A DNA stretch of 25,058 nt, from the IMG/VR virus record IMGVR_UViG_2529292919_000017, one strand, 5' to 3'. The translations under genes were made by a program, and so were the position numbers. Of the stretch, positions 1 to 25,058 are shown one piece after another. Within the stretch, counting starts at the first letter, position 1. Every line of letters starts with the position of its first letter. The notes beneath the pieces are model-generated. The model was not told where the DNA came from and searched no databases. It saw only the letters and a list, made by a program, of their open reading frames with translations. This DNA is from a virus (taxonomy: Duplodnaviria; Heunggongvirae; Uroviricota; Caudoviricetes).

Positions 1-210
1 TTCAACGCCGCCGTTGTTGGGAATATCGCGGTATTCATTGCGCCATCCTGCTTTGCCGCAAACATCGTCCAGACGTTTCATGATTGCCCGGTTCGTGACA
101 TAAGCCAGCACCATAGCCCACACCTTGCCATCGCGTGTTTTACCGCTTTGCTGTATTCGCCATTCGATATCTTCAGGGCTGAATGGCTCATCGAATTTGT
201 TCAAATCCAT
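1..210 (-). CDS. Rad52/22-family-like single-strand annealing protein, N-terminal part (gene runs off the left edge)
   Basis: ATG at 210-208 with GAGGTG Shine-Dalgarno just upstream (revcomp of 211-220). Open frame to position 1 translates MDLNKFDEPFSPEDIEWRIQQSGKTRDGKVWAMVLAYVTNRAIMKRLDDVCGKAGWRNEY... The family call rests on remembered motif pattern only. It sits where bet/exo lie in lambda. Confidence 0.45.
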   Translation of the reverse strand, partial: MDLNKFDEPFSPEDIEWRIQQSGKTRDGKVWAMVLAYVTNRAIMKRLDDVCGKAGWRNEYRDIPNNGGVE

Positions 211-218
211 AATTCACC

Positions 219-389
219 TCAGAATGGACACGGCCCAAGGAAATAACGCTGATTTAATACTTCGACTCGGGACAAATTAAGGCATACCCGCATTCCTTCG
301 CGGTCGCCATTATGGCGATACCAGAGAGCTTTCTGCGTGTACATGCGTCTCTGTAACTTGCTCTCCTTTACTGTGGTTGCAAGTGACAT
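219..389 (-). CDS. small hypothetical protein (about 56 aa)
   Basis: ATG at 389-387 with AGGAGA Shine-Dalgarno upstream; translation MSLATTVKESKLQRRMYTQKALWYRHNGDREGMRVCLNLSRVEVLNQRYFLGPCPF. Below the ORF-track length cutoff. Overlaps the alternative frame at 310..468. Confidence 0.3.
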   Translation of the reverse strand: MSLATTVKESKLQRRMYTQKALWYRHNGDREGMRVCLNLSRVEVLNQRYFLGPCPF

Positions 390-468
390 GAATATCTCCT
401 TCGTTACCGATTAATTCTTTCATCTGACGAATGAATTCTTCGTCTGAGCAGTTATCTGTAAAACTCAT
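310..468 (-). CDS. alternative small hypothetical ORF (52 aa), start overlapping the kil-like stop
   Basis: ATG 468-466 shares the ATGA with the TGA of the upstream kil-like ORF; translation MSFTDNCSDEEFIRQMKELIGNEGDIHVTCNHSKGEQVTETHVHAESSLVSP. Mutually exclusive in part with 219..389; I cannot decide which is real from sequence alone. Confidence 0.25.
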   Translation of the reverse strand: MSFTDNCSDEEFIRQMKELIGNEGDIHVTCNHSKGEQVTETHVHAESSLVSP

Positions 469-617
469 TTCCTGCGATACCACGGAAGGTTGATAGCTGA
501 TTTCATCGCTTTATTTGCTTCAAGCCACATTTTGGAATCACCAATAAATCTGGCTATTACTGCTTTGTTCTGTGCAGCACGAAGCATCTGGTGATTGATG
601 GCTATTTCATTGCGCAT
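465..617 (-). CDS. Kil-like small protein (50 aa)
   Basis: ATG 617-615 with GGAGG Shine-Dalgarno (revcomp of 620-628); translation MRNEIAINHQMLRAAQNKAVIARFIGDSKMWLEANKAMKSAINLPWYRRK. The FIGD-KM motif and the position downstream of cIII recall lambda Kil, from memory. Confidence 0.45.
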   Translation of the reverse strand: MRNEIAINHQMLRAAQNKAVIARFIGDSKMWLEANKAMKSAINLPWYRRK

Positions 618-736
618 AACGCCTCCAGTTGTTTCTTTGCTGCTCTGATTAATTGTTTAACTCGGCGTGATAATTCAGATTCGTGCGGGTAGAAAGCGGA
701 CATGACGCCGCTACCCGCGAGCTGAAAGTGCATCAT
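602..736 (-). CDS. cIII: cIII-like protease inhibitor (44 aa)
   Basis: ATGATG at 736-731 preceded by AAGGAG; translation MMHFQLAGSGVMSAFYPHESELSRRVKQLIRAAKKQLEALCAMK has the same pattern as the central region of lambda cIII. The ORF track extends it to 811, but the internal start has the strong Shine-Dalgarno. Confidence 0.6.
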   Translation of the reverse strand: MMHFQLAGSGVMSAFYPHESELSRRVKQLIRAAKKQLEALCAMK

Positions 737-811
737 GGGTAACTCCTTATATTTGATTGCATAACGAAAACGCCTCGAGTGAAGCGTTATTGGTATGCGG
801 TAAAGCCGCAC

Positions 812-1180
812 TCAGGCGGCCTTGATAGTCATATCATCTGAATCAAATATTCCTGATGTATCGATATCGGTAATTCTTATTCCTTCACTACCATCCATTG
901 GAGGCCATCCTTCCTGACCATTTCCATCATCCCAGTCGAACTCACAAACAACACCATATGCATTTAAGTCTTTCGAAATTGCTATAAGCAGAGCATGTTG
1001 CGCCAGCATGATTAATACAGCATTTAATACAGAGCCGTGTTTATTGAGTCGGTATTCAGAGTCTGACCAGAAATTATTAATCTGGTGAAGTTTTTCCTCT
1101 GTCATTACGTCATGGTCGATTTCAATTTCTATTGATGCTTTCCAGTCGTAATCAATGATGTATTTTTTGATGTTTGACAT
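812..1180 (-). CDS. hypothetical protein, strongly acidic (many D/E, especially the C-terminal third)
   Basis: 122-aa ORF in the track; ATG 1180-1178 with GAGGAT Shine-Dalgarno; lies in the pL operon between N and cIII. Confidence 0.6.
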   Translation of the reverse strand: MSNIKKYIIDYDWKASIEIEIDHDVMTEEKLHQINNFWSDSEYRLNKHGSVLNAVLIMLAQHALLIAISKDLNAYGVVCEFDWDDGNGQEGWPPMDGSEGIRITDIDTSGIFDSDDMTIKAA

Positions 1181-1200
1181 CTATTCATATCCTCATAGAT

Positions 1201-1226
1201 AAAAAATCGCCCTCACATTAGAGGGC
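1201..1226 (-). terminator. rho-independent terminator on the minus strand (tL-like)
   Basis: Stem GCCCTC (1209-1214) / GAGGGC (1221-1226) with 6-nt loop; the plus-strand A-run 1201-1206 is a U-run after the stem on the minus-strand transcript. Confidence 0.5.
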
Positions 1227-1288
1227 AAAGAAGATTTCCAATAATCAGAACAAGTCGGCTCCTGTTTAGTTACGAGCGACATTGCTCC

Positions 1289-1316
1289 GTGTATTCACTC
1301 GTTGGAATGAATACAC
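1289..1316 (-). other. 9-bp perfect stem-loop just downstream of the 156-aa gene
   Basis: GTGTATTCA (1289-1297) pairs with TGAATACAC (1308-1316); no U-run, so more likely an RNA processing or stability element than an intrinsic terminator. Confidence 0.3.
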
Positions 1317-1330
1317 AGTGCTTATTCGTA

Positions 1331-1801
1331 CTAATAAAACACCCAATTTTCTGTTTCTTGGTTGTGTCCAAAGTTATATTCAATATCTGGTGTTGATGTA
1401 TCAATATTCTTCATCCCATCAACAAGAGTTGATACAACAGCCAAATCTTGTTTGATTCTCATCAAATGGTATTTCTTTCGGCGCAATAAACTTTCAATGG
1501 CAAGTTTCTTCGTCGGGAATGCAAAAGATCTTTCTGCATTTTTTGCTACTTTCTTAATTGCATATCTATTTCTCCTTTGTTTCCATTCCTGTAACCACTG
1601 ATTTGGTGCTGGTTTAAAATTAACAATCCAATGCGCAGGAACCAACCATGCATAATGCTCTGTCTGATGAAAAGCTATATATTGAAGTGCGAATATTTTG
1701 ATCCCATCTTCTTCAACTGTCGCCTGGAATCTCCAGAAAACAGGCATTCCATCATGTTCAGTTTCTGATTCAGGAAAAGGTACGCTCCATGATTTTGTCA
1801 T
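1331..1801 (-). CDS. hypothetical protein (156 aa), first gene downstream of N in the pL operon
   Basis: ORF track; ATG 1801-1799 preceded by GAGGTGA (revcomp of 1802-1811); AT-rich coding sequence. Confidence 0.6.
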   Translation of the reverse strand: MTKSWSVPFPESETEHDGMPVFWRFQATVEEDGIKIFALQYIAFHQTEHYAWLVPAHWIVNFKPAPNQWLQEWKQRRNRYAIKKVAKNAERSFAFPTKKLAIESLLRRKKYHLMRIKQDLAVVSTLVDGMKNIDTSTPDIEYNFGHNQETENWVFY

Positions 1802-1859
1802 ATCTCACCTCAAATAAGTGGTTTGCTGCCTAATTTCATTTTCTGGCGACCAACACAAG

Positions 1860-2132
1860 TCATCTTGCTGTCAGTTGTTTGGATTTCCGGTAGCCTGCCG
1901 CGTAAAGAGCTACGTTCGGAAGACAAGTTGAGCCTTCATATTTTCTGGTCAACGTTGTCAGTGTTATTACTTCTGCTCTCATTGCTGGTTTGCGCTTGCA
2001 TTGCAAGACCACTCGAGAGGGGGTTGGTCTGTGTAGCTTGTCGGAGCTAATCGCCTCCTGACTTTGCAGGTTTGCGCGACGAGCTCTACGACGAGAAGCT
2101 GAGGTGCCTTTAAATTCTGTTTTTCTGGACAT
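1860..2132 (-). CDS. N: N-like transcription antiterminator (90 aa)
   Basis: Internal ATG 2132-2130 of the 118-aa track ORF, preceded by GGGAGGAA. N-terminal arginine-rich motif TSASRRRARRANL. C-terminus LPNVALYAAGYRKSKQLTAR resembles the P22 gene 24 C-terminus as I recall it. nutL lies in its leader. Confidence 0.7.
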   Translation of the reverse strand: MSRKTEFKGTSASRRRARRANLQSQEAISSDKLHRPTPSRVVLQCKRKPAMRAEVITLTTLTRKYEGSTCLPNVALYAAGYRKSKQLTAR

Positions 2133-2230
2133 AGATTCCTCCCGAATAAACTTTGGTGATGCAATCTCGAAGCTCCTCCTGAGACGGTTGCTTCGGCATT
2201 GCATCCCACAGCTCATGTGGTTGGGTGATC

Positions 2231-2276
2231 TGGCTTTTCAGCCACGTAGTCGAGAGTTCGACGTTGTTTAAAGAGC
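2231..2276 (-). promoter_or_regulatory. nutL (boxA and boxB)
   Basis: On the minus strand boxA is GCTCTTTAA (revcomp of 2268-2276) and boxB is the hairpin TGGCTGAAAAGCCA (2231-2244). Same boxB loop (TGAAAA) as the nutR candidate on the other arm. Confidence 0.5.
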
Positions 2277-2321
2277 CTGCCAGTCTGTTCCGTTTGGCTT
2301 CCAGCGTCCTGCTGACGGTTA

Positions 2322-2420
2322 AATAGTACGATATGTACTTTATTGGGTTAATACTATTTGTTCTAAAATAGGGTGATTTTTTATAACACTTTGTATTTAA
2401 TAGTGTTGTTTTTTAGCGTG
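2322..2420 (-). promoter_or_regulatory. candidate OL operators and pL promoter
   Basis: Inverted repeat AGTAC-GATAT-GTACT at 2325-2339 resembles the OR-side TACATATTGTA; further AT-rich dyads CTATTT..AAATAG and AACACT..AGTGTT. A possible pL on the minus strand is -35 TTAACC / -10 TACTAT flanking the dyad. Exact sites not established. Confidence 0.3.
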
Positions 2421-2538
2421 GGTGTATCGCCTCGGCGATGTAAGGAGAGATCAGAATTGCGTGGTTTAGTGAGTTGTATCTATTTATTTTTCAATAAATA
2501 CATTTGGTTATGTGTCTTTAGGTGGGGGCGTGAGGCAA

Positions 2539-2562
2539 AGAAAACCCGGCGCTGAGGCCGGG
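2539..2562 (-). terminator. rho-independent terminator ending the cI / DinD-like transcript
   Basis: Stem CCCGGC (2545-2550) / GCCGGG (2557-2562), loop GCTGAG, followed on the minus strand by a U-rich run (plus A-run 2539-2544); 9 bp past the stop of the 280-aa gene. Confidence 0.5.
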
Positions 2563-2570
2563 GTATGCAT

Positions 2571-3413
2571 TTATGGTTTTTTTTGGTCGTGCTTTGCTAG
2601 GGCTTTATGAGTTTTCTTAATGCTGCTTCTAACTTTCTGAATTTTTTCTTGGGAAAGTTTTATGTTTTCAGGGGCTGTTCCAGTGTTAGAAATCATTACA
2701 TTGCGAACAGATCTCCCTACGGTCTCAGCAGCATTCTCTAGTTGAGACTGTCCCTTCAGGTTCTGGTTTCTGATTCTTGCTTCTGTCTGTGTAATTCTGA
2801 ATATATTGGCCGCGAGCTCTTCGCTTCCCATGAAGTCAAGCATCGTTCCATCTTTTTTAGTTAGGCCTTTTCGAGCTTTCAACTGTGAGAGATTCATATT
2901 GTACATCCCACGGTAGCCCGCATTTTGAAATAGACCATAGTCGACTACTCCGTGTTTATGGGCTACATGACTGAGAGTTTTCTCTCTAGATGTAATCTCG
3001 CCACGCAAATAAACTCGATTAACTGCGTCATGGTTATGATATGTAGTGTGTATTTCTGCTGCGAGCCCAGCAAAATAAGCTTGTGCATTTGCAACTTTTT
3101 GATTGCTGATGTCACCATTCATTACAATCAGATAACAAGCGAAACGAGTTAATTTAAAGTCATTTTTCGCATTTTCTGAAGGCATCTGGATGAAGTTATC
3201 GTATACAGGGATATCGAGGCTCACACATACAGATGTAGCTTTGTTAATGGCTTTCAATATCTGATCCATGCCATTATATCCAAGCATCATCGCTAAATCA
3301 GATGCAAACCAATAGGTAACACCGTTTTCTCTAGCGAAATCATCAAATGTTAACTGTGATGTGTCATCGAAAACAGTAATTTGCCTACTCATATCACACC
3401 CGAACTTACTCAT
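2571..3413 (-). CDS. DinD-like protein (DNA-damage-inducible protein D family) in the rexAB position
   Basis: 280-aa ORF; ATG 3413-3411 with AAGGGA Shine-Dalgarno. Motifs RFACYLIVMNGD and FMGSEELAANIFRITQTEARIR match my recollection of E. coli DinD (RYACYLVVQNGD, HMGSTELAANLFRATQTEEKLR). Family call needs a search. Confidence 0.5.
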   Translation of the reverse strand: MSKFGCDMSRQITVFDDTSQLTFDDFARENGVTYWFASDLAMMLGYNGMDQILKAINKATSVCVSLDIPVYDNFIQMPSENAKNDFKLTRFACYLIVMNGDISNQKVANAQAYFAGLAAEIHTTYHNHDAVNRVYLRGEITSREKTLSHVAHKHGVVDYGLFQNAGYRGMYNMNLSQLKARKGLTKKDGTMLDFMGSEELAANIFRITQTEARIRNQNLKGQSQLENAAETVGRSVRNVMISNTGTAPENIKLSQEKIQKVRSSIKKTHKALAKHDQKKP

Positions 3414-3493
3414 CGATTTTCCCTTATATTAATATAATGTGGATAGTTTGTCGCCAACTCGCTAAAGTTATTCATTATGAGGTTTGCCATCCA

Positions 3494-4153
3494 TCACCCA
3501 AACGTCTCTTCAGGCCACTGACTAGCGATAACTTTCCCCACAACGGAACAACTCTCATTGCATGGGATCATTGGGTATTGTGGATTTAGTGGCTGTAGAA
3601 ACACCTGACCGCTATCCCTGATCAGTTTCTTGAAGGTAAATTCATCACCACCAAGTCTGGCTATGCAGAAATCGCCGGGCTCAACAGCTTGCTCTGGGTC
3701 AACCAGAATTAACATCCCGTCAGGAAAACTAGGTTTGGAACCTGTTGGGGCGGTCATTGAGTTACCTTCAACCTCAAGCCAGAATGCAGAGTCACTGGCT
3801 TTTTTGGTTGTGCTTACCAATCTCTCCGCATCGCCTTTGGTAAAGGTTCTGAGTTCTGGAGAGAACATCCCAGCCTGAACATGAGAAAAAACAGGGTACT
3901 CATATTGTTTTTTAACTGGGGCCGATGAGTATTCGCCAACAGGTGAAAATGTCCCGTCGTGGTTGAATGATATGTTATCAATACCAAGGTATTTAAACAC
4001 CACACCAATATCACTAAGAGATGGATGACGAGATCCGCGCAACCAGTGTCCAATCCCACCCTGCGTCATACCTAGCTCTTCGGCTAACTTCTCTTGAGTT
4101 ATGCCGAGCTCTTTCATTCTGGATCTAGCCAGTTCATACCATTTCATTTTCAT
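3494..4153 (-). CDS. cI: cI repressor: lambda-type C-terminal LexA-like (S24) domain with a non-lambda N-terminal HTH domain
   Basis: From [25 protein letters not shown] to the end (…[17 protein letters not shown]) the protein matches lambda cI as I recall it, apart from one residue; the N-terminus [37 protein letters not shown] is different. Start taken at ATG 4153 or 4147; the longer track ORF (to 4315) would overlap cro and is unlikely. Confidence 0.9.
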
Positions 4154-4263
4154 GTCCTTATTATTACGCTCTGTATTGCAACCATCCATGCACAATGTGT
4201 ATTTTTGCTTGCATTCAAAAAGTACATATTGTATTTTTTCTTCATGGTTACTATGGAGGGCAT
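4154..4263. promoter_or_regulatory. OR region with divergent pRM/pR and candidate operators
   Basis: Intergenic between divergent cI and cro. Dyads CACAATGTG (4191-4199) and TACATATTGTA (4223-4233). pR candidate: -35 TTGCAT (4209-4214), 17-bp spacer, -10 TATTTT (4232-4237), with the second dyad in the spacer and -10. Confidence 0.55.
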
Positions 4264-4479
4264 ATGAGCAACCTACGAAAATATCGAGAGTCACTGAATA
4301 TCTCTCAAACAACACTTGCTAAGGCAGTTGGATGCACACAGGGAGCTATCGGACATTGGGAATCTGGTCGTCGCTTCCCAGACCTTAAAACATGCCGTGC
4401 TCTTGTTGCGTGTCTAAACAAGTTAGGCGCAAAAGTAAGTCTTGATGACGTGTTCCCGCCGGAGCACAAAGCCGCTTAA
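4264..4479 (+). CDS. cro: Cro-like HTH repressor (71 aa)
   Basis: ATG 4264 preceded by GGAGGG; translation [71 protein letters not shown] is an XRE-type HTH. The track ORF from 4195 overlaps the cI start. Confidence 0.75.
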
Positions 4480-4489
4480 TAAGCGGAGC

Positions 4490-4534
4490 CGCTCTTTGTA
4501 ACAACGGACATTCGTCCTACGTCGCTGAAAAGCG
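4490..4534 (+). promoter_or_regulatory. nutR (boxA CGCTCTTTG, boxB hairpin CGCTGAAAAGCG)
   Basis: boxA at 4490-4498 is close to lambda boxA CGCTCTTA; boxB stem-loop at 4523-4534. A perfect inverted repeat CCGCTTA/TAAGCGG (4472-4487) straddles the cro stop codon. Confidence 0.55.
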
Positions 4535-4620
4535 AGCCCCAAGATATCTGACCAACTAAGGCCATATGCGTTTCCACGCATACCTTTCAACTAACTATTC
4601 ACTATTGGAAATCTTAAGAA

Positions 4621-4917
4621 ATGGAACAAACAAGTTACAGCAAACTATCACAGCGTGACGTTGATCGCGCAGAAACAGATTTACTCATCAACCTGTCAAC
4701 GCTTACCCAGCGTGGTCTGGCAAAGATGATTGGCTGTCATGAATCGAAGATAAGCAGAACGGACTGGCGGTTTATTGCTTCGGTCTTGTGTGCTTTCGGA
4801 ATGGCATCAGACATCAGTCCAATTAGCAGGGCTTTTAAGTATGCGCTTGATGGAATCACAAAGAAAAAACGCCCGGCGGCAACCGAGCGTTCTGAACAAA
4901 TCCAGATGGAGTTCTGA
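4621..4917 (+). CDS. cII: cII transcriptional activator
   Basis: 98-aa ORF; C-terminus KKRPAATERSEQIQMEF is identical to lambda cII as I recall it; central HTH region LAKMIGCHESKISR. Confidence 0.9.
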   Translation: MEQTSYSKLSQRDVDRAETDLLINLSTLTQRGLAKMIGCHESKISRTDWRFIASVLCAFGMASDISPISRAFKYALDGITKKKRPAATERSEQIQMEF

Positions 4918-5297
4918 GGTCATTACTGGATCTATCAACAGGAGTCATTATGACAAATACAGCAAAAATACTCAACTTCGGCAGAGGTAACTTTGCCGGA
5001 CAGGAGCGTAATGTGGCAGATCTCGATGATGGTTACGCCAGACTATCAAATATGCTGCTTGAGGCTTATTCAGGCGCAGATCTGACCAAGCGACAGTTTA
5101 AAGTGCTGCTTGCCATTCTGCGTAAAACCTATGGGTGGAATAAACCAATGGACAGAATCACCGATTCTCAACTTAGCGAGATTACAAAGTTACCCGTCAA
5201 ACGGTGCAATGAAGCCAAGTTAGAACTCGTCAGAATGAATATTATCAAGCAGCAAGGCGGCATGTTTGGACCAAATAAAAACATCTCAGAATGGTGT

Positions 5298-5378
5298 ATC
5301 CCTCAAAACGAGGGAAAATCCCCTAAAACGAGGGATAAAACATCCCTCAAATTGGGGGATTGCTATCCCTCAAAACAG
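5298..5378. repeat. ori-lambda iterons (O-binding sites), the fourth cut by the IS
   Basis: ATCCCTCAAAACGAGGGA (5298-5315), ATCCCCTAAAACGAGGGA (5318-5335), ATCCCTCAAATTGGGGGA (5342-5359), ATCCCTCAAAACAG (5365-5378) continuing as GGGGA after the IS; AT-rich ori segment follows at 6940-6985. Confidence 0.75.
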
Positions 5379-6928
5379 CTGTCTCTTGATCAGATCTCCT
5401 GATCAAGAGACTTCATCACCAGGTAACCCTCAACCATATCCTGAAGTCTGAACCAGCCATCCCACATGACTACCCAACCGGGGCGACCGGTGCGTTTGCT
5501 GTCATGCCATCGCCCCAGTTTCGCCAGTTTCAGACAGGCCCATTTCAGTGTCGGCATCTGTGACGGAAGCGGTTTTCCTTCCAGCTTAACCCACAGCAGT
5601 TTCCACTCTGTCGGCGTCAGTACTTTCTCACAGCTGTCATTTTGTGTTTCTTCACTGATACCGCCCTGCCGCAGGCCCAGCACCCGCACCGCGATAAACG
5701 CCTTGATAACCACCATGCGCTCGAGGTTATCCCGGGTCTGCATTCGCAGCGATTCCACACATGTACCACCACTTTTCCACGCCTTGTGGTATTCCTCTAT
5801 CAGCCAGCGTCGCTCGTAATGGCTGACGATACGTCGCGCATCGGCGGCACTCGCCACTTTTTCTGACGTCAGCAGATGCCAGCAGGCGCCGTCCTCTGCC
5901 TGCTCCCGGCAACAGACATACGTGAGCGGGAGCGCCTGGCCGCTGTTGTCGGGATTTTTTATGCTGACTTCGCTGTAACTGATGAACATCCGGGCCTGGC
6001 GGGCTGCCCGCCCGCCTTTTTGCATCACATTCAGCGTGTGGCTTCCCGCAGTTGCCAGGACTTCCGGCAGTTCGAAGAGCTTGCCGGGTGCTTCTTCCAG
6101 CCGGCGATTCTGTGCTGCACGCACCACGAAGCGCTGCCCGTGGCTGACTTTATAATGCAGGTAATGCCAGATATCCGCTTCCCGGTCACAGACAGTGATT
6201 ACCCGTTTCTGTATCTCCCCCAGCCGTTCGGCCATGCGCTCCGAAGCCTGCTGCCAGCGGTAACTTTCTTTTTCTTCATAGGGACGTTCTTTTCGCTGGT
6301 GCTTAACACCGTAGGTGTCCGTGGCACGACTCCAGCGCTGCTGTTCGATAAGACCGACTGGCAGGGCGCTGTCGGGGGCGTACATCAGGACAGAGTGAGC
6401 CAGCAGCCCGCGCGTCTTCGGGTTAGTGGTGGTATTCCCCAGGTCATCAGATGCCGTACTGTGACTGAAGTTAATGGTGGTGGTGTCTTCCAGCGCGAGG
6501 AGCAGCGGATGAGCCTCACATGCCCTTACAGTGGCGGTAAATCCGGCTTCGGCAATGGCTTGCGGGGACACAGACGGGTTACGTATCAGGCGGTACGCAC
6601 CTTCAACCTGAGCAGTGGACTGGGATGATTTCACAATAGAAAGACCTGCATGCTGAGCGAGAGAAGAGGCCAGTGACACAAGGCGTCGTGTACGACGCGG
6701 ATCACCGAGACGGGCATGTCCAAACTGCTCGTTAGCCCATGAATAACAATCAGAAAGTACCATAACAGACCCGAAGAAAATGAAATATAAGAGAAGATCA
6801 ACGGGTGAGGAAAAAGTTCAAAAAATCGCTGCCGGGGAGGAAGGAAACTACCGGATGGAAAGAGTCCCCCTAAAGCAGACTGACAGACATCACAAATCCC
6901 CGGGTGGGGATTTGTGTATAAGAGACAG
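5379..6928 (-). mobile_element. IS50-like insertion sequence (IS4 family)
   Basis: Left end CTGTCTCTTGATCAGATCT (5379-5397) is identical to the Tn5/IS50 inside end; right end reads CTGTCTCTTATACACAAAT in revcomp (to 6928), close to the IS50 outside end. Flanked by direct repeat CAAAACAG (5371-5378 and 6929-6936). Confidence 0.85.
5390..6763 (-). CDS. IS50-like DDE transposase
   Basis: 457-aa ORF; N-terminus ...LGDPRRTRRLVSLASSLAQHAGLSIVKSS...EGAYRLIRNPSVSPQAIAEAGF parallels Tn5 transposase (LGDPRRTARLVNVAAQLAKY...EGAYRFIRNPNVSAEAIRKAG) from memory; C-terminus reaches the inside end as in IS50. Confidence 0.85.
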   Translation of the reverse strand: MVLSDCYSWANEQFGHARLGDPRRTRRLVSLASSLAQHAGLSIVKSSQSTAQVEGAYRLIRNPSVSPQAIAEAGFTATVRACEAHPLLLALEDTTTINFSHSTASDDLGNTTTNPKTRGLLAHSVLMYAPDSALPVGLIEQQRWSRATDTYGVKHQRKERPYEEKESYRWQQASERMAERLGEIQKRVITVCDREADIWHYLHYKVSHGQRFVVRAAQNRRLEEAPGKLFELPEVLATAGSHTLNVMQKGGRAARQARMFISYSEVSIKNPDNSGQALPLTYVCCREQAEDGACWHLLTSEKVASAADARRIVSHYERRWLIEEYHKAWKSGGTCVESLRMQTRDNLERMVVIKAFIAVRVLGLRQGGISEETQNDSCEKVLTPTEWKLLWVKLEGKPLPSQMPTLKWACLKLAKLGRWHDSKRTGRPGWVVMWDGWFRLQDMVEGYLVMKSLDQEI

Positions 6929-7403
6929 CAAAACAGGGGGACACAAAAGACACTATTACAAAAGAAAAAAGAAAAGATTATTCGTCCGAGAATTCTGGCG
7001 AATCCTCTGACCAGCCAGAAAACGATCTTTCTGTGGTTAAACCGGATGCTGCAATTCAGAGCTGCAGCAAGTGGGGAACAGCAGAAGACCTGACCGCCGC
7101 AGAGTGGATGTTTGACATGGTGAAGACCATCGCGCCATCAGCCAGAAAACCGAATTTTGCTGGGTGGGCTAACGATATCCGCCTGATGCGTGAACGTGAC
7201 GGACGTAACCACCGCGATATGTGTGTGCTTTTCCGCTGGGCCTGCCAGGACAACTTCTGGTCCGGTAACGTGCTGAGTCCGGCCAAACTCCGCGACAAGT
7301 GGACCCAGCTCGAAATCAACCGTAACAAGCAACAGGCAGGCGTGACAGCCAGCAAACCAAAACTCGACCTGACAAACACTGACTGGATTTACGGGGTGGA
7401 TTT

Positions 7404-8105
7404 ATGAAAAACATCGCCGCACAGATGGTTAACTTTGACCGTGAGCAGATGCGTCGGATCGCCAACAACATGCCGGAACAGTACGACGAAAAGCCGCAGG
7501 TACAACAGGTAGCGCAGATCATCAACGGTGTGTTCAGCCAGTTACTGGCAACTTTCCCGGCGAGCCTGGCTAACCGTGACCAGAACGAACTGAACGAAAT
7601 CCGCCGCCAGTGGGTTCTGGCTTTCCGGGAAAACGGGATCACCACAATGGAACAGGTTAACGCAGGAATGCGCGTAGCCCGTCGGCAGAATCGACCATTT
7701 CTGCCATCACCCGGGCAGTTTGTTGCATGGTGCCGGGAAGAAGCATCCGTTATCGCCGGACTGCCAAACGTCAGCGAGCTGGTTGATATGGTTTACGAGT
7801 ATTGCCGGAAGCGAGGCCTGTATCCGGATGCGGAGTCTTATCCGTGGAAATCAAACGCGCACTACTGGCTGGTTACCAACCTGTATCAGAACATGCGGGC
7901 CAATGCGCTTACTGATGCGGAATTACGCCGTAAGGCCGCAGATGAGCTTGTCCATATGACTGCGAGAATTAACCGTGGTGAGTCGATCCCTGAACCAGTA
8001 AAACAACTTCCTGTCATGGGCGGTAGACCTCTAAATCGTGCACAGGCTCTGGCGAAGATCGCAGAACTCAAAGCTAAGTTCGGACTGAAAGGAGCAAGTG
8101 TATGA
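7404..8105 (+). CDS. P: replication protein P (DnaB loader)
   Basis: 233-aa ORF beginning MKNIAAQMVNFDREQMRRIANNMPEQYDEKPQVQQVAQIINGVF, matching lambda P from memory; start overlaps the O stop. Confidence 0.9.
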   Translation: MKNIAAQMVNFDREQMRRIANNMPEQYDEKPQVQQVAQIINGVFSQLLATFPASLANRDQNELNEIRRQWVLAFRENGITTMEQVNAGMRVARRQNRPFLPSPGQFVAWCREEASVIAGLPNVSELVDMVYEYCRKRGLYPDAESYPWKSNAHYWLVTNLYQNMRANALTDAELRRKAADELVHMTARINRGESIPEPVKQLPVMGGRPLNRAQALAKIAELKAKFGLKGASV

Positions 8106-8392
8106 CGGGCAAAGAGGCAATTATTCATTACCTGGGGACGCATAATAGCTTCTGTGCGCCGGACGTTGCCGAGCTAACAGGCGCAACAGTAACCAGCATA
8201 AATCAGGCCGCGGCTAAAATGGCACGGGCAGGTCTTCTGGTTATCGAAGGTAAGGTCTGGCGAACGGTGTATTACCGGTTTGCTACCAAGGAAGAACGGG
8301 AAGGAAAGATGAGCACGAACCTAATTTTTAAGGAGTGTCGCCAGAGTGCCGCGATGAAACGGGTATTGGCGGTATATGGAGTTAAAAGATGA
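8102..8392 (+). CDS. ren: Ren
   Basis: 96-aa ORF MTGKEAIIHYLGTHNSFCAPDVAELTGATVTSINQAAAKMARAGLLVIEGKVW..., matching lambda Ren from memory; ATGA overlap with the P stop. Confidence 0.85.
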   Translation: MTGKEAIIHYLGTHNSFCAPDVAELTGATVTSINQAAAKMARAGLLVIEGKVWRTVYYRFATKEEREGKMSTNLIFKECRQSAAMKRVLAVYGVKR

Positions 8393-8418
8393 CCATCTAC
8401 ATCACTGAGCTAATAACA

Positions 8419-8445
8419 GGCCTGCTGGTAATCGCAGGCCTTTTT
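8419..8445 (+). terminator. rho-independent terminator (tR2-like)
   Basis: Stem GGCCTGC (8419-8425) / GCAGGCC (8434-8440), 8-nt loop, then TTTTT (8441-8445); between ren and the nin region. Confidence 0.55.
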
Positions 8446-8464
8446 ATTTGGGGGAGAGTAAATC

Positions 8465-8791
8465 GTGGCTGACTGGCAAATACCAATCATCATTCTTGCC
8501 GGAGCTTCGCTGGTTGCTGGCTTTATCCTGCTGAAGAAGCATAAAGACCGTGATCAAAAAGTCGAAGTTCTCTATGGGTATCCGGCGAACAGCACAACAT
8601 GGCTGACTATTTACCACTACCGAAAATCAGGCCGTTGGGTATTCGAATGGGATGATCTGTTTGCTGAAAAGCGACCAAAGTCATGGGGAGACATCAGCGA
8701 ATGCATGATGTTTGAAGAAAGAAAATCCGGCGCAACCCGAGAAGAGTTTAACGAAGCGTGGAGGCGATTAAGTGAGAGGGGGTATCAATGA
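8465..8791 (+). CDS. hypothetical nin-region protein with an N-terminal hydrophobic segment
   Basis: GTG start at 8465 after GGGGGAGAG; 108-aa ORF; N-terminal IPIIILAGASLVAGFILL looks like a membrane anchor. Confidence 0.5.
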   Translation: MADWQIPIIILAGASLVAGFILLKKHKDRDQKVEVLYGYPANSTTWLTIYHYRKSGRWVFEWDDLFAEKRPKSWGDISECMMFEERKSGATREEFNEAWRRLSERGYQ

Positions 8792-8813
8792 GCAGAATTA
8801 AGTCGAGGTAACA

Positions 8814-9260
8814 ATGAAGCAAATATACATGCTTCGCAACGAAGCAATCAGAAACAACGCCATAGACGCAATACTCTCACTTCCGATCGACGACAAGTCA
8901 CCTCACGAAGTCCACATTAAAGAACCCAGGCGGAGCAATCCTCAAAACCGCCTTATGTGGGCGTTATTGCAGGACGTATCACGTCAGGTGCTTTGGCATG
9001 GAAAGAGACTTGCGCCGGAGGACTGGAAAGATCTGTTCACTGCCCTGTGGCTTAAGACCAAAAAACTGGAGCAACGAAGTGCGCCTGGTATCGACGGTGG
9101 CGTTGTCATGCTTGGCGTGCGTACCAGCAAAATGCGAAAGGCCAGCATGACTGAGCTTATCGAAATCATGTTCTGGTTCGGCTCAGAGCGCAACGTGCGG
9201 TGGAGTGATGACTCCCGGCGAGAGTATGAATGGTCACAACGAAAAGGTAGGGCTGCATGA
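8814..9260 (+). CDS. ninB: NinB-family recombination protein
   Basis: 148-aa ORF; motifs NRLMWALLQDVSRQVLWHGKRL and VRWSDDSRREYEW resemble lambda NinB from memory. Confidence 0.7.
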   Translation: MKQIYMLRNEAIRNNAIDAILSLPIDDKSPHEVHIKEPRRSNPQNRLMWALLQDVSRQVLWHGKRLAPEDWKDLFTALWLKTKKLEQRSAPGIDGGVVMLGVRTSKMRKASMTELIEIMFWFGSERNVRWSDDSRREYEWSQRKGRAA

Positions 9261-9784
9261 CTATCAAATCAAATACGCCAGCACACGACAAGGACTGCTG
9301 GCAAACGCCGCTTTGGCTTTTTGATGCACTGGATATTGAGTTTGGATTCTGGCTGGATTCGGCAGCGAGCGACAAAAATGCTCTGTGCGCTCACTGGCTA
9401 ACTGAGGCTGACGACGCGCTAAATTCTGAGTGGGTAAGCCACGGTGCAATCTGGAATAACCCACCGTACAGCAATATCAGGCCGTGGGTGGAAAAAGCCG
9501 CTGAGCAGTGTATACAACAACGACAGACGGTAGTGATGCTTGTGCCAGAGGATATGTCAGTCGGATGGTTCAGCAAGGCTCTGGAGAGTGTCGACGAAGT
9601 TCGTATTATCACTGATGGACGGATTAATTTTGTCGAACCATCGACAGGACTGGAGAAGAAGGGAAACAGCAAAGGTTCCATGCTGCTGATTTGGCGACCG
9701 TTCATCAGTTCTCGACGGATGTTTACTACTGTATCCAAAGCGGCATTGATGGCGATCGGGCAGGGCGTCAGGAGGGCAGCATGA
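9257..9784 (+). CDS. dam: phage-type DNA N6-adenine methyltransferase
   Basis: 175-aa ORF with the catalytic NPPY motif (IWNNPPYSN) and the conserved N-terminal [18 protein letters not shown] block typical of the phage Dam family. Confidence 0.8.
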
Positions 9785-9963
9785 GACGACAGCGACGAAG
9801 TTTCACCGACATCATCTGCGAAAACTGCAAATACCTTCCAACGAAACGCTACAGAAATAAACGCAAGCCAATCCCAAAAGAATCTGACGTAAAAACCTTC
9901 AACTACACGGCTCACCTGTGGGATATCCGGTGGCTAAGACATTGTGCGAGGAAAACAAGGTGA
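9781..9963 (+). CDS. ninE: NinE-like protein (60 aa)
   Basis: ATG 9781 overlaps the dam stop; [60 protein letters not shown] resembles lambda NinE from memory. Confidence 0.6.
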
Positions 9964-10130
9964 TTGACCAAAATCGAAGTTACGAACAAGAAAGCGTCGA
10001 GCGAGCTTTAACGTGCGCTAACTGCGGTCAGAAGCTGCATGTGCTGGAAGTTCACGTGTGTGAGCACTGTTGCGCAGAACTTATGAGCGATCCGAATAGC
10101 TCAATGTACGAGGAAGAAGACGATGAATGA
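9960..10130 (+). CDS. ninF: NinF-like small cysteine-rich protein
   Basis: GTG 9960 overlapping the ninE stop (or in-frame ATG at 9918); [56 protein letters not shown] has a CxxC...CxxCC pattern. Confidence 0.55.
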
Positions 10131-10845
10131 GTTAATAAATGGCAATGCCATAAAAATGACAAGCATTGAAATCGCTGAGTTGGTTGGTAAGCGTCATGAC
10201 AATGTGAAACGTACCATCGAAACGCTGGCTAAAAATGGTGTTATCCGGCTTCCTCAAATTGAGGATTGTGGAAGAATCAATGGGTTAGGCTTAAATCAAA
10301 GTTTTTGTGTGTATGTATTCGAAGGCGAACAAGGAAAGCGAGACAGTATTGTCGTTGTAGCCCAGTTGTCGCCGGAATTCACGGCTCGCCTTGTTGACCG
10401 TTGGCGAGAGCTTGAAGAAGCTGCGGTTAATATCCCAAAAACGCTACCAGAAGCGTTGCGCCTTGCTGCTGACCTTGCTGAGCAGAAAATGCAACTGGAA
10501 AACCAGCTAGCAATTGCCGCACCTAAAGTTGAGTTTGCCGATCGCGTTGGCGAGGCCAGCGGAATTTTGATTGGAAACTTTGCAAAGGTTGTTGGAATTG
10601 GTCCAAACAAACTGTTTGCGTGGATGCGCGATCACAAAATCCTTATTGCTTCAGGTTCCCGGCGCAATGTGCCAATGCAGGAATATATGGATCGCGGCTA
10701 TTTCACAGTGAAAGAAACAGCGGTCAACACAAATCACGGAATACAGATATCGTTCACCACAAAAATCACCGGGTGTGGTCAACAGTGGCTGACCAGAAAG
10801 CTGCTCGATAACGGAATGCTGAAAGTAACAGGGGAGGCTGCTTAA
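10123..10845 (+). CDS. Rha-family N-terminal domain fused to a KilAC (ANT) C-terminal domain; putative antirepressor
   Basis: 240-aa ORF; N-terminal MTSIEIAELVGKRHDNVKRTIETL is the Rha-type motif; C-terminal FADRVGEASGILIGNFAKVVGIGPNKLFAWMRDHKIL...QEYMDRGYF is the KilAC-type motif. Domain call from memory of the family patterns. Confidence 0.65.
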   Translation: MNELINGNAIKMTSIEIAELVGKRHDNVKRTIETLAKNGVIRLPQIEDCGRINGLGLNQSFCVYVFEGEQGKRDSIVVVAQLSPEFTARLVDRWRELEEAAVNIPKTLPEALRLAADLAEQKMQLENQLAIAAPKVEFADRVGEASGILIGNFAKVVGIGPNKLFAWMRDHKILIASGSRRNVPMQEYMDRGYFTVKETAVNTNHGIQISFTTKITGCGQQWLTRKLLDNGMLKVTGEAA

Positions 10846-11135
10846 TGGCTAACCTACGCAAAGAAGCTCGCGGCAGAGAATGCCAGGTACGTATTTACGG
10901 CGTATGCAATGGCAACCCTGAAACTACAGTTCTGGCACATTACCGGATGGCTGGAATTTGCGGAACGGGAATGAAGCCTGACGACCTGATCGGCGCATGG
11001 GCTTGTAGCGCGTGTCACGATGAAATCGACCGACGCACCCATAACCTCGACAACAAAGACGCCAGACTTTACCACCTCGAAGGCGTGATCAGGACGCAGG
11101 CGATACTGCTGAAGGAGGGGAAGATTAAGCCATGA
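10845..11135 (+). CDS. ybcO: YbcO-like (DUF1364) putative nuclease
   Basis: 96-aa ORF MANLRKEARGRECQVRIYGVCNGNPETTVLAHYRM...CSACHDEIDRRTH, closely resembling DLP12 YbcO from memory. Confidence 0.6.
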   Translation: MANLRKEARGRECQVRIYGVCNGNPETTVLAHYRMAGICGTGMKPDDLIGAWACSACHDEIDRRTHNLDNKDARLYHLEGVIRTQAILLKEGKIKP

Positions 11136-11494
11136 ACGAATATCAGTTTGTGCTTCCATACCCGCCGTCGGTGAATACCTACTGGCGAAGACGGGGAGGC
11201 CAATACTACATCAGCGATAAAGGCCAGAAATACCGAAAAGACGTTCAGCAAATCATTCGCCAACTCAAGTTAGACATTTTCACCAAATCACGACTCCGTA
11301 TCAAAGTCATCGCAGACGTTCCAGACTCCCGCCGCCGCGACCTCGACAACATCCTGAAAGGTTTACTCGACTCCCTTATCCACGCCGGATTTGCGGAAGA
11401 CGACGAGCAATTCGATGACATTCGCGTAATTCGTGGTGTGAAAGTACCAGGCGGAAGGCTTGGAATAAAAATCACCGAACTGGAGAACACATGA
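11132..11494 (+). CDS. rusA: RusA Holliday-junction resolvase
   Basis: 120-aa ORF; PYPPSVNTYW and DSRRRDLDNILKGLLDSL match the RusA catalytic region; ATGA overlap with the preceding gene. Confidence 0.85.
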   Translation: MNEYQFVLPYPPSVNTYWRRRGGQYYISDKGQKYRKDVQQIIRQLKLDIFTKSRLRIKVIADVPDSRRRDLDNILKGLLDSLIHAGFAEDDEQFDDIRVIRGVKVPGGRLGIKITELENT

Positions 11495-11625
11495 ACAAAG
11501 CATTCGAACGATATATGCGCCAGCGTTATGGCAATCGCTACGATCTTACCCGCGATGCTTACGGCTTCTACTGTCGTGAGGTTGTGAAACGAATGTTTGA
11601 AGTGTGGTGTCATTGCAAAGGATAG
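11491..11625 (+). CDS. ylcG: YlcG-like small protein (44 aa)
   Basis: ATG 11491 overlaps the rusA stop; MNKAFERYMRQRYGNRYDLTRDAYGFYCREVVKRMFEVWCHCKG; same position as ylcG between rusA and Q in DLP12. Confidence 0.5.
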   Translation: MNKAFERYMRQRYGNRYDLTRDAYGFYCREVVKRMFEVWCHCKG

Positions 11626-11636
11626 AGGGGAAGACG

Positions 11637-12260
11637 ATGAGACTCGAAAGCGTAGCTAAATTTCATTCGCCAAAAAGCCCGATGATGAGCGACTCACCAC
11701 GGGCCACGGCTTCTGACTCTCTTTCCGGTACTGATGTGATGGCTGCTATGGGGATGGCGCAATCACAAGCCGGATTCGGAATGGCTGCATTCTGCGGTAA
11801 GCACGAACTCAGCCAGAACGACAAACAAAAGGCTATCAACTATCTGATGCAATTTGCACACAAGGTATCGGGGAAATACCGTGGCGTGGCAAAGCTTGAA
11901 GGAAATACTAAGGCAAAGGTACTGCAAGTGCTCGCAACATTCGCTTATGCGGATTATTGCCGTAGTGCCGCGACGCCGGGCGCAAGATGCAGAGATTGCC
12001 ACGGTACAGGCCGTGCGGTTGATATAGCCAAAACAGAGCAGTGGGGGATAGTTGCTGAGAAAGAGTGCGGAAGATGTAAAGGCGTCGGTTATTCAAGAAT
12101 GCCAGCAAGCGCCGCATATCGCGCTGTGACGATGCTAATCCCAAACCTTACCCAACCCACCTGGTCACGCACTGTTAAGCCGCTGTATGACGCTCTGGTT
12201 GTGCAATGCCACAAGGAAGAGTCAATCGCAGACAACATTTTGAATGCGATCACACGTTAG
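11637..12260 (+). CDS. Q: late-gene antiterminator Q (lambda type)
   Basis: ATG 11637 after AGAGGGGAAG; MRLESVAKFHSPKSPMMSDSPRATASDSLSGTDVMAAMGMAQSQAGFGMAAFCGKHELSQ... matches lambda Q from memory over 207 aa. Confidence 0.9.
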   Translation: MRLESVAKFHSPKSPMMSDSPRATASDSLSGTDVMAAMGMAQSQAGFGMAAFCGKHELSQNDKQKAINYLMQFAHKVSGKYRGVAKLEGNTKAKVLQVLATFAYADYCRSAATPGARCRDCHGTGRAVDIAKTEQWGIVAEKECGRCKGVGYSRMPASAAYRAVTMLIPNLTQPTWSRTVKPLYDALVVQCHKEESIADNILNAITR

Positions 12261-12302
12261 CGCCATGATTGCCACGGATGGCAACATATTAACGGCATAA
12301 TA

Positions 12303-12335
12303 TTGACTTTTTGAATAACTTTGGGGAAACTTGAC
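12303..12335 (+). promoter_or_regulatory. pR'-like late promoter with qut, -10 hexamer altered relative to lambda
   Basis: TTGACT (12303-12308), spacer TTTTGAATAACTTTGGG, then GAAACT (12326-12331), parallel to lambda TTGACT-TATTGAATAAAATTGGG-TAAATT; resemblance to lambda appears to stop just after TTGAC at about 12335. Confidence 0.45.
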
Positions 12336-12472
12336 ACCAATAATGGGCGTTTTTTACATGTCATTGATGAGTCTCAATAACCTGCCGCCGAGTAGTTTTT
12401 ATGCTCTGAATTGTATTTGTGTAGTAAACATGCTGACTGCAATGTAATAGAGTTTTTTTAGCCTGTAACCTC

Positions 12473-12502
12473 TTGACGGCATTGAATTGCTTTTGTTATG
12501 AG
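12473..12502 (+). promoter_or_regulatory. candidate sigma70 promoter for the membrane-protein gene
   Basis: -35 TTGACG (12473-12478), 17-18 bp spacer, -10 TTATGA/TATGAG (12496-12502), about 40 bp upstream of ATG 12540. Confidence 0.3.
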
Positions 12503-12539
12503 TTGTAAGCCAATGTTATCATCTTGTATTGGGGTGGTT

Positions 12540-13256
12540 ATGAAGGATGGTGCACTGCTCAGGAGTTCTTCACTTTTTATTGCCTACATGGGATGCCTTG
12601 GATGGGGGAGTGCTTATTTCTATGGATGGGGTACTTCTTTTTACTACGGCTTCCCATGGTGGATTGTAGGTGCAGGTGTTGATGATGTTGCCAGAAGTTT
12701 ATTTTTTGCAGTTATCGTCATTGCTATATTTCTTATCGGTTGGGGTATTGGTGTTGTATTCTTTTTCGCAGTGAAAAGAAAACATTCTATGCAAGAGCTA
12801 AATGTATTTCGCCTTTATTTTGCTGTGGAATTATTGTTTGTGCCGGCAATTATTGAGTTTTCTATATTGAGACAGAAGATTCAGGTACCTCTTTTGCTAC
12901 TGTCAGCAGCGATTGCGCTGGCGGTTACAATTTCGATAAGATCTTATGGGCGATTTTTATCGGTATCATGCTTCTATGATAAGCCATTTATAAAAAAACA
13001 TTTTTTTGAGATTGTGATGATTGCTTTTGTGGCATATTTCTGGTTTTTTTCATTTCTGACAGGATATTACAAACCGCAGTTTAAGAAAGAATATGAAATG
13101 ATTAATTATAATGATGGTTGGTATTATGTTCTTGCTCGTTATGATAATTGTCTGGTTTTGTCTACTTCTTTCAATGCAGGTAGTAAAAGGTTTGTCATTT
13201 ATCAATCAGCACAAGATAAGAATCTTCAGGTTGATATTGTAAGGACCAGAATTTAA
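12540..13256 (+). CDS. polytopic inner-membrane protein of unknown function (about 238 aa, 5-6 predicted TM helices plus a C-terminal soluble tail)
   Basis: ATG 12540 after GGGGTGG (track ORF starts at 12498). Hydrophobic segments LFIAYMGCLGWGSAYFYGW, LFFAVIVIAIFLIGWGIGVVFFFAV, LYFAVELLFVPAIIEFSIL, VPLLLLSAAIALAVTISI, FFEIVMIAFVAYFWFFSFLTGYY; C-terminal YNDGWYYVLARYDNCLVLSTSFNAGSKRFVIYQ. Visibly AT-rich relative to the flanking phage genes. Confidence 0.65.
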   Translation: MKDGALLRSSSLFIAYMGCLGWGSAYFYGWGTSFYYGFPWWIVGAGVDDVARSLFFAVIVIAIFLIGWGIGVVFFFAVKRKHSMQELNVFRLYFAVELLFVPAIIEFSILRQKIQVPLLLLSAAIALAVTISIRSYGRFLSVSCFYDKPFIKKHFFEIVMIAFVAYFWFFSFLTGYYKPQFKKEYEMINYNDGWYYVLARYDNCLVLSTSFNAGSKRFVIYQSAQDKNLQVDIVRTRI

Positions 13257-13686
13257 TTGGCTGCATAAATAATATTTTAAGTTGCAAGTTGGCTATTCGT
13301 AGGAATAGAACCTTAGGCATGCTGAATGCGTTTTCTGAACATTGTTTTATAAACTGTGTCTGCTTGCTGTTGTGATCCTGCTTTTAGTGATGGTGATGAT
13401 GGATTTCACCAGCAGGATAATGTTGGTACTGACTGATGGCGCTCTGGTCTGCGGCATTGTGGTATTGCTGTGGCCGATGATGAAAAAACAGAATGAATAA
13501 TCCTTGACTTTTTTGTTTACTGTTTATTAAAAAATCAACCGCATGGTGAATCCTCCTTGGAGGGGCTAAATGATCGAGTTTTAAGGGCACGTAGCGAGTT
13601 CTGTTTGATCATTGCAGAACTTAGCGGGAGGCGCCATGCGTACATCACTAATGTTATTTCCTTCTATCATTTTCCTTGTGAGTTCT

Positions 13687-13713
13687 GGCTGCGCATGGCG
13701 CGGCCTTTTTTTT
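13687..13713 (+). terminator. rho-independent terminator
   Basis: Stem GGCTGCGC (13687-13694) / GCGCGGCC (13698-13705) with one G-U pair, 3-nt loop, then eight T (13706-13713). Confidence 0.55.
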
Positions 13714-13894
13714 ATGACCTGCCACTGGCAGATGGTCATCCTGTGATTTGATTCCGGTTCCGGCTTTTTAACTCTGTTCCTGTACACGGGAGAAATTCTA
13801 TGTCGATTAATCGTTATGATATTGGTTACAAGAAGTACCACGTATTGTGTTGAGATAGAAAGCATGGTGCCAGAGGTAAATGCAGCAGCATAAT

Positions 13895-13942
13895 AAAAAA
13901 GAGCCAGCGCAGAAGAGAACGGGTAAAAGAGTCTGCGCTGGC
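13895..13942 (-). terminator. rho-independent terminator on the minus strand with no obvious upstream gene
   Basis: Perfect 11-bp stem GCCAGCGCAGA (13903-13913) / TCTGCGCTGGC (13932-13942) with an 18-nt loop; the plus-strand A-run 13895-13900 gives a U-run after the stem on the minus strand. Confidence 0.45.
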
Positions 13943-14058
13943 GTGGGGATATTCCCCGTGGAGAAATGATATGTAACACACATCGGGAACCTTTCTATAT
14001 AAACATTATCATTATTGTCAATCATAACAGTCAGGTATTATGACGTTTATGCATCAGG

Positions 14059-14086
14059 GCCATCAGGAATTAACTGGTGGCTTTTT
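14059..14086 (+). terminator. rho-independent terminator immediately upstream of the holin gene (tR'-like)
   Basis: Stem GCCATCAG (14059-14066) / CTGGTGGC (14074-14081) with one G-U pair, 7-nt loop, then TTTTT (14082-14086); about 35 bp before the S start. Confidence 0.5.
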
Positions 14087-14121
14087 ATTGTTGTCAGCTT
14101 CCGGATAACGGGAGACGGGGT

Positions 14122-14337
14122 ATGTACCAGATGGAAAAAATAACAACAGGTGTGTCATACACCACGTCAGCGGTGGGGACGGGATACTGGCTACTGCAGT
14201 TGCTGGACAAAGTCTCCCCATCCCAGTGGGTGGCAATAGGCGTATTGGGTAGCCTGGTGTTTGGCTTGCTGACGTATCTGACAAACCTTTATTTCAAGAT
14301 TAAAGAAGATAAGCGTAAGGCTGCGAGAGGTGAATAA
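14122..14337 (+). CDS. S: holin S (phage-21 type, dual-start motif)
   Basis: ATG 14122 after GGGAGACGGGG; [45 protein letters not shown]... with two Met codons separated by YQ (antiholin/holin starts); matches the S21-type holin from memory. Confidence 0.85.
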
Positions 14338-14834
14338 TGTCGCCATCATTACGCAAGGCTGTTGCTGCTGCTATTGGTGGTGGGGCTGTTGCCATAGCGT
14401 CTGTGCTCATCACTGGTCCGAGTGGTGACGATGGCCAGGAAGGTGTCAGCTACATACCATACGAAGATATCGTTGGCGTATGGACTGTATGTCACGGACA
14501 CACCGGAAAAGACATCATTCCCGGTAAAACGTATACCGAAGCAGAATGCAAAGCCCTCCTGAATAAAGACCTTGCCATGGTCGCCAGACAAATTAACCCG
14601 TACATCAAAGTCGATATACCGGAAACAACGCGCGGCGCTCTTTACTCGTTCGTTTACAACGTGGGCGCTGGTAATTTCAGAACATCGACGCTTCTTCGCA
14701 AAATAAACCAGGGTGATATCAAAGGCGCATGTGACCAGCTACGTCGCTGGACATACGCTGGCGGTAAGCAATGGAAAGGGCTGATGACCCGTCGTGATAT
14801 TGAGCGTGAAGTCTGTTTGTGGGGGCAGCAATGA
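14337..14834 (+). CDS. R: SAR endolysin R (lysozyme with N-terminal signal-anchor-release domain)
   Basis: 165-aa ORF; N-terminal [21 protein letters not shown] is a Gly/Ala-rich SAR segment; followed by lysozyme-like sequence; start overlaps the S stop (TAATG). Confidence 0.85.
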
Positions 14835-15298
14835 GCAGGGTAACCGCGATTATCTCCGCTCTGGTTATTTGCATCATCCTCTGCCTGTCATGGGCTGTTA
14901 ATCATTACCGTGATAACGCCATCGCCTACAAAGAGCAGCGTGATAAAAAAGTCAGTGAGCTGAAGCAGGCGACCGCCACCATTACTGACATGCAGCAACG
15001 CCAGCGTGCTGCTGATGTACTCGATGCTAAATACACGAAGGAGTTAGCCAATGCGAAAGCTGAAAATGATGCTCTTCGGCGTAAGCTTGATAATGGTGGT
15101 CGGGTGCTCGTCAAAGGAAAATGCCCTGTGCCAGCCTCAGCCAAAACCTCCAGCTCCTCCGGCATGGGCAATGATGCCACCGTCGAACTCTCTTCAGTTG
15201 CTGGACGAAACGTTCTCGGTATCCGGGACGGAATTATCCGTGACCAAACAGCACTGAGAACGCTTCAGGAGTACATCAGGACGCAATGCCTGAAATAA
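14831..15298 (+). CDS. Rz: Rz i-spanin
   Basis: ATG 14831 (ATGA overlap with the R stop); [34 protein letters not shown]... matches the lambda Rz N-terminus from memory. Confidence 0.85.
15051..15257 (+). CDS. Rz1: Rz1 o-spanin lipoprotein, embedded in Rz in the +1 frame
   Basis: 68-aa ORF inside Rz; signal peptide ending in lipobox VVGC, then a proline-rich stretch [11 protein letters not shown] as in lambda Rz1. Confidence 0.75.
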
Positions 15299-15328
15299 TT
15301 TTTTTGCAAATCACAAAGTCAATTTAAT

Positions 15329-15354
15329 GAGCCTCGCGATGCGGGGCTTTTTTA
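15329..15354 (+). terminator. rho-independent terminator after the lysis cassette
   Basis: Stem GCCTCGC (15331-15337) / GCGGGGC (15341-15347) with one G-U pair, loop GAT, then TTTTTT (15348-15353). Confidence 0.55.
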
Positions 15355-15496
15355 TGTCCGCAGTAAACGCGCATCTCACGCGCATATTAACGAGAGCCTT
15401 TCAGTAAGCGAGCCTGAGAAATGCCGTTATAGGTGGCGACCTCTCTCGGGCGGCTTTTCTGTGAGACAGGCTCACTTTCTAAAAGGTAAAGACGCT

Positions 15497-16021
15497 ATGA
15501 ATAATCATTCAGTTATTCCAGCCTTCGACTTCCGAGAAATGGTGCAAGCCAAAAACGGAGAGGTCGTTACCACATCCAGAAAAATTGCCAAGTACTTCGG
15601 CAAGCGACACGGTGATGTTCTCAGGAAAATCGAGCAGGTTAAGGCTGATTGCTCGCGTGAGTTTAGCCAACGCAATTTTGCGTCGGCTGATTATATCGAT
15701 GAGCAGGGCAAGGTTCGCCCGATGTACAGCCTGACGAAAGATGGCTGGATCATGGTTGTGATGGGGTTCACCGGGAAAGCTGCTGCGGCAATCAAGGAGA
15801 GCTATATCGCAGCATTCAACTGGATGGCAGAGCAACTGAGCCGCCGCATGGCAATTGGCGAAGAAATGCAGCACCGCTACGCCATCAAAGAAACACGCTC
15901 AAAGCTGAAAGGTACGATCGGCAGTCGGTTAATGAACGAACGGAAGAAAGAGAAGCGTGTCCTGGCTGTCGAGCATGAATACATTTTGCAGGTGACACAG
16001 CCTGAACTGCTGATTAATTGA
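15497..16021 (+). CDS. Rha-family phage regulatory protein
   Basis: ATG 15497 (the track ORF starts at GTG 15461); FREMVQAKNGEVVTTSRKIAKYFGKRHGDVLRKIEQV is the Rha-type N-terminal motif; lies between Rz and cos. Confidence 0.65.
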   Translation: MNNHSVIPAFDFREMVQAKNGEVVTTSRKIAKYFGKRHGDVLRKIEQVKADCSREFSQRNFASADYIDEQGKVRPMYSLTKDGWIMVVMGFTGKAAAAIKESYIAAFNWMAEQLSRRMAIGEEMQHRYAIKETRSKLKGTIGSRLMNERKKEKRVLAVEHEYILQVTQPELLIN

Positions 16022-16155
16022 AGATGTCATTACAAAGCCTATCTACGGGTGGGCTTGATAATGGCTTATACCCTGCACGGGATAACTTAACTGATATCCC
16101 TTTTAACGGATAAAGGTATTCAAGCCTGACACATCATGCGCTGTATCGTCGCCGT

Positions 16156-16218
16156 ATTCCCGCATTAACCATGATCGTAGCCCGACGGGGAATTCCTTCT
16201 GCGTGAGTGTGCGGGAAT
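16156..16218. repeat. nested inverted-repeat element in the cos-proximal non-coding region
   Basis: ATTCCCGCA (16156-16164) and TGCGGGAAT (16210-16218) are perfect inverted repeats enclosing an inner palindrome CCCGACGGGG (16181-16190). In revcomp the block resembles a lambda segment between bor and cos as I recall it. Confidence 0.4.
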
Positions 16219-16439
16219 AATCAAAAACGATGCACACCGGGTTTTTACCGCGTTTATGATTCGTGGGTTTGTCCCTCATGCTCGCCAGTCCTGTGCGGGG
16301 GTGGAAGAAACAGGACGCTCACACAGATTCTTGTAGGTACGATGCTATTCCTTTCTGGATTATCCCGATGCCATTCATGCAGGGCGCTGTATCAGACGTT
16401 CGTCATGGCTGTCAGGCTGACGGGTCCTCCTGGTGGGGT

Positions 16440-16636
16440 GGCCTGCCACGGGGCGGGAGCGTCGCGGAAAAAGGCTAGTTTTTGAAATTTCATTCGTCAT
16501 CACCACTGCTGTAATTGATTGATATTGCAGTAGTTTTATTTTTGCGGTGTCGATTTTGATTGTTTTTTGTTCATCGCTAACACCGTTTGCCTAAAGTTGT
16601 TCGCAAGATGCATGTTTAAAACATTCTGGAGCGGGT
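16440..16636 (+). other. cos site (cosN with cosB-like region) upstream of the terminase small subunit
   Basis: ACGGGGCGGGAGCGTCGCGG (16448-16467) aligns with lambda ACGGGGCGGCGACCTCGCGG; the downstream TTTTTGAAATTTC parallels lambda TTTATGAAAATTTTC; about 170 bp before the Nu1-like start, as in lambda. Confidence 0.5.
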
Positions 16637-17131
16637 ATGGATCGAGAGTTAAAAAATCTGACGCTGAATATCAGTCAACTGGCGGCACTGTCAGGTGTAC
16701 ATCGCCAGACTGCTGCGGCAAGGCTGCAAAATCTACCCGTTGCAGGGGGGCATGAAAGCAACCTCAAGCTTTATCGGGTGGTTGATATTGTGTCGGCATT
16801 TCTGGCATTGCCACCGCCGGTTGCAGAAGGCGAAATGGACGCGCATGAGCGCAAAGCCTGGTATCAGTCTGAACGTGAGCGTCTTAAGTTCGAACAGGAA
16901 ACGGCACAACTCATTCCGGCCAGTGATGTCAGACGGGAGTTTGCCATCTGGGCAAAAGCGGTCGTGCAGGTGCTGGAGACATTACCGGATATTCTGGAAC
17001 GTGACTGCGGTCTGCAGCCTGCCGCTGTGAGCCGTGTTCAGTCCATTATTGATGATCTGCGCGATCAGATAGCCCTGCGGGTGACTGAAGCAGGTGCGGA
17101 TGATGAGGAGGAATTACAGCAGGAGGAGTAA
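16637..17131 (+). CDS. terminase small subunit (Nu1 family)
   Basis: 164-aa ORF; N-terminal LTLNISQLAALSGVHRQTAAARLQNLP is the Nu1-type HTH; acidic C-terminus; stop overlaps the start of the next gene. Confidence 0.8.
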   Translation: MDRELKNLTLNISQLAALSGVHRQTAAARLQNLPVAGGHESNLKLYRVVDIVSAFLALPPPVAEGEMDAHERKAWYQSERERLKFEQETAQLIPASDVRREFAIWAKAVVQVLETLPDILERDCGLQPAAVSRVQSIIDDLRDQIALRVTEAGADDEEELQQEE

Positions 17132-19200
17132 TGCTGAATCAGGAAACCGCAAAGGCAGCACGAACCGATTCAGGTTATATCCTTCGCGCACCGAGACGAA
17201 TGCGGGTTGCTGATGCCGTTGCTCAGTATATGCGGGTGCCCATGGGGGCCGGGAACTCAGTCCCGTGGGATCCGCTGGTGGCACCGTATGTTATTGAGCC
17301 GATGAACTGCCTGGCCTCGCGTGAATACGACGCAGTGATATTTGTTGGCCCGGCACGAACTGGCAAGACTATCGGCCTGATTGACGGCTGGGTGATTTAC
17401 AACGTGATTTGCGATCCTGCGGATATGCTGATCATTCAGATGACGGAGGAAAAAGCCCGCGAACACTCCAAAAAACGACTTGCCAGAACGTTTCGCGTCA
17501 GCCCGGAAGTGGTCAGTCGCCTGAGTCCGAACAAAAATGACAACAACGTTTATGACAGAACATTCCTTGCTGGCAACTACCTGAAAATCGGCTGGCCGTC
17601 AGTCAATATCATGTCCTCATCAGATTATAAATGCGTGGCGCTGACGGATTATGACCGTTTTCCGGAAGATATTGATGGCGAGGGGGATGCCTTCTCTCTT
17701 GCCTCAAAACGTACCACCACATTTATGTCCAGTGGTATGACGCTGGTGGAGAGTTCCCCCGGCAGGGATGTGAAGGATGTGAAATGGCGACGGACTTCAC
17801 CGCATGAGGCTCCACCAACCACGGGGATACTGTCGCTCTATAACCGTGGCGATCGCCGTCGCTGGTACTGGCCCTGTCCACACTGTGGTGAGTATTTTCA
17901 GCCCTGCGGCGATGTGGTTGCTGGTTTCCGTGATATTGCCGATCCCGTGCTGGCAAGTGAGGCGGCTTATATTCAGTGTCCTTCCTGTTCAGGACGGATT
18001 ATGCCTGAACAAAAACGTGAGCTGAACGGACGTGGGGTCTGGTTGCGGGATGGTGAATCCATCAATGCGGATGGCAGTCGTTATGGTGATCCCCGACGCT
18101 CACGTATTGCGTCATTCTGGATGGAGGGTCCGGCAGCTGCTTACCAGACACTCTCGCAACTCGTTTACAAACTGCTTACTGCAGAACAGGAATACGAGAC
18201 AACCGGAAGTGAAGAAACACTCAAGACGGTTATCAATACCGACTGGGGATTACCTTATCTTCCCCGTGCCAGCATGGAGCAACGAAAAAGTGAACTGCTT
18301 GAGCAGCGGGCAGAGCCAGTTCCTTCCCGCAGTGTGCCGGATGGCGTTAATTTCCTGGTGGCGACAGTTGATGTGCAGGCGGGACGTCATCGCCGTTTTG
18401 TGGTTCAGGTAACGGGCTATGGCAGCCGTGGCGAACGCTGGATTATTGATCGTTACAACATCACGCAGTCATTGCGCGGTGACAGCGACGGGGAGAGCCA
18501 GCGAATTGATCCGGCCAGCTATCCGGAAGACTGGGATGTCCTGCTGACGGATGTTTTTCATAAAAGCTGGCCGCTGGCCTCCGATCCTTCTCAACAAATG
18601 CGACTGATGGCAATGGCGGTGGACTCCGGCGGTGAAGACGGGGTCACTGATAATGCCTATAAATTCTGGCGTCGTTGCCGTCGTGATGGCCTTGGTAAAC
18701 GTATTTACCTGTTTAAGGGCGACAGCATCCGGCGCGCAAAACTGATCACCCGTACATTCCCTGATAACACCGGACGAACGGGCCGACGGGCGCAGGCCGC
18801 AGGTGATGTGCCGCTCTGGCTTCTTCAGACGGATGCCCTGAAAGACCGGATGAATAACGCGTTATGGCGTGACTCGCCAGGTCCCGGCTATGTGCATTTC
18901 CCTGACTGGCTGGGGAGCTGGTTTTACGACGAACTGACGTATGAAGAGCGGAGTAGTGACGGGAAATGGAGTAAGCCGGGTCGCGGTGCCAACGAAGCTT
19001 TTGACCTGATGGTGTATGCCGAGGCTCTGGTCATTCTGCATGGATACGAAAAGATCCGCTGGCCGGATGCACCGGAGTGGGCGAGCCGGGAAACCTGGCT
19101 GGAGTGTGTCCCGGACAGTACCGAACCGTCATCCTCACCGGAACCGGTATCCACGCCTGTTAAAAAACAAAAACGGAAGAAAAGTAACCGGCTCATTTAA
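17131..19200 (+). CDS. terminase large subunit (GpA family); the last five codons and stop come from the IS66-family terminal repeat
   Basis: 689-aa ORF; Walker-A-like FVGPARTGKT; overall GpA-like. Codons 19184-19200 (S-N-R-L-I-stop) lie inside the IS inverted repeat GTAACCGGCTCATTTAA, so the native C-terminus is replaced. Confidence 0.85.
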   Translation: MLNQETAKAARTDSGYILRAPRRMRVADAVAQYMRVPMGAGNSVPWDPLVAPYVIEPMNCLASREYDAVIFVGPARTGKTIGLIDGWVIYNVICDPADMLIIQMTEEKAREHSKKRLARTFRVSPEVVSRLSPNKNDNNVYDRTFLAGNYLKIGWPSVNIMSSSDYKCVALTDYDRFPEDIDGEGDAFSLASKRTTTFMSSGMTLVESSPGRDVKDVKWRRTSPHEAPPTTGILSLYNRGDRRRWYWPCPHCGEYFQPCGDVVAGFRDIADPVLASEAAYIQCPSCSGRIMPEQKRELNGRGVWLRDGESINADGSRYGDPRRSRIASFWMEGPAAAYQTLSQLVYKLLTAEQEYETTGSEETLKTVINTDWGLPYLPRASMEQRKSELLEQRAEPVPSRSVPDGVNFLVATVDVQAGRHRRFVVQVTGYGSRGERWIIDRYNITQSLRGDSDGESQRIDPASYPEDWDVLLTDVFHKSWPLASDPSQQMRLMAMAVDSGGEDGVTDNAYKFWRRCRRDGLGKRIYLFKGDSIRRAKLITRTFPDNTGRTGRRAQAAGDVPLWLLQTDALKDRMNNALWRDSPGPGYVHFPDWLGSWFYDELTYEERSSDGKWSKPGRGANEAFDLMVYAEALVILHGYEKIRWPDAPEWASRETWLECVPDSTEPSSSPEPVSTPVKKQKRKKSNRLI

Positions 19201-19236
19201 ACCGTCTGGTCTGTTTCCTCCGGCTCTACAAAAATA

Positions 19237-19914
19237 ATGTCCATCATTTTTAATGGACACTATCGTATGAAACACCGGACCTGGATCACTGAAGCTTTAC
19301 GTCTTCACTTTGAAGAACATTTACCCCGGGTTGTGGCCGGGCGTCGCCTGGGTGTACCAAAATCAACAGTTTGTAGTATGTTCGTGCGCTTTCGGAGAGC
19401 TGGCCTTTCGTGGCCTTTGCCCGCAGGCATGTCGGAGCAGGAACTTGATGCCTGCCTTTACGGACAATTTTCCACGGTACCAGTCGTACGTCCTGAAAGC
19501 ACCGTTATATCCGAAGCCCCCGTGGTAAAAAAACGTCCCCGGCGGCCCAACTTCCCTTATGAGTTTAAAATCGCCTTAGTGGAGCAGTCACTGCAGCCCG
19601 GAGCCTGTGTGGCGCAGATCGCCCGGGAAAACGGAATCAACGATAACCTGCTCTTCAACTGGCGCCATCAATACCGGAAAGGTGGCCTGCTGCCTTCCGG
19701 AAAAAATATGCCGGCACTGCTTCCCGTGACGTTAACGCCGGAGCCGGATAATAAAATCCCGGCCCCCGCACAGGAACCAGAGCAGATAAATACACCGTCC
19801 GACAGTCTGTGTTGTGAGCTGGTTCTGCCGGCCGGAACTCTCAGGCTTAAAGGTAAACTGACGCCGGCGTTATTACAGACACTTATCCGCGAAATAAAAG
19901 GGAGCAGCCACTGA
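19237..19914 (+). CDS. IS66-family accessory protein (orfA-type, HTH)
   Basis: 225-aa ORF; the C-terminal half (…PNFPYEFKIALVEQSLQPGACVAQIARENGINDNLLFNWRHQYRKG…) resembles IS66 TnpA-type proteins; the true start is uncertain (ATG 19237 or 19267). Confidence 0.65.
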   Translation: MSIIFNGHYRMKHRTWITEALRLHFEEHLPRVVAGRRLGVPKSTVCSMFVRFRRAGLSWPLPAGMSEQELDACLYGQFSTVPVVRPESTVISEAPVVKKRPRRPNFPYEFKIALVEQSLQPGACVAQIARENGINDNLLFNWRHQYRKGGLLPSGKNMPALLPVTLTPEPDNKIPAPAQEPEQINTPSDSLCCELVLPAGTLRLKGKLTPALLQTLIREIKGSSH

Positions 19915-20261
19915 TGATATCTCTCCCTGCAGGTTCGCGTATCTGGCTGGTTGCAGGTATCACCGATATGCGAAATGGCTTTAACGGCCTGGCATCAAAA
20001 GTTCAGAACGTCCTGAAGGATGACCCGTTCTCCGGACACCTGTTCATCTTCCGCGGACGCCGGGGTGACCAGATAAAAGTGTTGTGGGCTGACAGTGACG
20101 GACTGTGCCTCTTCACCAAACGCCTGGAGCGGGGCCGCTTCGTCTGGCCAGTCACCCGTGACGGCAAGGTGCACCTTACTCCGGCTCAGTTATCCATGCT
20201 TCTTGAAGGTATCAACTGGAAGCACCCGAAACGAACGGAACGCGCTGGAATCCGCATATAA
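19914..20261 (+). CDS. IS66-family Orf2 (TnpB-type) protein
   Basis: 115-aa ORF MISLPAGSRIWLVAGITDMRNGFNGLASKVQNVL... typical of IS66 Orf2; start overlaps the upstream stop. Confidence 0.85.
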   Translation: MISLPAGSRIWLVAGITDMRNGFNGLASKVQNVLKDDPFSGHLFIFRGRRGDQIKVLWADSDGLCLFTKRLERGRFVWPVTRDGKVHLTPAQLSMLLEGINWKHPKRTERAGIRI

Positions 20262-20280
20262 CCCGTTGTAAAGTGAGGAT

Positions 20281-21852
20281 ATGGACACCTCACTTGCTCA
20301 TGAGAACGCCCGCCTGCGGGCACTGTTGCAGACGCAACAGGACACCATCCGCCAGATGGCTGAATACAACCGCCTGCTCTCACAGCGGGTGGCGGCTTAT
20401 GCTTCCGAAATCAACCGGCTGAAGGCGCTGGTTGCGAAACTGCAACGTATGCAGTTCGGTAAAAGCTCAGAAAAACTTCGTGCAAAAACCGAACGGCAGA
20501 TACAGGAAGCACAGGAGCGAATCAGCGCACTTCAGGAAGAAATGGCGGAAACGCTGGGTGAGCAATATGACCCGGTACTGCCATCCGCCCTGCGCCAGTC
20601 TTCAGCCCGTAAACCGTTACCGGCCTCACTTCCCCGTGAAACCCGGGTTATCCGGCCGGAAGAGGAATGCTGTCCTGCCTGTGGTGGTGAACTCAGTTCT
20701 CTGGGATGTGATGTGTCAGAGCAACTGGAGCTTATCAGCAGCGCCTTTAAGGTTATCGAAACACAACGTCCGAAACAGGCCTGTTGCCGGTGCGACCATA
20801 TCGTGCAGGCACCAGTACCTTCAAAACCCATTGCACGCAGTTATGCCGGAGCGGGGCTTCTGGCCCATGTTGTCACCGGGAAATATGCAGACCATCTGCC
20901 GTTATACCGCCAGTCAGAAATATACCGTCGTCAGGGAGTGGAGCTGAGCCGTGCCACACTGGGGCGCTGGACAGGTGCTGTTGCTGAACTGCTGGAGCCG
21001 CTGTATGACGTCCTGCGCCAGTATGTGCTGATGCCCGGTAAAGTCCATGCTGATGATATCCCCGTCCCGGTCCAGGAGCCGGGCAGCGGTAAAACCCGGA
21101 CAGCCCGGCTGTGGGTCTACGTCCGTGATGACCGTAACGCCGGTTCACAGATGCCCCCGGCGGTCTGGTTCGCGTACAGTCCGGACCGGAAAGGTATCCA
21201 TCCACAAAATCACCTGGCCGGTTACAGCGGTGTGCTTCAGGCCGATGCTTACGGTGGTTACCGGGCGTTATACGAATCCGGCAGAATAACGGAAGCCGCG
21301 TGTATGGCTCATGCCCGGAGAAAAATCCACGATGTGCATGCAAGAGCGCCCACCTACATCACCACGGAAGCCCTGCAGCGTATCGGTGAACTGTATGCCA
21401 TCGAGGCAGAGGTCCGGGGCTGTTCAGCAGAACAGCGTCTGGCGGCAAGAAAAGCCAGAGCCGCGCCACTGATGCAGTCACTGTATGACTGGATACAGCA
21501 ACAGATGAAAACACTGTCGCGTCACTCAGATACGGCAAAAGCGTTCGCATACCTGCTGAAACAGTGGGATGCACTGAACGTGTACTGCAGTAATGGCTGG
21601 GTGGAAATCGACAACAACATCGCAGAGAACGCCTTACGGGGAGTGGCCGTAGGCCGGAAAAACTGGATGTTCGCGGGTTCCGACAGCGGTGGTGAACATG
21701 CGGCGGTGTTGTACTCGCTGATCGGCACATGCCGTCTGAACAATGTGGAGCCAGAAAAGTGGCTGCGTTACGTCATTGAACATATCCAGGACTGGCCGGC
21801 AAACCGGGTACGCGATCTGTTGCCCTGGAAAGTTGATCTGAGCTCTCAGTAA
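20281..21852 (+). CDS. IS66-family transposase (TnpC-type)
   Basis: 523-aa ORF with an N-terminal coiled-coil/leucine-zipper region, a CxxC...CxC zinc motif (CPACGG...CRCDH) and a long DDE-type catalytic region, as in IS66 transposases. Confidence 0.9.
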
Positions 21853-21882
21853 ATATCAATACGGTTCTGACGAGTCGCTTAC

Positions 21883-22038
21883 AGATAAAAAGCAGATACA
21901 GTGTGTGGTAAGACCGCTGCAAATCCTGCGTGCTGACGGGACGTGGGAAAATATTGGCGGGATGAAATAGCCGACGGGTTCACAAAAAAACCGGAGTCCG
22001 GCTCCGGTTTTTGTTGTCATGCCATGGTGATGTTTGTT
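21883..22038 (+). repeat. copy 1 of a ~150-bp direct repeat, carrying a palindromic terminator-like hairpin
   Basis: AGATAAAAAGCAGATACAGTG...GGCGGGATGAAATAGCCGACGGGTTCAC-AAAAAAACCGGAGTCCGGCTCCGGTTTTTGTTGTCATG... is repeated at 22771-22915 with about 90 percent identity; hairpin CCGGAG/CTCCGG at 21991-22007 flanked by an A-run and a T-run. Begins at the IS66 right end. Confidence 0.7.
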
Positions 22039-22084
22039 ATGACTCCCTGTGTTTGGAATGAATATTTAAATAGGGAGTTTTGTC

Positions 22085-22663
22085 ATGCCATCATTAGTTT
22101 CAGGTATTCAATCATCCTCACTTTCCACCGGAATGCAGGTTCTTCGTGCTCAAATGGCCGCCAGTGGTGGTGGAGAAATTACAGTAGGCGGACAGACGGT
22201 TAGTATCACATATAGTGAAACGGATGGTCGCTTTCTGGCGAGTGGGGGCAATAACAGTTTGCTTTCTGGATTATTACTTACAGGGCTTAATGGTGGTCCT
22301 GAAGCGCTCAGGGATATAATGTTAAGAATGGTTTCAGGTTCAGGTAACACACAATCACATGGTGATATTGAGGGGAAAATATCACAATATAAGTTTTCGG
22401 TTAATACGCAGAGCCTTCAGTGCCCATCCGAGGCGGTTCGATGCCCAATTATACTGGATAAGCCAGAAGAAGGTGTGTTTGTTAAAAATTCAGAAGATTC
22501 TTTGGTTTGTACCTTATTTGATTCGGTTTCTTTTTCTCATTTGGTTCGTGACGGTGGGAGGCACCCGCTAACACGAGAACCAATAACGTCATCAATGATT
22601 GTAAGTCCAGAACAATGTATTTATGACCAAGCCAAAGGAAACTTTGTCATAAAGGATAAGTGA
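22085..22663 (+). CDS. nleG: NleG-family T3SS effector (U-box-type E3 ubiquitin ligase)
   Basis: 192-aa ORF in an AT-rich context; C-terminal region VRCPIILDKPEEGVFVKNSEDSLVCTLFDSVSFSHLVRDGGRHPLTREPITSSMIVSPEQCIYD has the pattern I recall for the NleG U-box domain. Family call needs a search. Confidence 0.6.
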   Translation: MPSLVSGIQSSSLSTGMQVLRAQMAASGGGEITVGGQTVSITYSETDGRFLASGGNNSLLSGLLLTGLNGGPEALRDIMLRMVSGSGNTQSHGDIEGKISQYKFSVNTQSLQCPSEAVRCPIILDKPEEGVFVKNSEDSLVCTLFDSVSFSHLVRDGGRHPLTREPITSSMIVSPEQCIYDQAKGNFVIKDK

Positions 22664-22770
22664 AATAAATATTACCCAAGCTATATGTTAACTGCCAGTT
22701 GCTTATATGAAATGCTACAGATGTTCAGGGTATAAGGATGTGGTAATAACACAGGTGGTGTACTGGATGC

Positions 22771-22915
22771 AGATAAAAAGCATATACAGTGAGTGGAGAG
22801 GCCGCTAATCAGTCGTGCTGACGGGGAAATATTGGCGGGATGAAATAGCCGACGAGTTCACAAAAACCGGAGTCCGGCTCCGGTTTTTGTTGTCATGTCC
22901 GGTGGATGTTTGTTA
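22771..22915 (+). repeat. copy 2 of the same direct repeat, between the NleG-like and NleB-like genes
   Basis: Same block as 21883-22038, including the hairpin CCGGAGTCCGGCTCCGG (22867-22883) followed by TTTTT. Confidence 0.7.
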
Positions 22916-23024
22916 GGAAAGCAAAGATGGCAAAACTGCTGGAGGTTTTGTGGTTGAGTATGCCAATATAATTAATAGATTAAAGAGTTAGTTGTGAAGA
23001 AAATATGGATAAACAGGACGACGA

Positions 23025-24005
23025 ATGCTTTCACCGATAAGGACAACTTTCCATAACTCAGTAAATATAGTGCAGAGTTCACCCTGTCAAACGGTTTCTT
23101 TTGCAGGAAAGGAATATGAGTTAAAGGTCATTGATGAAAAAACGCCTATTCTTTTTCAGTGGTTTGAACCTAATCCTGAACGATATAAGAAAGATGAGGT
23201 TCCAATAGTTAATACTAAGCAGCATCCCTATTTAGATAATGTCACAAATGCGGCAAGGATAGAGAGTGATCGTATGATAGGTATTTTTGTTGATGGCGAT
23301 TTTTCAGTCAACCAAAAGACTGCTTTTTCAAAATTGGAACGAGATTTTGAAAATGTAATGATAATCTATCGGGAAGATGTTGACTTCAGTATGTATGACA
23401 GAAAACTATCAGATATTTATCATGATATTATATGTGAACAAAGGTTACGAACTGAAGACAAAAGAGATGAATACTTGTTGAATCTGTTAGAGAAAGAGCT
23501 GAGGGAAATTTCAAAGGCGCAGGATTCTTTGATTTCTATGTATGCAAAGAAAAGAAATCATGCATGGTTTGATTTCTTCAGAAATTTAGCCTTATTAAAA
23601 GCAGGAGAGATATTCAGGTGCACATATAATACAAAGAATCACGGTATTTCATTCGGGGAGGGGTGTATCTATCTTGATATGGATATGATACTTACAGGTA
23701 AGCTTGGTACAATATATGCTCCTGATGGAATTTCAATGCATGTGGATCGTCGTAATGATAGTGTAAATATTGAAAATAGTGCAATAATTGTTAACCGTAG
23801 TAATCATCCTGCTCTACTTGAGGGACTTTCTTTTATGCATAGTAAAGTAGATGCTCATCCATATTATGATGGTTTGGGGAAAGGAGTTAAGAAATATTTT
23901 AATTTTACACCATTACATAATTATAATCATTTTTGTGACTTTATTGAGTTTAACCACCCTAATATAATCATGAACACAAGTCAGTATACATGCAGTTCAT
24001 GGTAA
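23025..24005 (+). CDS. nleB2: NleB-family T3SS effector (arginine GlcNAc-transferase), NleB2-like
   Basis: 326-aa ORF; blocks VSFAGKEY, EKTPILFQWFE, DVDFSMYD, KLSDIY, WFDFFRNLA, GCIYLDMDMI (DxD motif), LYAPDGI, VNRSNHPALL, VDAHPYYDGLGKG, FCDFIEF match NleB as I recall it. Confidence 0.8.
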   Translation: MLSPIRTTFHNSVNIVQSSPCQTVSFAGKEYELKVIDEKTPILFQWFEPNPERYKKDEVPIVNTKQHPYLDNVTNAARIESDRMIGIFVDGDFSVNQKTAFSKLERDFENVMIIYREDVDFSMYDRKLSDIYHDIICEQRLRTEDKRDEYLLNLLEKELREISKAQDSLISMYAKKRNHAWFDFFRNLALLKAGEIFRCTYNTKNHGISFGEGCIYLDMDMILTGKLGTIYAPDGISMHVDRRNDSVNIENSAIIVNRSNHPALLEGLSFMHSKVDAHPYYDGLGKGVKKYFNFTPLHNYNHFCDFIEFNHPNIIMNTSQYTCSSW

Positions 24006-24065
24006 ATGAATTTGATATAGTTTATTTTGTTGTAATAAATGATTTGCAGGGTATTAGATATAAAC

Positions 24066-25058: not shown

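Follow-up and report, generated by a model that had tools for sequence, protein, structure and literature searches.

Lambda Ea10, an HK97 gp45-like gene and a predicted PreS homologue in the N-to-cIII interval of a lambdoid prophage

The interval between N and cIII in the stretch of viral DNA analyzed here (the window, 25,058 nucleotides of record IMGVR_UViG_2529292919_000017) is very probably an ordinary pL accessory block of a lambdoid E. coli prophage, composed of three exchangeable modules that are already catalogued. Leftward transcription following N antitermination would run through N, a gene like HK97 gp45, a hairpin and a homologue of the small RNA PreS (LPR1) up to the terminator tL2a, then ea10 and cIII. 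The sequence content is already known: hundreds of E. coli genomes contain the genes and the RNA, as do lambda, HK97 and 933W. The analysis also places DUF2528, the family of Ea10, in the early operons of Mu-like phages, so that the family spans both lambda-like and Mu-like phages.

Two early genes between N and cIII

Two ORFs of 122 and 156 codons had been placed between N and cIII of a lambdoid pL operon by the original prediction. Both ORFs exist, on the minus strand, and their setting is borne out by Pfam matches to N_peptide upstream and to cIII downstream (Table 1; window 600-2220). The order of transcription is N, the 156-aa gene (orf156), a structured spacer of about 136-150 nt, ea10 and cIII. 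Both ORFs are real genes and not chance ORFs, since the 122-aa product matches DUF2528 and orf156 has conserved full-length homologues. A Shine-Dalgarno sequence GAGGUG lies about 5 nt before the AUG of orf156, and GAGGA lies 9 nt before that of ea10. As had been stated, orf156 is AT-rich, its GC content being 36.5% against 47.7% for the whole window; that of ea10 is 38.2%.

Table 1. Features of the interval from N to cIII, in window coordinates.
Feature	Coordinates	Strand	Basis
N antiterminator gene, 90 aa	1860..2132	-	Pfam N_peptide 7.6e-32 (residues 27-118 of 118-aa ORF)
orf156, 156-aa early gene = HK97 gp45 / 933W L0079 (phrog_1636)	1331..1801	-	
Mosaic junction	1321..1322	.	alignments of window, lambda, 933W, HK97
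First stem-loop, ~12 predicted pairs	1289..1316	-	RNA fold; adjoins 5' side of inferred PreS start
PreS (LPR1) sRNA homologue (predicted), ~88 nt	1201..1288	-	5' end inferred from published lambda length
Intrinsic terminator tL2a, 8-bp stem 1207-1228 then T-run	1200..1228	-	terminator scan, fold, near-identity to lambda
ea10, 122 aa, DUF2528, acidic early protein	812..1180	-	120/122 identical to lambda Ea10
Two hairpins between ea10 and cIII, second (769-788) terminator-like	769..811	-	terminator scan, fold z-score -3.0
cIII, 44 aa	602..736	-	Pfam cIII 5.4e-30; PGAP coordinates transferred from E2348/69

A prophage of E. coli O127:H6 E2348/69 contains positions 760-1860 of the window without a single difference (100% identity). 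The same stretch is covered to at least 80% in 281 of 5,426 complete E. coli genomes, and 2,251 genomes have a partial match. In E2348/69 the 273-nt N gene is labeled 'transcriptional antitermination N peptide' by PGAP, and RefSeq records a 'frameshifted hypothetical protein' just upstream of it (window 2133-2332, minus strand). The N ORF called mechanically reaches 2216 (118 aa), with a 28-codon N-terminal extension outside the Pfam match. The true start is probably Met29 at 2132, because the Pfam match and the RefSeq annotation both begin there.

Neither protein was thought to match anything that could be named, and on this point the prediction has to be corrected. Judged by sequence, the 122-aa protein is lambda Ea10 itself (98% identical, equal length), the product of a gene that the prediction had listed among those of the interval. 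It matches Pfam DUF2528 (PF10800) with 158.1 bits against a cut-off of 22 (1.1e-46, profile positions 1-104 of 104) and falls in phrog_646 in the PHROG scan. By the same kind of comparison, orf156 is the catalogued protein known as HK97 gp45 or 933W L0079. Its sequence equals that of L0079 and of the corresponding gene in dozens of Stx phages (100% identity) and is 99.4% identical to that of HK97 gp45; the match to phrog_1636 (2.7e-112) covers profile positions 1-156 of 156.

The names do not bring a function with them. Searches of Pfam, NCBIfam, PADLOC and PHROGs with the two proteins yield only DUF2528 and PHROGs to which no function is assigned; orf156 has no match in Pfam, NCBIfam, PADLOC or PDB sequences, and neither protein matches PDB sequences in single-sequence or profile searches. 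The two families show no relation to each other in profile-profile comparison. No functional study was found in literature searches on L0079, HK97 gp45, DUF2528 and Ea10 with anti-defence. The description of the pair as accessory early genes of a lambdoid pL operon with no assigned biochemical function therefore stands, only DUF2528 and PHROG labels having been found. Nor is Ea10 assigned to a family of unrelated function, because DUF2528 has no known function. In lambda, Ea10 is an abundant early product formerly mistaken for Kil (PMC3961180), a genome-wide CRISPRi map shows its gene to be nonessential (PMC10695390), and its role is described as 'not fully understood' (bioRxiv 10.1101/2024.10.31.621285).

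Beyond N, at window 2571-3413 on the minus strand, lies a gene whose 280-aa product belongs to the BRO-N family (Pfam Bro-N, 6e-8). It is directly downstream of a cI-like repressor gene (3494-4315, HTH_3 and Peptidase_S24) and upstream of pL and N, in the slot where lambda carries rexAB. A strong terminator-like hairpin follows it (2545-2562, minus strand). This position and the hairpin after the gene suggest an accessory gene that may be expressed in the lysogen. Further on, a 457-aa minus-strand ORF at 5390-6763 contains the Tn5-type transposase domains Tnp_DNA_bind, DDE_Tnp_1 and Dimer_Tnp_Tn5. Several plus-strand ORFs overlap it, and the early-right genes run on the other strand. The ORF probably marks an IS element that has inserted into the early-right region.

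The structured spacer and the predicted PreS homologue

At position 1321 and below, the window reproduces the lambda ral-ea10 spacer almost base for base, whereas above the junction lambda has ral-orf28-sieB where the window has orf156. The spacer 3' of orf156 folds strongly (136 nt folded; z-score -6.4 against shuffles). Two stem-loops had been described as following the 156-aa gene. Both are real, at 1289-1316 and at 1207-1228 with a T-run, but they are not private to orf156 and constitute the PreS/tL2a block of lambda.

In lambda, LPR1 lies between ral and ea10 and ends at tL2a. It is an Hfq-dependent RNA of about 88 nt from which processing yields a form of about 68 nt; it promotes the translation of DnaN and contributes to lytic replication (bioRxiv 10.1101/2024.10.31.621285; PMC12197685). 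The corresponding segment of the window is identical to lambda at 86 of 88 positions (97.7%), and both differences sit in the loop of the terminator hairpin. This exceeds the identity to lambda LPR1 of at least 92% by which the describers of LPR1 defined conservation. The segment folds with a z-score of -4.4, and the GC-rich terminator hairpin and U-tail of tL2a are present at its 3' end. We therefore predict a PreS/LPR1 homologue at this position, with boundaries transferred from lambda by length; no Rfam family covers the spacer. The RNA would here come from the 3' UTR of orf156. In the hairpin that precedes it, every column is invariant in lambda, 933W and HK97. That hairpin might serve as a processing determinant or protect the mRNA 3' end.

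With a small RNA predicted in its 3' UTR, orf156 could be regarded as a mere carrier mRNA for PreS. This reading was rejected, because the protein sequence is conserved across genera even where the gene sits at other positions in the operon.

Exchange of modules and distribution of the two families

The arrangement of the interval was examined in 80 IMG/VR viral contigs that carry orf156, 70 of which extend far enough downstream. In every one of these 70, PreS lies downstream of orf156; 29 of them have ea10 and 41 lack it. The spacing is also largely kept: of the 72 loci where both orf156 and PreS were found, 64 have PreS starting 10 nt beyond the orf156 stop codon. On the other side, orf156 is preceded by at least two different types of N among the 80 contigs. 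The survey shows that PreS is the constant element of the interval, while the protein genes on either side of it are swappable.

Individual genomes show how the parts are joined. In HK97, gp45, PreS and tL2a are joined directly to the cIII leader, cleanly and with no ea10 between them. Thus ea10 is a cassette bracketed by hairpins, because HK97 joins tL2a directly to the sequence from the hairpins at 769-811 onward. Prophages of Pectobacterium and Brenneria carry a homologue of orf156 at the far end of the early-left operon, adjoining xis-int. The arrangements in the contigs, in HK97 and in these two genera together indicate that the block consists of three independent cassettes.

The position of orf156 raises the possibility that it is a functional replacement of lambda ral/sieB, acting as an anti-restriction or exclusion factor. 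It fills exactly the slot, from N to the PreS block, that ral-orf28-sieB take up in lambda; a search of the 80 orf156 contigs found no ral; and a distant homologue in a Pantoea phage adjoins a DNA methyltransferase gene. However, orf156 matches no defence or anti-defence model, its basic character is atypical for inhibitors of the mimic type, and no promoter-like site that could serve expression in the lysogen, as an exclusion role would call for, was seen on its strand. Its place beside xis-int in other genera also means that the slot is not fixed. A replacement of this kind is thus rather improbable.

Homologues of orf156 over its full length extend down to 55% identity in several genera of Enterobacterales, including Pectobacterium, Brenneria, Cronobacter and Rosenbergiella, and 40 columns are invariant among them. 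By profile search the relationship extends to 87 representatives (E < 1e-3) of a broader family whose proteins are 130-150 aa long. These distant relatives are all unannotated ('hypothetical protein'), and Pfam and PHROG scans of 41 of them returned nothing informative. They lie in the early regions of many phages, one of them a virulent Pantoea phage, among genes for recombination, replication and methylases.

The distribution of Ea10 reaches beyond lambdoid phages. Homologues at 40-50% identity were found in early operons of Mu-like prophages, directly after the genes for a transposase and a MuB-type ATPase and near those for Mu Gam, GemA and Mor. In the Mu-like elements, which come from Salmonella, Oceanobacter, Serratia and Burkholderia, the DUF2528 gene has the transposase and MuB-like ATPase genes on its upstream side and GemA/Mor on its downstream side. 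In those of Salmonella and Serratia it follows the ATPase gene directly or after one small ORF. A Burkholderia Mu-like phage has a 35%-identical Ea10 homologue adjoining GemA and Mor. No paper mentioning a Mu-like early-operon context for the Ea10 family was found in the literature searched.

Plasmids were also searched. Among 72,556 of them Ea10 has just 19 matches, none below 95% identity. Most of these are on non-mobilizable records, several of which are lambda-sized; neither the Ea10 nor the orf156 family has divergent relatives on conjugative plasmids. Three PLSDB records, NZ_CP104294.1 (Stenotrophomonas), NZ_CP068597.1 (Paenibacillus) and NZ_CP082339.1 (Salmonella), contain Ea10 at 98.4% identity. 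These 'plasmids' are 48,499-48,502 bp long and the lambda genome is 48,502 bp. Because of this agreement in size, they are most likely lambda DNA present as contamination or spike-in.

The pL operon of the E2348/69 prophage continues just past the left end of the window. There (737-1243 of the extracted locus) the operon contains a genuine ssb gene, an anti-RecBCD gene and a gene for an annealing protein of the Rad52/Rad22 family. The recombination module of that prophage is therefore not lambda Red (bet/exo/gam). The kil-cIII-ea10-PreS segment of that prophage is lambda-like.

Possible functions and comparison with named systems

That the 122-aa protein would be very acidic is supported by calculation, which gives Ea10 a pI of 4.31 and a net charge of -14, with 23 D/E against 9 K/R. 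It is the most acidic among the 29 long ORFs of the window. The acidity is conserved in the DUF2528 family, where net charges run from -8 to -20 (median -14) and pI values from 4.05 to 4.77. A motif, E90-G-W-P-x-M-D-G-S-x-G100, is invariant or nearly so in the family, and the invariant residues are concentrated there. An AlphaFold (AF2) model built from 47 homologues reaches a pLDDT of 94.8, and presents Ea10 as a compact alpha/beta domain with a beta-hairpin, four helices, the conserved loop and a third strand. The modelled domain is not an OB fold and has no likeness to any known DNA mimic. Comparison with viral structures by Foldseek returned one relative, which is unlabelled (E 4e-5).

The charge of Ea10 invites the proposal that it mimics DNA and thereby blocks restriction enzymes or other DNA-sensing defences. 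Besides the strong and family-wide acidity, this accords with the location of ea10 in the interval where lambda has the anti-restriction gene ral, and with its early position in both lambdoid and Mu-like phages. Nevertheless, neither sequence nor fold connects Ea10 with known mimics or with anti-defence families, and DNA mimicry appears an unlikely role for it.

A different role is implied by database labels. Many phage records in GenBank give Ea10 as 'ssb' or as a putative ssDNA-binding protein, while RefSeq now has only 'DUF2528 family protein'. A conserved C-terminal segment, F/Y-D-x-D-D-M, loosely recalls the acidic tails of SSB proteins. However, Ea10 displays neither the OB-fold beta-barrel nor the signature of the SSB family, and a pI of 4.31 makes binding of ssDNA unlikely. 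The ssb label is largely refuted, and there is hardly any likelihood left that Ea10 is a single-stranded DNA-binding protein. Mimicry of an SSB tail was considered separately and rejected, since F-D-S-D-D-M is internal, has no terminal Pro-Phe and is modelled as folded.

Ea10 might also be an SPFH-like (HflK/C-like) domain that acts with cIII on FtsH/HflKC and tunes the lysis-lysogeny decision. The lead is weak and is contradicted by the Mu-like contexts of DUF2528, in which no cIII-family gene was called; such a function is very improbable.

For Ea10 we favor, with considerable reserve, a different mechanism. It would be a soluble, strongly acidic single-domain protein acting in early development, serving not as an SSB but as a decoy in host takeover or counter-defence. 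Using the conserved EGWPxMDGSxG loop and its acidic surface, it would bind a host protein, probably one that itself binds DNA, and neutralize or redirect it. For orf156, the calculated pI is 9.07, and a basic patch of +5 covers roughly residues 70-120. Its structure model has a long helix at residues 98-130. The protein may be a basic nucleic-acid-binding early protein, a tentative assignment that we regard as plausible at somewhat short of even chances. It would comprise an N-terminal beta-sheet, a basic helical center and a long helix that may dimerize, and it would hold the cassette slot given to ral/sieB in lambda. The mechanisms for both proteins are drawn from charge, location and structure model, and acidity alone is no proof of a decoy.

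A broader proposal would take DUF2528 as a host-takeover or counter-defence family of lambda-like and Mu-like phages, with the gp45-like protein as an independent second effector. The acidic surface and the invariant EGWPxMDGSxG loop would then disable a host DNA-binding enzyme or an immune sensor, and the basic gp45-like protein would swap with ral/sieB. In this general form the proposal is speculative, and we give it little credence.

Few lambda early proteins besides Ea10 still lack an assigned function, and DUF2528 is a well-defined conserved family. The abundance of the protein, the kept acidity and loop, a confident predicted fold that has no clear relative, and the occurrence in Mu-like phages make Ea10 a tractable candidate for a screen of host interaction or anti-defence.

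Among systems that have been named, T7 Ocr and ArdA share with Ea10 a small size, early expression and a strong negative charge, but have no detectable sequence or fold relationship to it. Lambda Ral and orf156 share a cassette slot, the one that separates N from the PreS block; the two differ in length, and no model of the family libraries links them. Lambda Ea10 has the position of the window's protein, between the PreS/tL2a block and cIII. The two are distinguished by the substitutions S70K and N84D, and by a different gene upstream of the shared spacer. Lambda PreS/tL2a has the same 3' end, a hairpin with a U-tail, immediately upstream of ea10. Its upstream gene, from whose 3' UTR the predicted RNA would come in the window, is ral in lambda and gp45-like here. 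The closest counterpart of orf156 is the locus of HK97 gp45 and 933W L0079, where N likewise directly precedes the gene and the PreS block begins 10 nt beyond it. HK97 differs in having no ea10 after the terminator; otherwise the gp45 / L0079 locus is no different from the one described here.

Follow-up and report, generated by a model that had tools for sequence, protein, structure and literature searches.

What does a single 280-aa gene do in the position that rexAB holds behind the repressor of lambda? The question is raised by a sequence of 25,058 nucleotides (IMGVR_UViG_2529292919_000017; this whole stretch is referred to as the window), the DNA of which matches an EPEC E2348/69 prophage at 99.9% identity; the RefSeq name of the product there is "BRO family protein". 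The window contains the immunity region of a lambdoid prophage, running from N to cI on the minus strand and through cro, cII, and O on the plus strand. N (1860-2216, minus strand) is identified by an N_peptide match (7.6e-32), and the repressor gene (3494-4153, minus strand; the RefSeq start is an upstream ATG at window position 4189) encodes HTH_3 and Peptidase_S24 domains, its C-terminal part having ~92-95% DNA identity to lambda cI. Between them lie an OL operator-like palindrome (2321-2341), an intrinsic terminator (2535-2562, minus strand), the DinD-like, or BRO-family, coding sequence (2571-3413, minus strand; ORF call, stop codon TAA at 2571-2573), and a spacer with the ribosome-binding site AAGGGA at 3425-3420 (3414-3493, minus strand). 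On the other side of cI, an OR operator-like palindrome (4219-4239), which is 86% complementary to 2321-2341 and pairs with it in the repeat search (inverted repeat I2), is followed by cro (4258-4479), cII (4621-4917), and, past cII, O (Phage_rep_O, 1.4e-36), all 3 on the plus strand. All coordinates given in the original prediction proved correct on re-check, including the placement of the gene 80 bp downstream of cI and co-oriented with it (minus-strand ORF 2571-3413, cI end 3494, gap 3414-3493).

The replication gene of this prophage is damaged. O is cut after ~140 codons by an IS4-like element of the ISEc13 family (junction near 5371, region 4950-6800), with the IS end CTGTCTCTTGATCAGATCT at 5379-5397 and a transposase ORF at 5390-6763 (minus strand) that has Tnp_DNA_bind, DDE_Tnp_1, and Tn5 dimerisation domains. 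The O::IS junction is found in none of 5,426 complete E. coli genomes, and in E2348/69 O is uninterrupted, the IS being present at other sites in 28-31 copies. Judging from the interrupted O, the prophage in the window is probably replication-defective, with its immunity operon still intact.

The claim that the gene fills the slot of rexAB is borne out by the flanking DNA: the segments ~2445-2570 and ~3490-3904 are ~92.5% identical to the DNA that brackets rexA and rexB in lambda lysogens. In the pairwise alignment, homology to lambda ends at the cI stop codon and restarts 1-3 nt ahead of the terminator stem. Both junctions are equally sharp in all 7 lambdoid phages aligned (this window, 2B8, ev017, AVS0655, Stx2-1717, 2G7b, and lambda), and the exchangeable cassette therefore comprises positions 2563-3490 (minus strand), from the cI stop codon to the terminator stem. 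Its GC content is 39%, versus 46-48% in the flanking DNA. The cassette is present in 10 of the 5,426 complete E. coli genomes, 100% identical in each and always in the same context. Direct evidence for cassette exchange is provided by E. coli AVS0655, in which the cI and Cro protein accessions are identical to those of E2348/69, yet the cassette is an unrelated pair of genes. As judged from these alignments, a foreign single gene stands in for rexAB inside the immunity operon.

The terminator, which forms the promoter-distal boundary of the slot, had originally been assigned to the gene itself. It is real and does lie ahead of OL/pL, with a stem of 6 G-C pairs (2562-2545, loop included), a 6-nt loop, and the tract TTTTCTTT reaching 2535 according to the terminator scan, and with an RNA folding energy of −12.7 kcal/mol (z = −2.1). 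However, the gene does not own it: hairpin and T-tract match the lambda terminator after rexB exactly and are kept in 7 lambdoid phages with differing cargo. Being common to all cassettes, it belongs to the backbone of the immunity operon.

As for the other cargo found between the same flanks in E. coli genomes and phages, it comprises rexAB, BstA-like, HicAB, NYN, DUF1828 with a partner, DUF2335, and several proteins without any match. The KilA-N protein of the slot matches BstA with its C-terminus (2.5e-20), and a BstA-like gene fills the slot in E. coli G1/2. The NYN-domain protein of phage 2B8 has a weak match to the defence protein HEC-09, and the DUF1828 gene and its partner in ev017 match PDC-M24B and PDC-M24A. 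Three further cassettes give no PADLOC match: the AVS0655 pair of 206 and 144 aa behind a cI identical to the window's (L107:571-1622, minus strand), a 173-aa protein of Stx2 phage 1717 (L105:863-1384, minus strand), and a 283-aa protein of phage 2G7b (L106:1096-1947, minus strand). By position, these proteins are uncharacterised defence candidates. The region between cI and N has been described as a mosaic hotspot in which both RexAB and BstA reside, served by the strongly active promoter of the repressor (Owen et al. 2021, PMC8585504).

Neither a terminator nor a promoter was detected in the 80-bp gap between cI and the DinD-like gene by the terminator scan and the sigma-70 consensus scan, respectively. 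The best promoter candidate found by eye, TTGGCG-15 nt-TATATT, is poorly spaced, and upstream conservation among the homologues of Providencia, Yersinia, and Pasteurella is limited to ~30 nt before the ATG, i.e., to the region of the ribosome-binding site. The possible own promoter suggested for this gap thus finds no support. Since no terminator or recognisable promoter parts the gene from cI, it is most likely transcribed together with cI from pRM/pRE in the lysogen, ending at the common terminator; read-through from the repressor promoters would be the simplest reading, as for rexA in lambda. Whether a LexA box lies in the gap, a point raised in the original prediction, is answered in the negative, as the pattern CTG-N10-CAG is absent throughout window positions 2300-4600, whereas in K-12 a perfect LexA box, CTGTATATAAATACAG, precedes dinD by 46 bp (L002, 2700-2715). 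SOS control is rejected because no such box lies near the gene. Over the whole window, the loose CTG-N10-CAG pattern occurs 12 times versus 5.7 expected, a number reached in 0 of 100 shuffles; 3 of the copies, the palindromic CTGTTCAGCAGAACAG among them, fall within 110 bp at 21420-21529.

The resemblance to E. coli DinD, as put forward in the original prediction, is real. BLASTP aligns the protein to K-12 DinD (b3645) with 33% identity over 258 aa (E = 9e-44), and the NCBIfam model NF008573 (DinD) matches with E = 1.4e-58 and 198.6 bits over profile positions 12-286 of 288. This score is below the curated equivalog cut-off of 242 bits, and the protein is accordingly classed, by profile comparison, as a full-length DinD-family paralogue and not an equivalog. 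Pfam reports Bro-N (PF02498; 33.6 bits versus a gathering threshold of 25.6) at residues 29-110 (3084-3329, minus strand), inside an N-terminal domain of the alpha/beta type that is acidic (pI 4.55 for residues 1-122), and no other domain, KilAC and ANT included, at E ≤ 0.1. The secondary structure of the AlphaFold2 (AF2) model indicates an all-helical C-terminal domain at residues 128-276 (2586-3032, minus strand), which is basic (residues 123-280, pI 10.1). This domain contains 2 family-invariant motifs, FQNAGYRGMYN and LDxMGxEELAANxFRxTQTE, both also present in K-12 DinD. The family comprises 2,393 clusters at E ≤ 1e-5, its alignment has 41 invariant columns, and its members span many phyla at 41-69% identity.

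Among the phage and defence collections, PHROG places the protein in a family of unknown function (phrog_8036, 3e-147), and PADLOC matches it to PDC-S13 (PDLC04919) with E = 2.1e-86, residues 17-279 aligning to profile positions 7-280 of 281. PDC-S13 is one of 145 listed candidates, and the PDC families were defined from genes lying inside BREX, DISARM, or Type I restriction-modification (RM) loci (Payne et al. 2024 preprint, 10.1101/2024.01.29.577857). No paper mentioning PDC-S13 was found in the literature searched, nor did the papers on DinD and phage defence yield an experimental test of the family. The protein also aligns to positions 14-276 of PADLOC PDLC03083 (Specificity_I, 717 positions; 8.5e-40), which implies that natural fusions of DinD-like proteins to HsdS exist and gives a further link between the family and restriction. 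In addition, a coding sequence with a dinD domain has been reported within a Type I RM operon (PMC9881135).

According to the AF2 model, built with 46 homologues (pLDDT 89.5, pTM 0.80), the alpha/beta N-domain with Bro-N is joined to the all-helical C-domain by a low-confidence linker at about residues 121-130. Fold comparison with BFVD returns KilA-N and Bro-N proteins, and the only other match of the model is DdrC of Deinococcus radiodurans (PDB 7qvb, 7udi, and 8u0g), with which it has the two-domain fold in common. DdrC assembles into an asymmetric dimer, which compacts DNA and attaches to nicks as well as double-strand breaks; its N-domain is winged-helix/Dachshund-like and unusually negatively charged, and it has been described as having no known homologues outside Deinococcus. 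In the model, the layout of the DinD-like protein is the same, namely an acidic, winged-helix-like Bro-N domain followed by a basic helical bundle. Identity in the structural alignments, however, is 14-20%, and the global rmsd between the predicted monomer and the domain-swapped crystal dimer is high. A search of all PDB sequences with the family profile gave nothing at E ≤ 10, a PDB sequence search with the single DinD-like sequence gave nothing useful, and no published connection between DinD and DdrC was found in the literature searched. In view of the missing sequence-level signal and published link, the DdrC match is treated as a structural lead. Judging from the modelled fold, the DinD-like protein presumably binds DNA.

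Homologues of the gene recur in the same kind of place. Close relatives (65-92% identity) repeatedly come directly after a prophage repressor, in the orientation of the latter, and at least 12 different repressors from several genera precede close homologues. The cI upstream of the Providencia homologue is 49% identical to that of the window, the one in Pasteurella phage Pmp14 only 23% identical, and the homologue in a Microbulbifer prophage follows a repressor that has only an HTH domain. Yersinia homologues occupy 3 different immunity regions, an 85% relative lies behind another S24 repressor, and one protein sequence with 92% identity is found behind 3 different repressor/cro pairs. In a metagenomic prophage lineage the order is S24 repressor, HipA_2, DUF3037, and the DinD-like gene, with 3 repressor alleles (L020-L022: 5456-6984, plus strand); HipA_2 and DUF3037 together have the look of a two-gene module in their own right.

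Homologues are also found in other settings. In Streptococcus satellites that resemble phage-inducible islands (Javan729, L008:3323-4804, and 14 similar records) a homologue with 36-37% identity adjoins the integrase and is located beside RelE/StbE toxins, which is a typical accessory or defence cargo position; the literature describes a streptococcal dinD-like gene as an "indel" gene. The homologue of a P2-like prophage also adjoins the integrase. The large genomes (174 kb) of Campylobacter phages and the early region of Riemerella phage RAP44 contain full-length homologues, and the annotation of the 4 kb on either side includes no repressor; these homologues point to a role in phage DNA metabolism and not in lysogen defence alone. 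Further homologues have ordinary chromosomal neighbourhoods, and for those of distant phyla, housekeeping genes make up most of the neighbours and defence matches are scattered. Among the 2 upstream neighbours at 77 diverse loci (125 proteins), HTH_3 occurs 5 times, S24 and IS1595 3 times each, and Type ISP/IIG RM twice, and no partner family recurs. With RM and defence matches no more than scattered, the case for enrichment in defence islands is weak. A two-gene system was considered and rejected, as the upstream neighbours are heterogeneous across the 77 loci; the gene therefore appears to be a self-contained, mobile single-gene module.

We give an even chance to the reading that the cassette is a lysogen-expressed exclusion or defence factor that binds DNA and acts alone. 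According to it, the region is a one-gene accessory cassette ("moron"), bounded exactly by the cI stop codon and the terminator of the immunity operon, that would be read with the repressor from pRM/pRE in the lysogen. The product would recognise a DNA structure or a RecA-DNA joint molecule arising from the replication or recombination of a superinfecting phage, and recognition would block that phage, shielding the lysogen as RexAB or BstA do from the same slot. Defence "like rex", one of the 2 ideas of the original prediction, fits the comparative evidence, with RexAB, BstA-like, HicAB, and PADLOC candidates in the slot and the match to PDC-S13. Any particular target of the protein is much less likely than the defence or exclusion role itself.

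The strongest rival, which we nevertheless regard as unlikely, is that the gene modulates RecA or recombination for the prophage by dismantling RecA on duplex or three-stranded DNA. Such an activity might stabilise lysogeny, suppress recombination with related lambdoid prophages or incoming relatives, or provide DdrC-like damage tolerance. Full-length homology to DinD with the invariant C-domain motifs retained, a DdrC-like fold, and 41 invariant positions at ~50% identity across phyla, in keeping with a universal partner (RecA or a DNA structure, for example), are all consistent with it, and the literature credits DinD with dismantling RecA filaments. Against it, the activity published for DinD concerns postsynaptic filaments, the DinD model is matched below its equivalog cut-off, and an SOS box is absent. 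Moreover, homologues are found beside repressors that lack S24, on satellites, and at loci outside prophages; an identical cI occurs in phages that do not have the gene; and, in a cited study, transformation was not greatly affected when a dinD-like gene was deleted from a pneumococcal island.

The other idea of the original prediction, damping of RecA-mediated cI cleavage, bears directly on the lysogeny variant. The biochemistry of DinD consists of a single RecA study, which concerns postsynaptic RecA filaments (Uranga 2011). Because the published activity concerns these filaments, because homologues accompany repressors without S24 or lie far from any repressor, and because the same cI is found in phages that lack the gene, damping of cI cleavage is disfavoured. 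The species that drives autocleavage of cI and LexA is the RecA-ssDNA filament, which DinD reportedly leaves unaffected.

A phage regulatory protein, i.e., a Bro-N transcription factor or an antirepressor-type part of the lysis-lysogeny circuit, is quite improbable, even though the Bro-N domain is present, Bro-N/KilA-N proteins are often annotated as regulators or antirepressors, and the gene is located inside the immunity region. The N-domain is acidic (pI 4.55), neither KilAC nor ANT is detected at E ≤ 0.1, and an antirepressor made from the transcript of its own repressor would defeat its purpose. Phages alike in cI and cro can do without the content of the slot or exchange it, which places the gene outside the core circuitry, and the same protein is found behind unrelated repressors. 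The E2348/69 prophage has another protein of the Bro-N/KilA class, encoded in its nin region (L001:18266-18988) and annotated as an antirepressor with a KilAC domain; the DinD-like gene is therefore not the antirepressor of this phage. Finally, a functionless passenger, a decaying remnant moved by recombination in a mosaic hotspot, might be suggested by the rarity of the cassette in E. coli (10 of 5,426 genomes) and by a prophage itself damaged by ISEc13 in O, but is extremely improbable given an intact ORF identical in 10 of 10 genomes, strong family conservation (41 invariant columns, 41-69% identity across phyla), a confidently folded AF2 model, and a good ribosome-binding site that has been kept.

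Returning to the reading as a defence or exclusion factor, a broader version of it, which we consider a long shot, is that DinD-like proteins may all belong to a single superfamily, widespread and horizontally mobile, whose members sense DNA lesions or joint molecules and include SOS-induced DinD and, as a very divergent branch, DdrC. Immunity against phage DNA would then be the primary role, prophages would deploy it from the repressor operon, and the activities on RecA filaments and DNA breaks would represent the effector mechanism.

Already known are the hotspot, the notion that defence cargo is linked to the repressor, and the standing of the family as a candidate (PDC-S13, with PADLOC flagging the gene automatically). 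Added here are the base-level borders of the cassette, the common terminator, the recurrent coupling to many repressors, the absence of SOS control, and the DdrC fold match. The slot of lysogen-expressed defences such as RexAB and BstA thereby gains a different, widespread, and strongly conserved family. If the cassette restricts phages, DinD, an SOS gene without a clear physiological role, would gain a testable function, a PADLOC candidate would be validated, and the DdrC fold match would suggest a mechanism via recognition of broken or recombining DNA. If it has no effect on phages, modulation of RecA becomes the reading to pursue.

In comparison with known systems, DinD (PcsA) has the same two-domain architecture over its full length and the motifs FQN.GY.G.Y and LD.MG..ELAAN.FR.TQTE in common with the window's protein. 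DinD, however, is SOS-induced through a LexA box and encoded at the chromosomal yicC-yicG locus, whereas the gene described here belongs to a prophage cI operon and has no LexA box. The match to the PDC-S13 model is likewise full-length, but the settings of PDC genes are BREX, DISARM, or Type I RM systems, whereas this gene is part of a prophage immunity operon. RexAB, an abortive-infection and exclusion system expressed in lambda lysogens, occupies the same slot, with homologous flanks, the same orientation and terminator, and presumably the same pRM/pRE transcript. It consists of a sensor and a membrane protein, in contrast to one soluble protein of a predicted DNA-binding type, and no Rex model appears in the PADLOC search of the DinD-like protein; the PADLOC Rex models are matched in lambda only, by its own Rex proteins at 9e-110 and 8.6e-61. 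As for BstA, the BstA HMM gives no match at E ≤ 0.1, and BLASTP against the BstA-like protein of the slot gives E = 0.16. A repeat search for a self-immunity element like aba at the start of the gene revealed no repeat or dyad, and ~30 nt upstream together with the first codons are conserved among close homologues. BstA, an abortive-infection protein of prophages, is likewise the product of a single gene of ~280-310 aa directly downstream of the repressor, with an N-terminal domain of the KilA-N/Bro-N type and a second, C-terminal domain, which differs from that of the DinD-like protein, and its family also occurs outside prophages.

Follow-up and report, generated by a model that had tools for sequence, protein, structure and literature searches.

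An insertion sequence (IS) interrupts gene O of a lambdoid prophage within the prophage's own replication origin, which raises the questions of what the element is, how it came to lie there and what its arrival did to the prophage. The sequence analysed here (the window) is a stretch of 25,058 nucleotides from a virus record of the Caudoviricetes, IMGVR_UViG_2529292919_000017. It is identical to AIEY01000034.1 (draft assembly GCA_000249115.2) across the 6,375 bp compared, and its host is closely related to enteropathogenic Escherichia coli (EPEC) E2348/69, in which this lambdoid prophage adjoins torS.

The element occupies positions 5379 to 6928 (1,550 bp), carries its transposase on the minus strand and is ISEc13, a member of the IS50 subgroup of the IS4 family. 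It is 99.9% identical across all 1,550 bp to the copies in E2348/69, and its name is the label that the NCBI pipeline gives to those copies ("IS4-like element ISEc13 family transposase") rather than the outcome of an ISfinder comparison. ISEc13 of O127:H6 E2348/69 has the same termini and differs from the window copy by 2 SNPs (2 nucleotides and 1 amino acid relative to the copy at locus L002); only the location is new. The transposase gene (5390 to 6763, minus strand) encodes a Tn5-type DDE/YREK enzyme of 457 amino acids, which is distinguished from WP_000244358.1 by the single residue change V381I. The Pfam domains Tnp_DNA_bind and DDE_Tnp_1 exceeded their cut-offs, Dimer_Tnp_Tn5 scored 25.1 bits, slightly below its 26.7-bit cut-off, and model NF033590, for which the cut-off is 160, scored 514 bits. 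The protein matched the structures of Tn5 transposase (Tnp) end to end (residues 6 to 453, E = 5e-84), and in this alignment EDTT, CDREAD and RWxIEExHKAWK line up as the DDE and YREK motifs. This single-ORF DDE/YREK transposase, homologous to Tn5 Tnp also in its N-terminal DNA-binding and C-terminal dimerization regions, places the element in the IS50 subgroup.

The ends of the element lead to the same assignment. The left end (5379 to 5397, plus strand), CTGTCTCTTGATCAGATCT, matches the inside end (IE) of Tn5 at 19 of 19 positions, and the right end (6910 to 6928, minus strand), which reads CTGTCTCTTATACACAAAT as its reverse complement, matches the outside end (OE) at 17 of 19. The reference sequences used for this matching are the established Tn5 IE and OE; both strings are present in Tn5 papers. 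These 2 Tn5-like ends are the only ones in the window, where 0.01 would be expected by chance, and both termini start CTGTCTCTT. Direct reading of the sequence revealed GATC Dam sites in the inside end, within which the transposase stop codon (5390 to 5392) also falls, and, in the outside end, TTATACACA, which agrees with the DnaA-box consensus. For the IS50 subgroup, Table 1 of PMC2266710 gives ends that begin 5'-CT and sizes from 1,350 to 1,550 bp, and the element has 5'-CT terminal inverted repeats and a length within that range. The preliminary description had called it an IS50-like element with an inside end identical to the IE of Tn5 and an outside end close to the OE, and transposase homology, both ends and length bear this out, with the ends mapped to 5379 and 6928.

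Like IS50 of Tn5, ISEc13 has a gene that is read from the outside end towards the inside end and has its stop codon there; GATC lies in that end as well, and the outside end holds a DnaA-box-like sequence. The transposases differ in length (476 amino acids in Tn5 and 457 in ISEc13), and ISEc13, unlike IS50 of Tn5, has perfect hairpins overlapping both termini. The first (5381 to 5411; inverted repeat I5) has a 13-bp stem in which the inside end pairs with an inverted copy of itself that lies internally (−13.5 kcal/mol, z = −5.4), and the second (6891 to 6916; inverted repeat I14) has an 11-bp stem just internal to the outside end (−12.5 kcal/mol, z = −5.3). The 13 further full-length ISEc13 loci (L002 to L013 and L059 to L064, where two pairs represent one site in two assemblies) are all 1,550 bp long, start CTGTCTCTTGATCAG and finish TATAAGAGACAG.

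Exact copies of an 8-bp direct repeat, CAAAACAG, directly adjoin the element at its left end (5371 to 5378) and its right end (6929 to 6936), as had been reported. Excision of 5379 to 6936 in silico restored the origin and an O gene of 900 nucleotides and 299 codons, again in agreement with the preliminary description; excising just the IS, or the IS together with 9 bp, broke the reading frame. The restored O is identical to that of the E2348/69 prophage at 899 of 900 positions and 99.7% identical to that of phage 21. An uninterrupted allele is present in a related strain, in the otherwise near-identical prophage of E2348/69, which differs from the window over 17.6 kb by 11 SNPs and one 8-bp indel. 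The window flanks are collinear with this prophage at 99.9% identity, and because their two alignments overlap there by exactly 8 bp, it provides the empty site. Under simple insertion, the uninterrupted site would be expected to read ...ATCCCTCAAAACAGGGGGA.... The earlier view that this was a simple transposition and not a rearrangement is supported by the collinear flanks and the 8-bp overlap: the 1,550-bp ISEc13 in iteron 4 of the prophage origin is a real and ordinary IS insertion. The source is a draft assembly and iterons do break assemblies, as truncated O frames ending ...CYPSN at contig ends or scaffold gaps illustrate, so that one could ask whether the junction is an artefact, produced when assembly of the repetitive iterons collapsed a repeat into the draft contig. 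This is scarcely credible, however, given the perfect target duplication at both junctions, the identical left junction in 7 data sets from NCBI, ENA and Logan, each assembled independently, and the presence of both junctions in each of two of the related loci (L066 and L078).

Tn5 and IS50 generate 9-bp target duplications, and the 8-bp repeat had for this reason been considered an oddity. The other copies of ISEc13 contradict this, since 8 bp is the commonest length among them: of 14 other independent sites, nine have duplications of 8 bp, three of 9 bp, one of 10 bp and one of 11 bp, the last two lengths having been confirmed against empty sites identical at 300 of 300 positions. ISEc13 thus differs from IS50 of Tn5, with its fixed 9-bp duplication, in having one of 8 bp with a range of 8 to 11 bp. 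The duplication in the window is normal for ISEc13 and not a degenerate 9-bp one. A Tn5-style 9-bp duplication in which the ninth base later mutated would suit the behavior of Tn5 and the 9 bp found at three other ISEc13 copies, but it is refuted by the E2348/69 empty site, where the overlap with the flanks is 8 bp exactly and no base is added or altered, and by the O frame, which is restored only by removing the IS plus 8 bp. Moreover, there is no match in either 9-bp register at the window site (TCAAAACAG versus CAAAACAGG) and exact duplications of 8 bp accompany nine other copies, which leaves this explanation with next to no probability. Target duplications of the IS50 subgroup are given as 8 to 9 bp (PMC2266710); the window duplication lies within this range, and the verified 10- and 11-bp duplications of ISEc13 lie outside it.

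The position of the insertion relative to the origin was established with iteron coordinates taken from phage 21 (OL657228.1), where the gpO sites are annotated as protein_bind features. The transferred gpO sites place the first three iterons (ITN1 to ITN3; repeat family D1) at 5298 to 5315, 5318 to 5335 and 5342 to 5359. The fourth site maps to 14 bp on the left of the element (ATCCCTCAAAACAG, 5365 to 5378) and 5 bp on its right (GGGGA, 6937 to 6941), and the insertion therefore lies inside iteron 4, which agrees with the earlier placement of the IS within the fourth O-binding iteron, splitting gene O. An A+T-rich unwinding region, recognized by direct reading, follows at 6942 to 6985 and is now 1.56 kb from iterons 1 to 3. 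Four dyad-symmetric iterons of 18 to 19 bp within O, followed by an A+T-rich region (repeat families D1 and D9), make this an origin of the lambda/phage-21 type, in which iterons precede an A+T-rich unwinding region (PMC3349717, PMC6022878).

The 5' part of gene O (4950 to 5378, plus strand; codons 1 to 143) retains the complete N-terminal origin-binding domain, where Pfam Phage_rep_O (PF04492) spans residues 22 to 115 (E = 1e-36) and TIGR01610 phage_O_Nterm also matched (E = 1.5e-39). It continues into the element as a truncated frame (4950 to 5402, plus strand) of 143 O residues, 7 residues encoded by the IS (LSLDQIS) and a stop codon. The 3' part (6937 to 7407, plus strand; codons 144 to 299) has no start codon or promoter-proximal translation. 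Gene P, the helicase loader, directly follows O, as is required of a lambda-type replication module; it is an intact 233-aa ORF downstream of the insertion (7404 to 8105, plus strand), annotated as "replication protein P" in E2348/69 and matched by Pfam Phage_lambda_P in its L078 counterpart. A search of the restored O against the PDB returned no relative, and a junction-spanning ORF of 76 aa (6780 to 7010) has no recorded match; a C-terminal O fragment of 124 aa did match the source contig.

The C-terminal half of O is the part that interacts with P. The remaining O fragment, of 150 aa, contains the N-terminal origin-binding domain only, and would lack the half to which lambda genetics assigns the contact with P. 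A stretch of 1.56 kb would come to lie between iterons 1 to 3 with one half-site and the A+T-rich region with the other. Because O is cut and the iterons are separated, lambda genetics leads us to infer that the prophage is without its initiator and, in cis, without its origin, and the insertion very probably stops prophage replication, a sound conclusion that the preliminary description had already drawn. Lambda mutants that have lost ITN4 (ori98) or acquired an insertion in O are recovered among the survivors of induction and are defective in replication initiation (PMC6022878). The lambda ori98, ti12 and ilr alleles came from replicative-killing selections; they resemble the present one in striking ITN4 or O, and they abolish initiation both in cis and in trans (PMC6022878). 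They are, however, laboratory deletions, point mutations and insertions, whereas in the window ISEc13 entered an EPEC prophage naturally and the phenotype is inferred.

Why the element landed in iteron 4 was addressed by a comparative survey of ISEc13 sites, comprising 14 sites and additional one-sided flanks, in which 5 of the sites surveyed had been found through chance left-flank similarity to the query. The loci H31 to H41, where the similarity extends a few bases into the flank, were rejected as iteron insertions, being chance matches at terminator-like intergenic sites, and were reused as additional target sites. Complementary C-rich and G-rich arms border 13 of the 14 independent sites, and among 28 arms C is found at position −4 in all 28, C at −2 in 27 and T at −1 in 20. 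The target consensus would be CCCCT/N8-11/AGGGG, most commonly with a spacing of 8 bp, and each strand would be cut immediately 3' of its C-rich arm. Such a cut rule would place most copies in terminator-like or REP-like dyads; most ISEc13 copies are found in dyad-symmetric, chiefly intergenic sequence. An O-binding iteron would itself be a dyad of this kind, iteron 4 being the closest match of the four: it reads ATCCCT/CAAAACAG/GGGGAC, in conformity with the CCCCT/AGGGG arms. A matrix trained without the window site ranked the true site 6th among 93,888 position-by-spacing candidates (top 0.006%) and, by position, fifth best of about 23,500 in the window (p roughly 2e-4). The 4 higher-scoring positions are all unoccupied, and the matrix ordered the iterons as 4, 3, 1 and 2. 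This target preference may already stand in the ISfinder entry for ISEc13.

Tn5 has only a weak target preference, and its insertion is nearly random. Near-random insertion of ISEc13, with iteron 4 hit by coincidence, would be in line with this and with the 3 of 14 surveyed copies that lie inside genes, one of which (L003) has poor arms. We consider it improbable in view of the rank that a matrix trained on other sites assigns to the occupied position, the invariant C at −4 and the use of the identical site in a diverged O allele. The weak target consensus of IS50 of Tn5 contrasts with the strong CCCCT/AGGGG arm preference of ISEc13. Recognition of hairpin-loop boundaries was rejected as the sole rule, given that at L059 the 10-bp duplication takes in 3 bp of each stem arm; the cuts track CCCT/AGGG even within the hairpin stem at this locus.

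By the shared motif in dyad targets, ISEc13 appears to belong to the class of palindrome- or REP-targeting elements, a class that is functional and not phylogenetic. Like IS1397/ISKpn1, IS621, ISPpu9/10 and ISRm22, it has most of its copies in dyad-symmetric, mostly intergenic sites. REP targeting is documented for ISRm22, itself a member of the IS4 family (PMC1525189). Relatives of ISEc13 in other genera occupy REP-like units of the form CCCTCTCCC...GGGAGAGGG, and elements of Serratia, Rahnella, Budvicia and Phytobacter with an identical 33-nt inside end also follow C-rich palindrome arms. ISEc13 differs from the palindrome-targeting elements in recognizing a short, degenerate motif of variable spacing rather than one repeat family, and in having some copies within genes.

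These observations suggest a broader but tentative proposal, which we regard as possible rather than probable: that strand-transfer positions are set by 5'-CCCCT target arms and not by a fixed stagger, and that iteron 4 is a recurrent hotspot at which lambdoid origins are disarmed repeatedly and site-specifically by ISEc13, with possible selection by replicative killing. If this were true, arm-set strand transfer would explain the verified duplications of 8, 9, 10 and 11 bp, and the hotspot would arise because lambda-type O-binding iterons mimic the ISEc13 target. A variable stagger anchored to sequence arms would be mechanistically unusual for the well-understood Tn5 transposase family, and the dyad symmetry that the initiator requires suggests that lambda-type origins are intrinsically vulnerable to ISEc13. 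The landing rule would also aid the prediction of IS-driven gene inactivation in those EPEC lineages that carry about 30 copies.

The exact 150-aa fusion of truncated O and IS-encoded residues was found on 7 further public contigs, in at least 4 immunity backgrounds. In one of them, L066, the duplication and the IS orientation are the same as in the window, while O differs at 3 of 429 nucleotides on the left and 15 of 471 on the right, and the IS at 4 of 1,550. The flank SNPs nearest to the IS are 82 bp and 51 bp away, and L066, L067 and L069 share an O allele that is distinct on both sides of the IS. Since at least one O allele that is clearly distinct carries an identical junction, the iteron 4 site was probably hit more than once, as judged from this divergence. 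Orientation is equal in both well-resolved events, which with n = 2 is uninformative.

Module exchange among lambdoid phages is well known. A single insertion, spread afterwards among lambdoid prophages by homologous recombination, would leave the recurring junction uninformative about a hotspot and would account for the 5' part of O being nucleotide-identical in three of the four backgrounds (window/L070/L078, L068 and L071/L072), whose divergence sets in only 87 bp upstream of the start codon of O, in the manner of a mosaic boundary. We judge it unlikely, since the allele of L066, L067 and L069 differs in O on both sides (3 and 15 SNPs) while its IS differs at only 4 of 1,550 nucleotides, so that a single origin would demand one crossover no more than 82 bp from the left end of the IS and another no more than 51 bp from its right end, and the independent evidence on target preference predicts repeated hits. 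A 142-aa truncated O ending ...CYPSN, present on 62 contigs, was considered as a second IS hotspot and rejected, as it corresponds to contig ends or scaffold gaps within the iterons.

The interrupted allele is rare, because the junction, sought in both orientations with a 300-nt chimeric query at ≥80% coverage, was found in 0 of 5,426 complete RefSeq E. coli genomes. A scan of JGI metagenomes for the junction in either orientation gave 0 matches. Such knock-outs survive "replicative killing" by a defective prophage, and it may be speculated that selection helped the allele to persist. In addition to the insertion mechanism, loss of O and of the origin would benefit the host by abolishing replicative killing by a particle-less prophage, and the O fragment and iterons might hinder phages with the same origin. 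That O insertions and the ITN4 deletion are the survivors after induction of defective lambda prophages (PMC6022878) points in this direction, as do the inhibition of phages having the lambda replication module by plasmids with oop and ITN3-4 (PMC3349717), the loss of the prophage morphogenesis genes and the presence of the allele in several lineages. The rarity of the allele among complete genomes speaks against a host benefit, and the published inhibition depends on ITN3-4, of which ITN4 is split in this prophage; we therefore hold it to be rather doubtful.

The ISEc13 insertion is not the sole lesion of the prophage. An IS66-type element that lacks a target duplication cuts terL short at 19183; what comes after it are effector genes, not head or tail genes, the morphogenesis genes being absent. 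For annotation, the EPEC prophage should count as defective in replication as well as in morphogenesis. The locus exemplifies prophage decay by IS insertion in textbook fashion, and target mimicry and recurrence add modest extra interest to it. The 8-bp indel that separates the window from the E2348/69 prophage (16407 to 16414) was considered as an IS excision footprint and rejected; it is just an imperfect local duplication.

The early-right operon of the lambdoid prophage (repressor, cro, cII, O, P, ren and nin genes) carries an insertion of 1,550 bp at 5379-6928, which interrupts gene O (start at 4950). Its left terminus, CTGTCTCTTGATCAGATCT, matches the Tn5 inside end at 19/19 positions, and its right terminus, read on the other strand as CTGTCTCTTATACACAAAT, matches the outside end at 17/19. 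These are the only Tn5-type ends in the window, where 0.01 would be expected by chance. The Tn5 end sequences used for the comparison are the established ones, and both strings are present in Tn5 papers. Over its full length the insertion is 99.9% identical to copies annotated in RefSeq as "IS4-like element ISEc13 family transposase". In its transposase (6763 to 5390, minus strand, 457 amino acids), the DNA-binding, DDE and dimerisation domains of Tn5 are present; the NCBIfam NF033590 score is 514 bits, and the protein matches Tn5 transposase structures end to end (E = 5e-84), its DDE and YREK residues aligning with theirs. The gene reads from the outside end and stops within the inside end, an arrangement shared with IS50. 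The element is ISEc13, of the IS4 family, IS50 subgroup; the preliminary description had called it IS50-like, which is right, since the ends, domains, structural match and gene layout all fit IS50.

ISEc13 occupies about 30 places in the EPEC O127:H6 strain E2348/69, and the copy in the window differs from one chromosomal copy there by two nucleotides (5623 and 6050) and one amino acid, one of the two changes converting V381 of the transposase to I. In L066, a public contig with the same junction, the IS agrees with E2348/69 at 5623 and 6050 and has two changes peculiar to it.

The octamer CAAAACAG adjoins both ends of the IS, at 5371-5378 and 6929-6936, and no register gives a 9-bp direct repeat at these ends. 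In silico removal of 5379-6936 yields an O gene of 900 nucleotides (299 codons) with 99.7% identity to phage 21 O, and the frame is lost if the IS is removed alone or together with 9 bp. The four gpO binding sites annotated in the phage 21 record were transferred to the window, where they agree with the repeat family detected there: iteron 1 at 5298-5315, iteron 2 at 5318-5335, iteron 3 at 5342-5359, and iteron 4 at 5365-5378 plus 6937-6941, split by the IS 3′ of its 14th base. Window positions 1-5378 and 6929-19183 each show 99.9% identity to the lambdoid prophage that lies next to torS in E2348/69, and the two alignments overlap there by exactly the 8 duplicated bases. An uninterrupted allele, which the preliminary description had proposed to seek in related strains, therefore exists in a near-isogenic prophage, from which the window differs over 17.6 kb by just 11 SNPs and a single 8-bp indel. 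The earlier proposals of an insertion within iteron 4, an 8-bp repeat at both ends, an excision that restores O and the origin, and a simple transposition rather than a rearrangement are all confirmed by these collinear flanks and sites. The sole indel is an extra 8 bp in the window (GGCTGTCA, 16407-16414), an imperfect local duplication in non-coding DNA upstream of the small-terminase region.

To assess the duplication length, 14 other independent ISEc13 sites with both flanks were surveyed. The duplication was 8 bp at nine sites, 9 bp at three, 10 bp at one and 11 bp at one; two further copies had none and are presumably recombinants. The rebuilt empty sites for the 10- and 11-bp cases are 300/300 identical in thousands of genomes, so these longer duplications are real. 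Together with the 8-9 bp listed for the IS50 subgroup in Table 1 of an IS4-family review (PMC2266710), the counts indicate that 8 bp is the norm for ISEc13 and not a decayed nine; its earlier description as an oddity does not hold. The variable stagger (8, 9, 10 or 11 bp) is unusual for a Tn5-type transposase, where it is normally fixed. Downstream of a tRNA-Pro gene, two strains (L004 and L012) carry ISEc13 in the same target and orientation, and their duplications differ in length (8 bp in one, 9 bp in the other); either the target was hit twice independently, or 1 bp changed later.

The survey also reveals a strong target pattern: C-rich bases border the duplication on its left and G-rich bases on its right, giving the consensus CCCCT, duplication, AGGGG. 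Among the 28 arms of the 14 surveyed sites (window excluded), C occupies position -4 in 28, -3 in 23 and -2 in 27, and T occupies position -1 in 20. Terminator-like intergenic dyads account for 10 of the 14 sites, for example 3′ of lysP, fklB, rcnB and tRNA-Pro and at ibs loci. When every combination of position and spacing in the excised window (93,888 candidates) was scored with a weight matrix derived from the 28 arms, the true site came 6th, which makes it the fifth-best of about 23,500 positions. Iteron 4 scored above iterons 3, 1 and 2; the CCCT-AGGG arm distance is 7 bp in iteron 1 and 6 bp in iteron 2, below the minimum spacing seen. Because of this survey pattern and ranking, the dyad bound by an O dimer appears to mimic the preferred target of ISEc13, and, judged from sequence, such mimicry explains the choice of iteron. 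At L059, another ISEc13 locus, a terminator hairpin contributes 3 bp from either arm of its stem to the duplication, so the cuts track the sequence arms and not the stem-loop boundary. Palindrome targeting by insertion sequences, including the IS4-family ISRm22, is documented (PMC1525189). The 33-nt inside end is shared in Serratia, Rahnella, Budvicia, Phytobacter and others, 3′ of a C-rich arm in REP-like palindromes. Elements with this exact end (L014-L058) are widespread in Enterobacterales, Scandinavium and Escherichia whittamii included; some measure only 1,485-1,488 bp, and most lie within REP-like CCCTCTCCC...GGGAGAGGG palindromes.

The O-IS junction, in either orientation, is absent from 5,426 complete RefSeq E. 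coli genomes. Over 6,375 bp the window and contig AIEY01000034.1 (draft assembly GCA_000249115.2) have the same sequence, and the exact 150-amino-acid fusion of truncated O (O′) with the IS occurs in seven other public contigs, which with the window span at least four immunity and recombination-gene backgrounds. In L066 the IS is complete and shares its duplication and orientation with the window copy, but the O allele is another one: L066 differs from the window at 3 of 429 nt of O to the left of the IS and 15 of 471 to the right, the nearest differences lying 82 and 51 bp from the IS, and at only 4 of 1,550 nt within it. The simplest reading of these sequences is that the two are independent insertions. 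In the other backgrounds the 5′ part of O is identical, and one event moved by recombination could account for them. O::ISEc13 is a new instance of a known element and a known kind of event; target mimicry explains its site, and there is evidence for at least one independent repeat. Hundreds of O proteins labelled "partial", 141-174 amino acids long, are also on record in public databases (L073-L077; P0003-P0014). The commonest examined, of 142 amino acids (62 contigs), was rejected as a biological truncation, since it reflects an assembly break or scaffold gap in the iterons.

The C-terminal half of lambda O is, from genetics, the part that contacts P. O′ lacks this half; its N-terminal origin-binding domain is complete. 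A full iteron dyad is present at neither junction, and the A+T-rich region is now 1.56 kb away from iterons 1-3. Survivors of lambda prophage induction that are defective in replication initiation include a deletion of ITN4 (ori98) and insertions in O (PMC6022878). With O cut, iteron 4 split, the origin separated and the lambda alleles defective, replication of the prophage has very likely been lost. The origin lesion acts in cis, and O from another prophage should therefore not rescue it.

A second major lesion lies downstream. The sequence of terL, the terminase large-subunit gene (17131-19200), ceases to match E2348/69 at 19183, 50 nt before the gene end, where the IS66-type ISCro1 begins (19184-21883; ends GTAACCGGCTC... 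and ...GAGTCGCTTAC). Its flanks, GAAGAAAA and AGATAAAA, show no 8-bp target duplication. Beyond it, to 25058, lies an nleB2/nleC/nleH/nleD-type type III effector locus with no portal, head or tail genes. This region has been rearranged or deleted through ISCro1; the prophage is decaying, and O::ISEc13 is one of several hits.

Both termini of ISEc13 contain hairpins that fold far better than shuffled sequence: a perfect 13-bp stem at 5381-5411, which overlaps both the inside end and the stop codon of the transposase gene, and a perfect 11-bp stem at 6891-6916, just internal to the outside end. Candidate roles include a block to read-in transcription, stabilisation of the 3′ end of the mRNA and masking of the IS ends. 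The inside end (5379-5411) has retained the GATC (Dam) sites of its IS50 counterpart, and the outside end (6910-6928) keeps TTATACACA, a match to the DnaA-box consensus as in IS50, so IS50-style host regulation may be conserved in ISEc13. A third GATC lies in the inverted copy of the inside end.

Follow-up and report, generated by a model that had tools for sequence, protein, structure and literature searches.

A TfpB/STM1630-family inner-membrane protein gene in the Q-to-holin slot of EPEC prophage PP4, very probably an expressed moron

The stretch of DNA analysed here, referred to as the window, is 25,058 nucleotides in length and corresponds to prophage PP4 of EPEC E2348/69. Between the antiterminator gene Q and the lysis genes it contains the gene E2348C_1012, and the features of this segment are as follows.

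11637..12260, plus strand: Q, lambda-type antiterminator gene (E2348C_1011; Pfam PF03589, E 1.4e-57), the upstream boundary of the slot
12303..12350, plus strand: predicted lambda-type promoter pR' with qut (-35 TTGACT at 12303-12308, -10 GAAACT at 12326-12331)
12339..12344, plus strand: putative pR' pause element, a -10-like AATAAT followed by GGG, with the start site probably at about 12339
12376..12412, plus strand: degenerate remnant of the upstream terminator of phage 434, its hairpin lost as judged by a comparison of folds
12473..12502, plus strand: candidate sigma70 promoter (-35 TTGACG at 12473-12478, TG at 12494-12495, -10-like TATGAG at 12497-12502)
12498..13256, plus strand: open reading frame of E2348C_1012, in which the conserved ATG start at 12540 gives 238 aa
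12531..12537, plus strand: Shine-Dalgarno-like GGGGTGG before the ATG at 12540, from reading of the sequence
12540..13256, plus strand: E2348C_1012, gene for a TfpB/STM1630-family inner-membrane protein (five helices in residues 6-181, a small beta domain in residues 184-235)
13342..13500, plus strand: gene for a DUF3927 ('TciB-like') small membrane protein (Pfam PF13064, E 1.4e-14; PHROG 1470)
13541..13713, plus strand: PasD1, an STnc100-like Hfq-binding sRNA (annotated at 1060260-1060432 in the supplement of PMC8550237)
14058..14090, plus strand: second terminator-like hairpin, just 5' of the holin gene (-14 to -16 kcal/mol, then UUUUUAUU)
14122..14337, plus strand: gene for a P21-type class II (pin)holin (Pfam PF04971, E 2e-32; PGAP), the downstream boundary of the slot
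14337-14834, plus strand: gene for a SAR-type endolysin, after the holin gene and followed by Rz

The Q gene is 96% identical to lambda Q at the nucleotide level and is named 'antitermination protein' by PGAP; an assignment to the phage 82/21 type was dropped because the PF03589 match and the identity to lambda indicate the lambda type. The segment behind it was compared with the known layout in lambda, and we take it to be pR' with qut. Homology to lambda (J02459) stops at 12335, as the initial annotation had proposed, and homology to HK97-like phages at about 12347. The GC content is 0.31-0.41 over about 12200-13550 versus about 0.50 on either flank, which agrees with the AT-rich segment described there. 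The gene is missing from lambda and occupies the same slot in phages 434 and 2B8 and in an O157 prophage, so its description as cargo of the Q-to-holin slot also stands. The start codon is the same in RefSeq WP_001299184.1 and in the old E2348/69 annotation, where the gene spans 1059259-1059975 (window 12540-13256).

A sigma70 promoter belonging to the gene itself had been proposed as TTGACG, a spacer of 17 nt and TTATGA (12496-12501). Both hexamers are present, but the site falls below the threshold of a consensus scan and the region has no excess of promoter-like sites (5 observed versus 5.9 +/- 2.5 in shuffles), so that on its own the candidate is not significant. It gains weight from its conservation across unrelated contexts. 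The pattern TTGAC[GT]-N15-TTTGT[TA]ATG, weak by consensus, is shared by the alleles from phage, ETEC plasmid and ExPEC island, at -67/-68 relative to the start codon, and this footprint has been kept across the three E. coli allele lineages though the spacer and upstream sequences have diverged and coding dS is saturated. From the sequence, E2348C_1012 probably has its own promoter. A custom scan of 12340-12540 identified no canonical terminator. In 434 the counterpart of the remnant at 12376..12412 forms a hairpin of -12.5 kcal/mol with U8 behind it, while in the window no hairpin adjoins the U tract; the idea of a terminator separating pR' from the gene was accordingly discarded.

No canonical terminator was found between 13256 and 13687 either, so that E2348C_1012 is not followed by one of its own; the first on the plus strand after pR' and the gene is that of PasD1 (13687-13705 plus U8, -15.2 kcal/mol). 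The Rfam STnc100 match to this sRNA (13511-13716; 37.7 bits, E 4.9e-6) is under the gathering score. The DUF3927 gene adjoins the TfpB-family gene in phage contexts only and is absent beside the ETEC, ExPEC, Citrobacter and Salmonella copies. Since it does not travel along, a two-gene system with E2348C_1012 was rejected. Also rejected as a partner was a reverse open reading frame of 132 aa at 13581-13979, which has no family assignment, is conserved in 434 only in part and runs across two sRNA loci.

The hydropathy profile of the protein has four strongly hydrophobic 19-mers and a weakly hydrophobic N-terminal helix that is rich in aromatic residues and Gly. In an AlphaFold2 model with a pLDDT of 80.7 and a pTM of 0.73, helices at residues 6-36, 47-79, 89-111, 116-136 and 149-181 precede five strands at 184-235, which make up an all-beta C-terminal domain of about 55 aa. 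This model was computed with distant relatives and replaced a run from close homologues only, for which the pLDDT was 59.6. The five or six hydrophobic helices and the soluble tail of about 55 aa that had been predicted are thus confirmed in outline. The loop between helices 1 and 2, AYFYGWGxSFYYGFPWW, is strongly conserved. Alignments, model and hydropathy agree on the architecture of the TfpB family, consisting of this aromatic and Gly-rich loop, four further hydrophobic helices and a C-terminal beta domain with YY[VI]L, and the distant relatives in Neisseria, Pasteurellaceae and Moraxella share it. A predicted N-in/C-out topology, in which both the aromatic loop and the beta domain would face the periplasm, is supported by the hydropathy profile and by the K/R-rich loop at 79-91 (mean of 4.0 K+R). 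No polar residue is conserved in the family alignment, and the protein therefore probably works by binding and not by catalysis. A sequence-profile search of the PDB gave no match to a solved fold.

The initial annotation could not place the protein in any family, and had called for a profile search and a structure prediction. The protein is in fact a member of Pfam PF27470 (TfpB), of the PGAP 'STM1630 family' and of PHROG 1521 (E 6.7e-154; PHROG category 'unknown function'), and all three family entries are of unknown function. PF27470 is carried by the 99%-identical cluster representative and by all of the 107 homologues recovered with a word index; an HMM profile search recovered 75, and the architecture is the same in every one. 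The RefSeq entry identical to the product is named 'STM1630 family protein'. Identity to Salmonella STM1630 is 46% over the full length, and to Moraxella TfpB 29% over about 220 aa (BLASTP, E 3e-23). The homologue P0074 was recognised as STM1630 from its position next to sseJ and from the published deletion primer Fw-STM1630-P1, which encodes its residues 9-23. Local scans against Pfam-A and NCBIfam, with models that did not include PF27470, yielded only a sub-threshold match to DUF4501, and a Pfam scan of 26 diverse family members only scattered single weak matches. Searches of the literature returned nothing relevant on E2348C_1012, Moraxella tfpB, TciB/TciA/DUF3927 or phage 434 with lpxR. 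The suggestion of an undescribed system is not upheld for a lone gene that moves without its neighbours and whose family is already catalogued; a conserved hypothetical moron is the well-supported description.

The dN/dS values were 0.05-0.2 for unsaturated comparisons, and E2348C_1012 is a real gene under purifying selection. The same allele (at least 99% identity) is present in 679 of the 5426 complete E. coli genomes, or about one in eight. Phages 434 and 2B8 have it too, and each of the 40 sampled rows lists it as an intact CDS. The carriers belong mostly to EHEC/EPEC lineages (O157:H7, O55:H7, O145, O111, O26 and O103). The copies in phage 434 (CPT_434_68) and in an O157:H7 prophage (WP_001302581.1) are essentially the PP4 allele, with 98-99.6% nucleotide identity, and the DUF3927 gene and sRNA terminator downstream of them are the same as well. 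Upstream, their cassette is preceded by an antiterminator of the Q82 type and by a terminator that is intact (-12.5 kcal/mol, U8), whereas in PP4 it lies behind an intact lambda-type Q and the terminator has been lost. Both also have lpxR and a truncated lambda Q upstream of the cassette, and 434 has a SASA esterase gene downstream.

More broadly, the family gene moves singly between phage, plasmid and chromosomal sites. A search for related loci from the close alignment returned 5 loci. Neighbours include eltAB in ETEC, sseJ in Salmonella, iroBC/bor, iro/iss and lpxR; the ExPEC locus holds bor and tRNA-like remnants. The copies in Salmonella enterica, arizonae and diarizonae share their chromosomal neighbourhood with the C. 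rodentium copy, while those in Neisseria, Avibacterium and Mannheimia are solitary accessory genes at differing loci. Among the distant relatives, one closes a P2-like prophage, with umuDC and SRAP beside it, and another is in an icd-adjacent island together with an AAA ATPase pair. All named taxa that bear the family are animal-associated.

Published RNA-seq data confirm the expectation that the gene is expressed in the lysogen. In uninduced E2348/69 the baseMean was 147 for E2348C_1012, 6.0 for Q and 5.4 for the holin gene, and in a second set of values 90, 1.35 and 1.2, respectively (PMC8550237, table S2). The transcript is thus about 25-70 times the level of Q and holin, which are almost silent, and the gene is among the very few in PP4 with transcripts while the prophage is dormant. 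This signal could be accounted for by pR' alone.

Morons are extra genes of foreign composition that have their own promoter and terminator and are expressed from the prophage. In lambdoid phages the slot between Q and S carries such cargo as stx in Stx phages and nmpC in DLP12, while bor and lom are located elsewhere in lambda. Like these, E2348C_1012 is an extra gene of atypical base composition between conserved modules that in related phages either abut each other or enclose something else; it is transcribed from the repressed prophage independently of the flanking phage genes, and its position in the Q-S slot suits a boost by Q. It differs from the classic morons in having no dedicated terminator directly after it, the next one being that of the PasD1 sRNA, and in that its product is an inner-membrane protein, whereas theirs are a toxin, a porin and an outer-membrane lipoprotein. 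We consider it very probable, close to certain, that E2348C_1012 is an expressed moron and that its product is a membrane protein of the TfpB family. That it is a self-contained promoter-plus-gene cassette gained by horizontal transfer is the best explanation as a whole, although we hold the complete account to be evenly balanced between right and wrong.

In the lysogen, transcription would start at the gene's own promoter (TTGACG, a spacer of 18 nt and a TG-extended TATGAG), to which read-through from pR', a constitutive promoter, may add since the tR'-type hairpin of phage 434 has been lost here. Upon induction, Q-modified polymerase should raise transcription further. The protein would probably act alone, through binding, and its most likely role is a lysogenic conversion of the cell envelope or surface that would help the host in animal-associated niches. 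Such a role in host or envelope fitness is our leading suggestion, put forward tentatively and with somewhat less than even confidence; E2348C_1012 probably neither belongs to the lytic programme of the phage nor constitutes a dedicated anti-phage system.

The host-fitness reading derives from the phenotypes reported for STM1630. This gene is bound by H-NS, induced in SPI-2 medium and in macrophages and off in LB; transposon mutants are attenuated in calves and chickens, and its deletion changes intramacrophage replication (PMC6785131, S1 text). It is also included in a virulence-coregulated gene set (PMC2639726). One screen gave a hypermotility phenotype, and the mutant was not one of those taken further after re-testing. 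Like E2348C_1012, STM1630 of Salmonella Typhimurium (SL1344_1560) encodes 238 aa of the same architecture and is a single AT-rich gene gained by horizontal transfer; it has its own promoter, and its neighbours are not expressed along with it. Unlike the phage-borne copy downstream of a late promoter, it is chromosomal, located between steB and sseJ, and stable across the Salmonella subspecies, and its -10 element, mapped about 215 nt 5' of the start codon, shares no homology with the promoter footprint in E. coli. We note that the reading is borrowed from a protein of 46% identity, the phenotypes of which are modest. The adjacency of family members to virulence genes may simply mirror a common setting of AT-rich DNA that was acquired horizontally and is silenced by H-NS, or of decayed prophage remnants, and the prophage-cargo and defence-like neighbourhoods of several distant relatives fit an anti-phage role equally well.

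That role would be the one of a single-gene superinfection-exclusion or anti-phage membrane protein made in the lysogen, which we consider unlikely but the most serious of the alternatives. In its favour, the lysogen expresses the gene from a moron slot of the prophage, relatives of the gene recur as cargo of other prophage types (the P2-like end and the icd-adjacent island) and as the solitary accessory genes of Neisseria, Avibacterium and Mannheimia, and the absence of conserved catalytic residues suits a blocker. In mechanistic terms, the periplasmic loop and domain would act at the inner membrane, either stopping the DNA from entering or obstructing a receptor or injection partner there. 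Against this, a search of PADLOC-DB v2 gave no match at E up to 1, PHROG 1521 is not categorised beyond 'unknown function', and the low dN/dS values give no sign of arms-race diversification. The experimental data on STM1630 concern virulence-type regulation and animal colonisation, not phage, and a copy that is off in LB and on in macrophages would be odd for an exclusion protein.

A broader and more speculative proposal, to which we attach a slightly lower probability still, is that TfpB/STM1630 proteins are unrecognised autonomous inner-membrane effectors, spread by temperate phages, plasmids and islands among animal-associated Proteobacteria, that bind a conserved periplasm-facing machine. 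One gene might then give both phage exclusion and altered colonisation, and the PP4 copy would have come to lie in a constitutive pR' leader since tR' was lost. Examples of such a machine are the phage DNA-entry route and the assembly platform for pilins or pseudopilins.

An accessory factor for the type IV pilus or the T2SS pseudopilin machinery, tuning pili or secretion in the lysogen, is improbable. The suggestion comes from Moraxella TfpB (P0274), the namesake of PF27470 and a true homologue, with the loop AY.YGWG...YGYPWW and the C-terminal YY[IV]L in M. bovis and M. lacunata, which is located between Pilin genes in the pilin inversion locus. For one metagenomic relative, a prepilin-type N_methyl protein is encoded two genes away, and the ETEC copy adjoins eltAB; LT is exported by the T2SS. 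E2348C_1012 itself has no pilin neighbour, and a pilin gene is absent from the window and from the Salmonella, Citrobacter, Neisseria, Avibacterium and Mannheimia loci. Moraxella TfpB holds a position analogous to that of the pilin-adjacent proteins TfpY, TfpX, TfpZ and FimB, which resemble E2348C_1012 in being small polytopic inner-membrane proteins that lack an enzymatic motif and have a periplasmic C-terminal domain, a location that is predicted for the PP4 protein. TfpY and FimB, although unrelated, promote pilus assembly (PMC11841053). By their published description, the TfpY-type proteins have three TM helices and a mixed alpha/beta domain, as opposed to the five helices and all-beta domain modelled here (PMC11841053), and none of the entries looked up among the 75 proteins from the family profile search bore the name TfpY or FimB.

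Marginally less probable again is that the gene is an orphan that confers immunity to, or protection from, a toxin acting on the membrane, for instance a pore-forming colicin or other bacteriocin, or a CDI/T6SS effector. This function would suit a gene that is solitary, mobile and patchily distributed, a polytopic membrane product lacking catalytic residues and, in the phage, a DUF3927 neighbour with the putative label 'TciB-like colicin resistance', but no toxin gene is consistently adjacent in any of the contexts examined and there is no likeness to known colicin immunity families in Pfam. Least probable of all is a member of the lytic programme (holin, antiholin or lysis timing) or a membrane toxin, for which the position at the head of the late operon, downstream of pR' and immediately upstream of the holin-endolysin-spanin cassette, might speak: the transcript is at housekeeping-like levels in healthy uninduced lysogens in which holin is silent, two terminators and two sRNA loci separate the gene from holin, stand-alone copies in Salmonella, Citrobacter, Neisseria and Pasteurellaceae are far from lysis genes, and the membrane-toxin determinant raised in the initial annotation is unlikely given steady expression in healthy lysogens and an intact gene in hundreds of genomes.

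Host or envelope fitness is the role that we tentatively favour for E2348C_1012. A function for this gene would explain a widespread but ignored lysogenic-conversion gene in pathogenic E. coli, and would supply the first activity for the whole of Pfam family PF27470.

The window is 99.9% identical to a lambdoid prophage of EPEC O127:H6 strain E2348/69 (NC_011601, about 1.046-1.073 Mb), named PP4 in the published annotation (PMC8550237); record positions were converted to window positions by subtracting 1,046,719. The local gene order around the gene of interest, E2348C_1012, is as follows.

Gene order from the nin genes to the lysis genes (window coordinates, strand, feature)
upstream of Q: nin genes, the start of the local order
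11637-12260, +, lambda-type Q (PF03589, E = 1.4e-57)
about 12303-12350, +, pR'/qut, between Q and E2348C_1012
12540-13256, +, E2348C_1012, 238 aa, ATG at 12540
13342-13500, +, DUF3927 gene, small membrane protein, 52 aa, TTG start codon
13541-13713, +, PasD1 sRNA (E2348CN_0004)
13893-13982, -, Esr41-like element
14058-14090, +, second hairpin
14122-14337, +, P21-type pinholin, then SAR-type endolysin and Rz

All factual elements of the initial annotation, which had described an AT-rich membrane-protein cargo gene after a lambda-type Q, were present in the sequence. The Q gene is 96% identical in DNA to that of lambda, megablast homology to lambda (J02459) ends at 12335 and that to HK97- and mEp-type phages at about 12347, and the GC content is 0.31-0.41 across about 12200-13550 versus about 0.50 in the flanks. 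The surrounding modules are mismatched in origin, with lambda-type Q and pR' (Q at 11637-12260) on one side and a P21-type pinholin, SAR-type endolysin and spanin (14122-15298) on the other.

The protein had been left without a family and considered a candidate for an undescribed system, neither of which held: public records already contain the gene and its expression as well as the family. The newest PGAP annotation lists WP_001299184.1, identical to the product, as 'STM1630 family protein', precomputed matches to PF27470 (displayed as TfpB) were found in 107/107 homologues, and PHROG 1521, of category 'unknown function', was matched with E = 6.7e-154. A Salmonella homologue (P0074) with 46% identity, encoded by a 717-bp gene adjoining sseJ, is STM1630 itself, its residues 9-23 being encoded by the published primer Fw-STM1630-P1. 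A profile search of 1.84 billion representatives gave only 75 matches, indicating that the family is small, and no TfpY or FimB names occurred among those looked up. Members with a named taxon were all animal-associated and belonged to Enterobacteriaceae, Yersinia, Neisseria, Moraxella and Pasteurellaceae (Avibacterium, Gallibacterium, Pasteurella, Actinobacillus and Mannheimia); a few further matches came from metagenome assemblies. The protein matched none of the defence families catalogued in PADLOC-DB v2 (E up to 1).

The open frame spans 12498-13256; RefSeq and the earlier annotation of E2348/69 both place the start at the ATG at 12540, in agreement with 26 aligned homologues. The polytopic architecture with a C-terminal tail was borne out by hydropathy, which gave four strong transmembrane segments (54-78, 92-110, 115-133 and 155-173) and a weakly hydrophobic, aromatic and Gly-rich N-terminal helix, and by an AlphaFold2 model (pLDDT 80.7, pTM 0.73; input alignment including distant relatives) with helices at 6-36, 47-79, 89-111, 116-136 and 149-181 and five strands within 184-235. 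This model differs from the published description of the TfpY/FimB pilin accessory proteins. The charge distribution, with a mean of 4.0 K+R in loop 79-91, suggests an N-in/C-out topology in which the aromatic loop and the beta domain would be periplasmic. The family hallmark is the loop AYFYGWGxSFYYGFPWW joining helices 1 and 2, and A15, A25, Y26, G175 and Y195 are nearly invariant. The family-wide alignment contained no conserved residue of catalytic character, and the conservation pattern points to a role in binding rather than catalysis.

Pairwise dN/dS values were 0.05-0.2 wherever dS was unsaturated (0.058 for the window versus E. albertii, 0.068 for S. enterica versus S. diarizonae and 0.178 for the ETEC versus ExPEC alleles), which marks the ORF, as judged from substitution patterns, as a real gene under selection. 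Among 5426 complete E. coli genomes, 679 carried the allele, its promoter region included, at >= 99% identity. Every one of 40 rows drawn from along the ranking, O157:H7, O55:H7, O145:H28 and O111:H8 strains among them, had it annotated as an intact CDS; O26 and O103 strains were among the best matches in a wider search. Copies in the same slot are found in phages 434 (OL657226, CPT_434_68) and 2B8.

Judged by its genomic contexts, the gene moves alone and is autonomously mobile. In ETEC plasmids (loci L005-L009, gene at 6001-6714) a 58%-identical member is oriented divergently from eltAB, the heat-labile enterotoxin genes, and lies about 870 bp upstream, with IS elements on both sides and estB (STb) 3 kb away. 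An ExPEC chromosomal island carries a member flanked by iroB/iroC on one side and a lambda Bor (iss-like) gene on the other, with a tRNA-like remnant just 3' of it; this locus resembles a lambdoid Q-S/late region in decay. In C. rodentium the member directly adjoins lpxR. Other members lie next to SRAP/umuDC where a P2-like prophage ends, and beside an AAA ATPase pair in an icd-adjacent island, while those of Neisseria, Avibacterium and Mannheimia are singletons amid housekeeping genes. Across the E. coli, Citrobacter and Salmonella contexts, no downstream homology is shared beyond the stop codon; the DUF3927 gene accompanies the family gene in phage contexts only. Upstream of the family gene, the lipid A deacylase gene lpxR recurs in opposite orientation in C. 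rodentium, phage 434 and O157:H7 SS17; in the latter two, ylcG and a Q82-type Q separate it from the family gene, and a truncated lambda Q fragment beside it marks a mosaic junction.

In uninduced EPEC, the DESeq2 base means of an Hfq-interactome study (Table S2, PMC8550237) place E2348C_1012 in the small group of PP4 genes that the lysogen transcribes. The proposal of a moron expressed in the lysogen is thus borne out, and silence of the gene in the lysogen, which had been named beforehand as refuting it, was not seen. Under virulence-activating conditions its base mean was 147, against 6.0 for Q, 5.4 for the holin, 3.9 for the endolysin and 0.4-2.3 for the nin genes; under non-activating conditions the values were 90.3 for E2348C_1012, 1.35 for Q, 1.2 for the holin and 0.6 for the endolysin, with 789 for the repressor-like E2348C_0995 (PMC8550237). 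Transcription begins after Q and ends before the holin. Across PP4 as a whole (E2348C_0979-1044), substantial uninduced transcription was seen only at E2348C_0995, 0996, E2348C_1012 and E2348C_1013.

The sigma70 promoter suggested for the gene fared unevenly: TTGACG (12473-12478) and TTATGA (12496-12501), 17 nt apart, are present, but a consensus promoter scanner did not call this site and found promoter-like sites unenriched in the region. On the 5' side, the phage, ETEC and ExPEC alleles are homologous essentially from the -35 element onwards, and the motif TTGAC[GT]-N15-TTTGT[TA]ATG recurs at -67/-68 from the start codon in the three lineages, between which the promoter spacer differs and coding dS is saturated. 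From this phylogenetic footprint we read the candidate promoter as a -35 TTGACG, an 18-nt spacer and a TG-extended -10 TATGAG. The Salmonella copy has a different, more distal promoter. The RNA-seq signal is compatible both with an own promoter and with an origin at pR'. In phage 434 and O157:H7 the cassette is preceded by a Q82-type module and then a good terminator (-12.5 kcal/mol, U8); the homologous terminator is degenerate in the window, its hairpin destroyed (12376-12412 versus 2478-2512 in the phage 434 locus L002), and a dedicated scan from the pR' start (about 12339) to the gene found no canonical terminator. The first one after pR', about 1.35 kb away, is that of PasD1 (13687-13705 plus U8). 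Constitutive pR' transcripts may extend into the gene in PP4, and Q would raise its level on induction.

Stx phages carry stx in the corresponding slot. The gene resembles a textbook moron in its foreign composition, its expression from a repressed prophage and its position downstream of pR', but fails one classical criterion because no terminator follows it directly.

The downstream region encodes PasD1, an Hfq-binding sRNA directly 3' of the DUF3927 gene, where Rfam STnc100 matches at 13511-13716 (37.7 bits, below the gathering score); a promoter-like TTGACT precedes it at 13504-13509. Reads assigned to the old tag E2348C_1013 were very abundant and dependent on Hfq (count 2064, log2FC -2.9; PMC8550237). 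The minus-strand Esr41-like match (13893-13982; 32 bits, E = 1.3e-3) is well below gathering and has a GC hairpin and a U tract. A 132-aa 'hypothetical protein' called by PGAP (13581-13979, -) is probably spurious, since it belongs to no family, lies across both sRNA loci and is conserved only in part in phage 434. A short ORF inside PasD1 (13636-13746, +), overlapping the terminator of this sRNA, is preceded by a strong Shine-Dalgarno sequence (GGGAGG, 13626-13631) and carries a lipoprotein-like signal (MRTSLMLFPSIIFLVSSGC...); it is probably non-coding, because in phage 434 its frame is disrupted by a 1-nt indel. In phage 434 and PHROGs the DUF3927 protein bears the label 'TciB-like inhibition of cell division or resistance to colicin', taken by analogy from P1 tciB.

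E2348C_1012 is thus shown to be an expressed, selected and autonomously mobile gene for a polytopic membrane protein. The experiments that bear on a biological role all concern STM1630. STM1630 is H-NS-bound and expressed in macrophages and SPI-2-inducing medium, ST313 carries an inactivated form of its promoter, signature-tagged mutants were attenuated in chickens and calves, and deleting it in strain 4/74 raised fold-replication inside macrophages without impairing growth in LB (PMC6785131); it is also listed among virulence-coregulated genes (PMC2639726). Hypermotility from one published screen was re-tested, with STM1630 absent from the mutants followed up. These experiments and the animal-associated taxa lead us to favour, tentatively, lysogenic conversion at the envelope or cell surface affecting host-associated fitness. 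Superinfection exclusion ranks second and is rather doubtful. A pilus- or pseudopilin-linked role is suggested by a Moraxella 'protein tfpB' (JGI name; 29% identity to the window protein, E = 3e-23), recovered by a search seeded with a distant relative and encoded between pilin genes, but seems improbable, and an orphan immunity protein even more so. A lysis or toxin role, including the membrane toxin once envisaged, is very improbable because expression is steady in healthy lysogens and stand-alone family copies lie far from any lysis genes. The evidence on the gene gives no sign of a new kind of system; what it offers is an abundant, easily testable conserved hypothetical in EHEC and EPEC prophages.

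Follow-up and report, generated by a model that had tools for sequence, protein, structure and literature searches.

The window (the whole 25,058-nt stretch of DNA analyzed here) is 100% identical to prophage PP4 of EPEC E2348/69 (NC_011601), with an offset of 1046719 between window and chromosome coordinates. The part considered below, 13257–14121, is preceded by the Q antiterminator gene (11604–12260; PF03589) and by a cargo gene encoding 252 amino acids (12498–13256), and is followed by the gene for an S21-type holin (PF04971) that starts at 14122. The Q stop codon is separated from the beginning of this part by 997 nt, with the cargo CDS in between. In the O157 strain Sakai, the equivalent segment of prophage Sp3 (900942–901806) is 99.65% identical to 13257–14121, without gaps and with three point differences.

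What do these ~860 bp of seemingly empty DNA contain? The preliminary description, made by reading the sequence without tools, had found no convincing ORF here, only terminators and short peptide ORFs, and had favored an RNA-based module rather than protein genes. The three terminators and both short ORFs that it named are indeed present, within a few bases of the coordinates given. The absence of a convincing ORF is not upheld, since a 52-aa ORF exceeds the Pfam gathering score for DUF3927. As for protein genes in general, the DUF3927 ORF is a genuine family member, while the 36-aa ORF and a 132-aa ORF annotated by RefSeq are probably not genes.

Organization of the moron slot

Downstream of Q and the cargo CDS, the order is PasD1 on the plus strand, ending at 13713, a minus-strand sRNA ending at 13894, and the holin gene at 14122. 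Among 71 prophage contigs, the commonest layout is cargo, DUF3927, PasD1, scar, sRNA, terminator and holin. The region very probably corresponds to a lambdoid-prophage "moron" slot, with the Q-dependent late promoter region on one side and the lysis cassette on the other, occupied by a DUF3927/TciB-like gene, PasD1, the scar of a nanS-p gene, a convergent EcOnc32-type sRNA and a pre-holin terminator. Convergent sRNA pairs were described at the moron site 3' of PR' in Sp3 and seven other Sakai prophages (Tree 2014, PMC4104026), and the same configuration is found here, in that two facing sRNA genes are bounded by a moron CDS, itself downstream of Q/PR', and by the next phage ORF. The small-RNA pair is already known: the convergent Hfq-binding pairs of the moron site were published in 2014 (Tree 2014), PasD1 in 2021 (Pearl Mizrahi 2021), and the kinship of PasD with STnc100, along with nearby Esr41-like matches, in 2026 (Zhu 2026). 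The apparently empty DNA is thus explained as part of a very common prophage architecture.

A tRNA scan of the window found none, and no Rfam model matched at its gathering threshold anywhere in the window. The covariance search that had been suggested as a check did return STnc100 and Esr41, both from a permissive Rfam search only. Matches to asX2 and SorX were dismissed as look-alikes that cover only the PasD1 terminator.

Intrinsic terminators

A hairpin followed by a U-run, the signature of Rho-independent termination, is found at all three sites, and all three hairpins fold, as had been proposed for verification. The first, on the plus strand at 13687–13713, has an 8-bp stem, GGCTGCGC/GCGCGGCC (13687–13694 and 13698–13705), with the loop ATG and T8 at 13706–13713, exactly as first read; it was recovered both by the scan and by folding (-15.2 kcal/mol, z = -3.15). 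The second, on the minus strand at 13903–13942, has the perfect 11-bp stem that had been noted (13903–13913 and 13932–13942), with an 18-nt loop, followed on the minus strand by TCTTTTTTAT. It folds at -21.2 kcal/mol (z = -7.25, equaled by 0 of 200 shuffles), and it was missed by the consensus scan solely because its loop is longer than 8 nt. The third is an intrinsic-terminator-like hairpin and T-run on the plus strand (14056–14091), 31 nt before the holin start; its stem of 11 pairs lies at 14056–14084, slightly displaced from the 14059–14086 originally assigned, and is followed by TTATTGTTGT according to the scan (fold z = -2.78). By number alone, terminator-like sites were not above chance (5 found vs 2.9 +/- 1.9 in shuffles).

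For two of the three terminators, published experiments map an RNA 3' end to exactly the same base, 13713 and 13894, respectively. Small RNAs had been one of the suggestions for the region, and both of these terminators do end sRNAs (PasD1 and an EcOnc32-type RNA) that were Hfq-bound in published CRAC and RIL-seq data. From published experiments, both RNAs are known to be real, Hfq-bound and abundant in the lysogen, with 3' ends at 13713 and 13894. Terminators read without tools can, therefore, flag sRNA genes correctly.

PasD1

The 173-nt, Hfq-binding sRNA PasD1 was placed at NC_011601 + 1060260–1060432 (Table S6, Pearl Mizrahi 2021, PMC8550237), corresponding to 13541–13713 on the plus strand of the window, and was validated there by Northern blotting, RNA-seq coverage and Hfq RIL-seq interactions. 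The extracted sequence fits the published PasD1/PasD2 fragments, with a single U absent from the machine-read PDF text for PasD1. Judging by coordinates, sequence, seed and genome, which all agree, the RNA is PasD1 itself. The Hfq-CRAC peak of EcOnc13 in Sakai (901332–901382) maps to 13647–13697 in the window, onto PasD1, which is the homologue of EcOnc13 in O157 Sakai/EHEC. The RNA ends at the intrinsic terminator with its 8-bp stem and U8 (13687–13713), the published 3' end, 1060432, being 13713. A sigma-70 promoter is predicted at 13504–13535, with a -35 element TTGACT (13504–13509) and an A/T-rich -10 at ~13528–13533, 7 nt before the mapped 5' end; a simple promoter scan did not call it.

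The seed UGUGAG (13677–13682) is complementary to the CUCACA motif common to the RIL-seq targets of PasD1 (Fig. S5 and motif table, PMC8550237), and PasD1 very probably pairs with CUCACA-containing mRNAs through it. The first part of the seed is in a weak hairpin in the MFE structure and is unpaired in the centroid. In the RNA-seq table of the same study, PasD1 was barely changed in an hfq deletion (log2FC -0.18, padj 0.83), unlike the Northern blots, which showed that its stability depends on Hfq (PMC8550237).

A covariance search aligned the full-length STnc100 model (RF02076, positions 1–206) to 13511–13716, starting ~30 nt upstream of the PasD1 5' end, with 37.7 bits (E = 6.1e-6), which does not reach the gathering score of 47 bits. 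STnc100, which occurs as a multicopy sRNA in the late regions of Salmonella and E. coli lambdoid prophages, resembles PasD1 in its GCAUGGUGAAUCC start, CCUCC/GGAGG stems and terminator; its seed region is different, however, and BLAST finds no connection between the two. PasD1 is therefore best regarded as a diverged relative of STnc100 rather than a member of the family. Common ancestry of PasD and STnc100 was also concluded by Zhu, Shabalina & Storz (2026 preprint, doi 10.64898/2026.05.13.724894).

Could PasD1 be a dual-function RNA that also encodes a peptide? The 36-aa ORF MRTSLMLFPSIIFLVSSGC... at 13636–13746 on the plus strand, with GGGAGG at 13626–13631, is exactly as had been described. 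The Shine-Dalgarno sequence is located 4 nt before the ATG at 13636, the N-terminus of the peptide resembles a signal peptide ending in Cys, and some STnc100 copies in EDL933 bear ribosome footprints, with ribosomal coverage values from 0.04 to 3.2 (the copy at 902843 is presumably the CP-933K homologue). However, the 173-nt RNA ends before the stop codon of the ORF is reached, and the MFE and centroid structures both place GGGAGG and the AUG in the long closing helix. PasD2 argues against it as well. This RNA, from prophage PP2 of the same strain, has one 1-nt deletion and four substitutions relative to PasD1, and an intact esterase gene lies downstream of it. The deletion falls inside the 36-aa ORF and shifts the frame, so that translation would stop after 14 codons, at a point that lies in the seed; the frameshifted PasD2 is nevertheless equally expressed and equally conserved. 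An overlapping 64-aa frame had no Pfam or PHROG match. A coding role for PasD1 is accordingly very improbable, and the ORF inside it is probably non-coding and untranslated.

The minus-strand sRNA

The convergent RNA is an Esr41-like, Hfq-binding sRNA of ~92 nt on the minus strand, running from a predicted 5' end at ~13987 to the mapped 3' end at 13894. It consists of a 5' hairpin (13984–13968), a single-stranded seed CAUUUCUCCAC (13968–13958), a second hairpin (13957–13945), the terminator stem (13942–13903) and a U-run to 13894. The MFE and centroid structures are identical, with three hairpins and a free seed (z = -6.84). The promoter, as read from the sequence, is predicted at 13994–14021, with -35 TTGACA (14021–14016), a 16-nt spacer and -10 TATAGA (13999–13994). 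Variants of the sRNA occur in 69 IMG/VR prophage contigs and fall into three types, in all of which the promoter hexamers TTGACA and TATA(G/A)A are kept and the 5' hairpin and seed are invariant, while the spacer and the terminator vary. In an alignment of the variants with Esr41, which holds six distinct sequences only, 93% of cells are paired, and two terminator pairs change on both sides. The full sRNA block is present in ~11% of complete E. coli genomes. A pattern scan of one genome per species gave 23 matches to the sRNA core, all in unrelated MAGs or taxa and taken as chance; the exact core is absent from the representative genomes of other enterobacterial species in that scan.

In the published EPEC RIL-seq data, the RNA appears as RNA2 at 1060613–1060672 on the minus strand (window 13894–13953) and is RNA2 in 100% of its chimeras. 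It accounts for ~808,000 of the ~18.2 million "other fragments", as compared with 686k for SroC and 147k for ArcZ. In RNA-seq, its baseMean is 2064 vs ~5 for the holin and Q genes, with a log2FC of -2.9 in the hfq deletion. The Hfq-CRAC peak of EcOnc32 in Sakai (901574–901662, minus strand) maps to 13889–13977 in the window, assuming that the current NC_002695.2 coordinates equal those used in 2014; this assumption is supported because EcOnc13 maps consistently onto PasD1. By position and sequence, the minus-strand RNA can thus be taken as the homologue of EcOnc32 from Sakai Sp3. EcOnc32 appears as a supplementary-table entry only, with a predicted terminator and a Northern band of ~112 nt, and its Hfq CRAC signal is the second-highest among the orphan sites considered from that table (Tree 2014, PMC4104026). 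The Northern estimate exceeds the ~92 nt predicted in EPEC, for which the primary 5' end would be at ~13984–13987; an RNA of ~112 nt would start near 14005. Within the library searched, no main text contained the name EcOnc32. Two other identities were rejected: PasE is the 5'UTR of E2348C_0271, a different locus, and HnrS is a 66-nt RNA that corresponds to EcOnc10–12 in other prophages.

An esterase scar and the 132-aa ORF

Between the two sRNAs, at 13800–13893 on the plus strand, lies the deletion scar of a nanS-p/SASA-family 9-O-acetyl esterase gene, recognized by alignment to PP2. Window positions 13257–13824 are 97.5% identical to the PP2 locus at 1874–2440, and 13825–13909 are 81% identical to 4195–4281; from these two blocks it follows that 1754 bp are missing from the window. 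What the scar retains of the gene is 25 nt from its start and 69 nt from its end, joined out of frame at 13824/13825. Alignment of the window against phage 434 gives the same pattern.

This scar bears on the RefSeq annotation of a 132-aa hypothetical protein (E2348C_1013, WP_012578864.1) at 13581–13979 on the minus strand. The frame overlaps most of PasD1 in antisense orientation and shares its first ~85 nt with the minus-strand sRNA. If it were a real gene, the Hfq-bound reads would represent the 5' part of its mRNA, and PGAP does annotate it in E2348/69, in Sakai (ECs_0817) and in many other genomes. However, the ORF spans the deletion junction at 13824/13825 and so owes its existence to the deletion alone; in PP2, where the esterase gene is intact, the frame is annotated as frameshifted and partial, with an internal stop. 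From the GTG start it is 37 nt to the perfect 11-bp terminator, with the mapped 3' ends at 13894. The RIL-seq RNA2 read ends on the ORF extend over 13894–13953 only, and the chimeras are sRNA-like, with the locus as RNA2 in 100%. The best Pfam match, Sid-5, reached 18.9 bits, less than the 27-bit cut-off, and there was no other Pfam, PHROG or NCBIfam match. A protein-coding gene at this position is highly unlikely; E2348C_1013/ECs_0817 is most likely a spurious annotation, an artefact that hides a highly abundant, Northern-detected EcOnc32-type sRNA.

The DUF3927 gene

The 52-aa ORF at 13342–13500 on the plus strand (RefSeq WP_000499456.1) encodes a small membrane protein of the two-helix DUF3927/TciB-like family; TTG at 13342 and ATG at 13390 are its candidate start codons. 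It scores 54.2 bits against PF13064, for which the curated cut-off is 25 (E = 1.4e-14), with residues 7–50 aligned to profile positions 7–49 of 53, and it matches PHROG 1470, "TciB-like", with E = 1.2e-17 (PHROGs has no curated threshold); it covers nearly the full length of both profiles. The preliminary description had reported a 37-aa hydrophobic peptide from the ATG at 13390 to 13503. That frame exists, encoding 36 residues and ending with a stop codon at 13498–13500, and is the C-terminal part of the 52-aa ORF. The phage 434 homologue is annotated as TciB, a name that comes from phage annotation, of phage 434 and of the tci genes of phage P1. A literature search for "TciB" gave nothing relevant, and no tested function was found for the DUF3927/PHROG 1470 family.

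A type I toxin-antitoxin-like pair had been proposed for this locus. On such a reading, the DUF3927 peptide would act as a membrane toxin, with one of the small RNAs nearby curbing its translation. The product is very hydrophobic and its gene directly adjoins that of an abundant sRNA. In prophage PP5, DUF3927 also precedes a PasD/STnc100-like 5' segment, and the PHROG family carries the label "inhibition of cell division or resistance to colicin". The geometry is wrong, however: PasD1 is on the same strand as the DUF3927 ORF, downstream and without overlap, and the RIL-seq rows listed include no antisense RNA over 13342–13500. Nor do the sRNAs match the mRNA better than shuffled controls, since the best duplexes with the DUF3927 mRNA were matched by 39 of 300 shuffles for the single-stranded region of PasD1 and by 85 of 300 for the minus-strand seed. 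The protein has two hydrophobic segments in its hydropathy profile, whereas Hok, TisB, Ldr, Ibs and Zor are single-helix toxins. The published targets of PasD1 are trans-encoded (PMC8550237). A toxin-antitoxin function is, on balance, very improbable.

Weakest of all is the suggestion that the plus-strand terminators are of the tR' type and end a short constitutive pR' transcript, like lambda 6S RNA and StxS; the stretch is downstream of the Q antiterminator gene (PF03589) and has strong plus-strand terminators, and such leaders can act as sRNAs, as described for StxS, but in lambdoid phages the leader begins at pR' directly after Q, while here the 252-aa cargo gene (12498–13256) and the DUF3927 gene intervene between the end of Q at 12260 and the terminators, PasD1 starts at a mapped 5' end of its own (13541), with the TTGACT -35 in front of it, and the annotation of phage 434 has a separate terminator immediately behind Q, ~1 kb upstream of the region homologous to this one. 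This stretch thus does not represent a transcript that starts at PR' directly after Q and ends at a tR' ahead of the first late or moron gene, and a late leader can hardly be entertained.

An Esr41-like regulator of iron acquisition?

Having two sRNAs in the moron slot, what might the less well-known, minus-strand one do? The Esr41 model (RF02676) matched it at model positions 1–74 with 32.3 bits (E = 0.0016), not reaching the gathering score of 102 bits, and blastn of the window against the Esr41 locus found no similarity. Esr41 (EcOnc14) is an sRNA of the EHEC island SpLE1 that represses cirA, chuA and bfr, genes for the uptake and storage of iron. Both RNAs have the same elements in the same order, namely a 5' hairpin starting with GAUG, a U-rich single-stranded seed with CUCCA (UUUCUCCA in the Esr41 architecture), a GGGG...CCC hairpin and a GCC(A/G)GC terminator, and ~50 nt can be aligned. 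The terminator of the minus-strand sRNA, with its 18-nt loop, is longer than that of Esr41. The context is also different, Esr41 being located beside iha in SpLE1 and the minus-strand sRNA in a prophage late region. In position and orientation the minus-strand sRNA agrees with AgvB and AsxR (RF02702, RF02703), which are likewise Hfq-bound and encoded, on the minus strand relative to the late operon, between a moron CDS and the lysis genes. However, these are RNAs of 51–60 nt with a conserved 42-nt 3' region; neither model had an Rfam match in the window at E <= 1, and nothing indicates a sponge activity for the minus-strand sRNA, unlike the "anti-sRNAs" AgvB and AsxR. In a MAFFT alignment with PasA and PasC, the minus-strand sRNA has GTACATCTA...AGCCAGCG in common with them, a suggestive though not convincing resemblance.

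The public RIL-seq data indicate entC, a gene of enterobactin synthesis, as a specific partner: its 5'UTR has the highest odds ratio of all partners (14.0, with 263 chimeras). Pairing between the seed and entC comprises 12 bp, over the Shine-Dalgarno sequence up to the start codon (-16.3 kcal/mol), and an 8-bp match with dnaK is also over the Shine-Dalgarno sequence. These duplexes come from seed-restricted runs only; full-length RNAduplex of the sRNA with its targets was dropped, being uninformative because it ignores intramolecular structure. The most numerous partner is the rpoS start region, with 537 chimeras at a low odds ratio of 2.8, and the seed-restricted runs gave no convincing pairing with it. 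The target set is uncertain because the partner with the top count combines a low odds ratio with the lack of convincing seed pairing. The anti-Shine-Dalgarno seed CAUUUCUCCAC would cover ribosome-binding sites such as that of entC, and the RNA most likely acts, as far as the predicted pairing goes, by translational repression through occlusion of these sites. Like the targets of Esr41, entC, the best-supported partner here, is an iron-acquisition gene.

A tentative reading, subject to considerable doubt, is that the minus-strand RNA functions as an uncharacterised paralogue of Esr41 and, by occluding the entC ribosome-binding site, links iron homeostasis to the carriage of the prophage. The paralogue would be among the most abundant Hfq ligands of EPEC, with ~4% of RIL-seq fragments in the activating condition, and would be missing from the EPEC sRNA catalogue because the spurious CDS E2348C_1013 was credited with its reads. 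Given its abundance, such an RNA may have further effects, by titrating Hfq or through the rpoS leader.

Possible insulation of the lysis genes

The terminator before S would keep transcription from moron promoters off the lysis genes in the lysogen, whereas Q-modified polymerase would read through all plus-strand terminators during lytic growth. This third terminator is part of a block conserved upstream of S21-type holins: in phage 434, the site equivalent to the pre-holin hairpin is annotated as a terminator, and the block at 14053–14121 occurs in 2306 of 5426 complete E. coli genomes (>40%) at ~93–94% identity, as well as in several Stx phages.

Genomic setting

The 865 bp that separate the cargo gene from the holin (13257–14121) are 100% identical to NC_011601 1059976–1060840 of E. 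coli O127:H6 E2348/69, so that subtracting 1046719 from a genome coordinate gives the window coordinate. Published RIL-seq and sRNA tables place this locus in prophage PP4 of E2348/69 (PMC8550237). The same 865 bp are found in prophage Sp3 of O157:H7 Sakai (900942–901806), with three mismatches and no gaps, and 563 of 5426 complete E. coli genomes carry them with a coverage of at least 80%. The Q antiterminator (11604–12260, PF03589) lies upstream and an S21-type holin (14122–14337, PF04971) downstream; the holin N-terminus, MYQM... (14122–14133), is presumably the dual-start (Met1/Met4) arrangement of the S21 pinholin/antiholin. The cargo gene itself (12498–13256, plus strand) encodes a 252-aa multi-pass membrane protein of PHROG 1521, a group of unknown function, and matches no Pfam or NCBIfam family. 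In published RNA-seq data this gene (E2348C_1012) is on in the lysogen, with a baseMean of 147 against values near 5 for Q and the holin, and thus behaves in the manner of a moron under a promoter of its own.

A convergent pair of sRNAs

What does this stretch encode? The preliminary description offered a short late leader, small RNAs or a type I toxin–antitoxin-like pair, and the small RNAs proved correct: two published RNAs, PasD1 on the plus strand and an EcOnc32-type RNA on the minus strand, have 3' ends that coincide with two of its three terminators. The convergent pair is already known, since Tree et al. (2014; PMC4104026) describe "convergent sRNAs" lying between a moron CDS and the phage ORF that follows it as recurrent (Sp3, Sp4, Sp5, Sp9, Sp10, Sp11, Sp15 and Sp17).

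PasD1 is listed by Pearl Mizrahi et al. (2021; PMC8550237, Table S6) as a 173-nt, Northern-validated sRNA of PP4 (NC_011601, plus strand, 1060260–1060432), with EcOnc13 as its EHEC homologue. It maps to 13541–13713, and the terminator proposed at 13687 is therefore that of PasD1. Its published seed, UGUGAG (13677–13682), is complementary to the CUCACA motif in its RIL-seq targets (PMC8550237). Tree et al. put EcOnc13 of Sakai at 901332–901382 (plus strand), which by the measured offset corresponds to 13647–13697. A TTGACT at 13504–13509, overlapping the end of the upstream ORF, is the putative −35 element of an inferred PasD1 promoter. When Rfam was searched permissively, STnc100 matched over its full length at 13511–13716 (37.7 bits; gathering score, 47; E = 6e-6), and common ancestry of PasD and STnc100 has already been concluded by Zhu, Shabalina and Storz (2026; doi 10.64898/2026.05.13.724894), who also find Esr41-type cmscan matches to be frequent beside PasD. 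The STnc100 alignment starts some 30 nt before PasD1's mapped 5' end (13511–13540), and the Rfam family model seems to include promoter sequence. In prophage PP5 of E2348/69 (L006, 533–738), a segment with 76% identity to the PasD1 promoter and 5' end (13522–13579) comes after a shorter DUF3927 gene; the adjacency of DUF3927 and STnc100/PasD thus recurs even with a degraded sRNA.

An abundant minus-strand sRNA

The minus-strand RNA ends at 13894, and its 5' end is predicted at about 13984–13987. EcOnc32 of Sp3, at 901574–901662 (minus strand; PMC4104026), maps by the same offset to 13889–13977; it has a predicted terminator and a Northern band of about 112 nt, somewhat longer than our prediction, and among the orphan sites examined it ranks second in Hfq-CRAC signal. 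On this strand the Rfam model of Esr41 makes a weak full-length match at 13893–13982, with 32.3 bits (gathering score, 102) and E = 0.0016. Folding of the RNA yields a 5' hairpin, then an unpaired CAUUUCUCCAC stretch, a GGGG/CCCC hairpin and finally an 11-bp terminator, with identical MFE and centroid structures (z = −6.84). PasE and HnrS were rejected as identities, both being different sRNAs at other loci.

In EPEC this RNA has been filed as a CDS, E2348C_1013, and because of that annotation RIL-seq as well as RNA-seq reads from an abundant sRNA were assigned to a protein gene. Its RIL-seq read ends, 1060613–1060672 (minus strand), correspond to 13894–13953, and it appears only as RNA2, the behavior of an sRNA (PMC8550237). 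With about 808,000 "other fragments" among some 18.2 million, it exceeds both SroC and ArcZ in the same RIL-seq table (PMC8550237); RNA-seq puts it at 2064, where the adjoining holin and Q genes reach about 5, and its level falls 7.5-fold without Hfq. It is missing from the 13 new sRNAs of Table S6 (PMC8550237). The EcOnc32-type sRNA, a candidate regulator, is highly abundant and is hidden behind a doubtful CDS annotation.

The sRNA core is present in 71 IMG/VR prophage contigs, and the 69 with full flanks fall into three main variant types. Conserved elements are the −35 (TTGACA) and −10 (TATA(G/A)A) motifs, the seed, the second hairpin and, but for a G-U pair turned A-U, the 5' hairpin; the promoter spacer and terminator vary. 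An alignment of six distinct sequences, Esr41 among them, has 93% of its cells paired and two terminator pairs altered on both sides; the set being this small, covariation lends the structure weak support.

In RIL-seq the sRNA forms chimeras with the rpoS start region (537 of them, odds ratio 2.8), the entC 5'UTR (263, odds ratio 14.0), an nleB pseudogene segment (72) and the dnaK 5'UTR (28) (PMC8550237). With pairing restricted to the free seed, entC forms 12 bp with GUGGAGGAUGAU, from the SD up to the start codon (−16.3 kcal/mol), and the dnaK SD 8 bp; the rpoS start region pairs poorly. From this pairing we infer that the sRNA would act by occluding the SD in the classical way and that entC is the best candidate for a target, which would echo the validated repression of cirA, chuA and bfr by Esr41.

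The minor 236-nt form of PasA (NC_011601 743264–743499, minus strand) ends at a second terminator, AGCCAGCGTC...GCTGGCTTTTTTT, which resembles that of PasC and suggests two tandem sRNA 3' modules at the PasA site. A GTACATCTA...AGCCAGC element is common to PasA, PasC and the window's minus-strand sRNA, with an unconvincing alignment.

Gene remnant and reading frames

That the region might be a degenerate gene remnant holds for 13800–13893 and fails for the rest. Relative to prophage PP2 of the same strain and to phage 434, the window is 1754 bp short of a SASA-family (nanS-p) esterase gene: 13257–13824 aligns at 97.5%, reaching esterase codon 9, and 13825–13909 at 81% to the last 69 nt of the esterase and the downstream terminator arm. 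By alignment, 13800–13893 is the out-of-frame deletion scar of this known gene, and a 25-aa ORF at 13816–13893 is its former C-terminal frame. The window's architecture is shared by 41 of the 71 contigs, and in a few this sRNA type goes with an intact esterase. What was once the esterase 5' leader (13714–13799) has two small hairpins, ATGACC..GGTCAT and CCGGTTCCGG followed by T5, and folds no better than shuffles (z = −0.18).

The view that the stretch has no convincing ORF needs one amendment. A 52-aa ORF at 13342–13500 (plus strand, TTG start in RefSeq) passes Pfam DUF3927 (54.2 bits against 25), matches PHROG 1470 ("TciB-like") and has a counterpart annotated TciB in phage 434. The hydrophobic peptide noted earlier is its C-terminal two-thirds; the ATG at 13390 stands, and the peptide has 36 aa with its stop at 13498–13500, not 37 aa ending at 13503. 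The 36-aa ORF with a GGGAGG in the PasD1 region is present as described and is unlikely to be coding: its GGGAGG and AUG are paired in long closing helices in both MFE and centroid structures, its stop codon is absent from the PasD1 RNA, and in PasD2, the near-identical copy in PP2, a 1-nt deletion cuts the frame short after 14 codons. Ribosome footprints do occur on some STnc100 copies of EDL933, which leaves its translation a small residual probability.

The 132-aa "hypothetical protein" of RefSeq/PGAP (13581–13979, minus strand; E2348C_RS28255, old tag E2348C_1013, ECs_0817 in Sakai) starts within the minus-strand sRNA and runs antisense to PasD1, overlapping two sRNA genes. Its only Pfam match, to Sid-5, stays below threshold (18.9 bits; cut-off, 27), and PHROG and NCBIfam give none; the esterase deletion junction lies within it, and its PP2 version is annotated as frameshifted and partial. 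With no family, a frame that crosses the junction and a broken copy in PP2, it is regarded as spurious and looks like an annotation artefact.

Terminators and late transcription

A late leader is unsupported here, since PR' must lie directly after Q, about 1 kb upstream. The Q-to-cargo intergenic region (12261–12497) is the expected site of PR', leader and terminator; a simple scan found no clear plus-strand terminator in it. A hairpin, TTGCCAcggaTGGCAA, closely follows the Q stop at about 12271–12286, and two TTGAC(T/A) motifs stand at 12304 and 12331. The type I toxin–antitoxin reading is likewise unsupported: neither sRNA overlaps the DUF3927 ORF or is more complementary to its mRNA than shuffled sequences are.

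Scanning and folding recovered all three claimed hairpin and T-run sites, the third with its stem at 14056–14084 rather than 14059–14086. The number of terminator-like sites is not in excess of chance (5 against 2.9 ± 1.9 in shuffles); the minus-strand terminator hairpin is exceptional in folding (z = −7.25). The third site belongs to a block of hairpin, T-run and S ribosome-binding site (14053–14121, plus strand) preceding the holin, which is found in several Stx phages and in 2306 of the 5426 E. coli genomes irrespective of upstream content. It is far commoner than the adjacent sRNA (592 genomes) and therefore travels with the S21-type lysis cassette. By analogy with lambdoid late regulation, the pre-holin terminator may shield the lysis genes from moron-promoter transcription in the lysogen, and Q-modified polymerase would read through it. 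Phage 434 has a terminator annotated at the corresponding position.

Follow-up and report, generated by a model that had tools for sequence, protein, structure and literature searches.

A probable ISCro1-bounded deletion between the packaging genes and the effector cargo of a lambdoid prophage in Escherichia coli

Background

In the stretch of DNA analysed here (25,058 nucleotides of contig AIEY01000034.1, draft E. coli genome GCA_000249115.2; hereafter the window), the large-terminase gene of a lambdoid prophage runs straight into an insertion sequence (IS) of the IS66 family. On the far side of the IS lie genes for type III effectors, and no portal, head or tail genes were found there in the window. 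Is this layout native to the phage, the outcome of a simple insertion, or the scar of a deletion? The literature regards adjacent deletions as a routine product of IS activity (PMC8860574). The element concerned, ISCro1, was originally named from Citrobacter rodentium ICC168, a strain with 24 copies of it (PMC3072379). A literature search returned nothing usable on the source accession or describing the related prophage PP4.

Here, I argue that a copy of PP4 has decayed at this locus, a real ISCro1-bounded deletion having left one full-length IS at the exact join of an 18,306-bp loss. The probability of this reading is put at about 0.85, a figure that concerns the reality of the deletion and not the choice of the route by which it arose.

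Results

The element is a complete ISCro1 (Table 1). Its terminal inverted repeats are 22 nt each, imperfect (73% complementary) and start with 5'-GTAA; tnpA, tnpB and tnpC are consecutive, all three score well over the NCBIfam/Pfam cut-offs for IS66, and together they comprise the Pfam domains HTH_Tnp_1, TnpB_IS66, LZ_Tnp_IS66, zf-IS66, DDE_Tnp_IS66 and DDE_Tnp_IS66_C. Its identity is defined against five RefSeq copies annotated 'IS66-like element ISCro1 family': the copy of strain TB354, so labelled in RefSeq, shows no mismatch, the four others show 2-21, and all share the length, the gene order and the GTAA-starting imperfect repeats. Start and end bases are identical in 5/5 of these copies, and the copy in the window is intact to the last base, left and right. 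An initial annotation had set an IS66 element at the terminase 3' end, which stands; the span that it gave, 19176-21890, takes in both 8-bp flanks as well as the IS. At a coverage of at least 80%, ISCro1 is present in 1,369 of 5,426 complete E. coli genomes.

Table 1. Features around the ISCro1 join (positions are those of the window)
Feature	Position	Strand	Remarks
gpA-type large terminase subunit fused to IS left end, 689 aa	17131..19200	+	684 native residues + SNRLI + stop
Left 8-bp flank, GAAGAAAA	19176..19183	.	intact prophage continues CAGTAACTGACG...
ISCro1 (IS66 family), full length, 2,699 bp	19184..21882	+	0 mismatches to strain TB354 copy
Left terminal inverted repeat, GTAACCGGCTCATTTAAACCGT	19184..19205	+	encodes terminase codons N-R-L-I + stop
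tnpA (IS66 accessory protein, 225 aa)	19237..19914	+	NF038385, 295.8 bits (cut-off 150)
tnpB (IS66 accessory protein, 115 aa)	19914..20261	+	NF033819, 128.9 bits; PF05717
tnpC (IS66 DDE transposase, 523 aa)	20281..21852	+	NF033517, 477.9 bits; PF13007, PF13005, PF03050, PF13817
Right terminal inverted repeat, ACGGTTCTGACGAGTCGCTTAC	21861..21882	+	
Right 8-bp flank, AGATAAAA	21883..21890	.	preceded by ...GTGATACTGGATGC in intact prophage
Tail-fibre C-terminal-domain gene, 3' remnant (last 88 of 270 nt), without start codon	21883..21970	+	100% identical to E2348/69 locus L001 20002-20089, in CDS 19820-20089
A-run / GC hairpin / T-run, terminator-like, native 3' of tail-fibre gene	~21982..22016	+	fold -22.6 kcal/mol, z = -2.3
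nleG (type III effector, 192 aa)	22085..22663	+	PF06416; protein identical to E2348/69
nleB2 (effector arginine glycosyltransferase, 326 aa)	23025..24005	+	100% DNA identity with E2348/69 nleB2
nleC (effector zinc protease, 339 aa)	24039..25058	+	100% DNA identity with E2348/69 nleC

The terminase carries the domains GpA_ATPase (PF05876, residues 41-304) and GpA_nuclease (PF20454, residues 326-644), and its reading frame ends in K-K-S-N-R-L-I-stop, the S codon being made of an A from the phage and GT from the IS, and the remainder coming from the left inverted repeat. The native protein of E2348/69 has 700 aa and ends in K-K-TVTDDVNPWLTSGGWL-stop; its final 16 residues (TVTDDVNPWLTSGGWL) are gone and SNRLI stands in their place, which bears out the initial view that the IS supplies the final five codons with the stop and that the native C-terminus is lost. 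In lambda, the C-terminal tail of gpA is the part that binds the prohead. The 689-aa fusion is a singleton in a collection of about 15 billion proteins, and the gene is best annotated as a pseudogene-like fusion.

The closest intact relative is the prophage PP4 of the EPEC O127:H6 strain E2348/69 (NC_011601.1, approximately 1043517-1088543, at the torS/torT site). Window positions 1-5378 and 6929-19183 match it at 99.9% identity and positions 21882-25058 at 100%, with the same gene order and the same cargo (nleG, nleB2, nleC and nleD), and the source contig continues into torT, torR and torC, the chromosomal neighbours of PP4. In E2348/69 the two flanks of the IS are colinear and co-oriented, yet 18,306 bp apart, and this interval (NC_011601.1 1065895-1084200) is missing from the window. 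It begins with the 3'-terminal 50 nt of the large-terminase gene, runs through 18 whole morphogenesis genes (the small gene after the terminase, the portal, the protease/capsid fusion, the head-tail joining genes, all tail genes, the tape measure, J, lom and the tail-fibre N-domain gene) and ends 182 nt into the tail-fibre C-domain gene. Retained are the early, lysis and packaging genes on the left and, on the right, the tail-fibre terminator and nleG-nleB2-nleC(-nleD). The window in turn has two elements that PP4 lacks, ISCro1 at the join and a copy of ISEc13 that separately disrupts the replication gene O; the latter, on the same contig, shows a clean duplication, and no siblings carrying this insertion in gene O were found. 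E2348/69 itself seems to be without ISCro1, as suggested by a query that included the left end of the element and found one matching place only.

Since in the intact prophage the terminase is 700 aa long and morphogenesis genes spanning 18,306 bp separate the flanks, the adjacency of terminase and effectors is derived and not native. The reading of the initial annotation, an IS-mediated deletion joining the packaging module to the effector cargo, with no portal, head or tail genes after the IS, is thus supported; it needs correcting in that it let the effectors start directly after the IS, for the tail-fibre remnant and the terminator-like hairpin come before nleG. This hairpin, retained between IS and nleG, was not flagged by a consensus scan.

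The flanks carry the mark of the event. Left and right 8-bp flanks, described from the outset as non-identical, match at 5/8 positions and form no duplication; each is native PP4 sequence in its native orientation, and on re-mapping against the five other ISCro1 copies the ends did not move and no 8-bp duplication emerged. By contrast, simple insertions of ISCro1 in other strains show an exact 8-bp duplication in 5/5 cases, one of them by a copy with 0 mismatches to the IS in the window: TGTTAAAA in the terminase, 18 bp upstream of the left junction site; CGTAAAAA in the portal gene; GGACGCTC in gpJ; and, in the tail-fibre C gene, GGAGCAGG, 42 bp before the right junction site, and GATACAGT, 12 bp after it. 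The missing duplication is therefore owed to the history of this copy and not to its family, and its hybrid flanks are what an IS-bounded deletion leaves behind, in keeping with the complete IS, with native flanks that share order and orientation in the intact prophage, and with the absence of the DNA that lies between them there. The earlier proposal that one side of the IS was deleted or recombined, rather than that a simple insertion occurred, holds, and the sequence fits either process.

The left junction recurs in the assemblies of read sets SRR094164 and SRR094165, and in none of about 1,890 complete genomes with a matching terminase 3' region. The right junction is seen in the NCBI draft contig only, which runs there through a multi-copy 2.7-kb repeat; it is absent from all complete E. 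coli genomes searched, and queries with guessed partial reading frames in three registers gave no match in the SRR094164 and SRR094165 assemblies, where short edge frames may go unrecorded. The event is private to this strain. A lineage-restricted PP4 tail protein (a C40 peptidase) occurs on 10 contigs; the 18.3 kb could still be present elsewhere in the source genome.

Discussion

Three readings would do away with an ISCro1-bounded deletion. The least probable by far, to the point of being negligible, is a simple insertion into a prophage that natively places its effectors after a short terminase: it has the raw look of the window on its side and nothing more, whereas the flanks differ, unlike those of the five duplicated insertions, E2348/69 has 18,306 bp between them, the right flank begins midway through a tail-fibre gene, and in the 99.9-100% identical relative the terminase measures 700 aa and the morphogenesis module is complete, a comparison that refutes a native short-terminase/effector layout. 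Very improbable, too, is a deletion independent of the IS, by illegitimate or inter-prophage recombination, that happens to abut it. The lineage does possess several related lambdoid prophages with similar tail-fibre/effector regions (6 places in E2348/69); yet on either side the deletion stops at the very base at which an intact IS terminates, and both flanks are of PP4 type, at 99.9-100% identity and in the chromosomal context of PP4. An assembly artefact is improbable, though the likeliest of the three: the strain would have the 18.3-kb module enclosed by two ISCro1 copies, one in the terminase and one in the tail-fibre gene, the assembler would have collapsed the repeat and skipped the module, and the true junctions would read ...GGATGCAGATAAAA joined to GTAACCGG... 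and ...CGCTTAC joined to GAAGAAAACAGTAAC... In its favour, the draft contig crosses two multi-copy IS elements and is the one place where the right junction is seen; against it, ISEc13 with its clean duplication is resolved in the same contig, so that the assembler copes with repeats, and the predicted 68-aa tail-fibre::IS reading frame does not occur in the protein collection, a weak argument given that short frames may go uncalled and that a difference of one residue hides a match.

As to the route of the ISCro1-bounded deletion, two candidates yield an identical sequence. Slightly favoured, at roughly even odds, is recombination between two co-oriented copies: ISCro1 would have inserted twice, independently, once into the terminase (at GAAGAAAA) and once into the tail-fibre gene (at AGATAAAA); the two 2.7-kb copies would then have undergone homologous recombination, and the one IS left over would carry on its left the duplication of one copy and on its right that of the other. 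The second candidate, tentative but to be taken seriously, is that a single ISCro1 inserted into the tail-fibre gene or near the end of the terminase gene, and that one of its ends then transposed intramolecularly into the second site, with loss of everything between (an adjacent deletion); this route predicts the same product (an intact IS with one original and one new target flank), needs fewer events, and gains from the fact that no second-copy intermediate was found anywhere searched. Against it, replicative or one-ended intramolecular transposition is not known to have been demonstrated in the IS66 family, nor is a deletion-forming route known to have been worked out there experimentally, and a single-insertion parent with a duplication of GAAGAAAA or AGATAAAA was not found either. 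Indeed, synthetic junction queries of 5,426 complete E. coli genomes gave no parental IS with either duplication, only nearby independent insertions, and a tail-fibre::IS fusion protein, the sign of a second copy, is absent from the collection of about 15 billion proteins, the SRR094164 and SRR094165 assemblies included. The want of a parental intermediate bears on the order of events and on the route; it does not contradict the deletion itself. Among relatives (locus L022 and strain STEC388), two ISCro1 copies occur in and next to a single PP4 copy, one in gpJ and one in the neighbouring torR, and there are further copies without duplications.

The locus shares with the IS-associated deletions of EHEC/EPEC prophages, and with the adjacent deletions by IS1, IS903, Tn5 and IS629, an intact IS at the join, a one-sided loss, hybrid flanks and an immobilised prophage that keeps its virulence cargo. 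It differs from them in the family of the IS, here IS66, and from the sibling ISCro1 copies, which make 8-bp duplications, in the hybrid flanks that mark a deletion join. A partial parallel is offered by STEC388 (NZ_CP041425.1), in which ISCro1 likewise cuts the 3' part of a gpA-type terminase, with no morphogenesis genes after it and unmatched flanks; the prophage and the cut site are different, however, and ISCro1 is nested there (a 407-nt fragment and a full copy), followed by fragments of other IS.

I infer that the prophage can neither make particles nor package DNA, gene O being broken as well; the effector genes would thereby be locked into the chromosome, their own upstream region preserved. 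IS-bounded deletion is an ordinary, well-understood form of prophage decay, and the locus leaves knowledge of IS elements and of prophage decay unchanged. What it provides is a base-resolved example of an effector-carrying lambdoid prophage turning into a fixed chromosomal island, one IS-bounded event having removed every particle gene while sparing nleG, nleB2, nleC, nleD and their upstream sequence. In annotation, the prophage can be treated as non-inducible as a particle, and the locus may serve as a lineage marker for the source strain. Less probably, ISCro1 itself created the join in a single step, which would be natural evidence for intramolecular (adjacent-deletion) transposition in the IS66 family; if true, then together with the STEC388 terminase and the insertions clustered near both junctions, it would suggest that ISCro1 is a recurrent, site-biased agent of domestication of lambdoid prophages in attaching-and-effacing E. 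coli.

Two apparent regularities of ISCro1 insertion did not hold. Both flanks in the window end in AAAA, but a preference for A-rich targets is ruled out by the duplications GGAGCAGG, GATACAGT and GGACGCTC. The shared orientation of 6/6 late-operon insertions reflects ascertainment bias, as the junction queries could recover co-oriented copies only; among loci retrieved through NleG, with the orientation of the IS disregarded, ISCro1 lies in the opposite orientation at torR in L022 and downstream of nleD in another locus (L017).

The ISCro1 copy and its missing target duplication

Four open reading frames run in the same direction through the 18900-22200 region, as seen from the ORF listing and a reading of the window: a 689-aa frame and three more, which encode the transposition proteins of an IS66-family element (Table). 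The terminal inverted repeats, together with the start at 19184 of matches annotated 'IS66-like element ISCro1 family' in a megablast search of 5,426 complete E. coli genomes, set the element at 19184-21882 (2,699 bp). ISCro1 was found at a coverage of at least 80% in 1,369 of these genomes; it is a described IS66-family element, expanded to 24 copies in C. rodentium (PMC3072379) and common in E. coli (PMC8764528). The initial annotation had drawn the element from 19176 to 21890, a span that contains ISCro1 but whose outer 8 bp on each side are its left flank, GAAGAAAA, and its right flank, AGATAAAA. Two bases past the breakpoint, the native terminase gene of E2348/69 (L001 1698-1702) reads GTAAC, identical to the left terminus of the IS (19184-19188), so that the megablast terminase match runs 5 nt into ISCro1; this identity is probably due to chance.

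Features of the window and ISCro1 insertions in other strains (/, junction)
Feature	Position	Remarks
Large terminase::IS fusion	17131-19200	689 aa; ATPase and nuclease domains of gpA type, as in large terminases of the lambda type
Left junction, window		...CGGAAGAAAA / GTAACCGG...
ISCro1 terminal inverted repeats	19184-19205 and 21861-21882	22 nt, imperfect; repeat finder
TnpA, IS66 family	19237-19914	score far over curated cut-offs
TnpB, IS66 family	19914-20261	score far over curated cut-offs
TnpC, IS66-family DDE transposase	20281-21852	score far over curated cut-offs
Right junction, window		...CGCTTAC / AGATAAAAAGCAG...
Tail-fibre C gene remnant	21883-21970	88 nt, right of IS
A-run/GC-hairpin/T-run	~21982-22016	-22.6 kcal/mol, z = -2.3; simple scan negative
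ISEc13, IS4 family	5379-6928	1,550 bp; clean 8-bp duplication CAAAACAG
ISEc13 transposase ORF	5390-6763	minus strand
ISCro1, NCCP 13717 (L002)	18 bp upstream of window site, in the same terminase gene	8-bp duplication TGTTAAAA
ISCro1, 24AR0142 (L025)	portal	8-bp duplication CGTAAAAA
ISCro1, GCA_900448265.1 (L022), near-identical PP4 copy	gpJ (UFZD01000005.1 4367-7065)	simple insertion; 8-bp duplication GGACGCTC
ISCro1, TB354 (L007)	tail-fibre C-domain gene	8-bp duplication GGAGCAGG
ISCro1, OkiPb01717 (L008)	tail-fibre C-domain gene	8-bp duplication GATACAGT

That the element lacks a clean target duplication, as had been proposed, stands after its ends were re-mapped against five further ISCro1 copies, every one of them 2,699 bp long with identical terminal bases. 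All five carry an 8-bp duplication; the window copy does not. Because these sibling copies share their termini and each carry a duplication, and the TB354 copy equals that of the window at all 2,699 bases, the missing duplication is a real anomaly of this copy and not a mis-mapped end. No common motif was seen among the 8-bp duplications of the copies inspected.

Both window junctions lie 12-42 bp from independent ISCro1 insertions of other strains, and the late-operon insertions recovered are all co-oriented. The junction queries, however, could recover nearby, co-oriented copies only, and two other copies (in torR of L022 and at the comparison locus L017), on NleG-based loci fetched regardless of IS orientation, face the opposite way; no conclusion is therefore drawn on a hot spot or an orientation bias.

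An intact relative and the extent of the loss

The terminase::IS fusion protein, a singleton among ~15 billion proteins, is encoded exactly on AIEY01000034.1 (GCA_000249115.2), a contig identical to the window, and again on two short contigs independently assembled from the read sets SRR094164 and SRR094165, which end 28-29 nt into the IS, as expected at the start of a repeat. Flank searches lead to EPEC O127:H6 E2348/69, whose torS/torT prophage, the PP4 of the published genome description, matches window 1-5378 and 6929-19183 at 99.9% identity and 21882-25058 at 100%. The two matching blocks are colinear and co-oriented, and torT, torR and torC follow the effector genes in the source contig as they do in E2348/69.

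Between GAAGAAAA and AGATAAAA, E2348/69 carries 18,306 bp (L001 1696-20001, NC_011601.1 1065895-1084200), comprising 18 whole and two partial genes in its RefSeq annotation. At its left edge the interval takes in the final 50 nt of the terminase gene and at its right edge the 5' 182 of the 270 nt of the tail-fibre C-domain gene; in between lie the small gene after the terminase, the portal, a ClpP-like protease/major capsid fusion, two head-tail genes, genes for the tail tube and tail assembly (among them U, G and T), the tape measure, M, L, K, I, J (tip protein), lom and the N-domain gene of the tail fibre. The native arrangement thus differs from that of the window, as had been supposed: a prophage 99.9-100% identical to it has this morphogenesis interval and a 700-aa terminase. 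The latter ends in ...KK-TVTDDVNPWLTSGGWL, replaced in the window by ...KK-SNRLI, encoded by the left repeat of the IS, which bears out the suggestion that the C-terminus is IS-derived and the native end lost.

On the right, the 88-nt remnant places the breakpoint inside the tail-fibre gene. The effector genes nleG, nleB2 and nleC, all the same as in E2348/69, had been described as beginning directly after the IS, which is nearly so, but the remnant and the hairpin intervene. The tail-fibre 3' end and terminator (21882-22039) are repeated at ~85% identity at 22742-22915, just downstream of nleG, which is thereby flanked by direct repeats of ~160-190 bp that look like a cassette boundary.

The tape-measure and gpJ genes of the E2348/69 prophage (L001 8611-11666 and 14057-17771) are annotated as frameshifted pseudogenes, so the deleted module may have lost its function by the time of the common ancestor, before it was itself lost; J is intact (1,137 aa) in GCA_900450255.1 (L024). 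The window has eight additional bases relative to E2348/69 at 16407-16414 (GGCTGTCA, forming an imperfect tandem GGCTGTCA-GGCTGACG), the sole indel across 17.6 kb that is otherwise 99.9% identical; they lie in the non-coding stretch that separates the small terminase gene from a Rha-like gene, possibly the cos region.

How the deletion may have arisen

Both termini of an intact ISCro1 lie exactly at the deletion edges, and each flank is native sequence in native orientation. Such an arrangement classically marks an IS-bounded deletion, and supports the earlier proposal that such an event joined the packaging module to the effectors. Adjacent deletions are among the standard outcomes of IS activity (PMC8860574), and IS629-associated deletions and gene inactivation are well documented in EHEC prophages (PMC9943667).

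A real deletion has one serious rival, assembly collapse, whereby the draft assembler would have linked the left flank of one ISCro1 copy with the right flank of a second; this would imply extra junctions ...GGATGCAGATAAAA / GTAACCGG... and ...CGCTTAC / GAAGAAAACAGTAAC... in the source genome. The evidence from that genome consists of one contig of a draft assembly and two short read-set contigs, and the right junction is found in the draft contig only, searches of the read-set assemblies having given no match. Yet the left junction is reproduced in both read-set assemblies, the predicted second left junction (a tail-fibre::IS ORF) is missing from the protein collection, which covers SRR094164 and SRR094165, and on the same contig ISEc13 was resolved together with its clean duplication; a collapse is thus quite improbable.

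For a real deletion, we slightly favour (probability about 0.5) a route in which two co-oriented ISCro1 elements would have inserted, one at each site, both producing an 8-bp duplication of their own, and homologous recombination between them would have left a single copy that keeps, on its left, the duplication from one insertion and, on its right, that from the other. It calls for no activity beyond those seen here, simple insertion (in five copies) and recombination of long repeats, and in the related strain L022 a single PP4 locus carries ISCro1 twice, within the prophage (gpJ) and in the adjacent torR. A one-step adjacent deletion, in which one end of a single inserted ISCro1 would transpose intramolecularly into the second site, would yield the same product and is a possible, somewhat less probable route; we know of no demonstration of intramolecular deletion formation for the IS66 family. 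The choice of route is an inference, for no intermediates were found: the junctions 'IS right end + GAAGAAAACAGTAAC...' and '...GGATGCAGATAAAA + IS left end' are absent from the 5,426 complete E. coli genomes, and the 68-aa tail-fibre::IS fusion from the ~15 billion proteins. Among the data searched the event is private to one strain, while its kind is fully known already.

In parallel, STEC388 (L026, NZ_CP041425.1 4015-7120) shows IS-bounded loss of the late region of a prophage; there, as in the window, a gpA-type terminase is truncated by ISCro1 with no morphogenesis genes behind it; unlike in the window, the gpA-type terminase is a different one and the full ISCro1 is inserted into a 407-nt ISCro1 fragment. 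ISAs1 and IS1 fragments lie beyond the nested element. In L022, the second ISCro1 (UFZD01000005.1 ~16170-18870), opposite in orientation to the gpJ copy, has flanks CCTGTATC / CGCGATCT with no duplication, and an NleG-like fragment and a DUF4765 gene stand in place of the remainder of torR, suggesting a further IS-associated rearrangement.

Consequences for the prophage

ISEc13 interrupts the replication gene O (the 'replication protein' of E2348/69, L006 13228-14127), an insertion shared by none of the complete E. coli genomes; in E2348/69, ~31 places match a query of which one half is the ISEc13 end. The C-terminal tail of lambda gpA is its prohead-binding end. With head and tail genes gone, the terminase deprived of its native C-terminal tail and gene O interrupted, the prophage would be unable to form particles. 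The effector genes still have the tail-fibre terminator and the native sequence upstream of them, and their expression is therefore probably unchanged.

Follow-up and report, generated by a model that had tools for sequence, protein, structure and literature searches.

A repeat that flanks an nleG effector gene is identified here, by alignment, as the 3' end of a lambdoid tail-fibre gene of the Phage_fiber_C type (PF06820), together with the predicted terminator of that gene and ~30 nt of conserved junction. The two copies lie in a 25,058-nt stretch of viral DNA (IMG/VR record IMGVR_UViG_2529292919_000017, Caudoviricetes), all of which is referred to below as the window. Judged by the same alignments, copy 1 represents the true end of the gene, truncated by a deletion associated with the insertion sequence ISCro1, and copy 2 is a non-coding, frameshifted pseudogene fragment that is fused to the 3' flank of nleG. 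The gene order nleG-remnant-nleB2 in the window has the sequence pattern of a chimera whose switch point is in the hairpin of copy 2. To this explanation as a whole, i.e., tail-fibre end plus terminator as the repeat, copy 2 as a relic, cargo swapped by short homology and an ISCro1-associated deletion, we assign a probability of roughly three in four.

These data offer a sequence-level picture of how an effector locus was assembled in the prototype strain of enteropathogenic Escherichia coli (EPEC), with the tail-fibre fragment and its terminator as the joint. A wide range of effector genes is preceded by the same joint in those EHEC and EPEC prophage loci that were sampled. No new mechanism is involved: lambdoid prophages are already known to exchange DNA by short homology at conserved boundaries and to decay through IS elements, and the repeat lies at the sites of recombination by which related prophages exchanged their effector cargo, a case of ordinary phage mosaicism. 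For the annotation of prophage ends, such fragments are pseudogene relics and not small ORFs or new elements. The picture may also aid the design of breakpoint analyses for effector repertoires.

The repeat and its predicted terminators

The initial annotation had described two near-identical blocks around the NleG gene, and both were found (copy 1, 21883-22040; copy 2, 22742-22917; Table 1). The gene order that it had claimed, i.e., an IS66-family element, copy 1, the NleG gene (PF06416), copy 2 and NleB2, was borne out by NCBIfam and Pfam. Copy 1 starts at the IS end, as had been proposed, but copy 2 begins at 22742, ~28 nt to the left of the earlier boundary. Over the shared part (21882/3-22040 aligned with 22770-22917), the copies have ~88% identity with indels of 3, 7 and 2 nt; the description as near-identical is right for the right 100 nt alone and too strong for the left 60 nt, where identity is 80-86%. 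A 21-mer, AACCGGAGTCCGGCTCCGGTT, has exactly two occurrences in the window, compared with 0 expected from 100 shuffles. Both copies carry the hairpin CCGGAGTCCGGCTCCGG, which has an A-run on one side and a T-run on the other.

Table 1. Coordinates of the repeat copies and neighboring features in the window
Feature	Position	Strand	Description
Terminase large-subunit gene (GpA type)	17131..19183	+	Last few codons cut off by the IS; left edge of the putative deletion
ISCro1 (IS66 family: tnpA, tnpB, transposase)	19184..21882	+	NCBIfam transpos_IS66; 99.96% identity to the copy in locus L124
Copy 1, coding part	21883..21970	+	Last 29 codons and stop TAG (21968-21970) of the 89-aa Phage_fiber_C gene (E2348C_1039)
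Hairpin 1	21984..22012		A-run 21984-21990 (A7), core 21991-22007 CCGGAG-TCCGG-CTCCGG, T5 22008-22012
Copy 1, post-hairpin block	22013..22040		Conserved, GTTGTCATG........GATGTTTGTTA; ends at the mosaic boundary 22040/22041
nleG (E2348C_1040)	22085..22663	+	192 aa, T3SS effector of the NleG family; Pfam T3SS_NleG, E = 1.6e-43
nleG 3' flank	22664..22741	+	Degenerate paralogue-type hairpin cut at its 3' arm; ends at the fusion with the tail-fibre fragment
Copy 2, coding-derived part	22742..22848	+	Decayed Phage_fiber_C gene fragment, ~nt 153 to the stop
Hairpin 2	22860..22888		A5 22862-22866, core 22867-22883 CCGGAG-TCCGG-CTCCGG, T5 22884-22888
Copy 2, post-hairpin block	22889..22917		Variable 8-mer; it and all to its right identical to intact gene-terminator-nleB2 loci
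nleB2	23025..24005	+	326 aa; NCBIfam NleB family, E = 2.9e-210; first gene of the nleB2-nleC module
nleC	24039..25058	+	Zinc protease effector of the same module; Pfam Peptidase_M85, E = 4e-115; RefSeq annotation in locus L001

In the EPEC strain E2348/69, homology to copy 1 runs on leftward into an intact gene. Copy 1 is 100% identical to positions 4001-4089 of the E2348/69 locus L001, which lie inside an annotated 270-bp CDS (3820-4089), and it is without the first 181 nt of the Phage_fiber_C gene. The 89-aa product of this tail-fibre gene matches Pfam PF06820 (Phage_fiber_C) with E = 5e-36. Copy 2 aligns by blastn to nt 153-321 of the gene plus flank at 85.8% identity. Alignments and translations revealed indels of 1, 3 and 7 nt and stop codons in all three frames, and relative to each sampled intact allele copy 2 has at least 10 mismatches in addition to indels. 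Both copies in the window are therefore gene fragments, and an intact Phage_fiber_C reading frame is kept in neither.

When folded as RNA on either strand, the hairpins gave -21.5 to -24.6 kcal/mol (z = -2.8 to -5.1), with -21.7 and -21.5 kcal/mol for hairpin 1 and -24.6 and -22.8 kcal/mol (z = -5.1 and -4.1) for hairpin 2. The stem consists of 6 bp (CCGGAG/CTCCGG), is lengthened by A/U pairs and encloses a loop of 3-5 nt, and the U-tract that follows reads UUUUUG on the + strand and U5-U7 on the - strand. Hairpin 1 starts 14 nt past the tail-fibre stop codon, and hairpin 2 is the first strong terminator-like hairpin 3' of nleG. A homologous hairpin is annotated as 'terminator' in phage 434 (OL657226.1, 21256-21280).

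The exact hairpin core was present in 108 of 127 copies that were collected with an anchor picked independently of the hairpin, which partly corrects for a bias to apparent invariance, as the loci had first been sampled by an exact hairpin 25-mer. Among the 19 variant cores, 12 differ in the loop only, four (L153) combine a loop change with a G-C to G-U change in the stem, and the remaining three are broken within the 3' arm and run on into a different hairpin. This variant set is small, and double compensatory changes were seen in none of its 19 copies. Both hairpins have a G+C-rich stem-loop followed by a U-tract, are located at the end of a transcription unit and have a stem that is kept through variation, i.e., the features of intrinsic terminators. 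We describe them as terminator-like and predict that they can be read on both strands. The bidirectional anatomy that had been noted earlier thus agrees with the stable folds of both strands and with the predicted terminator annotated in phage 434.

Neither hairpin was listed by a simple consensus promoter/terminator scan of the window; our guess is that the scan missed them as the T-run is taken up into the extended stem. In E2348/69 RNA-seq data (PMC8550237 Table S2), the tail-fibre gene has a base mean of 4.3, as against 294.5 for nleG and 110.9 for nleB2. These values fit a division into separate units of transcription at each hairpin, but, as per-gene counts and not 3'-end maps, they are also explained by promoter strength alone.

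A further functional role has to be considered, in which the ~75-nt block (stop codon, hairpin, ...GATGTTTGTTA) would be a selected 'cargo adaptor' that acts as a bidirectional terminator, a preferred crossover site and perhaps part of a promoter, with the relics as spacers. We consider this unlikely. Such a block would be kept by lambdoid phages of attaching-effacing E. coli; its terminator would insulate the late operon, and a preferred crossover site would serve the phage recombinases. The promoter part would comprise TTGTCA (22014-22019) and TGtTA (22035-22039), with the rest of the -10 element supplied by the cargo. If this were true, relics of the copy 2 type would be functional spacers that let effector genes stack as independent transcription units. 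The consensus scan found no convincing nleG promoter. A hand-read candidate, which is weak and speculative, pairs the same -35 element with an extended -10 (TGtTATGAC, 22035-22043), and this -10 is not conserved among cargo types. For the position of the nleB2 promoter relative to copy 2, we relied on a review (PMC7142665).

Origin of copy 2 and exchange of effector cargo

The product of nleG is labeled DUF1076 in RefSeq, and the gene has a G+C content of 0.43, versus 0.48-0.49 in the flanking tail-fibre sequence. Its 3' flank was judged by alignment and folds against the nleG flanks in three other loci (L084, L122 and L037). A truncated paralogue-type hairpin is located right at the fusion point, 22741/22742, where GGT is common to both parents, although a microhomology of 3 nt is weak evidence by itself. 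The unbroken nleG-type hairpin would read GCCACAGAC...GTCTGTGGC and would be expected in the parental state of the fusion. The identical junction between nleG and the remnant occurs in 384 genomes, once per genome, and the unit containing nleG and the remnant is also found in EDL933 and Stx1a phages (93.9% over 1040 nt). An earlier illegitimate recombination may have joined nleG and its 3' flank to the interior of a tail-fibre gene, which would have yielded the unit tail-fibre gene - terminator - nleG - tail-fibre fragment - terminator. This fusion would have removed the terminator hairpin of nleG itself, so that the hairpin of the relic would now act as the nleG terminator.

Alternatively, copy 2 could have been made in place, by tandem duplication of the gene end within one prophage and later insertion of nleG, with no recombination between phages. 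Unequal sister-strand exchange classically yields two direct copies in one locus, and a Phage_fiber_C domain also stands at the C-terminal end of the preceding tail-fibre protein (437 aa), which suggests that the region was duplicated before. This origin is nevertheless improbable. The left end of copy 2 abuts the truncated nleG-type hairpin, which fits a deletion or fusion that removed DNA and not an insertion, and the unit precedes different cargo in different prophages. Moreover, the copies differ by ~12% plus indels, yet the nleB2 side is 100% identical to other phages, which points to different histories of the two sides.

The repeat family is not limited to this locus. The initial annotation had proposed a search for more copies elsewhere, and these were found in 708 of the 5426 complete E. 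coli genomes covered (median, 12 copies per genome; ~7,600 copies in total); in 120 IMG/VR loci, 106 of the 146 copies were full-length genes. It had also proposed to test whether effector genes adjoin the repeat at other loci and to look for variants that lack nleG and keep one copy. T3SS effector genes predominate directly downstream of the copies in the prophage loci sampled (first downstream ORF: NleG, 54; NleB, 18; NleH, 12; others), and an intact gene-terminator-nleB2 arrangement without nleG is present in 460 genomes. Two clusters of downstream ORFs, of 291 aa and 180 aa, matched no family in NCBIfam or Pfam. The nleB2-nleC cargo module is normally located directly 3' of an intact tail-fibre gene, and the order seen in the window, nleG-remnant-nleB2, occurs in 5 genomes. 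In E2348/69, the order is J, lom, a tail-fibre gene, the Phage_fiber_C gene, nleG, nleB2, nleC, an nleH fragment and nleD, followed by torT. Effectors directly follow tail-fibre genes and the cargo differs among related prophages, as in an exchangeable effector locus (EEL).

At 22040/22041, the major-allele frequency among 82 distinct intact-type sequences drops from ~0.9 to ~0.45. The sequence to the right of this boundary depends on the cargo gene. Compared with loci in which an intact gene precedes nleB, the window is 100% identical from 22880 rightward and 85-90% identical to the left of it; compared with the O157 nleG-remnant unit, it is 95-100% identical up to ~22879 and unrelated beyond. 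The identity profiles thus change partner within ~22858-22899, in hairpin 2, an interval with ~40 nt of plain identity. Because the switch point of the chimera falls in hairpin 2, recombination at the repeat would indeed add or remove an effector unit. The earlier idea of an effector cassette that is gained or lost by recombination between copies stands in this respect, but not as a dedicated cassette system.

In the preferred explanation, the Phage_fiber_C gene is the last of the prophage late operon, and the exchangeable cargo starts directly past its junction sequence. Related prophages would each bear the same ~75-nt terminator block ahead of their own cargo, and short-homology recombination within this block would shift cargo from one phage to another. 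Such a crossover, located in hairpin 2, would have set the nleG unit before the nleB2-nleC module in the lineage of E2348/69. Whereas the chimera itself is apparent from the sequence pattern, the direction of the event, i.e., addition of the nleG unit to an nleB2 phage, is suggested by arrangement counts, in which the O157 clone, being heavily sampled, predominates; in the alternative direction, nleG would have been deleted many times.

A dedicated cassette boundary, comparable to the attC sites of integrons or the att sites of phages, at which a site-specific recombinase inserts and excises effector cassettes, would explain why a single effector gene is bracketed by copies, why the hairpin is a structured imperfect palindrome, why the block precedes many different effector genes and why three loci are broken inside the hairpin arm itself. 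In addition, these effector loci are known to contain attB sites at which one prophage integrates into another (PMC8112680). However, the unit is mostly tail-fibre coding sequence, and no gene for an integrase or site-specific recombinase was found within the window or beside the repeat. Partial copies fall into at least eight left-end classes (q130, 153/167, 155, 195, 197, 199, 271 and 281), and at least four classes, read directly, have unrelated flanks, which would be unexpected for a site-specific reaction. Furthermore, nleG is without equivalent half-sites, having an intact gene on the left and a fragment on the right, and the crossover took place in ~40 nt of plain identity. We regard a dedicated site as very improbable.

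Similarly doubtful is the view that the relic and its hairpin are kept as an Hfq-binding sRNA or sponge derived from the 3'UTR, like the Pas and EcOnc sRNAs of EPEC and EHEC. A stem-loop plus U-tract is a typical 3' module of such RNAs, these prophages are known for many sRNAs, and nleG is well expressed and up in an hfq mutant (log2FC 1.29; PMC8550237 Table S2). Against this, none of the 13 new E2348/69 sRNAs (Table S6) is near 1,084,280 or 1,085,156, and the accessible portions of the interaction tables contain no entry for E2348C_1039, _1040 or _1041. The sRNAs that EHEC Hfq-CRAC placed at conserved prophage positions are 3' of pR', away from the tail-fibre end, and the decay of copy 2 looks neutral. 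Searches of Rfam gave no matches at E <= 1 in 21700-23200 and none at the gathering score across the whole window. A link to the PasA-D sRNAs was also considered and rejected, as their E2348/69 coordinates are off 1,084,280 and 1,085,156 and their genomic context differs.

The ISCro1 element and the proposed ~18-kb deletion

The gene to the left of ISCro1 matches Pfam GpA_ATPase and GpA_nuclease, and positions 18900-19183 of the window align to an intact terminase gene in locus L124. The terminal inverted repeats of ISCro1 are imperfect (GTAACCGGCTC.../GTAAGCGACTC...). Four other ISCro1 copies have perfect 8-bp target duplications; none was found at the element in the window, which has GAAGAAAA on the left and AGATAAAA on the right. 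Positions 1-19183 of the window match 1048278-1065894 of E2348/69 (prophage PP4) at 99.9%, and the match resumes from 21882 onward at 1084171 onward. E2348/69 and the window are 100% identical on the right side of the IS, and E2348/69 has an intact tail-fibre gene and no IS. An ISCro1-associated deletion would have taken ~18 kb, beginning where the terminase gene ends and reaching as far as nt 181 of the tail-fibre gene. Copy 1 seems to start at the IS because this deletion truncated it. The suggestion that the IS had inserted at, or used, the repeat is contradicted by the identical DNA without an IS in E2348/69, by the missing target duplication and by the ~18-kb deletion. The exact IS junctions of the window were found in no complete genome, where matches were made up of pieces from separate places. 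In 129 genomes, ISCro1 is located in or beside the Phage_fiber_C tail-fibre gene. It occupies at least three different positions there, and these repeated insertions fall at other positions than the one in the window.

A mobile or dispersed repeat (a MITE, an IS66-related end or a REP/BIME) that is recognized or carried by the IS66 element would suit the exact abutment of copy 1 on the IS end, the recurrent ISCro1 elements at the tail-fibre gene and the many family copies per genome, but it can be given next to no weight, as E2348/69 has the same DNA with an intact gene and no IS, the unit is not bounded by terminal inverted repeats or target duplications, all sampled copies are at lambdoid tail-fibre gene ends or fragments of them, the other ISCro1 copies examined (L124 and L125; phage and bio-region contexts) have no adjoining repeat, Rfam has no match, and a 19-mer searched for in one genome per species stands in context only in E. 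albertii. We take the 14 unrelated GC-rich genomes with this 19-mer as chance matches; the exact 25-mer had no matches in species-representative genomes. The repeat is thus neither an IS end nor a REP, an identity that the initial annotation had named as one that would refute its effector-cassette reading.

Comparison with known systems

EELs of lambda-like prophages in EHEC and EPEC were reportedly described by Tobe et al. in 2006, and the nleG-nleB2-nleC array of the window is one such locus. According to two reports (PMC3530523, PMC8112680), effectors in EELs are likewise located past the tail-fibre genes at the prophage end, their content varies, and IS elements add to this variation. The descriptions in these reports are at the gene level, and a tail-fibre fragment plus terminator was not found there as a repeated joint.

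The closest counterpart is provided by phage 434 (OL657226.1). There the hairpin follows a 270-bp gene annotated as 'tail fiber assembly chaperone', and the gene end, hairpin and downstream junction are homologous to those described here; the full gene plus hairpin is 99.7% identical to the E2348/69 copy. An nleB pseudogene, nleC and an nleH fragment come next, as they do after copy 2. In contrast, phage 434 has one intact copy and no nleG, whereas the window has one IS-truncated and one decayed copy, and the terminator in phage 434 is likewise a prediction.

As with the phage 'morons' (Juhala et al. 2000, as cited in PMC4104026), nleG behaves as an autonomous unit of lower G+C content that lies between terminator-like hairpins, and it is expressed in the lysogen while neighboring tail genes are silent. 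It differs from morons in that its downstream terminator would be borrowed from a tail-fibre fragment and not be its own.

Prophage-in-prophage integration and the tandem arrangement of prophages at such loci (Nakamura et al. 2021, PMC8112680) provide a route by which a second tail-fibre end and its cargo could be placed after existing effectors. Loss of the intervening phage body would then leave the order effector - tail-fibre fragment - terminator - effector. By this analogy, prophage-in-prophage integration is one candidate for the origin of the 22741/22742 fusion.

Finally, the mosaic joints of lambdoid phages, which the abstract of PMC3945230 attributes to relaxed homologous recombination via Rad52-like recombinases, share with the repeat a short conserved block and a sharp divergence on one side. 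The switch point of the chimera lies inside such a block.

Identity of the repeat

The two direct repeat blocks on either side of nleG (copy 1 and copy 2) lie where the initial annotation had placed them, and NCBIfam and Pfam profile matches bear out its guess that the surrounding genes are IS66, NleG-like and NleB-like. When 21860-22090 and 22748-23030 are aligned, 21882/3-22040 pairs with 22770-22917 at ~88% identity, with three indels (3, 7 and 2 nt); identity is near complete over the right 100 nt of the blocks and 80-86% over the left 60 nt. Each block contains CCGGAGTCCGGCTCCGG with an A-run on one side and a T-run on the other (hairpin 1 and hairpin 2), and a 21-mer around the hairpin core occurs exactly twice in the window and in none of 100 shuffles. 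The observation is real and beyond chance.

Features of the locus, ISCro1 insertions and expression in E2348/69 (window positions unless another locus is named)
Feature	Position or locus	Evidence or sequence	Remark
Hairpin 1	21984-22012	A-run, CCGGAGTCCGGCTCCGG, T-run	both strands fold
Hairpin 2	22860-22888	A-run, CCGGAGTCCGGCTCCGG, T-run	both strands fold
IS66-family element, ISCro1	19184-21882	NCBIfam transpos_IS66	
NleG-family gene	22085-22663	PF06416	
NleB2 gene	23025-24005	NCBIfam NleB family	
NleC gene	24039-25058	PF13678	
ISCro1 target duplication	L124	GGATAACT	
ISCro1 target duplication	L125 (FORC 064)	AGACAAAA	
ISCro1 target duplication	TB354	GGAGCAGG	inside same Phage_fiber_C gene, nt 141-148
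ISCro1 target duplication	O26 RM10386	GAATGACA	start of Phage_fiber_C gene
ISCro1 in Phage_fiber_C gene	L175 1385-4083		TB354
ISCro1 in Phage_fiber_C gene	L176 1385-4083		O26 RM10386
ISCro1 in Phage_fiber_C gene	21882/21883		window
lom	E2348C_1037	PMC8550237	base mean 3.7
Tail fiber	E2348C_1038	PMC8550237	base mean 5.7
Phage_fiber_C gene	E2348C_1039	PMC8550237	base mean 4.3
nleG	E2348C_1040	PMC8550237	base mean 294.5
nleB2	E2348C_1041	PMC8550237	base mean 110.9
nleC	E2348C_1042	PMC8550237	base mean 64.2

Copy 2 matched 297 phage records, nearly all from Stx-converting or lambdoid phages. Where records are annotated, a gene labeled 'tail fiber' underlies the match, which in phage 434 also covers a feature annotated 'terminator'. 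From 21882 to its end, the window is 100% identical to the EPEC strain E. coli E2348/69, whose counterpart of this side lacks the IS and has the gene order J, lom, a 437-aa tail-fiber gene, a 270-bp 'phage tail fiber C-terminal domain' gene, nleG, nleB2, nleC, an nleH fragment, nleD and then torT. Copy 1 consists of the final 88 nt of the 270-bp gene (stop codon 21968-21970) and the hairpin downstream; the 89-aa product matches Pfam PF06820 (Phage_fiber_C, E = 5e-36). Copy 2 corresponds to nt 153-321 of the gene plus flank at 85.8% identity, with losses of 1, 3 and 7 nt and no frame free of stops; it is a pseudogene fragment whose hairpin is still intact. Because the similarity of the copies reaches ~30-45 nt further left in E2348/69 than in the window, the true start of copy 2 is 22742, and the left end of copy 1 is only the IS cut. 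In the E2348/69 locus (L001), the C-terminal end of the 437-aa protein (2505-3818) is a Phage_fiber_C domain (residues 363-426), and the adjoining 89-aa gene (3820-4089) is a second one. Protein-level duplication of this domain predates the DNA relic, copy 2.

A search with copy 2 gave 7,673 hits, spread over 708 of 5,426 complete E. coli genomes (median 12 and maximum 17 per carrier genome); judging from the strains listed, the carriers are largely EHEC-/EPEC-type and rich in lambdoid prophages. With one genome per species, the hairpin 19-mer occurred in a plausible context in Escherichia albertii only. An exact-match scan of IMG/VR with a hairpin 25-mer gave at least 120 loci. Among the matches listed there were 146 copies (106 full-length genes, 37 partial and 3 cut by the locus end), at least two of them in each of 23 loci, and the partial copies fell into 11 classes of blastn start and end, grouped into at least eight left-end positions. 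The first downstream ORF, again among the matches listed, was NleG-family in 54 cases, NleB in 18, NleH in 12 and a HECT-type E3 effector once, and two families without assignment appeared 9 and 7 times. Across 82 distinct intact-type sequences, conservation is ~0.9-1.0 over the gene end, the hairpin and ~28 nt beyond, and falls to ~0.45 at the equivalent of 22040/22041, past which the sequence varies with the cargo gene. In essence, the repeat ends first proposed, 22038 and 22915, coincide with this general mosaic boundary.

Two other effector loci have annotated fragments of another gene, for a 'tail fiber assembly protein': O26 RM10386 (L176 6565-6705) and FORC 064 (L125 5830-5985), where the fragment is just upstream of nleH1-1. 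Tail-gene-end relics among effector genes may be a general feature, extending beyond the Phage_fiber_C type.

Hairpins and transcription

RNA folding of both strands of both copies gave an extended stem-loop (-21.5 to -24.6 kcal/mol, z = -2.8 to -5.1), and hairpin 1 lies 14 nt past the tail-fiber stop codon. When copies were anchored on their coding part, 108 of 127 among the matches listed had the exact hairpin core; 16 of the 19 variants had only a loop change or one G-C pair altered to G-U, and the other 3 are loci with a breakpoint in an arm. This anatomy, the position, the phage 434 annotation and the stem conservation favor a predicted terminator.

RNA-seq base means (DESeq2) were available for E2348/69 under activating conditions (PMC8550237 Table S2). 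Since lom and the tail-fiber genes have values of 3.7-5.7 and nleG 294.5, the nleG promoter is located past hairpin 1. According to a review (PMC7142665), nleB2 carries its own regulatory region, the NRIR motif; the gene is not Ler-controlled, and GrlR and H-NS repress it. Per-gene base means do not measure termination, and the data fit separate transcription units split by the predicted-terminator hairpins. Bidirectionality has an obvious use where cargo converges on the tail-fiber gene, e.g., espK in O26 RM10386. Polymerase modified by Q passes such terminators in lambda late transcription, and therefore read-through past the hairpins into the effector genes would be possible during induction. 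A perfect 10-bp palindrome, TATTTAAATA (22063-22072), precedes the nleG start codon by 13 nt and adjoins a Shine-Dalgarno-like AGGGAG.

ISCro1 and the deletion

The IS had been thought to have inserted at, or used, the repeat. The identical E2348/69 locus is IS-free, and the IS neither made nor used the repeat. Each of four other ISCro1 copies that we examined is flanked by a perfect 8-bp target duplication, which the window copy lacks; its flanks are GAAGAAAA on the left (19176-19183) and AGATAAAA on the right (21883-21890). Window 1-19183 is 99.9% identical to the E2348/69 prophage PP4 (NC_011601, 1048278-1065894), and the sequence from 21882 onwards corresponds to E2348/69 from 1084171. Because the two sides match E2348/69 far apart, the IS sits at a ~18.3-kb deletion that begins at the terminase 3' end and runs to nt 181 of the tail-fiber gene, with ISCro1 joining the terminase end to nt 182. 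The ~18.3 kb missing relative to PP4 comprise portal, capsid and tail genes, and therefore this prophage copy cannot make particles. The exact IS junctions of the window occurred in none of the complete genomes of the collection. The PP4 match covers 92% of 1-19183 in two pieces; thus, ~1.5 kb of the window is absent from, or different at, the E2348/69 position.

Three independent ISCro1 insertions fall within ~190 bp of the small Phage_fiber_C gene (at its start, nt 141-148 and nt 182), and 129 complete genomes have an ISCro1 end no more than a few hundred bp from it, which suggests a local insertion hot spot.

Proposed origin of copy 2 and probable exchange at the hairpin

Between the nleG stop and copy 2 lie 78 nt that can be aligned with the sequence 3' of paralogous nleG genes; there, ~75-115 nt past the stop, the paralogs have a hairpin, GCCACAG(A/G)C...GTCTGTGG. 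At 22700-22745, the 5' arm of this nleG-type hairpin is degenerate and the 3' arm stops exactly where the tail-fiber sequence starts, with a GGT at the join common to both parents; this nleG lost its own terminator at the fusion point. Copy 2 would have arisen by an illegitimate join of 'nleG plus flank' to the interior of a tail-fiber gene. A candidate route is loss of the DNA separating two adjacent or nested prophages, arrangements that are documented at effector loci (Nakamura et al. 2021, PMC8112680). A join-spanning query (22650-22830) found one copy per genome in 384 genomes, with at least 99% identity in 5 and 90-95% in 379; the join happened once. The whole unit (tail-fiber end, nleG, fragment) is 93.9% identical over 1040 nt in EDL933, where nleG7 follows the fragment instead of nleB2, and it also occurs in Stx1a phages.

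Among complete genomes, 460 have the intact gene, terminator and nleB2 (phage 434, Sakai Sp3 type), 384 have the nleG-fragment unit and 5 have the window-type order nleG, fragment, nleB2. Compared with loci carrying the intact gene and nleB, the window is 100% identical from 22880 rightwards and 85-90% identical over 22760-22879; compared with the O157 nleG-fragment unit, it is 95-100% identical to ~22879 and unrelated beyond. By these identity profiles, the window is chimeric. Polymorphisms bracket the switch point to ~22858-22899, i.e., hairpin 2 and its immediate flanks, with ~40 nt of identity. The simplest reading is homologous exchange inside the conserved terminator block, whose parents would be an nleG-fragment phage and a gene-terminator-nleB2-nleC phage; the direction is inferred from arrangement counts, which are skewed by O157 sampling. 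In-place tandem duplication of the gene end followed by nleG insertion is less likely, since the nleG-type hairpin is truncated at the join and the two sides have different histories.

A further sign that the block acts as a joint comes from three IMG/VR loci (L148, L164, L173) in which, just past the tail-fiber stop, the hairpin is broken inside its 3' arm (CCGGAGTCCGGCTCC|ATTTTACC...) and followed by a different hairpin, CCACCTCC-ACGG-GAGGTGG; therefore, the mosaic joint there sits within the terminator stem. The proposal that effectors are gained or lost by recombination between copies survives as a weaker version, in which homology drives exchange at a conserved boundary, and not as a dedicated cassette system. 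The unit's origin in coding sequence, the several unrelated left ends of its partial copies and the absence of a recombinase from the window contradict site-specific movement of cassettes. The context of all copies and the identical E2348/69 locus without the IS likewise contradict a mobile or REP-type repeat. An sRNA role for the relic or hairpin has no support from Rfam or, at the repeat coordinates, from the portion of the E2348/69 RIL-seq tables available, and the conserved-position prophage sRNAs of the EHEC Hfq-CRAC paper are 3' of pR', not at the tail-fiber end.

Rfam at the gathering threshold gave no match in the window. The published Northern probe for PasD1, an Hfq-dependent sRNA of E2348/69 PP4, matches 13674-13697 exactly on the - strand, and the pasD1 gene is therefore expected on the + strand at ~13.6 kb.

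Overall, the repeat is an ordinary relic of a gene end plus predicted terminator, a marker of the recombination joint within this lambdoid effector locus, and the IS-associated deletion is later than this joint. We found no published description of this relic in the literature searched.
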